Of a stretch of 64,000 nucleotides of DNA, positions 1-64,000 are shown piece after piece; position 1 is the first letter of the stretch, and each line of letters begins with the position of its first letter. The position numbers were made by a program, and so were the translations under genes. The notes beneath the pieces are model-generated. The model was not told the origin of the DNA, ran no database searches, and saw nothing but the letters and a program-made list of their open reading frames with translations. Location: positions 18,779 to 82,778 of the forward strand of contig JABDBL010000006.1 in NCBI GenBank assembly GCA_013288645.1. Reading direction: 5' to 3'. Source of the stretch: Candidatus Melainabacteria bacterium. Lineage in GTDB: Bacteria; Cyanobacteriota; Vampirovibrionia; Obscuribacterales; Obscuribacteraceae.

Positions 1-801
1 GGTTACAATCCTAGCGTTAAGCTTATAAATCTACTAATTGAAAATGACGTTTTAGGCTTTGCTCGGCCAGGAGTAGACAATCATCCTCATTTAAATTTTC
101 TTACTACACTCTTGCCAAGATTGAAAAAGGAGGCCGGGGCAACTCACATTGCTTTGGCTTTACCAAAGTCACTACAAAAACTCTTAGATGTTTTTTTAGT
201 AACAGGAGAAATTTTGCCAAATTTATCGCCAGTTAATCTGTCAGATTATGGACTGAAGGGCGAAAACGATTATTTATCCCTTTTGAAAGCGGCTAGACTA
301 GCGGGTTATCAATTGATAGCGATTGAACCTAATACTCCTGTGAGAGCTTTTGATCCGCAGCGCGAGCAGATAATGGCAAGAGCTATTCAAAATATTTTGC
401 GGTCAGCAGACAAAGCAAAAGTCATTTTTCTTGCTCCTGACAAGCATCTAGGTTATTTAAGCGTGGGTGATTGGATGCCAGTGGCTGGAATTTTAAAAGA
501 AGAAGGTTTTACTATTTCTACCGTTAATCAATATTGGCATTCAGACTTTATACCTAAAGTGTTTGCTTGCTTATTGAAGGGACTCAGTCATCCCATAGCG
601 CTTGCTTCGAAGGATGTCAAAATGTTTGCGGCGCTGCAAAGTAGATCCTTGTCGCTCGAGCTTGTTTTGCCTAGCAATTGGGATCTAACAATAATCTATC
701 CCAAGGCAACTATTGGTAAGAAGAGGCTTTTCAAGCAAACAGTGGTAGAAATGAGCAGACTCTTTAATGCCAATTTTTTATTTGGCAAGCGAAAAAAATG
801 A
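1..801 (+). CDS. hypothetical protein, 5'-partial (frame is open from base 1; the listed TTG at 112 is probably internal)
   Basis: Frame 1 has no stop codon in bases 1-111 and runs straight into ORF 112..801. No motif I can assign. Confidence 0.5.
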   Translation, partial: GYNPSVKLINLLIENDVLGFARPGVDNHPHLNFLTTLLPRLKKEAGATHIALALPKSLQKLLDVFLVTGEILPNLSPVNLSDYGLKGENDYLSLLKAARLAGYQLIAIEPNTPVRAFDPQREQIMARAIQNILRSADKAKVIFLAPDKHLGYLSVGDWMPVAGILKEEGFTISTVNQYWHSDFIPKVFACLLKGLSHPIALASKDVKMFAALQSRSLSLELVLPSNWDLTIIYPKATIGKKRLFKQTVVEMSRLFNANFLFGKRKK

Positions 802-858
802 TGATGATGAGTTATTTCAATAATGACCGAACCTTTAACGTGAAAAAATGGTTTCATA

Positions 859-1347
859 ATGCAACTTCTTTGCTATGATGGTTTCAGCATGAAAAATAAA
901 AACTTTGCTCAGGAAAATTGTGCTATTGCCCGTTGCTTAGAAGTAGTTGGGCATTGGTGGACCTTGTTGATCATAAGAGAAGCGTTTTCGGGAGTGAGCA
1001 AATTTGGTGATTTTCAGAGTCGACTAGGTATAGCCAGAAATATTCTTACTGTTAGACTTAAAAAATTGGTGGAAGATGGTATCTTGCAAATGGAAAATAC
1101 TGGTGGTCAACGCCGCGAATATTTTTTAACTGATAAAGGAAGAGAATTGATCTATGTTCTTGTTGCCCTAAGCCAATGGGGGAATAAATGGCTTTTCCCC
1201 TCTGGTAGGCCAATACCTCGACTCGTTGATAAGCAAGATTTGCTAGAATTGGCACCGCTGGAAATCCGCTCTCGCAACGGCAGAATTTTGAGTAATAATG
1301 ATATTGAGTTTTTAAGCCCAGACAATAAACATTATGAAAAAGAGTGA
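859..1347 (+). CDS. HxlR-family winged-helix transcriptional regulator
   Basis: Signature CAIARCLEVVGHWWTLLIIREAF...FGDFQSRLGIARNILTVRLKKLVEDGIL is typical of HxlR-type HTH proteins. ATG at 889 is an alternative start. Confidence 0.85.
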   Translation: MQLLCYDGFSMKNKNFAQENCAIARCLEVVGHWWTLLIIREAFSGVSKFGDFQSRLGIARNILTVRLKKLVEDGILQMENTGGQRREYFLTDKGRELIYVLVALSQWGNKWLFPSGRPIPRLVDKQDLLELAPLEIRSRNGRILSNNDIEFLSPDNKHYEKE

Positions 1348-1360
1348 GGAGTATTTTTAA

Positions 1361-2203
1361 TTGACATTAAACGCACCTATTTTGAAAAATATGAGTTGGC
1401 TCAAGCTTTTTGTTCTAGTGTTTTTATTACTGGCTTTTATACAGTTGAAAGCGGGAGCATCACAGTCGACTAATTCCGTACATAAATTTGTAAGTTGTAT
1501 TGATGGTGAAGAAGATTATTATGCTTTACTGCCTGGCAAGAATAATACTTTGATAGTTTATTTGCATAGTTTGAATGGTGATTACAATGAACCTTTCAAA
1601 CTAAATGGCGATAATAGCTTAGCCTCTGCTCTTTTGAAAGAATTTCCTGGAGCTTCATTTCTGTCTTTTAATTATGGAAGCAGTCCTTCATGGGGCAATG
1701 CTGCTGCTCGAATCGATATAAGCAAACTTTTGGGTTCAATTATAAAAGAACTGAATGTAAAACGTATTCTTTTGGTTGGTGTCTCAATGGGTGCCTCAAC
1801 TGCTTTAAACTATACTGCTACTGCGCCTGATTATATAAAAAATAGAATTGTGGGCATCGTAGCAGTTAGTCCTTGCGCTAATCTGGAGGACTTATACAAG
1901 CAAACCGCCGCGCCTGAAATTAAATCTTCACTCGAGAATGTTTTTGGAGTTGGTAAAGATGTGATGCCCATAGGTTATGAGCAAAATAGTTTCGATACGT
2001 GTGTGATATTTTTGCCGCCCAAGGTAAAAGTTGGTGTTGTATCAGCGACTGAAGATAAAGCTGTACCAATTGATTTGCAGAAAGATGTGGTGCGCGATTT
2101 AAGTAACCGAGACATAATAATAAAATCGTATGAAGTAGAGGGTAAATTCGACTCTTTACCTGTTAAATCTATTCTGGAAGCCAGTCGATTTGTGATGCAG
2201 TAA
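1361..2203 (+). CDS. secreted or membrane-anchored alpha/beta-fold hydrolase
   Basis: N-terminal hydrophobic segment (WLKLFVLVFLLLAFIQL). Nucleophile elbow GVSMGAS (G-x-S-x-G). Size fits the alpha/beta hydrolase fold. Confidence 0.7.
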   Translation: MTLNAPILKNMSWLKLFVLVFLLLAFIQLKAGASQSTNSVHKFVSCIDGEEDYYALLPGKNNTLIVYLHSLNGDYNEPFKLNGDNSLASALLKEFPGASFLSFNYGSSPSWGNAAARIDISKLLGSIIKELNVKRILLVGVSMGASTALNYTATAPDYIKNRIVGIVAVSPCANLEDLYKQTAAPEIKSSLENVFGVGKDVMPIGYEQNSFDTCVIFLPPKVKVGVVSATEDKAVPIDLQKDVVRDLSNRDIIIKSYEVEGKFDSLPVKSILEASRFVMQ

Positions 2204-2227
2204 GGTTATCAGTAAAGCGATCTGAAT

Positions 2228-3745
2228 ATGAAACGAACTGTTGTATTATTGCCAACCGATAATAGGCCTATCACTTATATATTTCCTCAACAAATTTGCC
2301 AACTAGCAGATTTAGACGTACTGATTCCGCCAAGAAATTTAATGGGTTCCTTGTTTGCCCCTACTGAATTAAGCGTGCTAAATCGATGGCTGGATGAAGC
2401 GGCTAGTAAAGTCAAAGCTGGCGCAATCTTAGTTTGTCTGGACACTTTATTTTATGGCGGACTAATCCCATCAAGACGAAGTGATGATAATTTAGAAACT
2501 GTTTTAGCGCGAGCTCACCATATAGCTAACTTGAAAAAACGCGTTGGCGATAAACTTAGAATATATGCGCAATCTAGTATCATGCGTATTTCAAATAATT
2601 ATGATAATACTGAGGAAAAGCTGTATTGGTCGCAATACGGTAAGGAAATTTTCAACTGGTCGCAGATGTTACACCAAAAGGAATTAGGTCTTCTACATTC
2701 AGAAAGTGAACTAAAAACTGCTGAATCCCGCATAGATCCTGCCGTACGTACCGACTACCTTTCTACACGAAAAAGAAATTTTACTGTTAATCAAAAGATC
2801 ATTGACTATGTCGTTAATGGCGATTTAGACTTTCTCATTTTTAGTCAGGATGATTCTGGGCAATATGGTTTAAACGTATCTGAAAAAAATAAATTAATTG
2901 CTTTGGCAGAGGCAAAAGGAACTCAGAATGTCTTGGCTTATGCTGGTGCTGATGAAATGTTAATGACACTCATCGCTCGGTATCTAAATAATGGACGCAA
3001 TATGGTGCCTAAAGTAGCCTTGCATTATAGTGCTTTAGAAGGACCTGCGCTTGCTAGTAACTTTGAAGGACAAAGCATTGGTGAAAGTATGCGGCACCAA
3101 GCTAATGCTCAAGGTTTAAAGATTGTTGATGCTGATATCACTGACGACACTTTAGATTTTCACGTTATTGTGCACACGGGTGTAGATAAACAAGGCGATC
3201 ATATGTGGCTACCAGGATTGCCGGACTTAAGAGTAGTTGATAGTAAAAATTCTGCAAAAACTGCTATTAAACTAATTGAACAAGCAAAAGGACCTGTGGT
3301 TGTTTGTGATATCGCTTATTCAAACGGTGCCGATCCAGCTTTAGTTGATTTTTTATTTAAAAATCCGCGGCTGTTTAGTAAAATATGGGCTTATGGCGGT
3401 TGGAATACAACAGGAAATGCTGTTGGTTCAGCTTTAGCTATCGGTTCTGCATGTCTAAATGCTGCCTCAAGCGCTAAAGGCTTGAACGAGTTAATGCGTA
3501 AAAGATTGCTGTTTGTGCGTCTGATGGATGATTGGGCTTATCAAACACAAGTGCGCAAAGAGATACAGGCTAACAAAGCAGGTCCAGAACAACAATTATT
3601 ATTAGACCGGTTAATGGATGATTGTGCAAATAAGTTGGCGACTGCAATTGATTTTAATCCAGGATCAATTCAATATGCTTTGCCCTGGAAGCGGACCTTT
3701 GAGGTAGAAATTAATCTAGACTCTCAGCTGGCCAAAGCTTTTTAA
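2228..3745 (+). CDS. uncharacterised ~500-aa soluble protein, DUF4127-like (tentative)
   Basis: Long clean ORF. The 505-aa length and N-terminal VLLPTDNRPITY / LDTLFYGGLIPSR resemble my recollection of DUF4127. Needs an HMM check. Confidence 0.5.
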   Translation: MKRTVVLLPTDNRPITYIFPQQICQLADLDVLIPPRNLMGSLFAPTELSVLNRWLDEAASKVKAGAILVCLDTLFYGGLIPSRRSDDNLETVLARAHHIANLKKRVGDKLRIYAQSSIMRISNNYDNTEEKLYWSQYGKEIFNWSQMLHQKELGLLHSESELKTAESRIDPAVRTDYLSTRKRNFTVNQKIIDYVVNGDLDFLIFSQDDSGQYGLNVSEKNKLIALAEAKGTQNVLAYAGADEMLMTLIARYLNNGRNMVPKVALHYSALEGPALASNFEGQSIGESMRHQANAQGLKIVDADITDDTLDFHVIVHTGVDKQGDHMWLPGLPDLRVVDSKNSAKTAIKLIEQAKGPVVVCDIAYSNGADPALVDFLFKNPRLFSKIWAYGGWNTTGNAVGSALAIGSACLNAASSAKGLNELMRKRLLFVRLMDDWAYQTQVRKEIQANKAGPEQQLLLDRLMDDCANKLATAIDFNPGSIQYALPWKRTFEVEINLDSQLAKAF

Positions 3746-3841
3746 TAAATTTGTCACCGGTTTGCCACATTGTTTTTGTATCTTAATTAGTATCTAGGCT
3801 GAAGAGCCTAACGATTAAGAGAAAACGAGGTGGATCATATT

Positions 3842-4051
3842 ATGGTTAGCGCATTATCCAGACATTTACCTAATGAGATTGTGAAAGAAGAGATAAATGG
3901 CACTATTTCCTGTTTGCTGCTGTCAACTAATAACCAGGAATTTCCTTGTGCTCTACGGGAATTTATTAATTCTAATGCTGATTTGCCGACGATTGAAGAG
4001 TTAGCTAAGAAGTCTACAAAGTTAGCAGAAGCAATTGGAATGCTTCATTAG
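3842..4051 (+). CDS. small hypothetical protein
   Basis: ORF with GAGGTGG Shine-Dalgarno about 8 nt upstream of ATG 3842. No recognisable domain. Confidence 0.35.
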   Translation: MVSALSRHLPNEIVKEEINGTISCLLLSTNNQEFPCALREFINSNADLPTIEELAKKSTKLAEAIGMLH

Positions 4052-4088
4052 TTCGTTTAGAAAACAGATTATAAGGAAGAAAGGAAAA

Positions 4089-4562
4089 ATGCTGCCAGAT
4101 AAAAAAATCAAAAATTCTATTGAATGGGGCTATGCTATAAGTCGCGTAAAGAGCATTATGCTTAAGTGTCGGGAAAAAAAGACGGCAGAAGAACTTATAG
4201 AAGCTACTCGCTGTATAAAAAGAGCTATAGAGCTTTCATGGGAATTTCCTTGCAGCGATATCAGACGCTTTCTTACTCTAAGCACTTCAATTGCTCTATT
4301 TTGTCATTTGCATTGTTACGGTTATGTAGAATTTGATCGGCAAATATTACTAAGAATGGCAAGACGTTATCCACGTCCTGCATTTGGCGACATACTAAAT
4401 AATTTGGGTATGCTTTATCAGGAGCACGGAAAAATCAATGAGGCTGGTCAACTGTATAGACAGGCAGTGAAATTATTGCCACCTAATCATCCTCGCTTTA
4501 ATTTGCTAGTGTCTAATTTGGAATCTCTTATAAAGCTTTCTATCCCTAAAGAAACAGCTTAA
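4089..4562 (+). CDS. hypothetical protein with a C-terminal TPR-like motif
   Basis: AAGGAAGAAAGGA SD before ATG 4089. ILNNLGMLYQEHGKINEAGQLYRQAVKLLPPNHP matches the TPR consensus. Confidence 0.5.
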   Translation: MLPDKKIKNSIEWGYAISRVKSIMLKCREKKTAEELIEATRCIKRAIELSWEFPCSDIRRFLTLSTSIALFCHLHCYGYVEFDRQILLRMARRYPRPAFGDILNNLGMLYQEHGKINEAGQLYRQAVKLLPPNHPRFNLLVSNLESLIKLSIPKETA

Positions 4563-4682
4563 AGCCTTTGTGCATAAAGATAAATAAAGATGGCTAAATA
4601 AGAGGCACAAGCTTTTCGTATATTCTCGGCTCAAATAAATCGAACAATCTAGCACTCATATACATTTCCGTGGTATTCTGAC

Positions 4683-4714
4683 CCTCTTGGCAATCTTTTT
4701 TATTTGCCAAGAGG
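4683..4714. repeat. perfect 11-bp inverted repeat (CCTCTTGGCAA / TTGCCAAGAGG) with a T-rich 10-nt loop
   Basis: Read directly from the sequence in the 4563-4749 intergenic region. No flanking U-tract, so it is not a canonical terminator. Confidence 0.5.
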
Positions 4715-4749
4715 TGTAATAATAGCAAGATGGTTTATCGGTAAGAAGG

Positions 4750-6045
4750 TTGAATTTGCAGGTCAAAGAATTATCAGTTAATTCCGGTGCATTGAAACTA
4801 GCCGAAGCGGATGGGCTACGTTCCCAGCAAAATGAACCAGCAGCCAGAACAGTTTTTGCAGCCCGGTTTATTGCCGCATTGCTACTATTTTTTATAGTTG
4901 ATATTGTTATTAAGATAGACTTTCGCTTAGATCCTTTTGATATTCCTGAACGCAGCTTTATCTGGTGGGCTGTGAAAGACTACAGACAATTAAAGCAAGC
5001 CCCAGATATATTATTATTTGGCTCATCATTAATGCTAGCTGGTGTAAATGTTGGCGACGCGGCGCATTATAAAAAAGCGGTTGATACGGCTCAGCACCAC
5101 TACAGTTCATATTTGGCAGAATTACTCAAGAATCGTTATGGCTCTGCTATTTCAAATTTTTGTTTTGCTATTGGTGGTCAAATGGCTTCTGATGTTTATG
5201 CTATAACGACAAATTTTGTTAGTGAAAAGTATAAGCCTCGTCTAATAGTTTGGGGAATTGCACCACGTGATTTAATTGACGCGGCTTTTCCAGGAGTGAC
5301 AACTAGCGATACGGCGAGTTATATGAATAAAATTGCCGGAAAAGAAATAGTTATCGAAGAACATAAAACACTTAATTTTTTTATTGATCAATTTCTTCGT
5401 AAATACCTTTTTATGTATACGGCGAGAGATAATTTCTTGTCGAGCTTAAAGCAATCAATGCGCAAGTTACAAATACAACAAGCTGCTTGGATAACTTCAC
5501 TCGAACGTCGTGATAATGGCGATGTCGTGCCGCCTCCTGGTAGACAAAAGATGCTAAGGGAACTTATGAATCCTCGTGATGGTACTATGGGTGATATTGA
5601 GGTTGGAGAATGGCTGATTGGTGCGAGCTCTGAACCATCCAAGACTCTAGTTGATAATACTAGTGAATATTTAGTTCGCTATAACCCGTTTAAGCCTAAA
5701 ACATTTGCTGCGCAAAGAAATTATATGGAAAAATTTTTGCAGCAACAAAATGACCTGAGTGTCAAAGTATTGTTGGTCAATATGCCTTTGACTGGCGTAA
5801 ATATGTCACTTTTGCCAGCACCAACTTATGGTACTTATTTGTATACTCTTAGGACCCTAGCAAAAAAATATAATGCGGATATTCTTGATTTGAATGGCGA
5901 TCCTAGATTTAACCAAAGTGATTTTTTTGATACAGCTCACTTGAATGGGCTTGGTGGTCAAAAGTTTATTGAAGCTCTGTCAACTGATAATAGACTTGCT
6001 ATATCAAGCAAAGAAGCACTATCCGCTGGCGATCATTCACTATAG
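4750..6045 (+). CDS. membrane-anchored SGNH/GDSL-fold-like protein (DUF1574-like architecture)
   Basis: N-terminal TM (FIAALLLFFIVDIVI). Block-I-like LLFGSSLM and C-terminal DTAHLN (D-x-x-H). Sits next to GT-C genes. Confidence 0.55.
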   Translation: MNLQVKELSVNSGALKLAEADGLRSQQNEPAARTVFAARFIAALLLFFIVDIVIKIDFRLDPFDIPERSFIWWAVKDYRQLKQAPDILLFGSSLMLAGVNVGDAAHYKKAVDTAQHHYSSYLAELLKNRYGSAISNFCFAIGGQMASDVYAITTNFVSEKYKPRLIVWGIAPRDLIDAAFPGVTTSDTASYMNKIAGKEIVIEEHKTLNFFIDQFLRKYLFMYTARDNFLSSLKQSMRKLQIQQAAWITSLERRDNGDVVPPPGRQKMLRELMNPRDGTMGDIEVGEWLIGASSEPSKTLVDNTSEYLVRYNPFKPKTFAAQRNYMEKFLQQQNDLSVKVLLVNMPLTGVNMSLLPAPTYGTYLYTLRTLAKKYNADILDLNGDPRFNQSDFFDTAHLNGLGGQKFIEALSTDNRLAISSKEALSAGDHSL

Positions 6046-6059
6046 AAATCTGAGACTTA

Positions 6060-8414
6060 ATGAATATACTGACATTTTATAAGCGCGATCGATGGCTGGT
6101 CACAGTAACGGCGATTTTTATAATATTGGCTTTGGCTATAGCTTATCAGCCTGTTATGTTCAACTTTTTTTGTTCAGACGATTTTTATATAATTTCTTGG
6201 CTTGATCAATGTAAGCAAAACTTTTCACTTTTATTTCAAACTGTATATGAAGGCACGCCATATTACCGTCCCTTGCTCAATCTTTTGCTATTTATTGAGT
6301 ATTGTTTGTGCGGACCAAACAGTATTTTGTTTAGAGGGTTTAGTCTTCTCTACTTACTAATTACAGCTTACATTCTATGGTTGCTTGTGGGCGAGTTTGC
6401 TAATGAATTGAATGGGACAAATGTTTCTGGCAAATCAGGCGAAAAGAGCACCTGGGCAAAAACTAATTGGTGTTTGTTTTCGGTGGGTTTTTTCCTCCTC
6501 TTTCCTTTGCATACAGAGCCTATCAACTGGTTTGTTAGCACAACTGAATTATTAGTAAATATATTTATACTTGCCAGCTTCTTATTCTTTATATATTGGC
6601 GCAATAGAAATTTATTCGGTTTTCAATTTTTTAGTTATCTACTAGCCGCTTGTGCATTGCTTACTAAAGAAACTGCTGTCATTCTGCCGCCGATTTTGTT
6701 TGTATACGAATTATTAGTCAAAGGCAAAAGGCTGGATAAAATAAATCATGATAGTACCAAGCAATCTTCAAGAATACCGAGTTTGGTTCTACTAAGAAAT
6801 AAGCTGCTTAATGCAATAAGAGTCACTGCTAATTATTGGTTTCTGCTTGTCATTTATTTCTGCCTAAGAAAAATGATGACTGGTGACTTTTTAGGTAATT
6901 GGAGTAATGCTGTATTTCATTTTTCTGATAACCAGGCGATGTTTAAGGCCTGGTTTCAGAGTATCAAAATTATATTAAACCCTATATCTTGGGCAGCATT
7001 TGGAAAAAATTTTCCAGTTCACGTTGCTTGGACATTAATGTTAATCGATTTGACCTTTCTAACTCTGGCTAGCGTGTATAAAAGTTGGAAGAAAATCTCA
7101 CTACTGCTTTTCTTTGTTTGCTGGTTTTTCATAAGTCTTATACCAATGGCTAAATTATTGCTTATCACTTCTGATTTGCTTGATGCTCGATATGGCTATA
7201 TTGCGTCGATACCATTATGTATTTTTTTGATGTTGGGCTTGGCTTTCAGAGAGAGGCCTCTAGGTCTAAATTCTGTACGTTATCTTATTTTTATTGTTGT
7301 TATCTCATTTTGTTGTTTTGTATTGCGCTTAAACAATTCAATTTGGGCCGAAGCGGGTGATCTGACAAATAAAATGCTCAGTGGCTTCCGTCTCATACAC
7401 AAGCAAATACCGAACGCCGCAAAAATTTATTTTATCAACATTCCAGTTAGATATAAGGGCGTAGCTATTGCTGGGATTAAAAGTATGGACTCAATGAATC
7501 ATAAGCCTTTTTCAGCTGATGAATATAATAATTGCGTTTGGCTTCAAGATGAAGATCAGTGTCTTCCAATTGGTTTGATGGCTCACGATTTGGAAGCAGG
7601 TAAAATCGCAGCTTACTTCTACTATCTAAGTAGAGCAGACAAATGTTTTTATCCGGTGCGTTCAATCAAATCTCAACAGGGCAATGGCAAGCAAAACTTA
7701 GGGACATCAAAGCGAATTCGAGGACGCAAACCTACCTTTGTATTTTCTCCAGCAGAATTAAAATGTCAATCTTGCGATGCTTTAGTTTTTAATGTGAATA
7801 TCAAGTATAATGAACCATCTTCTAAGGATCAGTTAGTTCGACTTACTTTTGCCAATGACGCCAATCAAACCAATGATGATGAAGAATGTGTATTAGCTCC
7901 TTTTCTCGCTAAAGAGGGTGATCAGACCGTTATTTTCCCGTTGCGAGGCAAACCAATATGGTCATTTGGCGGCCGTTGCTATTCAATAAAAGTTTCTTTT
8001 CCTAAAGATCTTACTGTTAAGGTTAATGATGCTTTTGCCGTTTCTATAACGGATGATATGCCAAAGTTTGAATTGACCCCCGAAAATTATAGTATCCAAG
8101 GAGGAGTAGTTGATCTTAATTCAACGCATTCTTACTCGAATATCAATTATGATGCATCTTTTATTCGTAATTGTGCCGGAGTGGTTGTTGAGATTATTGA
8201 CTGGTCCGAATATTTTAGAGAACTAAATAGCCCATATTCTGAGGCTCAGTCTTTAATTGATTTGCATTTGATGAAATCCAAAGGACAAATTCAATTAGAT
8301 CGCAATATGTTTAAAGGCTCTCGCTATTATAAAGTGCGCTTACGACCGGTAGATAAGGCTGGTAAGCAATGCGCTTACTGTAGTGACCATTTTATATTGC
8401 ACGTTTCAAATTGA
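6060..8414 (+). CDS. polytopic GT-C-type (PMT/TMTC/ArnT-like) membrane glycosyltransferase with an uncharacterised ~350-aa C-terminal domain
   Basis: Many TM helices. First-loop FCSDDFY (DD motif), YRPL, HTEPINWF and KETAVILPP motifs. Full-length paralog of 16096..18432. Confidence 0.7.
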   Translation: MNILTFYKRDRWLVTVTAIFIILALAIAYQPVMFNFFCSDDFYIISWLDQCKQNFSLLFQTVYEGTPYYRPLLNLLLFIEYCLCGPNSILFRGFSLLYLLITAYILWLLVGEFANELNGTNVSGKSGEKSTWAKTNWCLFSVGFFLLFPLHTEPINWFVSTTELLVNIFILASFLFFIYWRNRNLFGFQFFSYLLAACALLTKETAVILPPILFVYELLVKGKRLDKINHDSTKQSSRIPSLVLLRNKLLNAIRVTANYWFLLVIYFCLRKMMTGDFLGNWSNAVFHFSDNQAMFKAWFQSIKIILNPISWAAFGKNFPVHVAWTLMLIDLTFLTLASVYKSWKKISLLLFFVCWFFISLIPMAKLLLITSDLLDARYGYIASIPLCIFLMLGLAFRERPLGLNSVRYLIFIVVISFCCFVLRLNNSIWAEAGDLTNKMLSGFRLIHKQIPNAAKIYFINIPVRYKGVAIAGIKSMDSMNHKPFSADEYNNCVWLQDEDQCLPIGLMAHDLEAGKIAAYFYYLSRADKCFYPVRSIKSQQGNGKQNLGTSKRIRGRKPTFVFSPAELKCQSCDALVFNVNIKYNEPSSKDQLVRLTFANDANQTNDDEECVLAPFLAKEGDQTVIFPLRGKPIWSFGGRCYSIKVSFPKDLTVKVNDAFAVSITDDMPKFELTPENYSIQGGVVDLNSTHSYSNINYDASFIRNCAGVVVEIIDWSEYFRELNSPYSEAQSLIDLHLMKSKGQIQLDRNMFKGSRYYKVRLRPVDKAGKQCAYCSDHFILHVSN

Positions 8415-8455
8415 GTCTATAGATAAGCGCATTGCATCGGTGCAAATAATATTTC

Positions 8456-9910
8456 ATGATAAAACTCTCTTCAAAAATTAGTATAGCCCTTCCTCTGTTT
8501 GTTGTATGGTTAATTACTATTGCAATACTGACTTATCGCTTAAATACTCTGGGTGCTTTTGCCTCGCTTGGTGTCACCAGATGTCTTGAGTATGTCAAAG
8601 ATGTTGGACAAGCGGATCCCTCCAGTATCAGACTCAATCAATCGTATAGTCAGTGGGCATTGGCGCTCAATATGACTGATCCATCAAACTATATAAAGAC
8701 AGGTCTAGGCTTTGCAGATGGGAAAGGACTTAATCTAAAGAATATTAGTCCTGCTGATCCAAATAATAAAACTTATATGCCTTATTATTTTCAAGGGCCT
8801 GGAACGCCAATTGTAATCGGTGCAATGATTAAGCTTTTCGGTGAGCAGACTGTCTTACCATACTTTATTTTGGTAGTGTGTGTGCATTTGCTAACTGCTT
8901 TTTTAACCTGTATTTTGGCTAGTAAATTTTTTAAAGACAGAATATATATTTTCGGTTCTGGCTTATTGAGTCTTTTATGTCCGGCAGTTTTGGATTATAA
9001 CTTTGGTTGTGGCATATTCGCGTCTGAGCCTTTGACAGCACCATTTATTGTATTGAGTCTAATTGCCATGTCAAATTTTTGGCTTGCTTTAGACGAAAGC
9101 CCTTATTCGTATAAACGTCTTGTTATTAATGCTTTAAGTTTTGGCGGTGCTTTAGGATGTGCCGCATATTTTCGCGATATTTACTCGACTTTTGCCGCTT
9201 TTTCTTTTTTAGTGCTTATTTTGTTTGGGCTTATCAGGCGAACACATTTTAAACAATTGATCTTGTTTGTGCTAATCGGCAGCTTAGTTTTATCTGCTGT
9301 TGAGTATCCTTGGAAAAAGCGTAATGCACGCTACTTTGGCGAATTTACAATGTCTGGCTCAAGTTATTGTAGTTCCAGTTTATGGTATCAAGTGTGGTTT
9401 GACTATAAAGAATCTTCTAAATGGAGCTCGCATGCGGCGATGGGATTAGGTAATTATTTGGCGCCTGAGAAATCAAAAGAAGTATTAGCGGTGCTAGGTA
9501 AAAACAAGCAGGTGGGCAACAGGTTTGCTTGGAAATCTTTTATTGAAGCTATATGGGCAAAACCATGGCAAGCCCTCTGCTATAAATTAGGAGTTTATGA
9601 CACGCTTTGGTGCGGGCAGCGGATTAATGCCTATATTTATTTGTGGTGTTTGCTATCAACTGTAAGTTTTCTGGCGTTTCTGTGGTTAACACGATTTAGG
9701 TTTATACCAGAGCTATGGTTATTCCCGCTTTTTCTTCTATGTATCTCTCCGATTGCTCATTATGAGCACCGCTATTCTCAGCCGTTTTTTCTTTTTATCA
9801 CGCCAATTACAGTTATGTATTTAATTCAATACTATCGAAATTATCGAAGACCGAATTGTCCCAGCATTGGCAGGCAAGAGTTTGAAGAAAATTGTTCAAG
9901 CCGTCTTTAA
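8456..9910 (+). CDS. polytopic membrane protein, probable GT-C/ArnT-like glycosyltransferase
   Basis: About 12 hydrophobic segments over 484 aa. Context next to the GT-C gene. No sharp catalytic motif recognised. Confidence 0.45.
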   Translation: MIKLSSKISIALPLFVVWLITIAILTYRLNTLGAFASLGVTRCLEYVKDVGQADPSSIRLNQSYSQWALALNMTDPSNYIKTGLGFADGKGLNLKNISPADPNNKTYMPYYFQGPGTPIVIGAMIKLFGEQTVLPYFILVVCVHLLTAFLTCILASKFFKDRIYIFGSGLLSLLCPAVLDYNFGCGIFASEPLTAPFIVLSLIAMSNFWLALDESPYSYKRLVINALSFGGALGCAAYFRDIYSTFAAFSFLVLILFGLIRRTHFKQLILFVLIGSLVLSAVEYPWKKRNARYFGEFTMSGSSYCSSSLWYQVWFDYKESSKWSSHAAMGLGNYLAPEKSKEVLAVLGKNKQVGNRFAWKSFIEAIWAKPWQALCYKLGVYDTLWCGQRINAYIYLWCLLSTVSFLAFLWLTRFRFIPELWLFPLFLLCISPIAHYEHRYSQPFFLFITPITVMYLIQYYRNYRRPNCPSIGRQEFEENCSSRL

Positions 9911-9991
9911 AAGACAAAGAGTCCTTGGCTCAGTCAGGCGAAAAATCTTCGCCAGAAAAAGCAGAAAGAGACGAACGACGTTTTCTTGGAG

Positions 9992-10306
9992 TTAGAGATA
10001 ATGCTTCACCTCCGATCTGGCAGATTCATTTGATTGTTTTTGTTGAGCGGGCTTGTTATTTATATCGGGCTGTCGTTTAGCCTCTTCCTTGGGCGTCGTA
10101 ATTACTTTAATCTCAAACTTTTTCCCCTTCTCATTCTCGTGTATATATTCACTGTCTGGCGGAGAAAACCCATTTGGTTTTATAGGAGACGAAAGATCTT
10201 TAACAGCTTCTTGGTGCAAGTTTTTTTGAGCCAAATCAGCTGCTGAGGTATCAAGTTTTGCTTTTTCAGGCTTTAATAAGGCTTCTGGCTGTGATTCTCT
10301 AGACAT
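9992..10306 (-). CDS. hypothetical charged/low-complexity protein
   Basis: Overlaps the stop of 10299..10730 by 8 nt (operon-like coupling). No domain recognised. Confidence 0.4.
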   Translation of the reverse strand: MSRESQPEALLKPEKAKLDTSAADLAQKNLHQEAVKDLSSPIKPNGFSPPDSEYIHENEKGKKFEIKVITTPKEEAKRQPDINNKPAQQKQSNESARSEVKHYL

Positions 10307-10730
10307 ATGCTTTCTCCATTTCGGGTAAATTTATTTCGAGAATTTTTCCGCCTTTGCTCAAGACTGTTTTTCCACTTGGATATCGTTCGAATGTATTAGC
10401 TTCTAGTCTTTCGGTGAATTTGTGGCGGGAGATTATTTCACTATATTCAGGCGAATTGGGTAGAGAATAATTGAAACCAAAATATTGGCTACCATCTTGT
10501 CCTATTTTTATATAGCAATATTCTATGGTTTCGTCATCGAGCAATATTGCTGCTTCTGAAAACTCGGGAGTTTCGTCCAAAAGATCAAAATAAGTTAGTG
10601 GCAAGGTAATTAATTGTTCAGCGGAATTATTTTTGCTAGATACCGAATTGTTTGCTAATCCGGTCTTATTCAATCCGTCTATTAGCATGGTTTTACCTCT
10701 CCTGCTTTGTTGGGGGTTAGTAATGACCAT
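10299..10730 (-). CDS. hypothetical protein
   Basis: Clean 143-aa ORF, translationally coupled to 9992..10306. No domain recognised. Confidence 0.5.
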   Translation of the reverse strand: MVITNPQQSRRGKTMLIDGLNKTGLANNSVSSKNNSAEQLITLPLTYFDLLDETPEFSEAAILLDDETIEYCYIKIGQDGSQYFGFNYSLPNSPEYSEIISRHKFTERLEANTFERYPSGKTVLSKGGKILEINLPEMEKAYV

Positions 10731-10816
10731 TTATCTTAAGGGGCAGGTATGTTTTTAAGACAAATGGTCTTTCGAACGTGATTAGTTTAAGGAGGTTGCG
10801 TGACAAAGTTGTGGCA

Positions 10817-11434
10817 GTGCGATATGAGACTGATTAAAATGAATGGAATTAATCCAAGAGCGTCACCACGGTCTTTCTTCGCGTAAAAGAGTCCCAGACT
10901 CCGCCTACACTGGTAGTAAGTAATGAAACTGGTGGATAGCAAGGCACGGAAGCTCCAAATCTTCAAGCCTAAAAGAGGAGGAGGAGCAAGAAGACGACCA
11001 GAAGGGTTAACACAAAGTGAATCACTGTAAGTTCCGTTACTTTTGATTCGGTGAAACAGGCTGATACACCGCGGCCAAAACAAGGCAAATGGGTAGGTTA
11101 TTGCGGTTGTCATAGCAATAACGTGGTGACAAAATCCCCATCGGAATACAGGTGAGACCCGCCCTGGTCAAATGGTCTTTTAATCGGGACATAGTAAACC
11201 CCATAAGTTCTCAAAATGAGTAACCAAACCGCAAGGGACGGCTAATCACTTAGGGGGTAAGGGATTCCAGAGAAAGCGAACGCTGTTCTGTAATGGAATA
11301 GATAAGGCAATACCTAAGTCGAAAGGCTGCTAACTTCTGGAAAGTTCTCAACGGTATATCAAAGTAAAGGAACCAAACTTTTGTGAAAGATAGAACCTTA
11401 ACTGGTATCGGAGCAAACGGACAAATTCTTCAAT
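10817..11434 (+). mobile_element. group II intron, 5' RNA segment (domains I-III and start of IV), truncated by an insertion
   Basis: Starts with the GTGCG 5' consensus at 10817. About 620 nt with no credible ORF (only a spurious antisense one). The matching domain V/VI and maturase remnant lie on the same strand at 15186-15767. Confidence 0.6.
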
Positions 11435-11474
11435 GGGGTAAACGACAACGATTCTGGAAAAAATGACCCATAAG
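11435..11474 (+). repeat. Tn3-family-like terminal inverted-repeat sequence (GGGGTAAACGACAACGATTCTGGAAAAAATGACCCATAAG)
   Basis: The GGGG start and TAAG inner end are hallmarks of Tn3-family 38-bp IRs. A diverged direct copy lies at 14261. Confidence 0.5.
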
Positions 11475-11517
11475 GCGCTTGAAAAGTATTATAAATGCAA
11501 CGTGGCCTGGTTATTAT

Positions 11518-11551
11518 CTTAGCTTGCTCATTCATCGTTAAGCAAGCTAAG
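11518..11551. repeat. perfect 11-bp inverted repeat CTTAGCTTGCT / AGCAAGCTAAG with a 12-nt loop
   Basis: Read directly. Lies just inside the IR-like end. Confidence 0.5.
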
Positions 11552-11728
11552 AAATGGAATTGCTAGCTTTTCCATGCGCTGTTTTAATTCGGACGAATTT
11601 GTCCTGACACAGAGCAAAGCCGCAAGGAAGATGTCATAAGGCATTTGTCGTTTACAAATTTCATTCAAAATGAAAACACTAAGACCTTTATAATAGCTGT
11701 AATCTGAAGCATTCTAATAGGTAAACTA

Positions 11729-12757
11729 ATGCCTCGCTACTTAGCCGTCAATTTATATATCATCATACTAATGCTCACTGTAAAGAGCGCCAATGCCTAT
11801 CAGTCTAACTATACACCCATTACTAAAGAAGATAGGAGAAAACCATTTCCTCTTGAGCACATTGTCTGCGACAAAGACGTAAAGGGCGGACAGCCATTTC
11901 AATGTAGAGGCAGAATCTATTTAAGTAAGGATGATGATTTTCAAATTAGCGGTCGCAATAAAAAAAATGAAGATTGGCAGATAGTTAACCACAATTTTTC
12001 AGAAACTGGACACCTGGCGATTGATGTTTCTGAAGCCGACCTGGATGGCAATGGTGAAAAGGACTTGATTGTGTTTCAGGACACGAGTGGTTGTGGTCTT
12101 TCTCCCACATCAATTTTGGTCACTGTCTTCTTTGACAAACAAAGCAATCCATATGTTGTTAAAACATCTGGTTACTTCGAACAGTGCAACTCGAAACATT
12201 GTATTAAAGACATTTTGCGTTTCAAGCCAAATGGTCATGCCCTATTAGTTACCGAAGATTTTGCGCATACCACAGTAAAAGGTCGAGACAAAAGGTTCTG
12301 GAAAACAGTGTTGTATGAAGCGCAAGATTATAGTTGGACTTTAATACCCAATTATCGAGGCTACAAAATACCTTTACTTGTTCAGTTTACTGAAAGTCCC
12401 AACCATGAGATCATCGCCCATTCTAGTCCAGGCATGCTTAAATTTGACAATATTGAAAATGGACCTGCAGCACAAAAGCGGATAGTAACAGCTACTTTAC
12501 TTGAATTTAATACCAGACACCTTGAGTATGGTGAAGATCCTAATGAAAAAGATCACGTTATTATGCGCACAAGCAAAGATGTATTTGATGTAGGAGACTC
12601 GGGTTATCTGATATCAAGTCACGGCAAGCGAATCGCTAGTTTCGATAATAAAACCTCTGAAGGCTTGCTTGCTGAGGCAGCCAAAAAGAAACAGCAGATA
12701 AAATATATGAAGACTACAAATCTCCACACGATACCGCTATACATCTGGCTTGACTGA
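11729..12757 (+). CDS. secreted hypothetical protein with an FG-GAP/VCBS-like DLDGNGEKDLIVF motif
   Basis: Signal-like N-terminus (NLYIIILMLTVKSANA). One calcium-binding-loop-like motif. Cargo position in the Tn3-like remnant. Confidence 0.55.
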   Translation: MPRYLAVNLYIIILMLTVKSANAYQSNYTPITKEDRRKPFPLEHIVCDKDVKGGQPFQCRGRIYLSKDDDFQISGRNKKNEDWQIVNHNFSETGHLAIDVSEADLDGNGEKDLIVFQDTSGCGLSPTSILVTVFFDKQSNPYVVKTSGYFEQCNSKHCIKDILRFKPNGHALLVTEDFAHTTVKGRDKRFWKTVLYEAQDYSWTLIPNYRGYKIPLLVQFTESPNHEIIAHSSPGMLKFDNIENGPAAQKRIVTATLLEFNTRHLEYGEDPNEKDHVIMRTSKDVFDVGDSGYLISSHGKRIASFDNKTSEGLLAEAAKKKQQIKYMKTTNLHTIPLYIWLD

Positions 12758-12794
12758 GCTACTTGGAGGATGCATGTTCAAAGGAAATTAGGGT

Positions 12795-13559
12795 ATGGCG
12801 GTTAATGTAAATCACGAATCCATTTTTGTAAGAGTCAGGCAGAATAGCCTGATAGCATCAGCTTTGATTGCCATGGCGGTGGTTATGTCAACTAATGTTT
12901 TGGCACGATCCATGCCACCAGTTGATGAAGCAGGAAAAGATCCCTCTCTGCAAAGAGTACGCGCACAGTTATTGACAGTAATTAGACATCACGATAAGAA
13001 GGCTCTTTTGCCGTGGTTAGATCCAGATATTCAGTATGCTCATGGCGGCGGTGCTGGCATACATGATTTTATTGAGAACTGGGGAATAGGTAGCAAAGGC
13101 TCGGATTTTTGGGGAAAGATGGAATTTGCACTCACGCATGGCGGATACCTTGAGAAAGGACGTGATTTTTTTAATCACAAATTAGGTTTGGTTCAGGATA
13201 AACGACCTGAATTCGTAGCACCATATTATCAATTCTACTGTGATGATGAAAAATCATTTGTAAAAACGTTTAGTAGTTTAGAGGATGGATGTCGTGCCAA
13301 TATAATTTCGGGAAGACCGCCCCTGCGTAGCCAGCCAAATTTGAAAGCGCCAATTATTACTAATTTGTCCTATGATTTAGTGACAGTTGATCAAGAAGCA
13401 TATGAGCGTCACCATCCCTGGACAAAAGTAATGACCACCGACGGAAAATCTGGCTTCGTAGAAACAAAAGAACTAACTTTCCAAACTGATCCGATTGCGG
13501 TTTTTAGAAAGATTCATGGCAATTGGCGTCTTATCTGGTTTGGTTATGATGGACCTTAA
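12795..13559 (+). CDS. secreted hypothetical protein, possible C-terminal SH3b-like domain
   Basis: Signal/anchor (LIASALIAMAVVMSTNVLA). The C-terminal region LRSQPNLKAPIITNLSYDLVTV...WTKVMTTDGKSGFVE resembles bacterial SH3 domains. Confidence 0.5.
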   Translation: MAVNVNHESIFVRVRQNSLIASALIAMAVVMSTNVLARSMPPVDEAGKDPSLQRVRAQLLTVIRHHDKKALLPWLDPDIQYAHGGGAGIHDFIENWGIGSKGSDFWGKMEFALTHGGYLEKGRDFFNHKLGLVQDKRPEFVAPYYQFYCDDEKSFVKTFSSLEDGCRANIISGRPPLRSQPNLKAPIITNLSYDLVTVDQEAYERHHPWTKVMTTDGKSGFVETKELTFQTDPIAVFRKIHGNWRLIWFGYDGP

Positions 13560-13619
13560 GAACACCATTTCAAATGATCTGCTGACGAACAGTAATTTAT
13601 GCCATGCCAAAATCACAAT

Positions 13620-14246
13620 TTATCTATTTGATAACTGCCTATATCCAAGTTTTTCTGCTTTCTCTTTGTCCCTTGCCGCCATGTTTTTGTTTCCAAGTTT
13701 TTCATATGCTTCACCACGGTGGTAATAGTAGAGAGCAGCGCCTTTCTTATCAGTTTCTGCCTGATGGGCCGTATCGCTTATAGCCGCTGTAAAGTCCTCA
13801 ATTGCCCTTTGGTATTGAGATAATTGACTATATGCAAAACCGCGAAGATCGAGAACATAATGCTCGATAAAACCCGGATTATTGTGTCCTAAGGCAAGGG
13901 CTTGATTATAGTCATCAATCGCCATTTGATACTTTCCCAGCTTCGCATATAGTTGTCCACGCGTGTTATATAATTCTGTGCTGTAATCTGTATCAACAGA
14001 AGGCCCATAAATCTTTAGCTGCCGGTTGCTTATTTCAATCGCTTTAGTGTAGTCATCAATGGCTTCTTTGCAATGTCCTGAACATTGGTAGTTATAACCA
14101 CGATCAACATAATAGTGCACATACTCCGGACAGACCATTATTGCAATGTCTGGAGAATACAATGGCGAGTGCCTCCAGCTGAATGCAAACAGAATTATCG
14201 GCACCGCGATAATAAGACAGCCAATAACAATCAAAACCTTTATCAT
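13620..14246 (-). CDS. membrane-anchored TPR-repeat protein
   Basis: N-terminal TM (VLIVIGCLIIAVPIILFAF), then about 4 TPR units (e.g. YNTRGQLYAKLGKYQMAIDDYNQALAL). Confidence 0.75.
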   Translation of the reverse strand: MIKVLIVIGCLIIAVPIILFAFSWRHSPLYSPDIAIMVCPEYVHYYVDRGYNYQCSGHCKEAIDDYTKAIEISNRQLKIYGPSVDTDYSTELYNTRGQLYAKLGKYQMAIDDYNQALALGHNNPGFIEHYVLDLRGFAYSQLSQYQRAIEDFTAAISDTAHQAETDKKGAALYYYHRGEAYEKLGNKNMAARDKEKAEKLGYRQLSNR

Positions 14247-14260
14247 AAAATCAAAAATAA

Positions 14261-14336
14261 GTAAGCGGCAATGATCCTGGAAAAAATGGTCTACAAGCTA
14301 CTTGAAAATGGTTATGAGTACACTATGGTTGGGTAG
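14261..14336 (+). repeat. second, degenerate direct copy of the IR-like end and adjacent sequence (lacks the GGGG)
   Basis: GTAAGCGGCAATGATCCTGGAAAAAATGGTCTACAAGCTACTTGAAAATGG aligns by eye at roughly 70% identity with 11437-11510. Confidence 0.5.
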
Positions 14337-14379
14337 CACTTATTAACCTGTTACGAAGTTCTTTTGAAGGAGTATCAAA

Positions 14380-14500
14380 AACGGCCGTTTCTGACATAAA
14401 CCCCGATCGACTTATGCTGTATCCACCTATGCGGCTGGGCGCCTCTCAGAAACCGTCTCGTAATCATAATGTCAAAATAAACCATATTAATGACTTTTGA
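14380..14500 (+). promoter_or_regulatory. candidate res (resolvase-binding) region upstream of tnpR
   Basis: TGTCAAAATAA at 14470 and an inverted TGTCAG half-site near 14385-14395 resemble TGTCYNNTAA resolvase half-sites. Position is as expected. Weak evidence. Confidence 0.3.
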
Positions 14501-14537
14501 GATATTATAGCAACCTTATCAATTGACCGGAATACCT

Positions 14538-15095
14538 ATGCACGTTGGATATGCGCGAGTTTCCACTTTAGATCAAAAATTGGCATTGCAGAAAGATGCT
14601 TTGGCTAAAGCAGGCTGCAAGAAGCTTTTCACCGACATTGCAAGTGGTGCAACTGATGCACGAAAAGGACTCATCGAAGCGATCAGTTACGTCCGGGAGG
14701 GAGATGTTCTTGTCGTTTGGAGATTGGATCGCCTTGGGCGTTCTTTGCGACATCTGATCGACACAGTAAATGATTTAAGCAAGAGGGGAGTCGCTTTCAA
14801 AAGCCTGCAAGAACAAATTGACACAACCACAAGTGGTGGCAAATTGATTTTCCATGTCTTTGATGCTCTTGCTGAATTTGAGCGAGACCTTATCAGCGAA
14901 CGAACCCAAGCCGGACTGCATGCGGCCCGAGCGCGAGGACGCAAAGGCGGACGACCAAGTAAAGTGACCACGAAGAAATTATCAATGGCACAAAAGCTAT
15001 TAAGCGACGAAAAAAACAGCATTGATGACGTTTGCCACACGCTACGGATCTCGCGGGCTACTTTATATCGGCACCTGCGAAAGGCAAGTGACTGA
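14538..15095 (+). CDS. tnpR: serine recombinase, Tn3-family resolvase
   Basis: MHVGYARVSTLDQ catalytic-serine motif, VWRLDRLGRS, and C-terminal HTH (ISRATLYRHL). About 185 aa. Confidence 0.9.
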   Translation: MHVGYARVSTLDQKLALQKDALAKAGCKKLFTDIASGATDARKGLIEAISYVREGDVLVVWRLDRLGRSLRHLIDTVNDLSKRGVAFKSLQEQIDTTTSGGKLIFHVFDALAEFERDLISERTQAGLHAARARGRKGGRPSKVTTKKLSMAQKLLSDEKNSIDDVCHTLRISRATLYRHLRKASD

Positions 15096-15185
15096 TGCCC
15101 AGTATTCACGAAACGGCTTATCCAAGGCTAAAAGCAGCGATCTCGAATAACGATCTTGAAGATCTGTTTACTCCGATTCCAACCA
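15095..15185 (+). pseudogene. tnpA: 5' stub of a Tn3-family transposase gene (about 27-30 codons)
   Basis: The ATG overlaps the tnpR stop (TGATG). MPSIHETAYPRLKAAISNNDLEDLFTPIPTT resembles DUF4158-type TnpA N-termini. The frame is then lost. Confidence 0.5.
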
Positions 15186-15683
15186 CAAAAAGAAAAGGTC
15201 TTCGCGTTGCTAAAAGAGGTGCGCAGATGGCTTAAAAGCAATTGCTCAGCAAAAGCCGAAAATGTCATTCGTCATCTCAATCCTATTTTAATTGGTTGGT
15301 CGAACTACTATAAGCATGCATCAAGCAAACAGACCTTTTCCTACGTACAACAACAAATCTGGAGAGCGCTCTGGAAATGGTGTTTGCGACGCCATCCGAA
15401 TAAGGGGAAATACTGGGTACGTAAGAAATACTTCCAACAAACCCAAAGGGAAAGCTGGAAATTCTTTAGCAAAATCACAAACAAATATGGACAATCAGAA
15501 ATACTGACTCTTTTTAATGTGAGTCAAGTATTAATAGAAAGACATATAAAGGTCTGTGGAAATGCTAGCCCGGATGACTCAACTCTACAAGAGTATTGGC
15601 AAAAGCGTCAGCAACGTAGTAAAGGTCTAATGCGCATGACTGCATATTGGGATAACAGCGATGTTCGTAAACGAACAGTTTAA
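15186..15683 (+). pseudogene. group II intron-encoded protein remnant: maturase (X/thumb) and C-terminal region only, RT domain missing
   Basis: KEKVFALLKEVRRWLK...VIRHLNPILIGWSNYYKHA is the classic intron-maturase motif. The ORF ends 10 nt before intron domain V. Confidence 0.8.
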
Positions 15684-15692
15684 TGAGGGCTT

Positions 15693-15767
15693 GAGCCGGA
15701 TGAAGCGAAAGCTTCATGTCCGGTTCTTAGAGGAGGTAGACGCGGCGACGCGTCTACTTTACTCAAC
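15693..15767 (+). ncRNA. group II intron domain V (15693-15726) and domain VI with a bulged-A candidate; 3' splice site at about 15767
   Basis: GAGCCGGATGAAGCGAAAGCTTCATGTCCGGTTC is a 34-nt DV hairpin with the AGC triad and a GAAA loop. It is followed by stem GTAGACGCG-GCGA-CGCGTCTAC and an unpaired A 7 nt from ...CTCAAC. Confidence 0.8.
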
Positions 15768-15796
15768 GAAAGTTATTTCTAAAGTTTAGAATTCAA

Positions 15797-16099
15797 TTGC
15801 TGTGTAAAATAGTTACAGCTACTTTCCAGGGGAACGCTATTTTGAATATTAATTGTTCTAGTTCTCATGATGTGGAACAAAAACAGAGAAGACTGCTTAA
15901 AGCCAATCGTTGTATCAATGGCAAAATGATTTCAGCGCTGGAGACACTTTCTATTAAAAGAGGTAGAGTACCCGCTTCTACTTTTGATCCTTTTACTGAT
16001 TATAAAAAGGTAAATGATGAATTTGAATTGGTTATGGGTGAGTCAAGTAGTCATGCAATGGAAGATTTACTTGATGTACCATCGGATAAAAAGCGATGA
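15797..16099 (+). CDS. hypothetical small protein (doubtful)
   Basis: ORF overlapping the next gene by ATGA. No domain recognised. Start uncertain. Confidence 0.3.
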   Translation: MLCKIVTATFQGNAILNINCSSSHDVEQKQRRLLKANRCINGKMISALETLSIKRGRVPASTFDPFTDYKKVNDEFELVMGESSSHAMEDLLDVPSDKKR

Positions 16100-18432
16100 T
16101 AGATACGACGGATCCAGCCGGACATCAAACCGCTGATCAAAGTGCAAATTTAAATTCACTCGAATTACTGCCCCTTCTTGGTGTGCTCATATTTGTAATA
16201 CTCATTTATTCACCTATTATGATGAATGCATTTAATGGTGATGATTTTGTTCATCTGAAGTGGCTTTCCGAAGCAGTTAAACAGCCGGAACTTATTTGGC
16301 GTAACTTTCACAGTGCATGGCTAGATATAAGTACAGCAAAGTTTTATAGACCGCTTATTTCCTTATTTATGCTTGGGGATTATATCATTTGGCACGGTAA
16401 CGGTACGGGCTTTCATTTGACAAATGTTTTATGCCACATAGCAAATACTTATTTTTTATGGCTTATATTGCGGCAATTGCCTTTAAACAACGATAGTTCT
16501 AAATGGAATTATATGTGGTGCTTAAGTGCAGCTACGCTATTTGGACTCCACCCACTACATCCTGAGGCGGTCTCTTGGATTACTGGAAGAGTTGATACCT
16601 TCGTCACTTTATTTTCGCTTGCAAGTCTTTACAGCTACATAGAATGGCGTCGATCAAAGAGTGGCATGGCCCAGAGTTCTAATCAGTGGTTTTTCCTAAG
16701 CTTGATTTCTATGGCTTTGGCTCTTATGTGCAAAGAGATGGCTATTGTTTTACCGGCAATATTTTCTGCCTATGAATTTACTATAGGATCAAAGGAATTA
16801 AAAATTAGAAAAAGACTTTTGTCTGTTTTCGAAAGAACATTTCTATTCTGGTCACTTTTAGGACTCTATTTTATCTTGCGTTATTTTGCTTTAGGTACAC
16901 TAATTGGTGGTTACGACAATGCACTCTTGAGTCTTGATAATTTGCCAGAATTAATTTCAATTTGGCGTAAGTCTCTATATCTTCTTTTCTTTCCTTTTGA
17001 TGGTGCCCTCCTAAGCAGATCTGGACTTATCACATTTATTTGGGGTGGGCTTTTAACTGCTAATTTTATATTGATCGCTAAGCACGTTTTTATTGAAAAC
17101 AAAAATATGTCCACTTTCGTTTTTCTGTTAAGCTGGTTGGTACTGAGCTTAGTACCAGTATATAAACTCTTTAATATTGCCACTGATTTGCAGGGTAGTC
17201 GTTTAGCATATTTGTCCACAGTTCCTTTATCTGCCTTGCTCTGTTTCGGTTATGCTACTTGTTTAGAAATCAACGGTAAGATACGGTACTGGAAGCTTTT
17301 GGCTCTCGCTCTTTTATTATCGTCAGCGGGAGCACTCTTATTGGTAAATAATTCGGCTTGGATTGAAGCAGAGCTTACTTCCCAAGCTATTGTGAATCAA
17401 TTGAATGATTTATCTAAAACAATCAATAAAAAAAATACGATATATATTGTTGGACTACCCGATCAAATAAACGGGGCCTATGTCTGTCGCAATGCTCTGG
17501 ATGGAATGAGCAAATATCCGCAAATCAGTAAAAGTATTGATTATTGTTTTAATCTTGACGAAATAAATCATGTTTTTCCATTCGGATATGCTCGGCATTC
17601 TATGACACATATTGATAAGGATAGAGTAACTTCCAAATTTTACATTTGGGATGCAATAGAAAAGAAATTGAAAAGCTTTTCTTTACCGGATAAAGCAAGC
17701 GATGGGTCACTCACTATAGACACAAACAAGGATATTTCACAGCAAGAAGGAGAAATAATAATTGATCTAAGAAATAAACCTTGTTTTTACCTAGATTGTT
17801 TAGTTGTAAGTGTTAATTTTGGGCAGGCTGGTGACAAAAAAAAGGGTGCTAATGTTTGCAGGCTCTTTTATACGAACGAAATTGTTTCACAATTCGATAA
17901 TGCGCATAGACTTGATGTACATTTGGAGCCCGGTTCTGGTAATCAGAAGCTTCTGTTTCCTTTGCATGGACAAGCAGATTGGGCTATGGGAAATAGAGCA
18001 CACCTTTTGAAATTGGTTTTGCCAAAGTCAAGAGCATTTTACATCCAAGATATTAGCTTTGAGCCAATAGAAAAAATTATGCCGAATCTCTACTTTAGAG
18101 CAAACGCTAATCAAAACAACCTGGGTTTCATAGAGTTGAACGACCTTTATCCGTCCTGCCAGCTGGGCTTTGATGGTGGTAAAGTTGTTGGCGCAGATAA
18201 AGTTATGTTCGAACTTACAGCGCCTGACCAGACTTTTACTGTTGTCAATGATACTAAAGAACCGAATTCAATTTTTTCTAGTAAAAAATTGAAAGGTCAG
18301 ACTGGTTTGATATCATTAAATAAGAAAGACTTCGCTTTACCCGGTATATATGAACTACGTTTGAGAGCATTGGACAGCAGTGATAAACAAATAGGCGTAG
18401 CCGGAGATCACATTGTAATAACGGTAAAATAA
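16096..18432 (+). CDS. polytopic GT-C-type (PMT/TMTC/ArnT-like) membrane glycosyltransferase, paralog of 6060..8414
   Basis: FNGDDFVHLKWL (DD motif), YRPL, HPLHPEAVSWITGRVD and KEMAIVLPA. Same ~350-aa C-terminal domain, ending ...GDHIVITVK versus ...SDHFILHVSN. Confidence 0.7.
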   Translation: MIDTTDPAGHQTADQSANLNSLELLPLLGVLIFVILIYSPIMMNAFNGDDFVHLKWLSEAVKQPELIWRNFHSAWLDISTAKFYRPLISLFMLGDYIIWHGNGTGFHLTNVLCHIANTYFLWLILRQLPLNNDSSKWNYMWCLSAATLFGLHPLHPEAVSWITGRVDTFVTLFSLASLYSYIEWRRSKSGMAQSSNQWFFLSLISMALALMCKEMAIVLPAIFSAYEFTIGSKELKIRKRLLSVFERTFLFWSLLGLYFILRYFALGTLIGGYDNALLSLDNLPELISIWRKSLYLLFFPFDGALLSRSGLITFIWGGLLTANFILIAKHVFIENKNMSTFVFLLSWLVLSLVPVYKLFNIATDLQGSRLAYLSTVPLSALLCFGYATCLEINGKIRYWKLLALALLLSSAGALLLVNNSAWIEAELTSQAIVNQLNDLSKTINKKNTIYIVGLPDQINGAYVCRNALDGMSKYPQISKSIDYCFNLDEINHVFPFGYARHSMTHIDKDRVTSKFYIWDAIEKKLKSFSLPDKASDGSLTIDTNKDISQQEGEIIIDLRNKPCFYLDCLVVSVNFGQAGDKKKGANVCRLFYTNEIVSQFDNAHRLDVHLEPGSGNQKLLFPLHGQADWAMGNRAHLLKLVLPKSRAFYIQDISFEPIEKIMPNLYFRANANQNNLGFIELNDLYPSCQLGFDGGKVVGADKVMFELTAPDQTFTVVNDTKEPNSIFSSKKLKGQTGLISLNKKDFALPGIYELRLRALDSSDKQIGVAGDHIVITVK

Positions 18433-18445
18433 ACTGGGAAGAAAT

Positions 18446-18598
18446 ATGACTGAAGAGAAACTAAAAGAGCAAAGTGATTCTTTAATAGCCAGTGCAAAAG
18501 GCATATGGCCATTGATCATCGCAGTAATCATAATAGCTATTTATATAGTAGTCTCAGTAGTAATGTTATTCATTTCCTACAAATTCGGTAGAATATGA
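18446..18598 (+). CDS. 50-aa single-pass membrane peptide (below the ORF-track cutoff)
   Basis: GGGAAG SD-like sequence 7 nt upstream of the ATG. MTEEKLKEQSDSLIASAKGIWPLIIAVIIIAIYIVVSVVMLFISYKFGRI has one TM helix. Hand-translated. Confidence 0.35.
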   Translation: MTEEKLKEQSDSLIASAKGIWPLIIAVIIIAIYIVVSVVMLFISYKFGRI

Positions 18599-18603
18599 GC
18601 TAA

Positions 18604-21600
18604 TTATTTACCCCAAGATTTGGGTACTGGTCTGTTTAGTTCAGGATTCATTGATGTGATTGGTTTTCTTGGCGTTTGATTAGGGTCTAACCCAGGTATT
18701 TGATTGTAGTTGTTGGCACTTAGGTTGGAATTAGCGCTATCTGAAGTACTTGGCTGTTTATTTGATGACATGTTCTGCACAATGTTTTGAATGTTTGATG
18801 TGCCTGGAGCAAAAGGAAATGGAGGCGGTGCAGCTTCTGCTTGTTGTTTTACTGGAACGCGTTCTTTATTGGCCAAAACAGCAGATGTTTCCAGTTCTAT
18901 TTTTTGATTTTGGTCTAAGACAATTCGGTTGCCGGCTGTTTCAATGGTTGGTGCTGGTTGTCCTAAGAAAGTCCCGCAATTAGTGCAGAATTTTTTGGTT
19001 GTGGCGGGTTGTTTACAAGCGGGGCAAATACGATGGCCTAAATTGTCTTCAATCTTTTTGGGCACAACGACTGAGGCAGTAGTTGATCCATCTGGAATCA
19101 CGCCAGCAATAGGCTCAATTGCGCTAATGGTTGGATTACCAATTGTATTAACAGCCGCATCTGGTATGGCACTAGCTAACGTGTCAGCAAGTTTGCCAAC
19201 TGCAGTTGTGGATGGACTAGAAGCGCCTGTAGCCAAAGTTTCTGGCGCATTTTGCTCAGGTACTTGGCGCCAACCACCTTGTTGACCTAAGTGTGATTGC
19301 CATGGAACATGAGTGGGTAGAGGTGACGCCATCCCGTCTCCGTCAGCGGAAGGTGGCCCTGAGCGACTGGAAACGTTGTGCAATAAGTGCAAGCGAGCAA
19401 TCTCTTCAATACCCCTCAAGTCAACCATAAGTGGTTTAACTTCGCCAAATTCTGGATCTCCGGCTGGTGAGAGATAAACAAGAGCGTGTTGTTTTTCCAT
19501 ACGCTTAATAGCATCAGAATCAACTCGAGCTACAACTTGTTGCGAGTGAATGCGGTTCCAACTGGTTGGAAATACACCGCCACCTCCGGCTTGGAAGTGG
19601 TCAGATAAGCCTGGAACAATTACTGCTTGTTTACCAATTTCATCGGAGAAGAAGCGAGCTGTGGTTTCATCAGCGTTGTGTAAGCAAACCCGGACAGCAG
19701 AGTTAGAGAATATTGTACGTAATTCAGAAGAGCCGGAGCTGGCGGGGTTGGTAGATGTAGTGTTCGTAGCTATCTGACTGATGTTTTGTAAAATAACAGT
19801 CAAACCACCATTAGCACCACGAACAATTGCTGATAATCTGCCTGCTGTGTCTAAGTTCAATGTTTGATATTCATCAAAGAAAGCAAATAAAGGCAAGACT
19901 GATACAGTACCATATCTGGTATGTAAGGCTTGTTGTAATTGATATACGAAGCAAGAAGCTAATGACTCAGCATCTGGTCCTAATGCTGCCGGAGCACCAA
20001 ATATTAGAACGGTAGGTTTGTGCATTGCAGCATTTAGGTCAACATTTGATTGTTCGGTAACACGTAATACACCTGGATTCTTGAACATGCGCAGGCGACC
20101 ACGCACACCTTGTATATTTTTGTCCCAATCGGTATCTGTACGAATAATAGAAGATAATGTTTGAGTTAATTCACTCAGTTCTGCTGGATCAACTTCTGGA
20201 TTGTTTTTAAGCCGACGCAGTGACTCAACAATATTACGACGGTTATTAACCAGCTTCATTAATCCGCGTGGATTACAAGGCAGAGCTGAAATTTCAGAAA
20301 CATAACCATCTGTATCTTCACCCATTACTTGCACAGCGCCCCATTTAAGCAATTGAGTTAAGCCAGCAATATAGCCATGGTCACGTTCTGCCCAGTGTTG
20401 TTCTTCAGGAGCTAGCATATTTATATCTTGCACGATGGAAGAAGCAAATATTGTAGGAGATAGATCCATTGGATTCCAGTTGACTGATTCTTCCATATCT
20501 AGAGGGTTAAAATAGAGTGTATCAAATCCAGCTGACTTAGCCTCAGGCAACACAGTATATTTAAAACCTTCTCGCTTTTCATCTAAGGCTGGATCGTTGG
20601 CTTTGGCTTCTAAAGCGATGATTACGCAAGGCTTAGCTAGCAATGCTTTTATAATAGCGCGCATCAAAGTGGTTTTACCTGAACCTGATGGAGCTACGAT
20701 GAACATGTTTTTATTGGGTAATCGTCCTAATGGAATCGTTACTGGCAAATGAGTACGGGCAAGAAACCCGAAAGGAAGTACAACACCATCAGCCTCAGTC
20801 CAGCTAGCATTCGGATTGCGCTTACCTAAGCGTCCATGACGTCTTAAGTTAGGAGGACAAAGATATGATTTTTCATAATCTCTAGGCGTCATAAGCCCAG
20901 AAGGAGGATTAAAGGTACGAATAGTCTGCCATGGGAATAGACGCTTCTTGTGAGCCGCAGCAACACTGAGCGCAATTAATATGAGCGTTGGCAATAAGAT
21001 GGCGATGGATGTTGTATCCAAGAAGCCGTGCGGTTTGTATTGAGAAAGAGGTGCTTTGTCTGGGTGACCGGACACGCCTTCAAGTCTTAAGTTTTTGCTT
21101 TGTATAGCTTGACTGGCTGTTGGTGTTAAGCTAGATTCTGCACGTGATACTGGCTGTGGTGAATCGCTGACCGGTGGGGCAGCGTTTGTCGCTAAAGGTG
21201 TTTCAGCAAGTGGCAACTGCTCATTAGGCGAAAGAATATGGGCTCCTGGTTGGATAAGAGGATTGTCATTTGTAGGCGGTAAAGCAGTAGTTATGCCTGC
21301 CGGTAATCGAGTATGAACCCCATCATCTGGTGCAACATTATACTGTTGTGGAGAAGCATTGCGGTAATTATCTGGTGGCACTAAAACAGTATGTCCGCCT
21401 CTTGTTTGATAAGCATACATTCCACTGGGTTGGCCACTTGCTTGCGGTTGTGAAATAGAAGGTAAGCCAGTATATCCACCAGAAGAAATGGCAGGTTGAT
21501 TGGAATAGTTTGGCGTATAGCCACCTTGAAGAGTTTGCATACGGCGCTCATATTCTTGGGCGCTAATTACTTCCCCGGTATCCGAGTTGCTAAAGCGGGC

Positions 21601-21639
21601 GATTACACCCTTTTCGTTCAGTTGTGGTCTCCAGCCCAT
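18604..21639 (-). CDS. type IV coupling protein (VirD4/TraG/TraD-like ATPase) with long disordered extensions and a C-terminal zinc ribbon
   Basis: TM segment (SIAILLPTLILIALSVAAA). Walker A FIVAPSGSGKTT, Walker B LFAFFDEYQ, TVILQNISQ. CPACKQPATTKKFCTNCG near 18965-19035. AAGGAG SD before the start. Confidence 0.85.
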   Translation of the reverse strand: MGWRPQLNEKGVIARFSNSDTGEVISAQEYERRMQTLQGGYTPNYSNQPAISSGGYTGLPSISQPQASGQPSGMYAYQTRGGHTVLVPPDNYRNASPQQYNVAPDDGVHTRLPAGITTALPPTNDNPLIQPGAHILSPNEQLPLAETPLATNAAPPVSDSPQPVSRAESSLTPTASQAIQSKNLRLEGVSGHPDKAPLSQYKPHGFLDTTSIAILLPTLILIALSVAAAHKKRLFPWQTIRTFNPPSGLMTPRDYEKSYLCPPNLRRHGRLGKRNPNASWTEADGVVLPFGFLARTHLPVTIPLGRLPNKNMFIVAPSGSGKTTLMRAIIKALLAKPCVIIALEAKANDPALDEKREGFKYTVLPEAKSAGFDTLYFNPLDMEESVNWNPMDLSPTIFASSIVQDINMLAPEEQHWAERDHGYIAGLTQLLKWGAVQVMGEDTDGYVSEISALPCNPRGLMKLVNNRRNIVESLRRLKNNPEVDPAELSELTQTLSSIIRTDTDWDKNIQGVRGRLRMFKNPGVLRVTEQSNVDLNAAMHKPTVLIFGAPAALGPDAESLASCFVYQLQQALHTRYGTVSVLPLFAFFDEYQTLNLDTAGRLSAIVRGANGGLTVILQNISQIATNTTSTNPASSGSSELRTIFSNSAVRVCLHNADETTARFFSDEIGKQAVIVPGLSDHFQAGGGGVFPTSWNRIHSQQVVARVDSDAIKRMEKQHALVYLSPAGDPEFGEVKPLMVDLRGIEEIARLHLLHNVSSRSGPPSADGDGMASPLPTHVPWQSHLGQQGGWRQVPEQNAPETLATGASSPSTTAVGKLADTLASAIPDAAVNTIGNPTISAIEPIAGVIPDGSTTASVVVPKKIEDNLGHRICPACKQPATTKKFCTNCGTFLGQPAPTIETAGNRIVLDQNQKIELETSAVLANKERVPVKQQAEAAPPPFPFAPGTSNIQNIVQNMSSNKQPSTSDSANSNLSANNYNQIPGLDPNQTPRKPITSMNPELNRPVPKSWGK

Positions 21640-21650
21640 ATCCTATCTCC

Positions 21651-22286
21651 TTAGCTTTTGCCACCTTCGCTAATGCCGGCAATGCGCAACCCATCGGTTG
21701 TGTTCTTAACTAAATATTCTAATTTGACTGAGCGGGTTTTAGGTCCTTTGTTAGGTATATTTAGTACTTGCTTGCCTTCTACTGTAATAATTACTGAACC
21801 GTCTGATTGATTATTGCCAGCTGCTACACGATTGGCACTAAATGAGCTTTTAATACCGGAGGCATTTATTTGTTGAGCTATTTCTGGTGTCCAAACATTT
21901 TGTCTGTAAGCTTTTGCACATTCAGGGGTCATGTATTCTATAGCCTTTTCTTGGCTTTCGCTGGCTGTGTCTGCACTTAAATCCCAAGCTAGCGGCAACC
22001 AATCTTGGACCAGATTTAAAGAATTTAGAGGATCAGCAAACGATGCCTGGTTAGCTTGAGCCTGACCATTTGCTGTAGCATAGGTAGATGTTCGAGCAGA
22101 TGAAATTGGTCTGCCTCCACTTATATCCGGATCGTCCATATAAGCAGCTCTTGGTCGAGTTTTAGCAGCGGGCTCCGACCCACCACTAGACAATAGAATA
22201 GTGAAAAATGCTCCAGCCATCAGGCCGGCTAATGCCACCATAATTAAGGTTATTTTGTATTTTTCACCTGCTTGATAATCGAACAT
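21651..22286 (-). CDS. bitopic membrane protein in the VirB8/PrgL/TcpC position (function inferred from context only)
   Basis: One N-terminal TM (ITLIMVALAGLMAGAFFTILL) plus a ~150-aa extracytoplasmic domain. Lies between the VirB4 and VirD4 genes. Confidence 0.4.
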   Translation of the reverse strand: MFDYQAGEKYKITLIMVALAGLMAGAFFTILLSSGGSEPAAKTRPRAAYMDDPDISGGRPISSARTSTYATANGQAQANQASFADPLNSLNLVQDWLPLAWDLSADTASESQEKAIEYMTPECAKAYRQNVWTPEIAQQINASGIKSSFSANRVAAGNNQSDGSVIITVEGKQVLNIPNKGPKTRSVKLEYLVKNTTDGLRIAGISEGGKS

Positions 22287-22295
22287 ATACCTATC

Positions 22296-25148
22296 TCAAC
22301 CTTGTAAATATTGGGGACTAAATGTTTCTGGAGTGATGCCTCGGGCTAGCAAATGACAAGCCAATCTATGATCCCCACTACATAAGCTTATAAGTTTTGC
22401 CCGCATAGGCTGGTCTATGTTTGGTTCGGTAGTGGCAACCCAGTACATAAAGCGTGGTACCACAACTTTGACTACACCACGAGAGAGTTTATGATAGACG
22501 AGGAAGGCGTCGCTATACTCACGATTTTTTCTAGTTAAATGAGCGATGGCCTGCATTTCTTGTGGAGTTAAACCGCATGCCTCTCTGATCAACTCAAAGT
22601 TGCTTGGATCATTACCAAGAATAATTTTAATTGCACTGTTAGTGGCTAAATTGCGTGCCCTTTCATCACGAAGTAAATCGCTTAACTCTTGCGAAATGCC
22701 TATAAAAAGCAAACCTAAGTGGCGGCTTGTACGTGAAGCATCTTCAACCAAAGTCTTGCCACCTTCGTATCTAAGTAATCGCCACAACTCATCTATACAG
22801 AAAACAAAGCGAGCGGGCAGTCCTTTGGCCATTTGCTCAGCTTTATGTTGGGCTGCTCTTCTTAAGACGAAATCAGACACAAATAATGTCACTACGGCTT
22901 CTAGAGTTTTATCGTGAGAAAGATCTGATGTGTCGAATACCATTAATTGAGCATCCATTGGAATAGTGGTTGGTCCATCAAACAGTTTACCGAAAATAGC
23001 TCCACGACAATATAAACTTAAACGATTAGCTAAGTCTTCACAAGTTTCTGCTCGTTTTGTATTTGTTGTTTGACCAGCTTCTTTAAATAGCCAATTAACA
23101 AGATCAGATTCTATAGGTACACGATTTTCTTTAGCGGCTTGTTTGTATATTTGTTGGATACCTTGCATTAAGACTGGTTTTTCATCTTTGGTTAAAGATT
23201 GTTGACCGTGTTCACCTAACATCACTGAGTGAAAATTCAAGATTTTAATAATGTGTGATTCTGGTGGATTATTTGGGTCAAGCGGTTTTTCGCCAGGGGC
23301 TGGGACTGGCATATCATAAAGATTTATGCAAACTGAACCGTCAGGACCTAATTTGATATAGGCTGCATCATCGTAAACATCAGTTAGTATTTTGTAACTA
23401 CCAGAGCGGTCAATAATAACTGTTTTTGCTCCAGCTAAGGTTTTCATTTGGATGATTTGTTGAGCTACCATAGATTTACCTTCACCAGGTTGCCCGAAAA
23501 TAATGCAAAGAGCATTGGGCAATTTTTCATCATATGGATTTAAGAATACTGGTTCCAATGTTTCTTTGGAAAAACCTAGCCAATCACCAGATTCTGAGCC
23601 CAATTTGGCATGAACATAAGGGAATGAATTACGTATGGTTGGTGTGCGGACTATTTTTCCACGTCGTGATACATCGATGCCTAAGCCAGGTAAACTACCC
23701 GCCAACAATGATTTTTGTTCATGATAGCCAACCACAAAACGTGCACCACGGCATTGAGGAGCAGCAGTGCGTACAAGTTCAGAAGAGCGATTTAGATCAT
23801 CGAGCGTTTCAGCAAGTAAGGTAAGGTAAATTGCAAAATTGAAAACTTCAATGTTGGTTGTATAAAGTTCAGAACCTATTTGAGCTGCTTCTTGAGCCTT
23901 TTCTGCTTCTTCTTGGTTAGGAGAGGAACGTTCACCCATAATACCTTGATAAGTATTGGCGTGCGATTGAGCTTGTTTACGTTGTAATTGTTTGCGGAAT
24001 ATATCTTTATCTAGTTTATGGGCATAGATATTCATACGCCATTCACAATTTAGCCGTAAAAGTGGCATTAGCCAAAGTGGACCAGTGCGTTCTGGCAAGC
24101 GGTTCATATATAAGGTGCGCACATAGCGCCCTTTGCCATTTTCATTCTTATGAGCGTGTTGCTTAATGGTGTTCAATCGTTCACTTTCAGTGTCGGTGAA
24201 ATCAGATATTTTTATATAGTCTGCATGACTGAAGTCATAGCAAGATTCGGTAAGCTGTTCTCTAATTGTGGCTGGCTCCATGTCTGGAAACACACGGCGT
24301 AAGTTAGCTGGTATTGAGGCTTGCGTTGGTCTTACTGGTTGAGGCAAATTATTTTGGTCGTTTGCTTGGTTTGGATTCAGTTCACGATAGAGCATTTGAA
24401 AATATTCGCTGGCAGAAATTGGGCGACCACTCATACCACAATTACCAATTTGGCCAATGTAACCAACAGCACGTTGAATGAGGGTGTTAATGTTTTTGCT
24501 GTGACTGCTGACCGTTTGTCTTACAGCTTGATTGCTAAAAACGTCTACTATATGGTTAATTTGATTTTTGATCCAACTTTCATGCGCTGGTTTTTCTTTA
24601 GGTGGACGGTAGCAAAATGTTATAAAGAACTTGAGCTCCGGAACAAAATTGCGAGATAAAAGAAATTCTTGATCGTTTTCTACGCACTTAGCTACGTATT
24701 TGAGAAAATCATCGTTAACGGTATCAACTGGGTGACGAGCAAAATATTCTTCTTTACTTATGTTGTGGCAAACTACTGTTAATTGCACCGATGTATCAAT
24801 ACTGTTTATAAGACCGGTGAAGTGATTCATCAAAGTAATTAGGCGCACTTCATCAAAACCACTAACATGTATACCGTCTAGTTCATAGCAACAACGATAA
24901 CTACCGTCCTTGAGAATAGCTATACCCAATCCTGAAACATCGTCTTGAAATAGGTCCCATAAAGGAATAATGCCAGCTGCTGAAGGGTGCGAACGCGGTA
25001 CTGCGTTTGTGGGGAGCTTAGAAATGGCATCTTTTATTTCAGGGTCAATGGCAGCACGCTTTGCTTTCAATATATTTAGAAAGTCAGGTGTTTTAAGGCT
25101 GATAGAGGAAATCATTTTTTTACTCACTGAAATGGGGAAGTTCTTCAT
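22296..25148 (-). CDS. VirB4/TrbE/PrgJ-family T4SS ATPase
   Basis: Walker A FGQPGEGKS (about 23473-23500), Walker B RFVFCIDELW, GISQELSDL. 950 aa. Preceded by a VirB3-like gene. Confidence 0.9.
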   Translation of the reverse strand: MKNFPISVSKKMISSISLKTPDFLNILKAKRAAIDPEIKDAISKLPTNAVPRSHPSAAGIIPLWDLFQDDVSGLGIAILKDGSYRCCYELDGIHVSGFDEVRLITLMNHFTGLINSIDTSVQLTVVCHNISKEEYFARHPVDTVNDDFLKYVAKCVENDQEFLLSRNFVPELKFFITFCYRPPKEKPAHESWIKNQINHIVDVFSNQAVRQTVSSHSKNINTLIQRAVGYIGQIGNCGMSGRPISASEYFQMLYRELNPNQANDQNNLPQPVRPTQASIPANLRRVFPDMEPATIREQLTESCYDFSHADYIKISDFTDTESERLNTIKQHAHKNENGKGRYVRTLYMNRLPERTGPLWLMPLLRLNCEWRMNIYAHKLDKDIFRKQLQRKQAQSHANTYQGIMGERSSPNQEEAEKAQEAAQIGSELYTTNIEVFNFAIYLTLLAETLDDLNRSSELVRTAAPQCRGARFVVGYHEQKSLLAGSLPGLGIDVSRRGKIVRTPTIRNSFPYVHAKLGSESGDWLGFSKETLEPVFLNPYDEKLPNALCIIFGQPGEGKSMVAQQIIQMKTLAGAKTVIIDRSGSYKILTDVYDDAAYIKLGPDGSVCINLYDMPVPAPGEKPLDPNNPPESHIIKILNFHSVMLGEHGQQSLTKDEKPVLMQGIQQIYKQAAKENRVPIESDLVNWLFKEAGQTTNTKRAETCEDLANRLSLYCRGAIFGKLFDGPTTIPMDAQLMVFDTSDLSHDKTLEAVVTLFVSDFVLRRAAQHKAEQMAKGLPARFVFCIDELWRLLRYEGGKTLVEDASRTSRHLGLLFIGISQELSDLLRDERARNLATNSAIKIILGNDPSNFELIREACGLTPQEMQAIAHLTRKNREYSDAFLVYHKLSRGVVKVVVPRFMYWVATTEPNIDQPMRAKLISLCSGDHRLACHLLARGITPETFSPQYLQG

Positions 25149-25458
25149 CGATTAGAAAACGTCTGGGATTTGGATCTGGACCAGGGATATATACTTGAGA
25201 GGTTAAATTAAAATTGATAATGGCCTCCCAATTTGCCACTGAACCATGCATTGTGGCAAAGGCGTAGATAGGACCGATAAGACCTAAAATGAGTGAAATG
25301 TCAAAGCGCAAATCTTGCCCAGCAAAATTAATTGGATTGCACCAGGAGTAGAATTGAGAGGAGATAATTAAGCTAGCTAATATGCTAATCAGCTGATCAT
25401 AGCGTAAGCCAAATAACTTTGGGCAATCTTCTAAATTTAGTGGTGTGATATCTTCCAT
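25120..25458 (-). CDS. PrgI/VirB3-like small membrane protein
   Basis: 112 aa. KLFGLRYDQLISILASLII resembles the (K)LFGLTxRQL N-terminal motif of PrgI/VirB3-like proteins. Two hydrophobic segments. Directly upstream of and overlapping VirB4. Confidence 0.55.
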   Translation of the reverse strand: MEDITPLNLEDCPKLFGLRYDQLISILASLIISSQFYSWCNPINFAGQDLRFDISLILGLIGPIYAFATMHGSVANWEAIINFNLTSQVYIPGPDPNPRRFLIDEELPHFSE

Positions 25459-25481
25459 GATTCTTAGCCTTCTTGTTATTC

Positions 25482-26306
25482 TTATACGGTTGCTTTCAGG
25501 GGTCTTTTAGGCGGTAAAAGGTTTGACCTATTTGTTATGCTGTCAAAAGGATTGTTATTAGCGACGCTGAAGTCAGACTGAATTTTTTCAGTCAATTGAG
25601 TTACCTCTTGCTTTTCTTTTTCTTCATTAGATAATTCATTAATCAGTTTTGGGAAGAATATTTGCTGTACTTGTTTATTTGTCAATAAAACAGGATCACT
25701 ATTCTTTTTACTAGCTAAATTCTTCTGATTGTCAATCAATTCTTGGGGTAAATTCGCACTATTGTTGACCAAAGCGAATGCTGTAATTGCTTGTTCAAAC
25801 CGCCCGCTTAATCGTAATAATTCTGCTAATACATATTGATAACGGGAACGATTGTTTTGCCAAATGCTGTCATTTATTGCAATGGCAAGTTCTTGGATAG
25901 CTAAAGTTAGCCATTTACTGGTGTCTTGATTACTTTCTTTAGCGCACCAATATCCATTTAATGCTAGAAGGGCGCGATCAAGAAGATGAAAATTATTTTT
26001 ACGCCCTGTCAGTATGGCATGAGCAAATTTCTTAGGATGATCAACATCAGGCGTTATAGCTATGCCTACTGGCAAAAAATAATGCCGGTTAAATGTATTT
26101 GTCCACCAGCTATGTTGACATTGAGGACAAATAGTGACGAGGCAAGAACGCACAGCGCCATAAGGTAATACACGATGAAGGTCTGCTTCGACAGGTAAAG
26201 TAGCTGTCATTTCAGACATTTTAAAAGGTATTTGCGTAGCAAAAACCTCATTGCATGAGGGACAACTGACTGAAATTGCTTGAATAATAAATTCGAAAGG
26301 GGACAT
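25482..26306 (-). CDS. zinc-ribbon plus TPR-like helical protein (DUF2225-like architecture)
   Basis: CPSCNEVF ... ICPQCQHSWW gives two CxxC pairs around an EADLHRV segment, followed by a helical repeat region (ELLRLSGRFEQAITAFALV). GAAGG SD. Confidence 0.5.
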   Translation of the reverse strand: MSPFEFIIQAISVSCPSCNEVFATQIPFKMSEMTATLPVEADLHRVLPYGAVRSCLVTICPQCQHSWWTNTFNRHYFLPVGIAITPDVDHPKKFAHAILTGRKNNFHLLDRALLALNGYWCAKESNQDTSKWLTLAIQELAIAINDSIWQNNRSRYQYVLAELLRLSGRFEQAITAFALVNNSANLPQELIDNQKNLASKKNSDPVLLTNKQVQQIFFPKLINELSNEEKEKQEVTQLTEKIQSDFSVANNNPFDSITNRSNLLPPKRPLKATV

Positions 26307-26336
26307 TGCAAATTACCTTCTCTGCCATACATAAGA

Positions 26337-34627: not shown

Positions 34628-35059
34628 TTATAGACCGCCGCCCAAGCCTCCGAAGTTGTTGATAGCGAATGTGCCCATTAAGTGGACTGCGGTTGGTGCG
34701 CCGAAGCCGACGCCCAATCCTTTAGCCACGTTCATGGCAGCTTCACCACCGTCCCGTTGACCGAAGGCAATTTTCATGCCGGCCATTGAAGAAGGAACCG
34801 TTGACATAGCGGTTACAACACGTGAGATGTCTCTTGCGCTGTCGTAGCCGTAGTCTGCCATCTGACCTACTTCATTGGATTGTCCGTAACGGGGGTCTAC
34901 TGGGGCGCCGACTAACCCTTGAGCATGCGCAGCTTGGTCATAAACTCCAATGGCGAGTAGAACCAGCTGCGGTGCCAAGAGGAAACCAACGCGTGCCGCG
35001 ACTTTGAATGTTCGCGAAGACACAACTTTCTTGATTGTGGATTTAATGCTGGTTGCCAT
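34628..35059 (-). CDS. small secreted Gly/Ala-rich protein (candidate abundant structural subunit)
   Basis: Strong AGGAGG SD 5 nt upstream. Long leader ending AAHAQG. Gly-rich hydrophobic C-terminus GLGVGFGAPTAVHLMGTFAINNFGGLGGGL. Has its own terminator. Visibly higher GC than its surroundings. Confidence 0.6.
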   Translation of the reverse strand: MATSIKSTIKKVVSSRTFKVAARVGFLLAPQLVLLAIGVYDQAAHAQGLVGAPVDPRYGQSNEVGQMADYGYDSARDISRVVTAMSTVPSSMAGMKIAFGQRDGGEAAMNVAKGLGVGFGAPTAVHLMGTFAINNFGGLGGGL

Positions 35060-35101
35060 TTTGACCTCCTATTGTCTGTAACTGAGTATTGAATTATCGA
35101 C

Positions 35102-35734
35102 CTATTTATGTTGTAACAATTTGCCGGATACAGCCGTGTTCACAGTCATGCCATTGCCATAAGCAGAAGGCGTGGTTGGACCGGCTTGATAACCGAAATT
35201 CTTTCCGTAGCTGGCTGCTGGGCCAAGAGCAAGAGCTTGACCAGAATTACCAGCAATGTGTTTCCTAAGTAGCTTGCCTGCGACTTTCTTATTTATCAAC
35301 TTGGCAGAGACTGCTTTGTTAACAGATAAGGCTTTGTCAGCGGCTTTGGGTAGATTAAGGGCGGTGGCAGGTAAAGCGGCCATTACTGGCGCATTAGCTG
35401 GAGCACCAAAACTTTCTTTGTAGTGTGTGGGTGTGGCTTGCGTTAATGTAGCTTGAGTTTGTGTTTGGACATGAGGGGCAACTGGTAGTGAACCAGGATC
35501 TATACCTAAAATGCTTTTGCTGCTTGGTACATGACCGTTGGTTACAGAATGGCTAATCGGATGAGAGGAAACTTCTGGTACAGCTGCTTGTTCCAAACGA
35601 TAATAGTTAGGAGCAAAGTTAAATCTGGCTCCGCCTCTTTGTTGAGCGGATGCTGGTTGCAGGCTTATGCCTATTGCTACGCTTACAGAGGCTATTGATA
35701 ATAATATTGATTTTGTATTTTTATTCTTATTCAT
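35102..35734 (-). CDS. secreted low-complexity (Ala/Pro/Gln/Lys-rich) protein
   Basis: Signal peptide (LLSIASVSVAIGISLQPASAQQ). AAGGTGG SD. No domain recognised. Confidence 0.6.
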   Translation of the reverse strand: MNKNKNTKSILLSIASVSVAIGISLQPASAQQRGGARFNFAPNYYRLEQAAVPEVSSHPISHSVTNGHVPSSKSILGIDPGSLPVAPHVQTQTQATLTQATPTHYKESFGAPANAPVMAALPATALNLPKAADKALSVNKAVSAKLINKKVAGKLLRKHIAGNSGQALALGPAASYGKNFGYQAGPTTPSAYGNGMTVNTAVSGKLLQHK

Positions 35735-35755
35735 GGTTTCAACACCACCTTATCC

Positions 35756-36496
35756 TTAGAACTTTAAACCATTGTTTGCACTGTAATTCGTCAAGGTTAA
35801 ACCAAGTAAACCAGCGTTATATACATTGCCGATGCCGCCGCTGCTTAATGCCATTCCGGTACTACCTAAAGTTGAGACCATACTGTAAGCGTGCGATATG
35901 CCACCGGAAGTGCGCTGTTGAGATGTACTTGGAGTATTTGTAGCGCCACTTAAAGTTTGTGTTTGTGGAGGAGCAGCATCATTTTGATAATTATTTGCTG
36001 TTGGATTCATTCTATTATCTAAATCTTGAGGCATCGTTTGACCCAAATTTTGTATTTGTCCAGCAGGGAAATTTTGGCTGGATATACTTTGATTGGCTAA
36101 ATTATTCATTGGATTAGTGGCTTCGTTATAAGAAGATCCATTAAATTGAGGAAAGATCTTGTTATTAGCCCAAGAGTCATATATAGCTTGGCGAGCTTCT
36201 TGCGGAGTTTGAAAGTTTTGTTGCTGAGTTATTTGGGATATAGTTCCAGGCACATTGCTTCCGGTACCCACTGGCAAAATATTTGCTATCGACTTTACAG
36301 AGGTTAAAGCAGGGCCATAATTGACTGATTGATTAATGGGAACTACTTCGGGAGGTAAATAAGAATCTTGGTTATAGCCTTGAGCATAAACAGGTAAAGT
36401 AATTGCTGTATTGGCTAGAGCAATTGAAAGTGCGACCGAAAGCGCTATACGCTTAGCTGGCTTTTCCATTATTAGATTTAGTGTTTGACTTTTCAT
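35756..36496 (-). CDS. secreted Asn/Gln/Ser/Thr-rich protein ending in ...NNGLKF
   Basis: Signal peptide (ALSVALSIALANTAITLPVYAQG). C-terminal alternating hydrophobic pattern with a terminal Phe. Confidence 0.6.
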   Translation of the reverse strand: MKSQTLNLIMEKPAKRIALSVALSIALANTAITLPVYAQGYNQDSYLPPEVVPINQSVNYGPALTSVKSIANILPVGTGSNVPGTISQITQQQNFQTPQEARQAIYDSWANNKIFPQFNGSSYNEATNPMNNLANQSISSQNFPAGQIQNLGQTMPQDLDNRMNPTANNYQNDAAPPQTQTLSGATNTPSTSQQRTSGGISHAYSMVSTLGSTGMALSSGGIGNVYNAGLLGLTLTNYSANNGLKF

Positions 36497-36580
36497 TTTA
36501 GTTTGCTCAGGCGAAAGGAATTTTTATCGATCTTATTTGACTAAGGTAAATATTAGAAGAATTTACCAGGAGAATGAAGA

Positions 36581-36614
36581 GGGGGAATTCCCACTTGCGT
36601 GGGAAGATCCCCCC
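36581..36614. promoter_or_regulatory. double GGGAATTCCC-type palindrome (GGGGGAATTCCCAC-TTGC-GTGGGAAGATCCCCCC); also a GC-rich hairpin with a GCAA loop on the minus strand
   Basis: Read directly. Lies 8 nt downstream of the 36622 stop and 85-118 nt upstream of the 36496 start. On the minus strand TTCATT-N17-TAATAT follows. Confidence 0.45.
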
Positions 36615-36621
36615 TAGGATC

Positions 36622-37668
36622 CTAGAAGTTGGTTTCCACGGCTTGTTGCGGTAAAAGGCGCCCAGGTTCATTAGGATGAGCATTTAAGCCTGTTTGCGGA
36701 CGCAACGGGAAACCAAAGTCCGTTGTGCGGTTAGGTGGCGTGCCAACACTTGTAAATGCAGTGCGTGCGCCTTGACCAAAGTCTGTAGTTAAATAAGAGC
36801 TTGTAAGTGGATTACCATTACCAACTCCATTGGGACCATACATAACGTTGTAACCGTTCAGGTCTTGTACTGATTTACCGGTGGAAATAACTGCAGTACC
36901 GAGCTTGTTTCGCATACCACCACCCAAATCTATTGATTTATTAAAATTATCATTATTAGATCCAGCTGGTCCTTTATTGTATCCGGTACCGGTAGGTATA
37001 CCGTAAACCTGACCGAGACCGGCTAATGGTCCAAATTGGGTGACTTCATCTTGAGAATTACCGCCACCACCTAAAAACGCTGTACGAGAGCGTAATTCAT
37101 ATTGAGTACTTTTGTTGGTACCTAGTCGACGAATTTGAGGGATGGTCGTGTAATAACCACCGGTTCCAGGTAAACCTCCGACTGGCTGAACACTGGTTGG
37201 TACGGCAGGATTACCAAAACCTTGCAGTATGGGGCGAGCAGGTCCGGGAGTAGAAGGTCCTTTTGGGATAAGCGGAAAAAGCGCTTGCCCCCATCCCCCC
37301 GGTAATCCTGAAGGCGCCAAAGACATCGGTAACATCGTGGGTAAACCTACTCCGCTAAAAGAGCTGCCGATCTGAGTGGCAGGTATGGCTGGAATAGAAG
37401 GAATCAATGTAGGTGGGCCTGTCATCCCAATTGGTGGCGGTAGTGAGGTTGGTCCGCTACCTGGAGCGGGAACGTTACCAAGACGTGAAGGTACCCCTGG
37501 CAATGAAGTTGAAGTGCCAGGAACGTAGGGGTCGCGCGGAGCGAGAGTTCCTTGTCCGTATGCTTTTGGTGCAAGCATTATGCTAAAAGCCATGAGGACA
37601 GTAATCAATGCAGTTGCTTTGCCTTTACTGCCTTTAAGTTCTATTAGTTGTTTATCCATCATATACAT
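36622..37668 (-). CDS. secreted Gly/Pro-rich protein, paralog of 37700..38710, ending in ...ETNF
   Basis: Signal peptide (ALITVLMAFSIMLAPKAYGQG). TAGGAGG SD. Shared motifs RDPxV, LPGVPS, GSG, PPTLIP and TTDFG. Confidence 0.65.
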   Translation of the reverse strand: MYMMDKQLIELKGSKGKATALITVLMAFSIMLAPKAYGQGTLAPRDPYVPGTSTSLPGVPSRLGNVPAPGSGPTSLPPPIGMTGPPTLIPSIPAIPATQIGSSFSGVGLPTMLPMSLAPSGLPGGWGQALFPLIPKGPSTPGPARPILQGFGNPAVPTSVQPVGGLPGTGGYYTTIPQIRRLGTNKSTQYELRSRTAFLGGGGNSQDEVTQFGPLAGLGQVYGIPTGTGYNKGPAGSNNDNFNKSIDLGGGMRNKLGTAVISTGKSVQDLNGYNVMYGPNGVGNGNPLTSSYLTTDFGQGARTAFTSVGTPPNRTTDFGFPLRPQTGLNAHPNEPGRLLPQQAVETNF

Positions 37669-37699
37669 TTGGCTAGGCCTCCTAAGTGCCTGAATGAAA

Positions 37700-38710
37700 T
37701 TATTGAGTAGCTAGAGTGGTGAGTGGTGATGGTGGTGGTCCTTGTGAGACAGCACCGCTACTGCTTGTGGTCATTTTGTTTGGGTTTATCATGGGAATGC
37801 CATAAAGGTCGTTTGTAACTTGAGCATTGGCAAAATTCCTTGTGTGATTGCCAGAGGCTGTTTGCTGAGGTACGCCTGCTTGTCCTTGTCCTGGGTATTG
37901 AGCAGGCATTGGTGAATCAAAAGAAATCTGAGCTTTTTTAACGGCTGCTTGTTTGAAATTACCAAAATCTGTTGTAGTGGATCCGGCTTGCGGTACCCAA
38001 GCAGTGCCTTGAAGGCGATAAGCATTAGCTGTACGCGGCAAGCCAAAATCATTACTGCCTTGACGGGTTGGGCGTGTAGTGGGAGCGGAACCAGTAATTT
38101 GTCCGTTTGAATTCACAGCACCAATGGCTGCTGCGCTGTTCTGACTTTGACCGGCACTTGCTCCTGAAGAGCCATTATAAAAACTAGGTGGTCTGAGCAT
38201 GCCAGGGTTAGCTCCCGGTGTAGAAGGTTCAGGAGGAATAGATCCGCCCACGACGGCATTCATTACTCCCGGTGGCATAGCGATAGCGTTACTGACTGGC
38301 AAAGAGATTACATTACTAGGTACATTTATTTGATTAGCTGGCACCACAACTTGATTGGTAGGTAAGCTAAATTGATTACCTGCTATGCCGTTTGCCCAAG
38401 GGATTAAAGTAGGGGGGGCAAGAAGCATGCCTGGGTTAGGAGGTAGAGGTACAAGTCCTGATCCAAGTGGAGGTATTGCACCTTGAGCAGAGGGAACGCC
38501 AGGCAAGCTAAAATTAGCACCATTAACTAAAGGGTCTCTTAAAGCGGTTGTACCTGCACCACCATAAATAGAATTGCCTGAAGAAATGGCAGGAGTAGAA
38601 CCTGATTGGGCATGTATTGGCAGGCTTAAAGCAAAAATGCCAATCAAGGATAAAGCCAATGCTATTGGCACTGGTGTCTTTGAATTGCTGTTTTTACTTA
38701 CATTGAACAT
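37700..38710 (-). CDS. secreted Gly/Pro/Asn-rich protein, paralog of 36622..37668
   Basis: Signal peptide (IALALSLIGIFALSLPIHAQSG). Shared motifs LRDPLV, SLPGVPS, LGSG, PPTLIP and NDFG/TTDFG. Confidence 0.65.
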   Translation of the reverse strand: MFNVSKNSNSKTPVPIALALSLIGIFALSLPIHAQSGSTPAISSGNSIYGGAGTTALRDPLVNGANFSLPGVPSAQGAIPPLGSGLVPLPPNPGMLLAPPTLIPWANGIAGNQFSLPTNQVVVPANQINVPSNVISLPVSNAIAMPPGVMNAVVGGSIPPEPSTPGANPGMLRPPSFYNGSSGASAGQSQNSAAAIGAVNSNGQITGSAPTTRPTRQGSNDFGLPRTANAYRLQGTAWVPQAGSTTTDFGNFKQAAVKKAQISFDSPMPAQYPGQGQAGVPQQTASGNHTRNFANAQVTNDLYGIPMINPNKMTTSSSGAVSQGPPPSPLTTLATQ

Positions 38711-38815
38711 TGTCGTTTTCCGGATAAAAGACTATGTAGAGGGAGGCTACTTGTTTACATATAAGGTAATGCTTAAAGGGGCCAATGTCTTGGGGGTTAT
38801 TACGTAGGACCCCCC

Positions 38816-38826
38816 GGTATTTCCCA
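38816..38826. promoter_or_regulatory. half-match to the GGGAATTTCCCA motif (GGTATTTCCCA) next to GGGGG-N13-CCCCC
   Basis: About 105-115 nt upstream of the 38710 start. The 3' half ATTTCCCA is identical to site 28970. Weaker than the other sites. Confidence 0.3.
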
Positions 38827-38872
38827 TTATTTTATTAAATCGACAGAAAAATAGAGAGTTGATTCAATTTAT

Positions 38873-39160
38873 ATGGCTTGTTTATGGCATTTTGGTATGA
38901 TGGAAATAGCGACGACACGGCACAAAAGCACAAAATCATTTAGGGGTTATTTTATGTGTCTAATGAGCAAAAATACGCAGCTTGGATTAACCGTTGCTTC
39001 AATAATTTTTGGTCTAGTAGCGGTTTTGCACGCCTCTCGTTTATTGATGCATTTTAGTGTGACGTTCAATGGACAAGAAGTGCCACTTATTGCAAATGTA
39101 ATTGGTTTGTTGATAACAGCTTATCTGAGCATTTGGATGTGGACTTTGCGATCTTCGTGA
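38873..39160 (+). CDS. small two-TM membrane protein (true start probably at 38954 or 38963)
   Basis: LGLTVASIIFGLVAVLHA and VIGLLITAYLSIWMW hydrophobic helices. No domain recognised. Confidence 0.45.
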   Translation: MACLWHFGMMEIATTRHKSTKSFRGYFMCLMSKNTQLGLTVASIIFGLVAVLHASRLLMHFSVTFNGQEVPLIANVIGLLITAYLSIWMWTLRSS

Positions 39161-39506
39161 GTGTCATATATTTTTTGGACAATAGAATTTGCTGCTTATT
39201 GAAGCAAGCTTCTTGGCTTGCCGGATGCAGAAAGAGTCAAACCTTATAAAAGATTAATGCTGTCTATTTGAGTGATCGAAAGAGGGTTTTTTATTTTGAA
39301 GCCTCTATTTTGTCAAAAGAAGAAATAAGCTCTTCGCCCTCGATTTGGCTAGTTTTGCCCTAGCACCTCGGTTGGTATCACTAAAATAAAAGTATGGTTA
39401 TACCGGTCCAATTTTGCTACCGGCTTTACAGGCGGTGGCAAAAACTATTTGTAGAATTTTGCATTTGCCAGTATCATATCCGGTGAACTAATAAGGGGGA
39501 GGCTCC

Positions 39507-40154
39507 GTGAGCACGCAACAGACGAAACTAATTGACCAAGCAAATACTCAACAGGAATTGCATGAGCAATCTGTAGATATACAAGGTCTCGATGACATAT
39601 TTAAGTGGGCATCGGATGTAGTGGCGGTAGGTAACGAAGATAGTCGGGCGAGGCTGGCAAGAGAAAAACGGGTTCGCACACAAGTATTGACTTTTGTGCA
39701 AAAGGCTAAAGAAGATAAAGTATTAGCCGATGCTAATCACGAAATCAATTATTTGCAGAGAAGAGTCATCGCTCTACTTACTAAATTGCAAGAGATAGTT
39801 GATGAAAATTCTTTACTAAAACAGATTATGTTGACTCAACTTTATTCAATTCAGCAAATGCCAGCGATGGAAGCTGAAATAAGAGAACTCAAATCTATTC
39901 AGTGCGAAAAAGATTCTGCCGTTAATGAAAGACGTTATTTAATGGATGGTCTGACCAAGCTCAAAGTAGAGCGCGATTATTTAGAAGACGTTCTGACGGC
40001 TGCCGAAACTGAAAATTATCGTCTGGCGAAAGTGCTTAGAGGCACGCGTAACGAATTAATCAAGAGCCAAGCGAAAAAGTGGTGGCATAATCTTTATAGT
40101 TTGGTAGAAAAATTTGAAAGCGTTGCCTTACCTATAATCAGAAAAAAACCATAG
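39507..40154 (+). CDS. coiled-coil hypothetical protein
   Basis: GGGGGAGG SD before a GTG start. Heptad-like, charged sequence throughout (e.g. LKVERDYLEDVLTAAETENYRLAKVL). Confidence 0.55.
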   Translation: MSTQQTKLIDQANTQQELHEQSVDIQGLDDIFKWASDVVAVGNEDSRARLAREKRVRTQVLTFVQKAKEDKVLADANHEINYLQRRVIALLTKLQEIVDENSLLKQIMLTQLYSIQQMPAMEAEIRELKSIQCEKDSAVNERRYLMDGLTKLKVERDYLEDVLTAAETENYRLAKVLRGTRNELIKSQAKKWWHNLYSLVEKFESVALPIIRKKP

Positions 40155-40164
40155 AGTTATAGAG

Positions 40165-40704
40165 ATGATTTGCAGGTTGCCAGCAGCAAATAGGCTAAAC
40201 ATATTCTGTGTGGGTATTTTTGTATTGTTTTTGCTACAAGCTTGTGCGGGTTGTCAAAATGTTAGCGTTCCTACTAGCAATCCTCTTAACAATTCACCCA
40301 ATTTAAGTGATGATCTAACATCCCTATTGAAGGAGCAAGCAAAGACGACTTTGTACGAGCCCACATATCGCACTGTGGGGGACTCAAAATCAGGCTTTCG
40401 CGGTTTTTGCGAATTTAAAGCTTTTCCTCAGAATATTAATGCTATCGCCAATGCGTTCGATATGACTGAGATTAAAGACGATAAGACGCTTAAGTATATT
40501 CATTACGATGAAAAGAATAGCAAACTGGGAGCCTCGTTCGTTCAACAAACGACTCAAGGAGCAGACGATGTTAGGGCTTATGGTGTGTTTGGCAAGCCGG
40601 CCAAATTAAAATGCAAAAGCGGAAAAGCTTTTGACTATATGATTATTTTTTATAAGCCTGTAACGAATGAAGCTACTATTGAAACCTTGTATGCTTCTGG
40701 TTGA
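40165..40704 (+). CDS. putative lipoprotein
   Basis: Signal peptide with a lipobox-like LLQAC followed by AGCQN. No domain recognised. Confidence 0.55.
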   Translation: MICRLPAANRLNIFCVGIFVLFLLQACAGCQNVSVPTSNPLNNSPNLSDDLTSLLKEQAKTTLYEPTYRTVGDSKSGFRGFCEFKAFPQNINAIANAFDMTEIKDDKTLKYIHYDEKNSKLGASFVQQTTQGADDVRAYGVFGKPAKLKCKSGKAFDYMIIFYKPVTNEATIETLYASG

Positions 40705-40712
40705 AAATACAA

Positions 40713-41993
40713 TTAAAATTCTTTGGCAGGTAGTTTAGCTAATTTTGCCTCAAAGCCGCGAGCAGTAGGTTCGTAGTATCTGCTGTTTGCTAAGTCATCT
40801 GGCATGCAGGACATTTGCTCAGCTTTTCCAGAAGCATAATTATGAGCATATTGATAACCCTTGCTATAGCCCAATTCTTTCATTAATTTGGTTGGAGCAT
40901 TGCGTAAGTGCATCGGCACAGCTTGGCTGATCGTGTTAAGAGCATCGGTGGCAGCACTCTGGTAAGCGGAATACACAGCATTAGACTTAGGAGCATTGGC
41001 TAAATAGATAACCGCTTGTGCTAAGGCCAGTTTAGCTTCTGGCATACCTATAAGTTCTACCGTTTGCATAGCAGCTACAGCCTGTTGAAGAGCTTGAGGA
41101 GCGGCTAAACCAATATCCTCTGAAGCAAATCGCACAATACGTCTAGCTACAAAAAGCGGATCTTCACCAGCTTCTAGCATACGGGCAAGCCAATACAAAC
41201 TGGCATCAACTTCAGAATTGCGCATTGATTTATGTAGAGCCGATATTAAGTTATAGTGATTTTCACCGTTCTTGTCATATTGCAAAATCATCTGTTGAAT
41301 AGCATCTTTGATCACTTTCTCAGTTAGCTTATTTTCATTTGCTTTAGCAGCCAATAAAAATGCTAATTCCAAACTATTCAGCGCAGTGCGTGCGTCTCCT
41401 CCAGAATAAGCGGCAAAGACTTTTAAATCATCGTCGTTAGCTTTAATAGATTCTTTAAGTCCTCGCTCTTTATCATCAATAGCCTGACGCATTATTGAAA
41501 CGAGATGCTCAGTCTTCAATGGATCTAGAACAAATACCTTCATACGCGATAACAAAGCAGAATTTATCTCAAAAGAAGGATTTTCAGTAGTGGCTCCTAT
41601 AAGTACGATTGTGCCATTTTCTACATAAGGTAGAAATGCATCTTGCTGTGCCCTGTTAAAACGATGAATTTCATCTACAAATAATACTGTTTGTTTATTG
41701 TTGAGCTTTATAAATGCTTCCGCTTCGGCCATGACATTTTTAATTTCTTTTATGCCAGAAGTTACGGCAGAAAAAGAAATCCATTGGCTTTTAGTCTCAT
41801 TCGCGACAATTTTTGCTAATGTTGTTTTACCTACGCCAGGCGGACCCCAAAGAATAAAGGAAAATAATTGTTCGGAGCCGAGCATTTTTCGTAATACGCC
41901 ATCAGGACCCACGAGTTTTTCTTGACCAATAAATTGGTCAAAAGAATTAGGCCGCATTCTATCGGCTAAAGGAGCTTTGTTGATTTTGTTCAT
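40713..41993 (-). CDS. rarA: replication-associated recombination protein A (AAA+ ATPase, MgsA/RarA)
   Basis: RPNSFDQFIGQE, Walker A GPPGVGKTT, Walker B LFVDEIHRFN, and C-terminal MgsA_C-type YWLARMLEAGEDP. Confidence 0.92.
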   Translation of the reverse strand: MNKINKAPLADRMRPNSFDQFIGQEKLVGPDGVLRKMLGSEQLFSFILWGPPGVGKTTLAKIVANETKSQWISFSAVTSGIKEIKNVMAEAEAFIKLNNKQTVLFVDEIHRFNRAQQDAFLPYVENGTIVLIGATTENPSFEINSALLSRMKVFVLDPLKTEHLVSIMRQAIDDKERGLKESIKANDDDLKVFAAYSGGDARTALNSLELAFLLAAKANENKLTEKVIKDAIQQMILQYDKNGENHYNLISALHKSMRNSEVDASLYWLARMLEAGEDPLFVARRIVRFASEDIGLAAPQALQQAVAAMQTVELIGMPEAKLALAQAVIYLANAPKSNAVYSAYQSAATDALNTISQAVPMHLRNAPTKLMKELGYSKGYQYAHNYASGKAEQMSCMPDDLANSRYYEPTARGFEAKLAKLPAKEF

Positions 41994-42008
41994 ATAAATA
42001 TGAAAAGT

Positions 42009-42110
42009 CTAACGGATTCCCATAAAAAGCGTAGGAATTAAGCTGGCTACAAAAGTAAGGATCATAAGCCAGATCACAGCACGGTAGTGTTTTTGAAAGA
42101 ATGTGAGCAT
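42009..42110 (-). CDS. 33-aa hydrophobic peptide (speculative)
   Basis: Hand-translated as MLTFFQKHYRAVIWLMILTFVASLIPTLFMGIR, lying between uvrC and rarA. No SD checked. Confidence 0.2.
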   Translation of the reverse strand: MLTFFQKHYRAVIWLMILTFVASLIPTLFMGIR

Positions 42111-42177
42111 CACATGTTTATCCGAATTATCTATTATGGACGCCATTATAGCTGATCTATTGGGCAGATCTGTGATA

Positions 42178-44049
42178 CTAATTACCTTCTTTATTTAAGG
42201 CTGACAAGAGTTTTTCGGCTGATTTTAGCGAGAATCCTGAAACCTTCGCTATTTCTTCGATAGAGCTGTTTTTAAAACTCTCGAACGAGCCAAAATGTTC
42301 AAGCAAGACTTTGCGACGAGCAGCACCAATTCCAGGCAAATCATCAAAGCCAGATTTTAAAACGCGCTTAGCTCGTTTTTTGCGATGGAAAGTTATAGCA
42401 AAGCGGTGCGCTTCATTACGAGCAGCTTGCAATAAATGCAGAGCTTTGCTGCGTCTAGATAATAAAACAGGACGCTCTTTATTGGGGAAATAAATTTCTT
42501 CTTGTTTTTTTGCTAGTCCAATAATGGTTTGTTTAGTGATATTGAGGTCGCTCAAGGCTTCTAAAGCAGCATTTAATTGACCACGTCCGCCATCTATTAT
42601 GATCAAGTCAGCAAAAGATTTATGCTCGTTAAGTAGTCTTTGATACCGCCTGCCCACAACTTCTTTCATGGAAGCAAAATCATTAGCTTTCCCTTCTATA
42701 GCACGGATTTTGAATAGGCGATAATCTGCCTTTTTAGGTAAACCATTTTCAAATACAACCATGCTAGCCACATTATCTGTGCCTTGTATATTTGATATAT
42801 CAAAGCATTCGATACGATGAGGTAAATGGTCTAAATTGAGTTCGTTTTTCAGCTCTTGCAAAAGATCAAACTGACGAGAATCAATTTTTGCATTATCTGG
42901 AATATATCTGCGAGTTTCTTGCTCAAGAAAAGCTTGCGCATTTTTTTTGGCTAGGCTTATCAGTCTTAGTTTTTCTCCACGCTTTGGCACAGAGATATTT
43001 ATAGATAAATTGACCCGCTCACTTAAAACTTCACCTAGAGCCTCGGCATCTTCAATTTCAAGTTCTAAAAGGATTTCTTTAGGTAAAGCTAAGTCATCAC
43101 AATTTGTGTAGTATTGATCTATGAAACTTTGCCAAGCTTCTTTTGCGACAGTTTTATCTGATAAAGGCAAGGTAATTACTTCTGATGAAATCAATTTACC
43201 TTCTCTAATTTGCATGCGGCATATAGCTATTAGCTTGCTATTGCATGCGCAACCAAGAGCATCTTGGCTTACCTTTTCACTAGCAAAAAACACTTGTTGT
43301 TTTTCGATCATTGTGTGCAAAGCATTTATTTTATCTCGGGCTTTTGCGGCTTGTTCATAATTGAGGGCTTGTGAATGATTTTCCATTTCTTTTTTTAGTT
43401 GAGATAACACTTCATTTTGATGTCCGGTAAGAAATAGCTCTACTTGTTTCACTATCTTGTCGTAAGTTTCGGCATCAACCAAATTTTGACAAGGACCCAA
43501 GCAAAGCCCCAAATGAAAATTCATACAAGGTCTATCTTTAAATAATGGTATTTTTCTTTGGCGCATAGGAAATACTTTACGTAAAACGCGCACAGTGTCC
43601 CACATTGCGCCAGCTGCTACATAAGGTCCAAATATTTTTGCTTTTGGATTACTTTTGCGGAAGCGCGAAGGGTCACGGATCATAATAAGGCGGGGAAATG
43701 GTGTGTCATAAGTAATGGCTAACCAGGGATAACGTTTGTCGTCTTTTAAAGTGACGTTATAGCGCGGCATATGCTGTCTGACTAAATTGGCTTCTAAGAG
43801 TAAAGCTTCTTTCCCACTGCTGGTTAATATCCATTCAAAGCTTTTTACTTTGGGCATCATTACAGCTAGCTTTGGCCTCTCTTGCCAGGCATTTTCGCTA
43901 AAATAAGAGCGCATGCGCTGACGCAGGCTCAAGGCTTTGCCAATATAAACAATTTGCTGCTCGGCATCTTTAAAAATATAAACACCGGTAGCTGACGGCA
44001 CATTGGTCAGTTTTTTCTTTAATTCGCTGCTAGATGATGTGAATTCCAT
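42178..44049 (-). CDS. uvrC: excinuclease ABC subunit C
   Basis: GIY-YIG module (GVYIFKD...IVYIGKA), UvrBC-interaction region, RNase H-like endonuclease domain and C-terminal (HhH)2. 623 aa. Confidence 0.95.
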   Translation of the reverse strand: MEFTSSSSELKKKLTNVPSATGVYIFKDAEQQIVYIGKALSLRQRMRSYFSENAWQERPKLAVMMPKVKSFEWILTSSGKEALLLEANLVRQHMPRYNVTLKDDKRYPWLAITYDTPFPRLIMIRDPSRFRKSNPKAKIFGPYVAAGAMWDTVRVLRKVFPMRQRKIPLFKDRPCMNFHLGLCLGPCQNLVDAETYDKIVKQVELFLTGHQNEVLSQLKKEMENHSQALNYEQAAKARDKINALHTMIEKQQVFFASEKVSQDALGCACNSKLIAICRMQIREGKLISSEVITLPLSDKTVAKEAWQSFIDQYYTNCDDLALPKEILLELEIEDAEALGEVLSERVNLSINISVPKRGEKLRLISLAKKNAQAFLEQETRRYIPDNAKIDSRQFDLLQELKNELNLDHLPHRIECFDISNIQGTDNVASMVVFENGLPKKADYRLFKIRAIEGKANDFASMKEVVGRRYQRLLNEHKSFADLIIIDGGRGQLNAALEALSDLNITKQTIIGLAKKQEEIYFPNKERPVLLSRRSKALHLLQAARNEAHRFAITFHRKKRAKRVLKSGFDDLPGIGAARRKVLLEHFGSFESFKNSSIEEIAKVSGFSLKSAEKLLSALNKEGN

Positions 44050-44192
44050 TAAAAGTTAAAGATTTGGCTTGAATTACTGTCTTATTACAGATCTTACAAT
44101 AGTAAAATGATTTAACAAGTTTTAACGCCGATTTCTCCTTGACTTGTACGACTACTAGTCGTACAATAAAAAAATACATTGAGGGCTTAATA

Positions 44193-44483
44193 ATGGAAAT
44201 GTCGGCTGAGCATTTAGAAAAGAATGATCGTATATATGCTCGTTGTAATACACAATTGAAACAACAAATCCAATATGCCGCTAGTTTAAAGGGATTGGAT
44301 TTAACTACTTATGTTCTTTCTACACTGGCAGCAGATGCGGATAAGACTGTTCAAGAGCATGATATTATGCGGCTTGGTAAGCGTGACCGTGAGGCGTTTG
44401 CTAATGCTCTTATTAATCCACCTGCTCCTAACAAAAATTTGATAGCAGCAGCTAAACGTTATAAAGAGAGAATGAAACGTTAA
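44193..44483 (+). CDS. DUF1778/TacA-like type II antitoxin (RHH fold)
   Basis: About 96 aa. KNDRIYARCNTQLKQQIQYAASLKGLDLTTYVL ... DREAFANALINPPAPNKNL fits the TacA family pattern. Stop abuts the toxin start. Confidence 0.8.
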   Translation: MEMSAEHLEKNDRIYARCNTQLKQQIQYAASLKGLDLTTYVLSTLAADADKTVQEHDIMRLGKRDREAFANALINPPAPNKNLIAAAKRYKERMKR

Positions 44484-45050
44484 GTGTTGCAGTTTTCTGA
44501 TTTAAACGATATTGAACCACTTACTAGAAGTCATAGTCGTGCCAGTTTCTCTTGTGGGGTCGGCAAGTTAGATAATTATATTAAGCATCAGTCTATTAGA
44601 AATGCTGAGAGTAATTTCTCTCGGGTTTTTGTTCTAACACTTAGAAAAAGCCCAGATATTATTGTTGGTTATTACAGTCTTTCTGCTCTTCAGATTTCGA
44701 TGGAAAAGTTAGCTGAACATATTCGCAAAGAATTGCCTAAATATCCGGTTGTAGGTACTACTCTTTTAGGCAGATTGGCAGTGGATGAAAAATGGCAGCG
44801 CGACAAATGCAATTTGAAATTAGGGGAACATCTTCTTGTTGATGCCATGGTGAAGGCTTGGCACGCTAATCAATTGGTGGCTTCTTATGCAATGATTGTG
44901 GATGTGCTGATAGGCGAAAAAGGCGACCCCACTCCTTTTTATACGAAAAGTGGATTTCAATCTTTTAGCGAAACGAATGCCTTACACAGACTCTACTTGC
45001 CAATGACCACTATTGAGCAGGTATTGCAGAAAATCGGTATTATTTTTTAG
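44484..45050 (+). CDS. GNAT-family acetyltransferase toxin (TacT/KacT-like)
   Basis: GTG start directly after the antitoxin TAA. FSCGVGKLDNYIKHQSIRN N-terminal motif and LLGRLAVDEKWQ acetyl-CoA region. 188 aa. Confidence 0.8.
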   Translation: MLQFSDLNDIEPLTRSHSRASFSCGVGKLDNYIKHQSIRNAESNFSRVFVLTLRKSPDIIVGYYSLSALQISMEKLAEHIRKELPKYPVVGTTLLGRLAVDEKWQRDKCNLKLGEHLLVDAMVKAWHANQLVASYAMIVDVLIGEKGDPTPFYTKSGFQSFSETNALHRLYLPMTTIEQVLQKIGIIF

Positions 45051-45167
45051 CATTATTGTTTTGGAAAAACAATTGCTACGCTGTTCATATTGCTTTGGCG
45101 AACAAAAATAGTTTGGCCGATATTTCATCCCAGGGAACAGATAATTGCCTATTTTCACTTTCTTGAA

Positions 45168-46694
45168 TTAGACCAATGTAATATCAGTGATTGCTTTATT
45201 ATCTTTAACTGTTTGATTGGAGTTACCTGCTTTTTCTGGGCGTCTCATTGCTTTTAGGTCGTTTTGCCAGCCAGGAACAATTTCGTTAAATACATCTTGC
45301 AAGAATTGAAAGCCTATAATTTTCAATTTGTCGGCCGGTTTTACTTCTTTTACCTGACTTGTTTTTGCATTTAGATTGGCCTTGGGTATTACTGCTGATC
45401 TAAATCCTAGTTTGGCAGCCTCTTTTAAGATCTTATCAATTCCTACTACTTGTCTTATTTCACCGGTCAGACCTATTTCTCCGGACAAGAATAAATCAGC
45501 TGATATTCTTCTATCTAATAGAGATGTGATAATGGCAGCGCTAATACCAAGATCCCCGCAAGGGCGATCAAAGTTTAAGCCACCAACTACATTTACATAA
45601 ACATCGCGCGCAGATAAGTTGACCCCTAATTTTTTTTCTAAAACGGCGATTGTTTGCAGCAATCGATTATAGTCCCAGCCGTTAGCTACGCGACGCGGAT
45701 TAGAGTAAACGCTTGTACCGACAAGAGCTTGCACTTCTAAGAACAAAACTTGATTACCTTCATTGTAAGCAATAATAGCTGTGCCTGGGCTTAAATCTTG
45801 TTGCTGGCTCAATTTATCTAGATGATCAGCTAGAAAAAATGTACCAGCATGATTTATTTCATTAAGACCAGTCTCGTCCATAGAAAAAATGGCAATTTCA
45901 TTTGTGGCGCCGAAGCGATTTTTATTGGCGCGTAAAATTCTTAATTGCTTTGCTTTATCGCCTTCAAATTGCAAAACAACATCTACCATATGCTCTAAGA
46001 CTTTAGGACCAGCGATAACACCCTCTTTATTTATATGTCCGACAATAATTACAGGAGTGTTATTTGTTCGGGCTGTATTTATAATTTCCTCTGCGCTTTG
46101 ACGAACTTGGCTGACCGAACCGACGGTGGATGTGATATCTGGATGATAAATTGCTTGAATACTGTCAACGATAACCAAATGAGGTTTTTTTTCTGTAATA
46201 TGCTTACATATGTTTAAAACGTCTTGTTGGGTATCTATATATAAGTGCTCGCCTATGATATCCAAACGTGAGGCTCTTAGGCTTACTTGAGATGCTGATT
46301 CTTCGGCACTTATATATAGAACGAGATGTTTAACCTCTAATGATTTGGCTACCTGCAGCAAAAGGGTTGATTTGCCTATGCCCGGTTCACCTGCCAATAA
46401 GATTACTGCGCCAGGAACAATACCGCCGCCTAGCACTTCATCTAAAGAAGCTAATCCAGAGCTAAGCCGTTCATAATTTTCTTTTCTTATTTCTTTTAGA
46501 GCTATAGGTTTATCGCCGTTCTGGCTATCATTACGGGCGAGAGTACGCTCGCTAATTTTGGAGGAAGGAGAAATTTCTCTCACTATTTCTTCGATCATGG
46601 AATTCCAGCTGCCGCAATCTGTACAGCGGCCCAAAAAAGCTGCCGCTTGAAAGCCGCATTCCTGACAAATCCATTTTGACTTTAACTTTGGCAT
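45168..46694 (-). CDS. radA: DNA repair protein RadA/Sms
   Basis: Zinc finger CQECGFQAAAFLGRCTDCGSW, Walker A GEPGIGKST, KNRFG motif, and C-terminal Lon-like domain. Confidence 0.95.
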   Translation of the reverse strand: MPKLKSKWICQECGFQAAAFLGRCTDCGSWNSMIEEIVREISPSSKISERTLARNDSQNGDKPIALKEIRKENYERLSSGLASLDEVLGGGIVPGAVILLAGEPGIGKSTLLLQVAKSLEVKHLVLYISAEESASQVSLRASRLDIIGEHLYIDTQQDVLNICKHITEKKPHLVIVDSIQAIYHPDITSTVGSVSQVRQSAEEIINTARTNNTPVIIVGHINKEGVIAGPKVLEHMVDVVLQFEGDKAKQLRILRANKNRFGATNEIAIFSMDETGLNEINHAGTFFLADHLDKLSQQQDLSPGTAIIAYNEGNQVLFLEVQALVGTSVYSNPRRVANGWDYNRLLQTIAVLEKKLGVNLSARDVYVNVVGGLNFDRPCGDLGISAAIITSLLDRRISADLFLSGEIGLTGEIRQVVGIDKILKEAAKLGFRSAVIPKANLNAKTSQVKEVKPADKLKIIGFQFLQDVFNEIVPGWQNDLKAMRRPEKAGNSNQTVKDNKAITDITLV

Positions 46695-46751
46695 AATGTT
46701 CTAATCCATGATATCTGAATTATCGGACGATTTTTATTGGAAAAGTAAAAA

Positions 46752-47543
46752 ATGACTTTTTATTCGCCTGGACAAATTTTTCTGCATATAGGACCGATAA
46801 CTATTCGCTATTACGGTCTTATGTTTCTACTGGGTTTTCTTATGGCCAGTTTTGCTTTAAAAAAAATAGCTTCTCGATATGGTTTGGAGTCAGAACCACT
46901 GATTAGTTGTGCATTAGTTTGTTTTATTGGTGGTATATGTGGTGCCCGCTTGTACTTTGTATTACTCAATTTGCCGTATTTTCTAAATCACTTAGCAGAA
47001 ATCTTTGCTGTTTGGCGTGGTGGCTTATCTATTCACGGTGGCATAATAGGCGCTGTTTTGGTTGGTATATGGTACGGGAAAAAGGTAGGAATGCCACTAT
47101 TTCAGACAGCAGATATTTTGACGGCGGTTGTGCCTCTGGCTCAAGCTGTGGGTCGTTGGGGCAATTTCTTTAATTGTGAACTTTTTGGCTTACCTGTTGG
47201 CGATGATTTTCCTTTTAAGCAATATATTCCGCCGGAAATGCGTCCTGCTCAATATGCAGCAAATGATTTTTTCCAGCCCGCTTTCTTATACGAATCGGCC
47301 TGGGATTTAGTTCTATTTTTTGTGTTATATTTTTTCGTTTTCCCGAGATTTAAGAATTATCCAGGTGTGACGTTTTGTGTGTATCTTGCCGGCTATTCAC
47401 TTGGACGAATTTTAATTGAACCGATTCGGTTAGACAGCATTATGTTTGGCGATATTCAGGTTCCGTTGGCGGTCAGTTATCTCTTTTTATTTATTGCACT
47501 GGGAGCCCTCGTTATTCTGGGAATTAGAAGCAAAAAGGAATAA
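46752..47543 (+). CDS. lgt: prolipoprotein diacylglyceryl transferase
   Basis: YGLMFLLGF, WRGGLSIHGGIIG, and GRWGNFFNCELFG signature. Confidence 0.92.
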   Translation: MTFYSPGQIFLHIGPITIRYYGLMFLLGFLMASFALKKIASRYGLESEPLISCALVCFIGGICGARLYFVLLNLPYFLNHLAEIFAVWRGGLSIHGGIIGAVLVGIWYGKKVGMPLFQTADILTAVVPLAQAVGRWGNFFNCELFGLPVGDDFPFKQYIPPEMRPAQYAANDFFQPAFLYESAWDLVLFFVLYFFVFPRFKNYPGVTFCVYLAGYSLGRILIEPIRLDSIMFGDIQVPLAVSYLFLFIALGALVILGIRSKKE

Positions 47544-47905
47544 TCAAGCAAACCAGTTTCTTATGGTAATGCCATGAAGACGGGTTTTTTTGGAAATTTA
47601 TCTATTATTTCTTATAGAAAAACTGTTATTCTTGCTTTGCCGCTTATTATAGTATTGCCATTCGTCAGAACTGGGACGCCAATGTAGTTCACGTATAGCT
47701 TTTGGCTTTAAATTTAAGATAGCACCAGGTTGCGGCACAGGCCGTTGAGCAATTTATTTGTGCCAGCAAGGCAGCGAAAATTGCCATAATAACTAAATCA
47801 GCACATGTCAAAAGCTCTTGAAATTGTTTTCGCATTTGCTTCTCCTTTGCGCCTACACTATACTGACAGAGCTCTTTGATATTGTTGTTAATTTTAGGAA
47901 ATACT

Positions 47906-48667
47906 ATGAATACAGCCAGTTTAAAACTAAGTGTTCGCGATGCACTTGAAAGCTCACTTTCTTTTTTGGGACAGTTTCTCAAACAGCACTGGCTGCTGGC
48001 TATTATCTATGTTGTGCTAGGTACTTTGCCAGCATTTATCATTGGCGATCAGGATATTTCGGATATTTCATTTGAAAAAAGAGCCGGATTAGGGATTGTT
48101 GCGATCGTAAACGTTATCCCTAGTTTGCTTTTGATTTATTATTCACTCAGGGATGCTTTACTTAAACTGGATCCATCTAATTCGCTGCCTAACAAGTCAT
48201 TAGCATTTGCATTATGGCAAATTTTTTGTATGAATCTCCTTTCGGCAATTATCGGAGTACCTTTATTGCTTCTACTTATATTGCCTGGCGTTTGGTGGTC
48301 AACCAAATCCACAGTATCTTTTGCCAATCTCTTGAGTACTAATGATGGAGTGATTGATAGCATCAGAAAAAGTCATCAACTGATGAATGAGCGATTTTGG
48401 CAGTGTTTAGGATTTCTAGTAGGAACCTCGAGCACTGTTATCTTAGTAACTGTGATAGCGGGCATAACAATTGGTTTTTTCCTTTTGATTGGTGGCGTGT
48501 TGAACGCGGTCTTTCATGAAGGTGCAGGATTTAACAGGGCAATGATGATTTTTCGCGTAATGGGTCCTGTATTAGCTGTTTTTACTGCTGTAGTGTTTTA
48601 TTATGTCCAGGCTTGGCTATATGTTTATCTTAAGCAAGATACTCCTGTACCGGTGACCACAGTTTAG
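47906..48667 (+). CDS. polytopic membrane protein, tandem paralog 1
   Basis: 5-6 TM helices. Shares the LSVRDAL...FLKQHW N-terminus and WLYVYLKQ C-terminus with the next gene. Confidence 0.6.
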   Translation: MNTASLKLSVRDALESSLSFLGQFLKQHWLLAIIYVVLGTLPAFIIGDQDISDISFEKRAGLGIVAIVNVIPSLLLIYYSLRDALLKLDPSNSLPNKSLAFALWQIFCMNLLSAIIGVPLLLLLILPGVWWSTKSTVSFANLLSTNDGVIDSIRKSHQLMNERFWQCLGFLVGTSSTVILVTVIAGITIGFFLLIGGVLNAVFHEGAGFNRAMMIFRVMGPVLAVFTAVVFYYVQAWLYVYLKQDTPVPVTTV

Positions 48668-48737
48668 ATTGGCATTGGGGGTTGGAAAATTATTGGTAGT
48701 TCCAGCAAAAGTAACAGTTAGAGAAAGGTGATTGAAA

Positions 48738-49487
48738 ATGCATGCGGCAATATCAACTTTAAGTGTGCGCCAAACGCTGAGAGGCTCACTCCCCTTTCTC
48801 AAAGAGTTTGTTAGTAAGCACTGGATTCTTGTCACAATATACTGTTGCCTTGCGGTTATTTCTCATCTAATCTTCGACCCAGAACAAGGAAAGTCAGGAC
48901 AACTTTTCCTGAATTGGAAATTTTATTTGTGGTGGATCATAGTTTGTGTTCCTAGCTGGTTGATTATGTACTATGCTATAAAAATGTCTTTGACAAAACT
49001 CGCTCCAGACTTACAAAGCAACAAGCCTTTCTTGCAATTCTTATGGCAAATAATTTGCTTGGATATTCTAAGGTTTGTAATAATTTTTGGTCTTTCTCTG
49101 CTTTTACTCATACCAGCAATTTGGTGGCTGACCAAAACAAGTATTTGTTCGGTAGTTCTTTTGAGTGCTGAAAATGGTCCTATTCAAAGCATTATAAAAA
49201 GTCATGAGCTAATTAATAATAAATTTTGGTTGTGCTTCAAATACTGGTTTGGTGCATTTACTATTGTTATCCTTTGTGTGGATGTTCCTTTGCTCGTTCT
49301 GGTGGGGATCTATGCTATTTGTATGTACACGACCGGACATGGTTTGAGTGCGCAATCTTTTGGACATATTTTTAATTTGCTAAACTCTGGAGTGGGTGTT
49401 TTTATGCAAATCGTTCTCCTTTTTTGTGAGACATGGCTCTATGTTTATCTTAAGCAAAACAATACAGTATCGGCTACAACAGCTTAG
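48738..49487 (+). CDS. polytopic membrane protein, tandem paralog 2
   Basis: Collinear similarity to 47906..48667 (LSVRQTL...FVSKHW ... KSHELINNKFW ... TWLYVYLKQNN). Confidence 0.6.
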   Translation: MHAAISTLSVRQTLRGSLPFLKEFVSKHWILVTIYCCLAVISHLIFDPEQGKSGQLFLNWKFYLWWIIVCVPSWLIMYYAIKMSLTKLAPDLQSNKPFLQFLWQIICLDILRFVIIFGLSLLLLIPAIWWLTKTSICSVVLLSAENGPIQSIIKSHELINNKFWLCFKYWFGAFTIVILCVDVPLLVLVGIYAICMYTTGHGLSAQSFGHIFNLLNSGVGVFMQIVLLFCETWLYVYLKQNNTVSATTA

Positions 49488-49496
49488 AGTTTTGGT

Positions 49497-49785
49497 ATGA
49501 AGACGATATTGTGTTATGGAGATTCCAATACTTGGGGTTATAAACCAGACTCTAACGTTCTTATACCTGTGAGATATTTATATGAAATACGCTGGACAGG
49601 TGTTTTGCGCTCGACTTTAGGTGACAAATATGTGGTTGTTGAAGAAGGACTTAATTCACGAACAACTGTCATAAATGATCCTTTAACGTATTCACTTGCC
49701 TGAAGCATGCCATAAAAAATTAGGACGAGCTGTGGCTGAAGAGATTATCAAAATAAACAAAAAGGCAATAAACCCTAAAGACTGA
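49497..49785 (+). pseudogene. SGNH/GDSL hydrolase remnant with an internal deletion and frameshift
   Basis: N-terminus MKTILCYGDSNTWGY (block I) stops after 68 codons. From 49702 another frame reads ...HKKLGRAVAEEIIK, which is C-terminal-like. About 120 central codons are missing. Confidence 0.65.
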
Positions 49786-49806
49786 GCAACGACTATTGCA
49801 GGAGAG

Positions 49807-52800
49807 CTAATGACCTAATGCTTTAAGGCGAGCCCTAGCATCGGCAGCAGAAGCACCATTGGGAGCCATCTTTAAATATTTTTGGTATTCAGACACGGCA
49901 AGCGGAGTTTGGCCATTAGTATCATATATGGTGCCGAGATAATAGTGGGCGTCGGCTGAGTTTGGATTCAATTGTAATGCGCGTTTATATTCAGTTGTCG
50001 CACCAGGTAGATTATTATTTGCTTGATAGGCGGTACCAAGATTTAAACGTGTATTTGCATCATCATCAATCTTTAAAGCAGCCTCGTAATCTGCTATGGC
50101 TCCGGTTAGATCATATTTACCAGCACTGTCCGGGGTAGTTTGTTTTTTTATAGCTGAATTAATGAGTGGAGCTGCTTGAGCTTGATTGGTTTGTTTGAGA
50201 GCTTGTTTGAAATTTGGTTCTTGCGGATTTAATGAAATTGCCTTTTGATAGTTCTTAATTGCTTCGGGCAGATCATTTTTGGAAGCATAACAAGTACCTA
50301 TTCCGTAGTAGTAAGAGGCTTCGTTTGGTTGGCTAGCTATAGCCATTTTATATTGCTCTAAGGCTTCATCTAGTTTATTTTCTTGTTGTAATTTTACTGC
50401 TTGGTCATAAGCAGACCCTCCTTCGTTTAATTTAGTTTGTTCATTAGCCGTAAGAATTTTTTGTGTTTGACTAGGGTTAGCTTTTAAAGCCGTCATGCGA
50501 CTTTTAGCGTCGTTAACGTAAGTACCATGCGGAGCGGTTGTTAAATAACGGCTGTAATCTTGAATCGCTTTGCCGCCTTGCCCAGCATTTTCATCAAGCA
50601 ATCCTATGAAATAAAGATTGTCTGCTTCGCCCTTATTGTCCAAGCTATAAGCTTTATTGTAAGCTTCTAGTGCTTTTGAAAAATTATTGCTAGCCTGATA
50701 AGCACTGGCCAGATTAGTCCAACCATGAGCATATTCAGGATTTATAGACAGCGCTTGTTCATATAATGGAATCGCACCAACTATATCTCCAGCGGTATGT
50801 TTTTTTACTGCGTCGTCCATAATTGGAGCCGATTTCAATTGCTTAGCTGTGATATAAACTTTCTTGTAATCAGGGTTTTTGGGAGCTAGCGATAATGTTT
50901 TTTCGTAAAAAGAAATTGCATTATCTAGATCGTTCTTTGCCTGATAGGCGGTGCCTAAAGCATAGACATATGAAGGCTCTGAAGGTGCCTCGCTAATTGC
51001 TTTTTGGTAAAGGGTAATTGCTTGATCTAAATTATTACTTGTTTGAGCTTGCACAGCCTGATTGTAATCATCCTGAGCTTGATTAGCCGTCTTCATTTGA
51101 TCCGCTGTCTTTAACTGTTGTACAGCCATGATATCAATGCTTAAGGCTTTTATGCGATCTTGTGCGGCAGCGGCATAAGGACCATTAGAAGCTAGGGACA
51201 AATACTTTTTGTAATTGGTTAAAGCGAGAGCACCTTGTTTGTAATTTTCTTGGATGGCGCCAATAAGGTAAAGATCGCCGACTTCATTTTTATTATCTAG
51301 GTCATAGCCTTTTTGATAAGCTGCTTGTGCTTCTTTGTATTGATCGGATTGTTGGTAAGCTGTACCTAAATCTGTCCAAAGCCTAGCATTTTGAGGGGCA
51401 AGAACACCAGCCTGTTTGTAGAGATCGATGGCAGAAGTGAGGTCGCCAGACGTTTGTTTCTGTACAGCTTGATCGACCAAAGCATCAGCTTTAAATTCAT
51501 TAGCTGTTTTTAGAGCATTGGCGTATTCTTTATTCTTAGGATCTAAATTACTGGCTTGATTGTACCAACTAACAGCTTGGTCCATATCACCCTTTTGTTG
51601 ATAAAGTGTGCCCAGAGCATAAGCATAAGTCGGTTCCTTTGGTTGCAAATTTATTGCCTGCTGATAAAGGGGTAAAGCTTCATCGAAATGCTGCTGTTGT
51701 TGTAATTGAACAGCTTGTTGATATGCTTTTGCTGCGTCTTGAATTTGTGCTAACTCTACATCTGTTTTTATTTTTGCCGTAGCGGTACTATCTTGACTTA
51801 AAGCACTTACACGAGCAGAAGCATTATCAGCATAATTGCCTTTTGGTGACTCTTTTAAATACTGCTTGTATCCGTAAAGTGCATCTGTCCCTTTTCCATT
51901 GTTATCGTCTATGGTGGCAATGAAGTAAAGATCGTCAAGTTGATTTGGCCTATCTAATTTTAGAGCTTTGGCATAGTCGTCTCTGGCTTGAATGTAATTC
52001 TGTCTAGCATATTCAGCGCTAGCCATATTGAACCAAAGGCTGGCATTGTTAGGTACCATTTGTAGAGCTTGCTGATAAAGTTCAATGGCTTTGGCATAGT
52101 TTTTGTTTTTGTGTTCTTGGAATGCTTGATCTATAGTAGGCTTAGCCTTTTGATCGAGGGCGCTAGTTAAAGCTTTCTTGTACTGATCATTATCAGAATC
52201 ATTATTAATGGCGTTGTGATAGGCATCAATAGCAGCATCAAGATCACCTTTTGCTTGATAAGTCGCGCCAAGATCAAAATGAGCGACTGCGCTTTGTGGA
52301 TTTAAGTCAAGCAATTGTTTGTACTTTTGCAAGGCTTCATCGTATTTGCCTTGCTTGAATAAAATATCACCAGCAGTAGAAATATCTTTTAATTGTTTGT
52401 CTTGACTTTGAGCGCTGGCAGTTTGTAGTCCTTGTTTGGCACTGCTATTGTTCGGGTCTAGTTGCAAAGCTTGTTTATATCTAACTGTAGCATTATCAAA
52501 ATCCCCTTTGGCCTGGTAAGCAGTGCCAAGATTCACCAAGATACTGGCGTTATTCGGATCTAGCTGTAAAGCAAGATTGTATTCATCGAGAGCTTGGTCA
52601 TACAATTGACGACTTTGTAAATCAACTCCTGAGTTTATGTGCTTGATGCTTTTGGCTTTTCGTTCGGCATCTGGTAGTGCGGTCAACAATTTTTTGGCTG
52701 TTTCGCCTGCAGCAGAATTTTTCGTTTGCGCTAGTCTTATCGCTTGCAATAATTCTTGCCTGGCTTGGCCGAAGTCCCCACGAAATTGAAGAGCTTGGGC

Positions 52801-53610
52801 TAGTCCTATGTGATTTTCCGGTGCGAGGGGATCAGCTTTTAGAGCGGCTTCCCAGCCGGCATATAGAGCATCTTGCACATCGGTGTCATCCGGTTTAAAT
52901 GCAACAGCTTTGCTATAGGCATCTATCGCATCAGCAAGATCGTTTTTAGCTTGATAAGCTTGACCGAGTTTAACTTCGACATCAGCATCATCTTTAGTCA
53001 AGACTGCGATTTTTAATTCATTAATAGCTTTATCGGGATTATCTTGCACACGATATAAGTCGCCTAAAACCAAATGCAAATTGCGGTCGTCTTTTATTTT
53101 TAGTGCTTCCGAGTATTCAATTATGGCCCCTATGATGTCCCCGGAATGACGAGCGTCATCTCCTAGCTGCACACGATCGGTGAATGAGTGCGGATTCTTA
53201 TTCATCATTGAAATAATCCCAGCTAAATTTGACTGAGTTGTGCTGTTATTCGGATTGAGATAAATAGCTTGATGAAATTCTTTGATTGCTGCTTTTGGGT
53301 TATTTCTTAATTGCAAGCCGGAGTTGTTGTGAGCAATTGCTAAATTGTCACGAGCCAGTTGGTAGGTTGGATCAAGTTTGAGAGCTTGTTCAAATTTTTG
53401 CATGGCCAGCTGCACGTTGCCACTATTGAGCGCTCGTACTCCATCATTGTTGAGTTCAATCACTTGATTGTTATCTGCATTGGCTGGCAGCGTAAGATAG
53501 GAAAACTGGCTTAAATACAAAATGGAAGCAGTAAAAATAAATAGCTGCTTGCCGAATGTTAACAATAAAGATATTTTTGGGCAGTATGTTTTCAAGTTGT
53601 GTAAGCTCAC
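49807..53610 (-). CDS. very large secreted/anchored TPR-repeat protein (1267 aa) built from ~215-aa super-repeats
   Basis: N-terminal hydrophobic segment. More than 25 TPR units (e.g. NLGTAYQAKGDFDNATVRYKQALQLDPNN). 3.5 collinear super-modules in the C-terminal two thirds. Confidence 0.85.
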   Translation of the reverse strand: MSLHNLKTYCPKISLLLTFGKQLFIFTASILYLSQFSYLTLPANADNNQVIELNNDGVRALNSGNVQLAMQKFEQALKLDPTYQLARDNLAIAHNNSGLQLRNNPKAAIKEFHQAIYLNPNNSTTQSNLAGIISMMNKNPHSFTDRVQLGDDARHSGDIIGAIIEYSEALKIKDDRNLHLVLGDLYRVQDNPDKAINELKIAVLTKDDADVEVKLGQAYQAKNDLADAIDAYSKAVAFKPDDTDVQDALYAGWEAALKADPLAPENHIGLAQALQFRGDFGQARQELLQAIRLAQTKNSAAGETAKKLLTALPDAERKAKSIKHINSGVDLQSRQLYDQALDEYNLALQLDPNNASILVNLGTAYQAKGDFDNATVRYKQALQLDPNNSSAKQGLQTASAQSQDKQLKDISTAGDILFKQGKYDEALQKYKQLLDLNPQSAVAHFDLGATYQAKGDLDAAIDAYHNAINNDSDNDQYKKALTSALDQKAKPTIDQAFQEHKNKNYAKAIELYQQALQMVPNNASLWFNMASAEYARQNYIQARDDYAKALKLDRPNQLDDLYFIATIDDNNGKGTDALYGYKQYLKESPKGNYADNASARVSALSQDSTATAKIKTDVELAQIQDAAKAYQQAVQLQQQQHFDEALPLYQQAINLQPKEPTYAYALGTLYQQKGDMDQAVSWYNQASNLDPKNKEYANALKTANEFKADALVDQAVQKQTSGDLTSAIDLYKQAGVLAPQNARLWTDLGTAYQQSDQYKEAQAAYQKGYDLDNKNEVGDLYLIGAIQENYKQGALALTNYKKYLSLASNGPYAAAAQDRIKALSIDIMAVQQLKTADQMKTANQAQDDYNQAVQAQTSNNLDQAITLYQKAISEAPSEPSYVYALGTAYQAKNDLDNAISFYEKTLSLAPKNPDYKKVYITAKQLKSAPIMDDAVKKHTAGDIVGAIPLYEQALSINPEYAHGWTNLASAYQASNNFSKALEAYNKAYSLDNKGEADNLYFIGLLDENAGQGGKAIQDYSRYLTTAPHGTYVNDAKSRMTALKANPSQTQKILTANEQTKLNEGGSAYDQAVKLQQENKLDEALEQYKMAIASQPNEASYYYGIGTCYASKNDLPEAIKNYQKAISLNPQEPNFKQALKQTNQAQAAPLINSAIKKQTTPDSAGKYDLTGAIADYEAALKIDDDANTRLNLGTAYQANNNLPGATTEYKRALQLNPNSADAHYYLGTIYDTNGQTPLAVSEYQKYLKMAPNGASAADARARLKALGH

Positions 53611-53813
53611 AATCGTTTTAGTAAGTTATAGTGATTGTATTATCATAACTTGCTAAGTAAATTTATTGCCTATTTGAAAACAAAGGTTTGATGATGAACT
53701 AATTTTGTTTTTTTATTATCTCTAATGTATATAGATTCGTTAGAATTAAAGGCCTAAGAGTAAGAAAGTAGGATCCGTTGAGCGGAAAATGCAGGAGCCT
53801 GGCGGGAAAATAT

Positions 53814-54398
53814 CTAAGCCTCCGGCTCAATCAAACCATAATTGCCATCGCGACGATGATATACGGTATTAACTTGGTTTGAATCAGAGTTGATGAACAT
53901 AAAAAAGTCATGGCCGAGCAAGTCCATATGTTTGCAAGCTTCTTCTGCCGGCATTGGTTTAAGAGTAAAACGCTTCGAACGAACAATTTTGGGCATCAAG
54001 CTATCTTCCGCTATTTCTTTAGCGATAATGGTGTCGTAGTCCATTTGAGCGCCAATATCGACAATATGCGAACCATTCTTTGATTTTATTTTGTTACCTT
54101 TTTGGTAATAACGTGTTTTGTATTTTCTTAACTGTCGCTCTATTTTATCGGCTACTAGATCAATTGAAGCGTACATATTTTCGGTTGACTCTTCACCGCG
54201 AATAACCGAGCCATTCAATTTGATGGTTACTTCTGCTGTTTGATTTTGGGCCACTGATGGATTTTTTGCCACGCTTAATAATGCTGTGGCGGCAAGGGCA
54301 TGGTCAAAGTGTTTTTGCGATCTCTGCAGTTTTTCTGTCAAATAATCTTTTAAGGCTGTTGTGAGCTCTAAATTACGACCAGTAACCGTGACTTGCAT
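53814..54398 (-). CDS. hpf: ribosome hibernation promoting factor, long form
   Basis: MQVTVTGRNLELTTALKDYLTEKL N-terminal S30AE/YfiA domain plus a C-terminal dimerisation domain (KPM..EEA...MDLLGHDFFMF). Confidence 0.9.
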   Translation of the reverse strand: MQVTVTGRNLELTTALKDYLTEKLQRSQKHFDHALAATALLSVAKNPSVAQNQTAEVTIKLNGSVIRGEESTENMYASIDLVADKIERQLRKYKTRYYQKGNKIKSKNGSHIVDIGAQMDYDTIIAKEIAEDSLMPKIVRSKRFTLKPMPAEEACKHMDLLGHDFFMFINSDSNQVNTVYHRRDGNYGLIEPEA

Positions 54399-54589
54399 AG
54401 GCAGGTACCTCCAGAGAGTCTAAAACAACAAAAAAGCGAGACAATAACATTGCCGCTTTGACATACCAAAAGTCTAAAAAAATGAATAAACTAAACTCAC
54501 AAGTGCCAGTCTTTTCTTAAGATAACTTGTTATTTCTATCATTAGTTTACCTCTGAAAGGGCTTATTGAACCATGTTTAGACAAGAGTT

Positions 54590-54609
54590 TAGATATAAAT
54601 TTATATCTA
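54590..54609. repeat. perfect 20-bp AT-rich palindrome TAGATATAAATTTATATCTA
   Basis: Read directly. Lies between the 54654 stop and the hpf upstream region. Confidence 0.6.
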
Positions 54610-54653
54610 AAAATCTGCGCTATGATAGGTCTTTTCCAGCAAGTTTGTATATC

Positions 54654-56042
54654 TTATTTGGCTCCGCCTGAAGCAAGGAGGACGATTTGGGCTGCATCAA
54701 GATAGGAGAGAGGACTAGCTTCATCTACGGACTCTGCAGCATACGCTGGTTGTGCAAATAATTGCTTAGCTTGTTTTGTTGTTCGTAAAACCAAGGCTTT
54801 TGACTGCCCTACAAGCCGATTAGATTTAGCTTGGCTTCTCGATTCTATAACTTTGGCAACAATGTCAAAAGCTTCTTTTGAAGTAAGGGGATTAGTTAAG
54901 AATTGTCTTGTGTCAGCTCCGGTTGCAGGCAATGCTGACGTTATTCCAGCATTAGTAAGGATAGCAAGGGACCTGTCGTCCTCTTGAATAGCGTCCTCAC
55001 TGTTTTCCCGGCTATCAGTTGTATATGGATTATTTAAATTGTGAGCAGAGTAAAATTGGCGAACTAATAATTGGTAGAAATGGCCACGGCTGATACTGTT
55101 GCTTGGGTCTTCACCGGATGGAAATGATAATTTGCCATTTTTAGTTAGTTCTTTGAAAGCAGCTAGTCGGAAACGCCCATTGGCTGGGAAAAACTCAGGA
55201 TAGTGCGAAAGGGCACTCAACTGTTGATTGGTTACTTGCTGATTTGGATAAAGACTAGCCGAGGTGGCAGCGCCCTTTTTGCAAGCAAGCAAAAATTGAC
55301 TAATGGATTCTGGACTAGTGCCCATACCGTCACCAATCATATGTATATCGAGATCCGGTCTGCCGGTTAATTCGCGAATTCTTTTAATTGTTGAAAGCGT
55401 GTACGGATATGCGCCACTGGTAGCTATATATTTAGAATTCCAATAGCTCATAATGGCTAGAACCGAAAATTGCTGGGAAAGAAGGGACCAAGGAATGGTT
55501 GAAACAACAGAAGCACGATTAAGTGGGCTATACACAACAGCTACTAAAGGATAAGAATTACCTAGCTCTTGTTTAATTTTTTCGCAAAAAAGATTAATTT
55601 TGCCAGGACTAAGATCTTTTTCCAAATTAGCCGCTACGGCATCTACCTTTTCTCCTTCTGCATTGGAGAAATTAGCAACAGCAATTACCTTTTTAGCATC
55701 AGTTATGGGATTGTTTAATTCATCGAATGACCAAGCAATAACCCTCATTTGGTAACGATGGGCAGCATTAAGCAATCTACTTAAACCCTGGGGATTGCAA
55801 ATAGCTTCAGTATTAGAGCGGGAACTTTGTATAAAGATATTACGTATGCCGCTGGAATATAGCTTTAAACAATAAGAATCGGCATCAGCAGGATAATTCC
55901 ACATATTAACCCAAACGCCAGCTCCATCGGCTATGCCTTTGACCTGCCAACTGGAAGAATTGGTGGCCTTTGATGGACATATATTAATTAAGGCTAGAAT
56001 AAAGCCTACAATTAAGCTGAGCTTTCTGAATGTAACTGACAC
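54654..56042 (-). CDS. secreted hypothetical protein, possibly a TIM-barrel glycoside-hydrolase-like domain plus a C-terminal region
   Basis: Signal peptide (LSLIVGFILALINICPSKA). The alternating beta-alpha pattern in the first 280 aa is only a weak impression. No catalytic motif assigned. Confidence 0.45.
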   Translation of the reverse strand: MSVTFRKLSLIVGFILALINICPSKATNSSSWQVKGIADGAGVWVNMWNYPADADSYCLKLYSSGIRNIFIQSSRSNTEAICNPQGLSRLLNAAHRYQMRVIAWSFDELNNPITDAKKVIAVANFSNAEGEKVDAVAANLEKDLSPGKINLFCEKIKQELGNSYPLVAVVYSPLNRASVVSTIPWSLLSQQFSVLAIMSYWNSKYIATSGAYPYTLSTIKRIRELTGRPDLDIHMIGDGMGTSPESISQFLLACKKGAATSASLYPNQQVTNQQLSALSHYPEFFPANGRFRLAAFKELTKNGKLSFPSGEDPSNSISRGHFYQLLVRQFYSAHNLNNPYTTDSRENSEDAIQEDDRSLAILTNAGITSALPATGADTRQFLTNPLTSKEAFDIVAKVIESRSQAKSNRLVGQSKALVLRTTKQAKQLFAQPAYAAESVDEASPLSYLDAAQIVLLASGGAK

Positions 56043-56175
56043 GTTAACCCATCTTTCTAGAAAATACGTATGTTTATTATAGCTGGCTTTTATCGGAAGC
56101 CAAGTACATGGACTAGCCTAGTACCATTAAGATTAGACATACCGCAAAACCTTAGATTTAAATCGCCCCTTAATT

Positions 56176-57864
56176 ATGAAAATTGCTCTTGCTCAAATTA
56201 ACACTACTGTAGGTGACATTGAAGGGAATGTAGATAAAATTTTGCGCTTTGCTGCCGAAGGTAAAGATAGGCAAGCGGAATTGATAATTTTCCCTGAACT
56301 GACAATTACTGGTTATCCGCCCGGCGACTTGCTATTAAAAGATAGCTTTATTAAGGCTAACTTGTTAGCTTTAGACAAAATCAAAAACAGCCTAGCCCAG
56401 CTTGGTTTAGCAGCTATTGTTGGTTTTGTGGATCATAATCCGAGCCGAGGAAGGCGTCTTTACAATGCATGTGCTTTGCTAAAAGATGGAGAAGTTAAAG
56501 TCAAACAATATAAAACACTTTTGCCAACCTATGATGTATTTGATGAAGATCGCTATTTTCAGTCAGCCGATAGCTATAACCTTGTCGAACTGAGCAAACA
56601 TAAGATTGGCTTGACTATTTGCGAAGATGCATGGGCTGCCGACGCTATGCAGGGGAGTTATTTCCATGGTGTTGATGCCATAAATGGCCGTTATTTTGTT
56701 GATCATGTTGCACAAGTGGCAAAGCTGAAGCCTGATTTTATAGTTAATATAGCGGCGTCCCCATTTGCTATTGGCAAACATTTAGTACGAGAAAATTTAT
56801 TACGTCAGCACGCTTTAAGATGGAAAGTGCCTTTGATTTTCGTAAATCAGATTGGTGGTGATGATGAGCTTATTTTTGATGGACGTTCATTTGTGATTGA
56901 TAGCGAGGGCAAAACAATTGCCTGTGCCTCTGCTTTTGAAGAAGATCTATTGATAATTGACTTTAATAAAACAGACTACAAAATCAGCGGTTCTTTTAAA
57001 CAAGCCGAAGAAGCCAAACTAGAAATCTATAAAGCTTTGGTCTTAGGTACGCGTGATTATGTGAACAAGTGCGGCTTTTCTGACGTGGTACTAGGTTTAT
57101 CAGGTGGGATAGATTCGGCAGTCACTGCGTCTGTTGCCTGCCAGGCTCTGGGAGCGCAACATGTTTTAGGACTATGCATGCCTTCGCCCTATTCTTCGCC
57201 GAGTTCTATTACTGACTCTGAGCTTTTGGCGAAGAACTTGGGTATGAACATAATCACTATACCTATTAATAAAACCATGCAAGAGTTTGATCTTATATTG
57301 AGCGAACCTTTTGCTGGAACAGCGCCCGATGTAACAGAGGAAAATCTACAAGCAAGACTGCGTGGGGTTTTGTTAATGGCCTTTTCCAACAAATTTAGAC
57401 GAATGCTCTTAACCACTGGTAACAAGTCTGAATTGGCAGTCGGTTATTGCACTCTTTACGGCGACATGTGTGGCGGACTAGCTGTGATATCAGATCTACC
57501 AAAGATGCGTGTTTATGAGTTGGCTAATACTATAAACGAAGAAGCAGGGTACGATTTAATTCCACAATCGATTATAGCCAAGGCCCCTTCTGCGGAATTA
57601 AGTCCGGGTCAGAAAGACGAGGATAGTCTGCCACCATATCCAGTGCTGGATGCGATTTTGCAAGCCTATATTGAAGAGGGTAAAACAGTAGAAGAAATTA
57701 TAAAAGTGGGTTATGCACCAGAAACGGTGACAAAGATTGTACAAATGATCGAAAGGAATGAATTCAAAAGAAGACAGGCGGCTCCTGGGCTAAAGCTCAC
57801 CAGAAGAGCCTTTGGTGCAGGATGGAAAATGCCAATCGCTCAGCGTTATCGAGAGATTGTTTAA
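56176..57864 (+). CDS. nadE: glutamine-dependent NAD+ synthetase
   Basis: N-terminal CN-hydrolase domain (FPEL, ICED) fused to an NAD synthase domain with the SGGIDS PP-loop. 562 aa. Confidence 0.93.
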   Translation: MKIALAQINTTVGDIEGNVDKILRFAAEGKDRQAELIIFPELTITGYPPGDLLLKDSFIKANLLALDKIKNSLAQLGLAAIVGFVDHNPSRGRRLYNACALLKDGEVKVKQYKTLLPTYDVFDEDRYFQSADSYNLVELSKHKIGLTICEDAWAADAMQGSYFHGVDAINGRYFVDHVAQVAKLKPDFIVNIAASPFAIGKHLVRENLLRQHALRWKVPLIFVNQIGGDDELIFDGRSFVIDSEGKTIACASAFEEDLLIIDFNKTDYKISGSFKQAEEAKLEIYKALVLGTRDYVNKCGFSDVVLGLSGGIDSAVTASVACQALGAQHVLGLCMPSPYSSPSSITDSELLAKNLGMNIITIPINKTMQEFDLILSEPFAGTAPDVTEENLQARLRGVLLMAFSNKFRRMLLTTGNKSELAVGYCTLYGDMCGGLAVISDLPKMRVYELANTINEEAGYDLIPQSIIAKAPSAELSPGQKDEDSLPPYPVLDAILQAYIEEGKTVEEIIKVGYAPETVTKIVQMIERNEFKRRQAAPGLKLTRRAFGAGWKMPIAQRYREIV

Positions 57865-57986
57865 AGAGAACAATTTACTTTGTCTTAAACAACTTACTGT
57901 ATTGAATAAGGAAGCCTAAGGGAATATATTGATTAAATTTATTGACAATGAGTCATTAAACTAATTTAGGAAGGTGAGTTAATAAA

Positions 57987-58571
57987 ATGGATAATGTTAA
58001 TTGTTCTGGAAGTTCAAACGGACCTGATAATGAGGTTGAAAATAAGCTCAATGAACTTGAACAAGAAATTAGCAAGATTCCACATATCGATTTACCGATG
58101 TCAGTATCCAGTCAGGAACTGATCAAAGTTTCTGATGCGACTACTTTAAAAAATGATTTGTTTTATTTTTCGGGCCTAACTCTAATAGGATTTTCAGTGT
58201 TGGTATTTTTTCAGCACGTGCGTGTTGGAACAGGTTTATTTCAAGTTCTGGGTATAGGTACAGGAGGCTTTTGTTTGCTTCTTTTACCATTACTTATAGG
58301 GATAGGCCTGATTGTCTATAACAGAAAGAATAAAATTGGGTATGGCATAGTTTCTATTACTTGTGCTCTCATTTTTTATACAGTCCTTTCGAGCTTGATT
58401 ATGAGTTTTACTCCAGTGTCGTTGTTGGGACTATTGATAATGCTTTTGCCTTTAGTTGTAGGGGGATCTTTTCTAGTTAAAGGTCTGGGTGGACCTAAAG
58501 GAATTGAAGATAAGCTGCGCCAGCAAGGAATTATTAAAGCCCGTATTGGTTCAGAATCTAAAACTCAATAA
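57987..58571 (+). CDS. hypothetical membrane protein (4 TM helices)
   Basis: Hydrophobic segments from residue ~60 onward. No domain recognised. Confidence 0.5.
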   Translation: MDNVNCSGSSNGPDNEVENKLNELEQEISKIPHIDLPMSVSSQELIKVSDATTLKNDLFYFSGLTLIGFSVLVFFQHVRVGTGLFQVLGIGTGGFCLLLLPLLIGIGLIVYNRKNKIGYGIVSITCALIFYTVLSSLIMSFTPVSLLGLLIMLLPLVVGGSFLVKGLGGPKGIEDKLRQQGIIKARIGSESKTQ

Positions 58572-58669
58572 GCTAAAGAATAATTATCTAGGAAGCCAAA
58601 GACTAGGCTGCTTGATACAATTAGGAACTGTCTAATAACAGGGACCCTGGTCAAGCCTATGGAGATCTT

Positions 58670-60871
58670 GTGATTAAAATCGAAGAAGAAAAAATATCTA
58701 GCACCCGACATTTAAAATTAAAACAGTTAGAATCAGGATTATTATTGGTTAAATTCGATTCCCCGCAAAAAGCTAATCAACTGACATCGGCTGTTATGGC
58801 TGAATTTGAAGAGGTTCTGAATAAGATTGAACAAGATCCCTCTGTAAAAGCTGTCGGACTTATATCTGCTAAGCCAGATTCCTTTCTGTTGGGTGCTGAT
58901 TTACGCGAGATTATGCAATTAAAATCCCAAGAAGCGGCCCTTAAATTAGTCAGTAGAGGGCAAGAGATTTTTGCTCGTTTTGCTGCATTAAAAAAACCAA
59001 CTATTGCAGGAATTCATGGCTTATGTTTAGGCGGTGGGCTTGAAGTAATATTGTGTTGCCATAAAAGACTAGCTACTTACAGCAAACATACTGTACTAGG
59101 ATTACCAGAGACTAAGCTTGGCTTTGTACCAGGGCTAGGGGGAACGCAGAGGTTGCCTCGTTTGATTGGCGTCAAAAATGCTCTTGATCTGATTCTCTCA
59201 GCTGAAACTATTAGCGCTAGTCGTGCTTTGGAGATTCAGCTTGTTGATCAAGTTGTTTCACCTGAAAGCTTAGAAACTGAGATGGAAAGAATTGCTATAC
59301 GACTGCTAAGCGAAGCGAGTCTGGAGTCTGTAGACACGGCGTACGGCAAACAATATGTCTTTTTGGATAAGCCCGAACAAATGGCACTTAAAACCGCTAG
59401 GCGTTCAATGCGCATGATCACAAAAGGCAATTATCCCGCGTTATTACAAGTAATCGATGTAATCGAAAAAGGGCTGATGGCTGGTTTGAAAGTTGGCTTA
59501 ATGGAAGAAGCAAAAACATTCGCCCAATTAGCTGTTACTGAAGTTTCGCGCAACCTTGTTTTTCTTTTCTTTAATACTGAGCTGGTTAGGCAGTCGGCTT
59601 TAGCTGCTGTAGAAAAAGAACATGTAACACCGGTAAAAACTATCGGTATTATAGGCGGTGGCATGATGGGGACGGGACTGGCTAAGTACTTGGCCGAAAA
59701 AGGATTCAAAATATTATTTAGATCTTTCAATAAAGATCGCTCTGAACGCGCCTTTGCAAGCATTAAAGACGAATTGGATAAAAATGTTGCACGGAAAGCA
59801 GAGACTGGAGGGGAAAGTATTAGCAAAGAGAATGAAATTGATATAAAGGTGGTCTTTGAAGACCAAATGTTTTCTCAGGCAGATCTGGTTATAGAAGCTA
59901 CCGAAGAAAATATATCAACAAAAATAAATCTCTTTAAGCATCTTGAGGGCATAATAAGGAATGATTGTTTATTGGCAACTATTACCTCATCTCTCTCTGT
60001 GACACATTTAGCTTCTCAACTCAAATCTGGTGCCTCAGTTATTGGAGCTCATTTCTTTCATCCAGTGGATAAGATGCCTTTAGTCGAGATTGCTCTACCC
60101 ATGACTGACTATATTGCTGAACATAAGTTGGAACAAAGTTACCGTCAGTCAAACGCTAAGCTACTTCATTTTATAGCTGAACTAGGCAAGACGCCTTTGT
60201 CGGTAAAAGATAGTACTTGTTTTTTGGTCAATCGATTACTTGCCTCTTATCTATTAGAGGCGGCAAGATTGGCGGAAGCTGGCGTTCCCCTATCTTGGAT
60301 TGATAAAGTAGCCACAGATTTTGGTATGCCACTGGGAGCTTTAGCTTTACTTGATGAGATTGGTATTGACGTTGCTTTGCTGGTAGCTGATGCTTTAGCA
60401 AAACAATTTCCTGAGAGGATAGTACTACCAACAGTGCTAAGAAAAGTTGCTACTTTGGGAATGAAAGGTAAAAGATTTGGTTGCGGAATATATATGTGGG
60501 ATGCTAATGGCAAGCGTTTAGGCATCAACCCAAGACTGATTGAAGAGATCGGATTAAAAGACTCAGAAAATACGCCTGACGAAGCTGAAAGCGCTAAAAT
60601 TTCTGCCGCCTTAATATTGCCTATGGTAGATGAAGCTGCTCATTGTTTGCAAGAAAAAGTAGTCCGCAGAGCGCGCGAAGTTGATATTGGCTGTGTTCTA
60701 GGACTTGGTTTTCCTGCTTTTCGCGGCGGTATTTTGAAATACGCCGATAGTGTAGGTTTGCCAAATGTAGTCAGCGAATTGACTGAAATTTATTCTCGTA
60801 CAGAACCACACCGAAGTATAAGCAAGATGCTGAGTGAACTTGGACAGAACAACGGAAAGTTTTATGCCTGA
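58670..60871 (+). CDS. fatty-acid oxidation multifunctional protein (enoyl-CoA hydratase / 3-hydroxyacyl-CoA dehydrogenase, FadB/FadJ-like)
   Basis: Crotonase region with GLCLGGGLE. Rossmann IGIIGGGMMG, followed by the 3HCDH C-terminal domains. 733 aa. Confidence 0.88.
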   Translation: MIKIEEEKISSTRHLKLKQLESGLLLVKFDSPQKANQLTSAVMAEFEEVLNKIEQDPSVKAVGLISAKPDSFLLGADLREIMQLKSQEAALKLVSRGQEIFARFAALKKPTIAGIHGLCLGGGLEVILCCHKRLATYSKHTVLGLPETKLGFVPGLGGTQRLPRLIGVKNALDLILSAETISASRALEIQLVDQVVSPESLETEMERIAIRLLSEASLESVDTAYGKQYVFLDKPEQMALKTARRSMRMITKGNYPALLQVIDVIEKGLMAGLKVGLMEEAKTFAQLAVTEVSRNLVFLFFNTELVRQSALAAVEKEHVTPVKTIGIIGGGMMGTGLAKYLAEKGFKILFRSFNKDRSERAFASIKDELDKNVARKAETGGESISKENEIDIKVVFEDQMFSQADLVIEATEENISTKINLFKHLEGIIRNDCLLATITSSLSVTHLASQLKSGASVIGAHFFHPVDKMPLVEIALPMTDYIAEHKLEQSYRQSNAKLLHFIAELGKTPLSVKDSTCFLVNRLLASYLLEAARLAEAGVPLSWIDKVATDFGMPLGALALLDEIGIDVALLVADALAKQFPERIVLPTVLRKVATLGMKGKRFGCGIYMWDANGKRLGINPRLIEEIGLKDSENTPDEAESAKISAALILPMVDEAAHCLQEKVVRRAREVDIGCVLGLGFPAFRGGILKYADSVGLPNVVSELTEIYSRTEPHRSISKMLSELGQNNGKFYA

Positions 60872-60894
60872 AGATAGTAAGACTTAGGTAAGGT

Positions 60895-61128
60895 TCAGGC
60901 TCGATGCCCAGCAGTAGCAGCAATTCTATAACCGGAGCAGGCGGTTATCATATGTGCTAGCTGTAGAGCTGCACTGTACAGACAAGCAAAACGGCGATCT
61001 ATTGAGAGCCCTCTAATTTGAGCATCTTTAAGATCGCGTGCTACGATTTCTCGAAATTGCACCATTTCAATAAGGCTAGTTTTATGTGGCTTTACGCGTT
61101 TTTCTGCTAAAAGCTTTTCCCAATTCAT
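60895..61128 (-). CDS. small protein partnered with the nucleotidyltransferase gene (HEPN-like toxin candidate, possibly truncated)
   Basis: Overlaps the upstream gene by about 47 nt. Helical sequence ...ARDLKDAQIRGLSIDRRFACLYSAALQLAHM. I did not see a clear R-x4-6-H motif. Confidence 0.35.
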   Translation of the reverse strand: MNWEKLLAEKRVKPHKTSLIEMVQFREIVARDLKDAQIRGLSIDRRFACLYSAALQLAHMITACSGYRIAATAGHRA

Positions 61129-61702
61129 TGTCTTCACCTATTAAGAATAACTTGTCTGACTGTCGTACGGTTTCGATAAAGTGATTTTTTTCCTTGAGTT
61201 TACGTTGAGTCTCAACTGCCGAAAATATAATTGGATTAATGGAACGATGTGCTTGGCGCTCAGCCGCTGTTATAGCCATAGCAACTTCCGCAAGCTTCAC
61301 ATCTCCTAAAATAAATAAATCAATATCGCTTTCCGAACTTTCTGTTCCAGAAGCTAGAGAGCCGTATATAAAAGCAACTGAAATTTTACTAGACAATGGC
61401 TTGAGACAAGATTGCAGGAGACCGACAATACCAACTGTTTTGACTAGTACAGTTTTCAATTCGGAAAATATGGGACAGTTTGGATTAGCATTAAAGTAAG
61501 TTCTGTTACCATTCACCGTTTTATTCAGGATTCCTGATTTATTTAAGCTGACTAGCTCTCGCTGAATGCTTGATGGAGTAACATGTAAAAACTCAGCCAG
61601 TTCGCGTAAATACCACGATTTTTCTGGATGTAATATTGTTGCCGCCAAAATTTTTTGGCGAGTCTGAGGCATTAATGTATCAAGCAACACATTCGTACGC
61701 AT
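61082..61702 (-). CDS. winged-helix (ArsR-like) plus minimal nucleotidyltransferase domain protein (MNT-type antitoxin-like)
   Basis: N-terminal HTH (YLRELAEFLHVTPSSIQRELVSLNKSGIL). NTase motif YGSLASGTESSESDIDLFILG. Confidence 0.7.
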   Translation of the reverse strand: MRTNVLLDTLMPQTRQKILAATILHPEKSWYLRELAEFLHVTPSSIQRELVSLNKSGILNKTVNGNRTYFNANPNCPIFSELKTVLVKTVGIVGLLQSCLKPLSSKISVAFIYGSLASGTESSESDIDLFILGDVKLAEVAMAITAAERQAHRSINPIIFSAVETQRKLKEKNHFIETVRQSDKLFLIGEDNELGKAFSRKTRKAT

Positions 61703-61808
61703 AATGCATACGATTGTACGTTATTTGCATACGATTGGCAAGTTTATATTGTCTTACTTCTCAAAAAATTTTGATTAAATTTGAAAACTGTGACTTGTAT
61801 ACAGATCT

Positions 61809-64000: not shown

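Follow-up and report, generated by a model that had tools for sequence, protein, structure and literature searches.

The locus described here spans positions 10817-15767 of the window (the whole 64,000-nucleotide stretch of Candidatus Melainabacteria DNA that was analysed) and carries group II intron sequence on both sides of a Tn3-family transposon remnant of 3,742 bp (11435-15176); all features lie on the + strand unless stated otherwise. The intron is preceded by a 5' exon or homing-site sequence (10796-10816, GTGACAAAGTTGTGGCA) that is identical in the related Melainabacteria MAG L001 and includes IBS2 (CAAAG, 10804-10808) and IBS1 (UGUGGCA, 10810-10816), complementary respectively to EBS2 (~11041-11045) and EBS1 (11108-11114) within the 5' ribozyme part. 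The 5' boundary is the GTGCG at 10817, where a 1-nt ambiguity (G) is settled by the canonical GUGCG. From this point the 5' ribozyme part (GUGCG, domains I-III and the start of domain IV) extends to 11382, with 88% identity to L001 3428-3986, and is followed by IEP codons 1-18 of an RT/maturase ORF (11383-11434; GTG start; VKDRTLTGIGANGQILQW). The 3' limit of these codons is ambiguous by 3 nt (11435-11437, GGG) that are common to the transposon tip; by tblastn, residues 1-18 of the L001 IEP match 11383-11436 at 89%. The first-pass annotation had described a structured, non-coding segment of ~620 nt beginning with GTGCG; its start and its structured character hold, as shown by collinearity and covariation, but its final ~52-55 nt, from 11383 onward, are IEP codons 1-18.

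The segment 10817-11437 is collinear with the 5' 614 nt of the intact L001 intron and homologous along its length to cyanobacterial introns, all starting with GTGCGA, and was aligned with six cyanobacterial family members. The consensus structure of the seven-member alignment (A4) comprises 146 pairs, and compensatory changes occur in 64 of these; 94.6% of cells pair, versus 36-44% with slid partners, and none of 500 shuffles reaches the observed values, the structure having been derived from the same alignment on which it was scored and its domains not individually assigned. The window keeps 129 of the 146 pairs and the intact copy 131. Folding of the 5' segment as a single sequence gives no significant result (z = -1.2); the evidence for its structure is comparative. 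The putative EBS1/IBS1 pairing comprises 7 bp (-7 to -1) and EBS2/IBS2 5 bp (about -13 to -9), both at the expected exon positions, and covariation between the EBS2 column and the exon is seen in four contexts; in a cross-control of little statistical power, introns pair with their own exons over a mean of 4.7-4.9 bp and with mismatched exons over 3.6-3.7 bp.

At the other end of the locus, IEP codons 329-496 and the stop codon (15177-15683) cover the thumb/X maturase domain and the C-terminal region. The ORF to which they belong (15156-15683) carries Pfam GIIM (E 2.3e-23) and matches only positions 282-353 of TIGR04416; the maturase remnant itself is 83% identical in amino acid sequence to residues 329-496 of the L001 IEP, with no indel and no stop, and its dN/dS relative to L001 is 0.15. 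Domain V follows (15693-15726; 34 nt with an AGC triad and a GAAA loop), and then domain VI (15730-15767), in which the bulged branch-point A at 15761 lies seven nt from the 3' end; over the DV-DVI block (15684-15767) the identity to L001 is 96%. The last two letters of the intron are AC, with the 3' splice site after ...AAC at 15767. Rfam and Pfam together thus confirm the 3' end proposed earlier, including its placement: a maturase remnant, a 34-nt domain V and a domain VI with a bulged A. A scan of both intron ends with Rfam models had also been proposed, and they match at the 3' end only, where Intron_gpII (RF00029, domains V + VI) matches 15691-15767 on the + strand at 57.1 bits (gathering score 40, E 1.4e-8) and plastid D5 models score domain V at 41-44 bits, whereas the group-II-D1D4 models find no match in the 5' segment even at E<=10. 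The latter result is uninformative for the window, because the same models also miss the intact relatives L001-L004.

The sequence between the two intron ends begins at 11435-11474 with IR-a, a 40-bp Tn3-family terminal inverted repeat (GGGGTAAACGACAACGATTCTGGAAAAAATGACCCATAAG) of the form GGGGTAAACG...CCCATAAG, which is the outer left end of the transposon and whose core matches both the IRL-like and the IRR-like end of L119, a decayed transposon on metagenome contig Ga0182030_10050417. A degenerate second copy of the terminal repeat, IR-b (14258-14297), lies in direct orientation with TAAG at its tip instead of GGGG; it also matches the L119 IRR core, and the two copies overlap a direct repeat, D1 (11438-11499 versus 14261-14322; 62 nt, 73% identity). 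No inverted partner of IR-a occurs anywhere in the 64-kb window. Three passenger ORFs lie between IR-a and IR-b. The first (11729-12757, 342 aa) has no known domain, with no Pfam or NCBIfam match and only one homologue among 5.8 billion proteins, at 54% identity and in a non-transposon context. The second (12795-13559, 254 aa) has a weak, below-cut-off Pfam match to SH3_3 (E 0.003), and the third, on the opposite strand (13620-14246, -, 208 aa), encodes a TPR-repeat protein (Pfam TPR_1 3.4e-19, TPR_2 6.4e-19).

To the right of IR-b is the recombination module. A candidate res or recombinase-binding region (14373-14540), upstream of tnpR, is ~80% identical to L119 1568-1736 and contains three TCARAAACSG half-sites at conserved positions (14375+, 14394-, 14446+), a motif enriched ~20-fold over the window. 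The intact tnpR gene (14541-15095, 184 aa) encodes a small serine recombinase (Pfam Resolvase 4.8e-46, plus HTH_7) that is 86% identical in amino acid sequence to its L119 homologue and 61% identical to the recombinase that precedes an annotated Tn3 family transposase in pBY3, where the gene order is the same. Its closest solved structures are Gin invertase and then the gamma-delta and Tn3 resolvases; the protein is nearer in sequence to Gin-type invertases than to these resolvases, so its role as a resolvase is putative. The tnpA gene, whose ATG overlaps the tnpR stop codon, is reduced to a stub of 27 codons (MPSIHETAYPRLKAAISNNDLEDLFTP) plus 1 nt (15095-15176). The stub is 74% identical to the start of the L119 transposase, which carries DUF4158 (5e-16) and the end of DDE_Tnp_Tn3, and 44% identical to the N-termini of DUF4158 ORFs in two further sequences, L030 and L043. 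It is too short for Pfam, and the large DDE transposase is not present in the window element, which is a remnant. These features bear out the earlier description of an insert of 3.75 kb that opens with a GGGG...TAAG repeat and closes with tnpR and ~27 codons of tnpA.

Comparison of orthologous, syntenic loci reveals three states of the same site: empty in the related MAG L196, intact in L001 and broken in the window. In L196 the sequence GTGACAAAGTTGTGGCA is followed uninterrupted by GAAA, the exact ligated-exon sequence without an intron, and this empty site fixes the start of the 3' exon at GAAA. In L001 the same locus holds an intact intron of 2,134 nt encoding a 496-aa RT/maturase with RVT_N, RVT_1 and GIIM domains (TIGR04416 355 bits against a cut-off of 300). 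Window 10817-11437 corresponds to L001 3428-4041 (~88% nucleotide identity) and window 15177-15767 to L001 4971-5561 (~86%); what the window lacks relative to L001 is ~930 nt, namely IEP codons 19-328, which span the RT domain. The window IEP thus retains only codons 1-18 and 329-496, with GIIM present and the RT domain absent, and because the RT domain is absent the window copy is a defective member of the group II introns. Since both halves are collinear with the single intact intron of L001 at the syntenic locus, matching that one copy in order, the alignments assign them to one intron, as the first-pass annotation had supposed; its further statement that the RT domain and almost all of tnpA are gone likewise agrees with the absence of codons 19-328 and the survival of only 27 tnpA codons, and no RT or tnpA fragments were found elsewhere in the 64 kb.

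The two junctions of the insert differ in character. On the left, the match to the intact intron breaks off at the GGGG tip of IR-a; the junction coincides exactly with the outer end of a Tn3-type IR, the signature of transposition. On the right, transposon homology (to L119) stops and intron homology restarts at the same base, 15176/15177, where tnpA codon 27/28 is fused to L001 4971 (IEP codon 329), and L119 runs on as a DUF4158 transposase past the base where the window turns to intron. A right junction inside tnpA is the signature of a later deletion. Very probably, then, 10817-15767 is one group II intron that was split by a Tn3-family element and subsequently suffered a deletion. The order intron, Tn3-like insertion, deletion, already claimed in the first-pass annotation, is supported by the position of one junction at an IR tip and the other at a breakpoint within tnpA, and is the most economical reading.

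According to this history, a mobile group II intron would have sat in a conserved leader or intergenic sequence, between GTGACAAAGTTGTGGCA and GAAA, upstream of a + strand gene cluster in a Melainabacteria-like genome or conjugative element. The intact ancestor would have encoded, as in L001, an RT/maturase of ~496 aa, presumably with no endonuclease domain. A Tn3-family replicative transposon, laid out as IR-a, three passenger ORFs, the relic IR-b, res, tnpR, tnpA and a right IR, would then have entered the intron ORF in domain IV between IEP codons 18 and 19. TCAAT at 11430-11434 is the probable left copy of a 5-bp target duplication, by analogy with the Tn3-family rule (PMC4337579). A later deletion, with no evident microhomology, would have run from tnpA codon 28 through the right IR, which is presumed lost in it, to IEP codon 328, removing perhaps ~2.9 kb of transposon together with ~930 nt of intron. 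Because no intact copy of the window transposon was found, and its best relative, L119 (80% nucleotide identity), is itself internally deleted, we infer the right IR, the target duplication and how much of the transposon was lost. As it stands, the intron lacks a reverse transcriptase and keeps only a fragment of its maturase, and the transposon lacks a transposase and keeps only one functional end. Neither element can move autonomously, whereas tnpR and the passenger ORFs are still intact; the earlier verdict that both elements are dead therefore applies to autonomous mobility (no RT, a tnpA of 27 codons), but not to tnpR. The open maturase remnant, with its dN/dS of 0.15, and the retention of 129 of 146 ribozyme pairs, against 131 in the intact copy, argue for a break that may be recent.

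The same good preservation can be read differently, namely that the interrupted intron is still a working ribozyme which splices with the help of a trans-acting maturase or of the retained X-domain ORF, either as one RNA or as two separately transcribed halves, domain IV being tolerant of large inserts. Domains I-III, V and VI are indeed essentially undamaged, with the pair retention and DV-DVI identity given above, the insertion falls within the ORF loop of domain IV, and the remnant ORF is open with a dN/dS of 0.15; if the reading were true, the intron might be spliced from the leader of the downstream operon, and its domain IV would hold the transposon remnant, the recombinase and the three cargo genes. 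Most of the pairwise dN/dS signal dates from before the break, however, and no second copy of the intron is visible in the 64-kb window, with only one found in the L001 genome (25-nt pattern). Moreover, any transcript would need to run through 3.7 kb of foreign sequence, including a gene on the opposite strand, and the gene directly downstream is shorter than in L001 and carries a frameshift, which would be expected had expression across the intron been lost. We consider continued splicing very improbable, and splicing was probably lost.

Just as improbable is an arrival of the 3.7-kb insert other than by transposition, either through homologous or illegitimate recombination or as a fragment truncated beforehand, in which case the repeat at 11435 would be a coincidence or a relic end. 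Only one end is present, no right IR was found in the window, the target duplication is uncheckable, and the internal second repeat copy shows a history of rearrangement. Against this, the junction coincides exactly with the GGGG tip of the one repeat copy whose tip is canonical, which is unlikely by chance and is what transposase-mediated insertion yields, and the right junction is a simple internal breakpoint that fits a single later deletion. Least credible of all is an assembly chimera of intron and transposon copies from different places or strains of the metagenome: the window is a metagenome assembly, which taken alone would formally still admit a chimeric join, and mobile elements are often misassembled, but two wrong joins would have to restore collinear halves of one intron, correctly ordered and oriented, at the syntenic locus, no repeat is shared at either junction, and a Logan contig (run SRR8432565), possibly built from the same reads and so not independent, is 100% identical over both.

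The preferred history, a single intron split by transposition and then trimmed by deletion, involves elements with known counterparts. The intron is probably of IIB/chloroplast-like type. The L001 IEP matches the maturase/RT of the T.el4h-type CL (IIB) introns of cyanobacteria (PDB 6ME0) at E 2.7e-115 over residues 10-475, and the cyanobacterial family includes introns of Scytonema (L003), Hassallia (L005), Tolypothrix (L100) and Leptolyngbya (L105, L111, L112). These introns and the one described here have in common the 5' GUGCGA, the domain I-III architecture with covariation, domains V and VI and candidate IIB-style EBS1/EBS2, and domain V also resembles the plastid D5 models. Unlike the cyanobacterial introns, the present intron resides in a Melainabacteria-like genome rather than an oxygenic cyanobacterium; its IEP of 496 aa is shorter than the T.el4h protein (562 aa) by the C-terminal ~80 residues and presumably has no En domain, and the window copy further lacks IEP codons 19-328. 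An intron family of chloroplast-like/IIB type common to Melainabacteria and cyanobacteria is documented.

In bacteria, truncated group II intron copies surrounded by other mobile DNA are the norm (Zimmerly and Semper 2015, PMC4424553), and extra IRs and disabling mutations are familiar from Tn3 derivatives (TnXax1 derivatives, PMC4337579); the phenomenon is already well known and current understanding is unchanged. As in the truncated introns, a second mobile element has disabled the window copy, and genes for type IV secretion are found nearby; here, in contrast, the history is readable from three orthologous states, with breakpoints resolved to the base. The window thus provides a case of nested mobile-element decay at base resolution, with empty, occupied and broken states in three Melainabacteria-like genomes. 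Its main value is for annotation: the resolvase, a 46-codon ORF and the "GIIM" ORF are pieces of two wrecked mobile elements and not independent genes.

Like the TnXax1 derivatives, the window element has a G-rich tip on its terminal IR and carries its passenger module after the left IR and ahead of the recombination module, with tnpR and tnpA following; an extra internal IR copy and disabling mutations are also common to both. It differs from them in having a small serine recombinase of tnpR type, not TnpS/TnpT, an IR of 40 bp, not 92 bp, cargo with no assigned function, a tnpA cut to 27 codons, and no right IR. The element documents a little-sampled Tn3-family lineage with cargo between the left end and res, an arrangement it shares with L119, to which it is 80% identical in nucleotide sequence over res, tnpR and the start of tnpA and which has the same repeat core at its ends. 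L119 differs in that its cargo is a PALP enzyme gene, its tnpA has an internal deletion instead of a 3' truncation, the tips of both IRs have degenerated, and it lies outside an intron and has no internal IR-b.

The only match to an Rfam family above its gathering threshold in the whole window is to Intron_gpII (domains V and VI), at 15691-15767 on the forward strand (57.1 bits, E 1.4e-8). The Rfam alignment places domain V at 15693-15726, and domain VI, on the same strand, has its bulged A at 15761, 7 nt from the intron end, where ...AAC ends at 15767. The ORF directly upstream of domain V (15156-15683) carries the maturase domain GIIM (Pfam, E 2.3e-23) and no Pfam RT domain, and it covers positions 282-353 only of the NCBIfam group II RT/maturase model. 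Comparison of this maturase remnant with species-representative genomes yields a protein of 82% identity in a Candidatus Melainabacteria MAG (locus L001), part of a complete 496-aa ORF for the intron-encoded protein (IEP) with RVT_N, RVT_1 and GIIM, which scores 355 bits against TIGR04416 (cut-off 300) and is followed by domain V/VI. The genes flanking the two loci are syntenic, at about 60-76% amino-acid identity only, and the loci are therefore taken as orthologous. The L001 intron spans 3428-5561 (2,134 nt); window 10718-11437 aligns with L001 3324-4041 at 87.6% nucleotide identity, and window 15177-15811 with L001 4971-5607 at 85.6%. Missing from the window is L001 4042-4970 (with a 3-nt ambiguity), which corresponds to IEP codons 19-328, the RT_0-7 region, while codons 1-18 (11383-11436) and 329-496 (15177-15680) are retained. 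The first-pass annotation had assigned both halves to one intron lacking the whole RT domain, and had proposed comparison with an intact copy; L001 matches both halves, each collinear with its intact intron, and by this alignment the two halves belong to a single intron.

The 5' half begins with GTGCG at 10817 on the forward strand. Of the two regions singled out earlier for Rfam scanning, 15690-15770 gave the Intron_gpII match, but 10800-11450 gave none: the group-II-D1D4 models do not match the 5' half even at the permissive threshold of E<=10 (10000-16500 searched). This blank is not counter-evidence, because the same models also miss the intact relatives L001-L004, where Rfam matches domain V/VI alone; the intron class of the 5' half is outside the coverage of the D1D4 models. 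Single-sequence folding of 10817-11382 lacked significance (z = -1.2), and comparative covariation was therefore used. A 25-nt degenerate pattern detected further family members in Scytonema, Hassallia, Tolypothrix and Leptolyngbya; many of them occupy different genomic sites, and every one starts with GTGCGA. The consensus structure from a seven-sequence alignment of the first ~600 nt has 146 pairs, 64 of them with compensatory changes; paired cells amount to 94.6%, against 36-44% with partners slid, and none of 500 shuffles reaches the observed values. These statistics are biased, as the alignment that they test also supplied the structure, though the margin is wide. The window keeps 129 of these pairs and the intact L001 copy 131. 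The hairpin loop at 11108-11114 (UGUCAUA) is able to pair with the last 7 exon nucleotides (UGUGGCA), and the loop at ~11041-11045 with exon positions -13 to -9; the column equivalent to the latter loop covaries with the exon in four different contexts, but the cross-control is of low power. The covariation bears out the earlier description of 10817-11434 as structured intron; its description as wholly non-coding does not hold, as IEP codons 1-18 start at 11383.

The family is multi-copy in two Leptolyngbya-type genomes (L101, L103, L104 and L107-L110 in Leptolyngbyaceae MAG bins.302; L105, L111 and L112 in Leptolyngbya sp. SIOISBB), with many copies at contig ends. In these copies insertion is always after ...GA(A/G)TA(C/T)TGG(A/G)T(N)(N)T(G/T)G, apparently inside paralogues that encode an ...EYWI/V... 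motif.

A search of 596 Gb of genomes for the predicted ligated exons, GTGACAAAGTTGTGGCA+GAAA, gave a single match, against ~0.1 expected from chance alone, and this match lies in another Melainabacteria MAG (L196, CAVYFJ010000006.1) whose upstream genes are syntenic with the window. The three loci thus present three states, unoccupied in L196, with an intact intron in L001 and with a broken intron in the window, which sets the ends of the intron at 10817 and 15767 and means that the intron arrived first. A 5' boundary ~20 nt upstream of 10817, suggested by the position of the relatives' GTGCG in a first MAFFT alignment, was rejected because all members start with GTGCGA and vary only in the 5' hairpin, and because of the empty site.

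The target GTGACAAAGTTGTGGCA|GAAA (10796-10816 + 15768-15771) is identical in the three genomes, and the neighboring proteins are only 55-76% identical. It follows AAGGAGG-N4-GTG in the window, and an 11-12 codon peptide (MTKLWQK...) would be encoded in L196 and, after splicing, in the window. Location of the intron within a protein-coding gene was considered, as a long ORF runs across the joined exons in L001; in the window and L196, however, the frame opened by GTG reaches a stop after 11-12 codons, and the signal-peptide-like start of the L001 protein lies further downstream, so the site is provisionally treated as leader or intergenic sequence. The target may function as a conserved leader peptide or as a regulatory element. 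As the first gene after the intron, the window has a 100-codon ORF (15797-16099), whereas the L001 counterpart has ~265-300 codons and a product with a signal-peptide-like KKRKK...VYA segment (window 15768-16099 compared with L001 5562-6459). In the window there is a 2-nt gap just past the 3' splice site, and ~190 codons of the gene are missing in frame; this shortening may be secondary decay following intron breakage.

The insert between the intron halves, 11435-15176 (3,742 bp), opens with a 40-bp repeat at 11435-11474, GGGGTAAACGACAACGATTCTGGAAAAAATGACCCATAAG, with a GGGG tip and an inner TAAG, at the point where intron homology stops, in agreement with the Tn3-type terminal repeat first described there. 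Intron homology ends in ...CAATGGG, and the GGG (3 nt) is common to intron and insert; assuming a canonical tip, the insertion point is predicted to lie after 11434, with TCAAT as the 5-bp duplication. Next come cargo ORFs of 342 aa, 254 aa and 208 aa, the last on the minus strand and encoding a TPR protein; Pfam and NCBIfam give no other informative annotation, and the only homologue found for the first ORF is 54% identical and sits in an unrelated context. A second copy of the terminal repeat, in direct orientation at 14258-14297, lies inside a 62-nt repeat (73% identity), its tip degenerated to TAAG, and is separated by a 240-bp spacer from tnpR.

The tnpR gene (14541-15095) encodes a serine recombinase (Pfam Resolvase, 4.8e-46, and HTH_7), and its stop codon overlaps the ATG of a 27-codon ORF at 15095-15176. 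The exact protein is not on record with either of two start choices; relatives in genome representatives and plasmids reach at most 68% identity, among them a 61% identical recombinase on the annotated plasmid pBY3, followed directly by a 'Tn3 family transposase' in a unit bounded by inverted repeats and a 5-bp duplication. Only a metagenome scan yielded a close relative (86% of amino acids identical), in a decayed transposon of contig Ga0182030_10050417 (L119). There the ORF starting MPSIRETAYPRLKASIPKKDLKDLYTP continues as DUF4158 (E 5e-16) and ends with the last DDE_Tnp_Tn3 positions, and by these domains is an internally deleted Tn3-family transposase. The window stub shares 20 of 27 residues (74%) with its start, which upholds the reading of the short ORF as the first ~27 codons of tnpA, almost all of which is missing. 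Three TCARAAACSG half-sites upstream of tnpR, conserved in position between the window and L119 and ~20-fold enriched over window background, form a candidate res site. Exact activity as a resolvase remains putative for the tnpR product, since among solved structures it is nearer to Gin invertase than to gamma-delta/Tn3 resolvase.

Window 14373-15174 and L119 1568-2374 are 80% identical in nucleotide sequence. The repeat core of the window recurs at the left end of L119 (437-480) and, inverted, at its right end (2786-2834), and in both elements cargo lies between left repeat and res. The L119 element (437-2834) has degenerate terminal repeats, minus-strand cargo encoding a PALP enzyme, and a res; its tnpR is apparently frameshifted, and its tnpA is interrupted by an in-frame stop codon and lacks a large internal stretch.

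The window leaves L119 homology at 15176|15177, the same base at which intron homology resumes. Elsewhere in the 64-kb window there are no further pieces of the intron RT or a Tn3 transposase, nor an inverted partner of the repeat, and local inversion of the missing parts was therefore rejected in favor of deletion. In the Tn3 family, resolvase-mediated deletions end in res and transposase-mediated deletions at an IR tip, and neither would produce the end points observed here. The left junction, at the exact IR tip, is of the transposase type as judged from its position. The right junction falls inside both tnpA and the IEP ORF, and no microhomology is evident there in comparison with L119 and L001, a weak test with two diverged references; together these features point to a single illegitimate deletion after insertion. 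The order of events would then be an intron in place, a Tn3-like insertion and one illegitimate deletion. The empty site, the IR-tip junction and the tnpA/IEP breakpoint agree with the order first proposed, in which deletion fused the tnpA start to the maturase region. Observation and reconstruction in the first-pass annotation thus both stand, with the refinements that the IEP start is kept, tnpR is intact, and the insert contains a relic internal IR and cargo.

The maturase remnant has 168 codons without stop or indel, 47 of its 78 differences from L001 are at third codon positions, and dN/dS is 0.15; damage to the ribozyme part hardly exceeds that in the intact copy. These observations suggest, from one pairwise comparison, that most of the divergence between window and L001 accrued while the protein was under selection, and that the break is probably young relative to that divergence (dS 0.64).

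The intact orthologous IEP of L001 is closest to the T.el4h maturase/RT of a cyanobacterial IIB (chloroplast-like) intron RNP (6ME0; E 2.7e-115), but lacks the C-terminal ~80 residues of the T.el4h protein. [quoted passage not shown] In Tn3-family elements the left end is a platform for passenger genes, extra copies of the IR and 5-bp duplications occur, and disabled derivatives are numerous (Ferreira et al., PMC4337579). Given these descriptions, the present case adds a fresh example of two known kinds of element in a familiar relationship, a tidy case, well documented and not surprising.

A Logan contig from run SRR8432565 is identical in sequence to the window. The flanks have a GC content of 0.38-0.40, the cargo 0.40 and tnpR 0.48. 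The divergent intergenic region contains an inverted repeat at 10722-10772, GACCATTT... / ...AAATGGTC, which extends over the ATG of the minus-strand gene 10299-10730 and is also present in L001 (~3328-3385) and L196 (~75-135, minus strand); its arm extensions differ among the three genomes, yet are mutually complementary, and it could be an operator or leader hairpin. Large multi-pass membrane proteins of 784, 484 and 778 aa flank the intron locus (6060-9910, 16096-18432), have no Pfam match and are conserved in L001, the upstream ones also in L196. A type IV secretion/conjugation module on the minus strand (18604-25148), 3-9 kb downstream, is syntenic in L001, with one translated segment up to ~95% identical (tblastx), and includes a VirD4/TraG-like coupling protein (T4SS-DNA_transf, TraG-D_C) and a VirB4/TraG-like ATPase (P-loop_TraG, AAA_10); there are hints that the region may belong to a conjugative element.

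Follow-up and report, generated by a model that had tools for sequence, protein, structure and literature searches.

A five-gene block of predicted exported proteins as a candidate extracytoplasmic module of a T4SS-like machine in Obscuribacterales

The window, a stretch of 64,000 nucleotides from Candidatus Melainabacteria bacterium (contig JABDBL010000006.1), carries a block of five minus-strand ORFs, named here A to E, which were confirmed at the coordinates of the first-pass annotation. Gene A (37700..38710) encodes a predicted exported Pro/Gly/Ala/Ser-rich protein of 336 aa; gene B (36622..37668), its paralog, a Gly/Pro/Thr-rich protein of 348 aa with conserved motif islands; gene C (35756..36496), an Asn/Ser/Gln-rich protein of 246 aa with an OMP-like C-terminus; gene D (35102..35734), an Ala-rich basic protein of 210 aa; and gene E (34628..35059), a 143-aa precursor with a 46-aa leader and a near-invariant mature protein of 97 aa. 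The N-terminus is basic in all five, and between residues 7 and 38 each has a hydrophobic stretch of 19 or more residues, followed by a cleavage site in which a small residue precedes Gln (A, IHA/QS; B, AYG/QG; C, VYA/QG; D, ASA/QQ; E, AHA/QG; the slash marks the cut). Since the AxA/Q site is conserved across the ortholog alignments too, the signal peptides first read from the window alone hold for the five proteins, which carry Sec-type signals and leave Gln as the first residue of every mature product.

The low-complexity composition described previously was also borne out, as the Gly/Pro/Asn/Gln/Ser/Thr fraction of mature A to E is 0.59, 0.59, 0.60, 0.44 and 0.42, respectively, and Cys is absent from all of them. 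Likewise, the lack of recognisable domains agrees with the searches of Pfam, NCBIfam, PHROGs and PDB sequences, where none of the five gave a match; nor was any of them found to resemble a known T4SS component in sequence or structure, a point against the module reading favoured below. Absence of coding signal in related genomes had been named as a reason to discard these ORFs. They are, on comparative grounds, confirmed as real genes and not chance ORFs because their families recur by tblastn in 52-82 of 82 loci (77 of them species-representative), conserved as ORFs and in a fixed order.

The proposed paralogy of A and B was substantiated by BLASTP (E = 2e-11 over 116 residues) and by hhalign of the family profiles (probability 100%, E = 2e-51, about 190 columns), with TLRxPLIxGA, PSTPG and TTDFG/DFG as common motifs. 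A orthologs lie directly upstream of B, and the 82 loci yielded 62 ORFs of the A family; most terminate in -IAPY, the A protein of the window being atypical (-TLATQ). B is present in 77 species loci, its homologs form 96 clusters, every one from Obscuribacterales-type sources, and its alignment shows the motifs LRDPLIPG, LPGTGGYYTTI, LGGGGxSQDEVT, IDLGGGxR, STEFGQG, TTDFGFP and AVETNF. The C family, with an identity of about 26% across Obscuribacterales, keeps QDSxLPPEVVPLDP, QTQTL and AGFGAGA...RNGFRF, and D, found in 74/82 loci, keeps GARFxFAPN, LGxDP and IASYG together with a basic C-terminus. The terminal Phe noticed in two proteins of the window is a family feature, as B ends in -TNF in 81/83 orthologs and C mostly in -FRF or -SRF (...GFRF; ...NNGLKF in the window). 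These conserved aromatic residues could at most hint at outer-membrane targeting. Composition and termini together suggest that A-D may be disordered and associated with the outer membrane. Identity within A-D is 26-44%, comparable to the 33-47% of the VirB6-like, VirB8-like and o274 proteins described below.

Gene E behaves differently from its neighbours in conservation, with 91% mean column identity in the alignment and 79-93% identity across the order, above VirB4 (67-86%, about 75%), MgsA (about 68%) and UvrC (about 60%). Its family was recovered only from Obscuribacterales-type sources, with 1-4 tandem copies per locus, each extra copy having its own palindromic motif. In the window, a strong Shine-Dalgarno sequence (AGGAGG) stands ahead of the E start, and an intrinsic terminator follows the gene (34562..34603, minus strand; stem-loop and U-tract, -22.4 kcal/mol, z = -5.5). 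AlphaFold2 with a diverse alignment gave a pLDDT of 78.3 with helices at residues 66-99 and 107-136, and this model suggests a leader followed by a two-helix hairpin. Foldseek with the E model retrieved no T4SS pilin, and every match had E > 1. The helices are less hydrophobic than in 83-89% of E relatives and the loop is devoid of positive charge, whereas in most relatives the helices are truly hydrophobic and the loop carries Lys/Arg. The E domain is not restricted to T4SS contexts and also forms, for instance, the C-terminal end of membrane proteins with a VIT domain; in the one VIT-fusion locus examined, no linked T4SS or A-D genes were found.

Downstream of the block, also on the minus strand, lies a group of T4SS-like genes. 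The product of the VirB6-like gene (26337..28868) begins with a signal peptide, has 5-6 transmembrane helices between residues 156 and 383, ends in a long tail of low complexity, and has no family match in Pfam or NCBIfam. The gene is followed by o274 (25482..26306), a cytoplasmic Cys-pair (zinc-ribbon-like) protein with a weak DUF2225 match, which is a conserved cluster member present in 26 loci plus L090 and L091. The VirB3-like ORF (25120..25458; 112 aa, two hydrophobic segments, no family match) overlaps the VirB4 start and is conserved immediately ahead of VirB4, at 52-90% identity, in 19 loci and also in L090 and L091. The VirB4-family ATPase (22296..25148, 950 aa) is very divergent: it matches Pfam P-loop_TraG and AAA_10, the NCBIfam models for VirB4, TraC and CD1110 (E = 1e-40 to 1e-46, in every case short of the curated cut-off), and 4AG5 VirB4 (6.5e-12) and TrwK (2.8e-8) in PDB, and its identity to any PLSDB plasmid is 25% or less. 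This VirB4 type gave 127 matches, all at least 67% identical and only from Obscuribacterales-type sources, with 67-86% identity within the order. The VirB8-like gene (21651..22286) encodes a protein in which an N-terminal transmembrane helix is joined to a domain of about 170 aa on the periplasmic side; it has no significant family match and is conserved after VirB4 in L066, L090 and L091. The VirD4-type coupling protein (18604..21639, 1011 aa) matches Pfam T4SS-DNA_transf (9.5e-18) and TraG-D_C as well as NCBIfam CD1115 (9e-15, below cut-off), and is conserved at the cluster end. Topology and gene position point to the VirB6, VirB3 and VirB8 assignments, which are therefore to be read as putative. 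No cluster protein matched the VirB2, VirB7, VirB9 or VirB10 models in the Pfam and NCBIfam searches.

Homologs of the block were found only in Obscuribacterales, a non-photosynthetic cyanobacterial order, where the usual one-strand order is A-B-C-D-E(x1-4), VirB6-like, o274, VirB3-like, VirB4, VirB8-like and VirD4, with full clusters from A through VirD4 in L066, L090 and L091. The VirB6-like gene lies downstream of the block on the same strand in 55/55 species-representative loci (those with at least 7 kb of sequence downstream of B); from the last E to where the VirB6-like tblastn match begins, the median distance is 765 nt. This gives strong comparative-context support to the earlier proposal that these proteins belong to the adjacent secretion system, as its extracellular parts or as its substrates. 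The phyletic co-occurrence with VirB4 points the same way, as B, E and this VirB4 type all come only from Obscuribacterales-type sources, in agreement with the 77 species loci, and instead of widespread homologs never linked to T4SS genes, what was found is a block confined to one order and always T4SS-linked. Nevertheless, adjacency alone is weak evidence because the wider neighbourhood, with UvrC and MgsA, is likewise syntenic across the order. On the other side of the block, cc215 (39507..40154, plus strand), a 215-aa coiled-coil protein without significant Pfam match, is transcribed divergently from A, and it occurs in 67/82 loci, nearly always on the opposite strand and directly upstream of A.

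In the window, a lineage-specific insertion of about 6 kb (29020..34446) separates E from the VirB6-like gene and splits the cluster. It carries genes for a membrane protein, Nuc_deoxyrib_tr-like, tRNA_edit and HAD proteins, a 176-aa ORF and an Asp-protease+TPR protein (Pfam). In most loci these genes are missing from the interval between E and VirB6-like, and they are only in part common to L006 and L007. The resulting distance of about 6 kb between the two halves of the window's cluster was counted against reading A-E as a module of the machine.

A conserved, promoter-proximal palindrome, ATGGGAAWTNCC, was found before C, the extra E copies, the VirB6-like gene and o274, and the window contains five copies of the motif versus 1.13 expected (0/100 shuffles reach five). 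The B-C spacer holds an element (36581..36614, minus strand) with two inverted GGGAAT(T/C)CCC palindrome copies that could also form a hairpin (-25.8 kcal/mol, z = -4.3); inside it, an exact GGGAATTCCC stands ahead of C-D-E at 36583, and a -10-like TAATAT lies at 36550-36555. In 39/46 loci the motif is found upstream of C, and its median distance to the start codon is 95 nt. Before the VirB6-like gene, the copy at 28972..28983 (minus strand) is followed by gTGACA-N17-TAAACT, and the arrangement GGGAATTTCCccaaTGACA-N17-ATAATA recurs in 41 loci. Two copies 20 bp apart (26367..26398, minus strand), followed by ATTTAC-N17-TAATCT, lie 60-90 nt upstream of o274, and this pair is conserved in the loci reaching that region. 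Gene A has a degenerate copy, ATGGGAAATACC (38816..38827, minus strand), about 105 nt upstream, which is conserved only in the closest relatives, L006-L008 (3/55 loci); with at most one mismatch the motif precedes 1/57 A genes, and A and B are without the common motif in most genomes. Hence, the description of a two-operon block with the motif ahead of both operons holds for C-D-E and fails for A. The common palindrome points to co-regulation of the C-D-E, extra E, VirB6-like and o274 units, which also backs the tie of C-D-E to the T4SS units.

Regarding these data, we favour, with a probability of roughly 0.55, the reading in which A-E form the extracytoplasmic module of a T4SS-like machine that is chromosomal, inherited vertically and common to the whole order Obscuribacterales. 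The core would consist of the polytopic VirB6-like protein, the small VirB3-like protein, the VirB4 ATPase, the bitopic VirB8-like protein and the VirD4 coupling ATPase. Obscuribacterales are taken to be diderms, and A-E are probably the missing periplasmic, outer-membrane and filament parts of the machine, because the cluster has no VirB2/7/9/10 match and all five proteins bear export signals; once exported by Sec, they would supply the outer-membrane complex (VirB7/VirB9/VirB10) and the pilin. The presumably largely unstructured, Gly/Pro/Asn/Gln-rich A-D, with their short, strictly conserved motif islands and, in A, B and C, conserved C-terminal aromatic residues, may dock on each other, the core and the outer membrane, spanning the periplasm and outer membrane and/or acting as surface adhesins. 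E behaves like a major structural subunit because of its 79-93% identity, 1-4 tandem copies, long leader and hairpin model. Removal of the 46-residue leader from this proposed abundant building block would leave a 97-residue Gly-rich helical hairpin, which could oligomerise into a conduit or a pilus-like filament. The C-D-E, extra E, VirB6-like and o274-VirB3-VirB4-VirB8-VirD4 units could be turned on jointly via ATGGGAAWTNCC. The location and role of each A-E protein and the substrate of the machine are to be taken as presumptive, and naming individual proteins as structural parts, adhesins, fibres or cargo would be premature.

An unlikely reading, although the least so of the three alternatives considered, is that A-E form an independent surface system (a fibre, functional amyloid, matrix or sheath) and stand beside the T4SS genes only by order-wide synteny. 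UvrC, MgsA and cc215 are conserved neighbours too, the window tolerates the 6 kb insertion and has a strong terminator after E, the E domain exists in non-T4SS contexts, and the Gln/Asn/Gly-rich composition with C-terminal aromatics recalls curli-, Fap- or OMP-like systems. However, Pfam and NCBIfam returned no curli, Fap or other fibre family, no gene dedicated to some other type of secretion or assembly lies in the block, and neither the sharing of one palindrome by C, extra E, VirB6-like and o274 across the order nor the same-strand VirB6-like linkage in 55/55 loci, with its median gap of 765 nt, would be expected. Still less probable is that A-E are Sec-exported cargo of the machine, which would pass from the periplasm to the cell surface or into the medium and serve there as adhesive or matrix-forming proteins. 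The five subunit genes of pertussis toxin immediately precede the ptl T4SS genes, an arrangement like that of these five signal-peptide genes ahead of the T4SS genes of the cluster; no structural homology of A-E to T4SS parts was found, and A-D are fast-evolving and of low complexity, as are many secreted adhesins. Nevertheless, A-D do not evolve more quickly than the machine's membrane components, an almost invariant, multi-copy E is atypical of cargo, the VirD4 coupling protein implies cytoplasmic substrate recruitment, and if all of A-E were cargo, no other cluster product could give outer-membrane passage.

The least probable alternative takes E primarily as a membrane-anchor or sorting module and the block as a device that sorts or anchors E-domain envelope proteins, the VIT-domain proteins of about 1000 aa among them, instead of a conduit. 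E does resemble a C-terminal sorting signal (conserved motif, transmembrane helix, basic cluster, second helix), the E domain stands at the extreme C-terminus of the multi-TM+VIT proteins, whose architecture parallels that of XrtN-target, MSEP-CTERM and TIGR02921 PEP-CTERM proteins, with the E domain in the place of their sorting signal, and the hydrophobic helices and Lys/Arg loop of most relatives fit this role. Yet the stand-alone E of the cluster has lost these hydrophobic, positive-inside features, its near-invariance and tandem amplification are more in keeping with a building block than with a signal, the cluster has no exosortase-, rhombosortase- or sortase-like gene, and the VIT-fusion locus examined is unlinked to both T4SS and A-D genes.

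Taking A-E as the extracytoplasmic module of the machine, E would differ from classical VirB2 pilins, which are membrane-stored and usually evolve fast, in its weakly hydrophobic helices, its loop without positive charge and its near-invariance. The core of the Obscuribacterales cluster resembles, by its best family matches, a minimal monoderm-type T4SS, and the machine is best read as a T4SS of a new kind, built on a core of monoderm type.

The five genes of the block were recovered by ORF calling on the minus strand at exactly the coordinates of the first-pass annotation: gene A at 37700-38710 (336 aa), gene B at 36622-37668 (348 aa), gene C at 35756-36496 (246 aa), gene D at 35102-35734 (210 aa), and gene E at 34628-35059 (143 aa). 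All the products have a basic N-terminus and a hydrophobic stretch inside residues 7-38, and a cleavage site of small residues followed by Gln can be recognised in each (IHA/QS in A, AYG/QG in B, VYA/QG in C, ASA/QQ in D, and AHA/QG in E; the slash marks the predicted cut). This arrangement is kept in the orthologs, and the signal peptides previously claimed for all five are upheld as predictions from sequence and ortholog conservation. The mature proteins contain no Cys, and Gly, Pro, Asn, Gln, Ser, and Thr account for 59-60% of mature A, B, and C. Scans of Pfam, NCBIfam, and PHROGs returned zero matches for A-E, in agreement with the earlier remark that no domains are recognisable; this includes the curli and Fap families for A-E (no Pfam or NCBIfam match whatever) and the outer-membrane-protein families of Pfam and NCBIfam for A-D. 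Profiles of B and E gave nothing significant against PDB sequences. The proposed paralogy of A and B was confirmed (BLASTP 2e-11; hhalign of the family profiles with probability 100% and E 2e-51 over about 190 columns), and the same profile comparison revealed no kinship of C, D, and E with one another or with A and B.

The family alignments of A-D consist of islands of strictly conserved residues with variable linkers between them. The motifs are LRDPLIPG, LPGTGGYYTTI, LGGGGxSQDEVT, IDLGGGxR, STEFGQG, and TTDFGFP in the B family; TLRxPLIxGA, PPPPSTPG, QRWGGQTTxDFG, and SQDGPR in A; QDSxLPPEVVPLDP, QTQTL, and AGFGAGA in C; and GARFxFAPN, LGxDP, and IASYG in D. A-D look like largely unstructured proteins carrying docking motifs. 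The C-termini are also conserved, being -TNF in B (81/83), -FRF or -SRF in C, -IAPY in A, and basic in D; the A protein of the window itself is longer and lacks the -IAPY end of its family. A beta-barrel-type C-terminal signal with a terminal aromatic residue is present as -F(R)F in C, -TNF in B, and -APY in A, which is necessary and not sufficient for the outer-membrane beta-barrel class, and these three termini are compatible with outer-membrane targeting.

A-E are genuine genes, conserved within a single bacterial order. The 96 homolog clusters of B are each unnamed or labelled Obscuribacterales/Melainabacteria, and a genome scan for the B family, with a 12-sequence alignment as query and one genome per GTDB species, gave 77 loci, all from Obscuribacterales-type MAGs save a few evidently mislabelled bins. 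A tblastn search with the window proteins located B in all 82 loci searched, A in 80, E in 77, D in 74, and C in 52, and their order A-B-C-D-E never varied. Co-occurrence was assessed within the 10 kb flanks of species-representative loci, and very remote relatives of A-D escape the word-indexed protein searches.

A distance of about 6 kb separates the block in the window from a group of T4SS-type genes, all of them on the minus strand. A VirD4-type coupling protein is encoded at 18604-21639 (Pfam T4SS-DNA_transf 9.5e-18, above the gathering score, and TraG-D_C); it reaches 54 bits with the NCBIfam CD1115 model, against a cut-off of 250, and has no match among PDB sequences. The VirB4-family ATPase is encoded at 22296-25148 (Pfam P-loop_TraG 3e-17 and AAA_10). 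Its E values with the NCBIfam VirB4_CagE, TraC, and CD1110 models are 1e-40 to 1e-46, all under the curated cut-offs and with about equal scores (CD1110 158 bits, cut-off 325; TraC-F 154; VirB4_CagE 139), and its best PDB match is the Gram-positive VirB4 4AG5 (6.5e-12), followed by TrwK (2.8e-8). By family searches, both the VirB4 and the VirD4 component of a VirB/D4-like T4SS are therefore present. Three further genes were labelled by topology and gene position, since Pfam, NCBIfam, and further family scans gave no match for them: a putative VirB6-like gene (26337-28868), with a signal peptide, 5-6 TM helices, and a long repetitive tail; a candidate VirB3/PrgI-like ORF (25120-25458), of 112 aa with two hydrophobic segments, which overlaps the VirB4 start codon and falls below a 120-aa ORF cut-off; and a bitopic VirB8-like gene (21651-22286). 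The C-terminal half of the VirB6-like protein is of low complexity with tandem PYIRPSNDPSGPS repeats, and ortholog lengths vary between about 1300 and 1900 aa, with conservation confined to the N-terminal 400 aa or so. The 112-aa ORF is found upstream of VirB4 in 19 loci, at 52-90% identity. No cluster protein, A-D included, matches VirB7, VirB9, or VirB10/TrbI (Pfam, NCBIfam, PHROGs; B profile against PDB), and no VirB1-type hydrolase was seen in the cluster.

In other Obscuribacterales, the block and the T4SS genes are contiguous on one strand, in the order A-B-C-D-E (one to four copies), VirB6-like, o274 (a cytoplasmic Cys-pair protein), VirB3-like, VirB4, VirB8-like, and VirD4, with UvrC, MgsA, and the divergent cc215 gene ahead. 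The VirB6-like gene is present in 55/55 loci with at least 7 kb downstream of B, and its tblastn match begins a median of 765 nt after the last E in these 55 loci. This stretch is uninterrupted in most relatives; in the window and two of its closest relatives (L006 and L007), housekeeping-type genes lie between E and the VirB6-like gene. The interposed segment of the window (29020-34446), of about 6 kb and shared in part by these two relatives, holds unrelated genes for a membrane protein, a nucleoside deoxyribosyltransferase-like protein, a tRNA_edit protein, a HAD hydrolase, a 176-aa ORF, and a membrane-anchored protein with a double Asp-protease and TPR. The last of these, beside E, was considered as a cluster member and set aside because it is not a conserved neighbour. 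A conserved relaxase was likewise rejected: a Replic_Relax gene (PF13814) directly follows VirD4 in one locus only (L090, 16950-17786) and is absent from the window and the other loci compared. The cc215 gene (39507-40154, plus strand) encodes a 215-aa coiled-coil protein, is divergent from A, occupies the same place in 67/82 loci, and may be part of the system.

Regarding the ATPase, the 127 relatives of the window-type VirB4 are all at least 67% identical to it, and none is named outside the lineage. Against 72,556 plasmids its identity does not exceed 25%, the best hit being a Myxococcus plasmid with an uninformative neighbourhood; tblastn against the same plasmids found no homolog of E and none of the VirB6-like protein, only a low-complexity match at 7% coverage for the latter. 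The window VirB4 is treated here as an unclassified, deep VirB4 lineage, because its identity to plasmid proteins is low, it shows no tblastn similarity to the MPF_C reference cluster, and its NCBIfam scores are near-equal and far under the cut-offs.

A mobile-element remnant occupies 14523-15767 on the plus strand, about 3 kb past VirD4 at the end of the cluster. It comprises a serine resolvase gene (14523-15095), then part of a group II intron maturase (15156-15683), and lastly an Rfam hit to group II introns (RF00029, 15691-15767). Two large polytopic membrane proteins of 784 and 778 aa are encoded on the same strand at 6060-8414 and 16096-18432, one of their genes being convergent with VirD4. 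They have similar N-termini (FNGDDFVHLKWL and FFCSDDFYIISWL), a Pfam scan of both was empty, and they may be paralogous glycosyltransferase-like proteins.

Protein E stands apart from the others by its conservation. From Gln47 onwards, mature E is almost invariant (mean column identity of 91% in A3, the alignment of the family), and its identity across the order is 79-93%, compared with about 75% for VirB4, 68% for MgsA, 60% for UvrC, and 40% for B. The gene is preceded by a strong Shine-Dalgarno sequence and occurs as 2-4 tandem copies in 22/77 loci; E behaves like a major structural subunit in these respects. The AlphaFold2 model built on a diverse alignment (pLDDT 78.3, pTM 0.64) shows a leader helix at 16-49, a conserved segment of low confidence at 50-65, helices at 66-99 and 107-136 joined by a loop at 100-106, and a Gly-rich tail; a shallow alignment of near-identical sequences gave an uninformative model (pLDDT 50.7). 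Foldseek of the former against the PDB retrieved generic helical hairpins only, all with E >1, and no T4SS pilin.

An exhaustive HMMER search collected 143 representative relatives of the E domain, which reads GLVGAPVDPRYGQSNEVGxLADYGYDTARD, helix, loop, helix, and HLIGTFxINNFGGLGGGL at the C-terminus. The domain occurs in small signal-peptide proteins, in proteins of about 200-216 aa, and as the C-terminal part of larger proteins (about 950-1060 aa) with an N-terminal multi-TM region and a VIT domain. Examples of the large fusions are P0225, P0229, P0236, P0238, P0269, and the gene at 10001-13045 of locus L083, and tandem small paralogs are found in L085 and L087. The VIT region of the fusions weakly resembles XrtN targets, MSEP-CTERM, and TIGR02921, below the NCBIfam cut-offs, and the E domain occupies the place where these proteins bear an exosortase-type sorting signal. 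No T4SS linkage of the VIT fusion was found at the one locus examined, and the divergent E-domain genes (L083-L087) either sat on short contigs or lacked T4SS genes nearby.

A palindromic motif, GGGAATTCCC, proved to be genuine, with five matches in the window (at most one mismatch) versus 1.13 expected, a number reached in 0/100 shuffles; its extended oriented form is ATGGGAAWTNCC. This form occurs at four places on the minus strand of the window, one of them the degenerate copy ahead of A given below. In the spacer between B and C, the copy at 36583-36594 has an inverted partner, and the pair (36581-36614) folds as a hairpin too (-25.8 kcal/mol, z -4.3), for which Rfam holds no family. The copy upstream of the VirB6-like gene (28972-28983) is followed by gTGACA-N17-TAAACT, and two copies 20 bp apart just upstream of o274 (26367-26398) are followed by ATTTAC-N17-TAATCT. 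Another match, at 4238, falls within a TPR-like ORF; it was disregarded because it probably arose by chance. Across the homologous loci, the motif precedes C in 39/46 (median 95 nt), the VirB6-like gene in 41 as GGGAATTTCCccaaTGACAg-N17-cATAATAt, and the extra E copies of the species loci by about 150 nt, and its position upstream of o274 is conserved as well; about 116 of the 185 matches in 1.39 Mb sit in these few spacers. The first-pass annotation had placed the motif ahead of both operons of the block, which stands for C-D-E and fails for A, where only the clade of the window has it (a degenerate copy at 38816-38827).

The form ATGGGAAWTNCC(CC) lies directly upstream of -35/-10-like hexamers throughout the order, at the same positions in the homologous loci L006-L082, and it looks like a putative operator/promoter element of a dedicated regulator. 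Since single copies without an inverted partner adjoin -35-like hexamers, we infer a protein-binding promoter element and not an RNA structure. In some clades a different and unrelated hairpin follows B, and downstream of E the window has a strong intrinsic terminator (-22.4 kcal/mol, z -5.5). The placement of the motif and this terminator make A-B, C-D-E, VirB6-like, and o274 through VirD4 the likely transcription units, the last three of them probably sharing one control element.

The reading best supported by these results is that A-E form the extracytoplasmic module of a T4SS-like machine. It is suggested by a core without a detectable VirB7/9/10-type outer-membrane complex or pilin, the export signals on all five block proteins, their inseparability from the core genes across the order, a promoter element of the core that is common to at least C-D-E, and a divergence rate of A-D similar to that of the VirB6-like, VirB8-like, and o274 proteins. 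Within it, A-D could equally be surface adhesins, as gene order and best family matches resemble monoderm systems such as pCF10.

Three other explanations fit less well. A-E could be Sec-dependent cargo, as in the ptx-ptl locus of Bordetella, where five Sec-exported toxin subunit genes lie upstream of a T4SS. The five signal-peptide genes directly upstream of T4SS genes in this locus recall that arrangement, but no toxin domain or sequence similarity was seen for A-E, which are low-complexity proteins or a helical hairpin, and the window system has VirD4 whereas Ptl is not known to have a coupling protein. They could also be an independent fibre or matrix system that is adjacent by general synteny only, and UvrC and MgsA are indeed conserved neighbours too. 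Finally, E could be a sorting or anchor module: like the targets of the PEP-CTERM, MSEP-CTERM, and XrtN type, its domain is C-terminal in multi-TM and VIT proteins, and as in exosortase sorting domains a conserved motif precedes a TM helix and a basic cluster. Unlike those domains, it spans about 97 residues, has a second helix, and carries an invariant INNFGGLGGGL tail; E and the E-like proteins match no NCBIfam sorting-domain model, and the examined loci showed no exosortase-like gene. The 55/55 linkage, the shared promoter element, and the invariance and amplification of E all agree better with an extracytoplasmic T4SS module than with cargo, an independent matrix, or an anchor.

A bolder proposal, which we consider tentative and rather doubtful, is that the cluster represents a new class of T4SS-derived envelope machine, vertically inherited as a core trait of Obscuribacterales. 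A monoderm-type ATPase and inner-membrane core would be fitted to a diderm envelope by five lineage-specific exported proteins, and E, as a near-invariant helical hairpin of 97 residues, would build a filament or channel not known before. Its domain, at the C-terminus of the large adhesin-like VIT-domain proteins, would double as a module for their targeting or co-assembly and thus connect them to the structure, and a dedicated regulator recognising the ATGGGAAWTNCC palindrome would control the whole system. The cluster is rated here as a T4SS with a divergent core and new accessory families, including a helical-hairpin domain family and an operator-like motif. Its engine can still be recognised as VirB4/VirD4, and for this reason it does not count as categorically new.

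Structures of T4SS outer-membrane complexes and pili come mainly from Proteobacteria, and the passage of these systems through the outer membrane of other diderm phyla is little understood. Defined candidates are supplied by this locus, with its five protein families and one domain family, all new; the E domain can serve as a search key for related systems, and the conserved operator-like motif gives a direct handle on the regulon. Moreover, the T4SS is chromosomal, order-wide, and under strong purifying selection (VirB4 about 75% and E about 85-93% identity). Such a pattern is less suggestive of an ordinary conjugative element than of a core physiological role in these relatives of Cyanobacteria, which are uncultured and non-photosynthetic. 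That role may be predation, cell-cell interaction, or the transfer of DNA or protein.

Only two kinds of system were encountered in the literature, the T4SS of Vampirovibrio, which is T-type and apparently acquired (PMC4451040), and the MPF_C plasmid systems (PMC8600333); the cluster itself was not found described. MPF_C, represented by alr7199-alr7213 of Nostoc pCC7120alpha, is a cyanobacterial T4SS with VirB4 and VirD4 (PMC8600333), as is the window cluster within the same phylum-level lineage. Nevertheless, tblastn of all cluster proteins, VirB4 included, against the MPF_C region (E <0.1) gave only an unrelated TPR match, so that homology to alr7199-alr7213 was not detected by this search, and MPF_C carries an annotated TrbI/VirB10 protein, unlike the window cluster.

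The closest likeness in family matches is to monoderm MPF_FA-like systems (Clostridioides CD1110/CD1115 and Enterococcus pCF10 Prg/Pcf). CD1110 and CD1115 are the best NCBIfam models of VirB4 and VirD4, the best PDB match of VirB4 is Gram-positive, and no VirB7, VirB9, VirB10, or VirB11 was detected in the cluster; VirB4 and VirD4 fall short of the family cut-offs, so the cluster is not assigned to the MPF_FA/CD1110-type class. In pCF10, the surface-protein genes prgA/B/C precede prgH-I-J-L and pcfC, and here exported-protein genes are similarly followed by VirB6-like, VirB3-like, VirB4, VirB8-like, and VirD4. In contrast to these systems, the Obscuribacterales host is taken as diderm, the cluster is chromosomal, syntenic, and highly conserved order-wide instead of lying on a mobile element, A-E have neither an LPXTG motif nor known adhesin domains, and the cluster shows no VirB1-type hydrolase or conserved relaxase.

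With regard to VirB2/TrbC/TraA pilins, E is laid out formally like the precursor of a T4SS pilin, with a 46-residue leader (47 residues in VirB2, which also has an N-terminal Gln), an AxA/Q site, a small two-helix hairpin, and a Gly-rich C-terminal tail, encoded together with VirB6-like, VirB3-like, and VirB4 genes. Leader, size, and hairpin agree with these pilins, but hydrophobicity and loop charge do not. Most E-domain relatives have two clearly hydrophobic helices and a basic loop; 83-89% of the relatives exceed cluster E in hydrophobicity, and the loop of cluster E has a net charge of -1. E has no match to pilin families in Pfam, NCBIfam, PDB sequences, or Foldseek, and it carries an additional conserved N-terminal segment of about 30 residues. 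Furthermore, unlike the usual pilins, it is far more conserved and its domain is also fused to large VIT-domain proteins. Since weak hydrophobicity and extreme conservation both depart from classical pilins, E may not make a VirB2-type pilus but an oligomer of another type, for example a ring or a helical channel.
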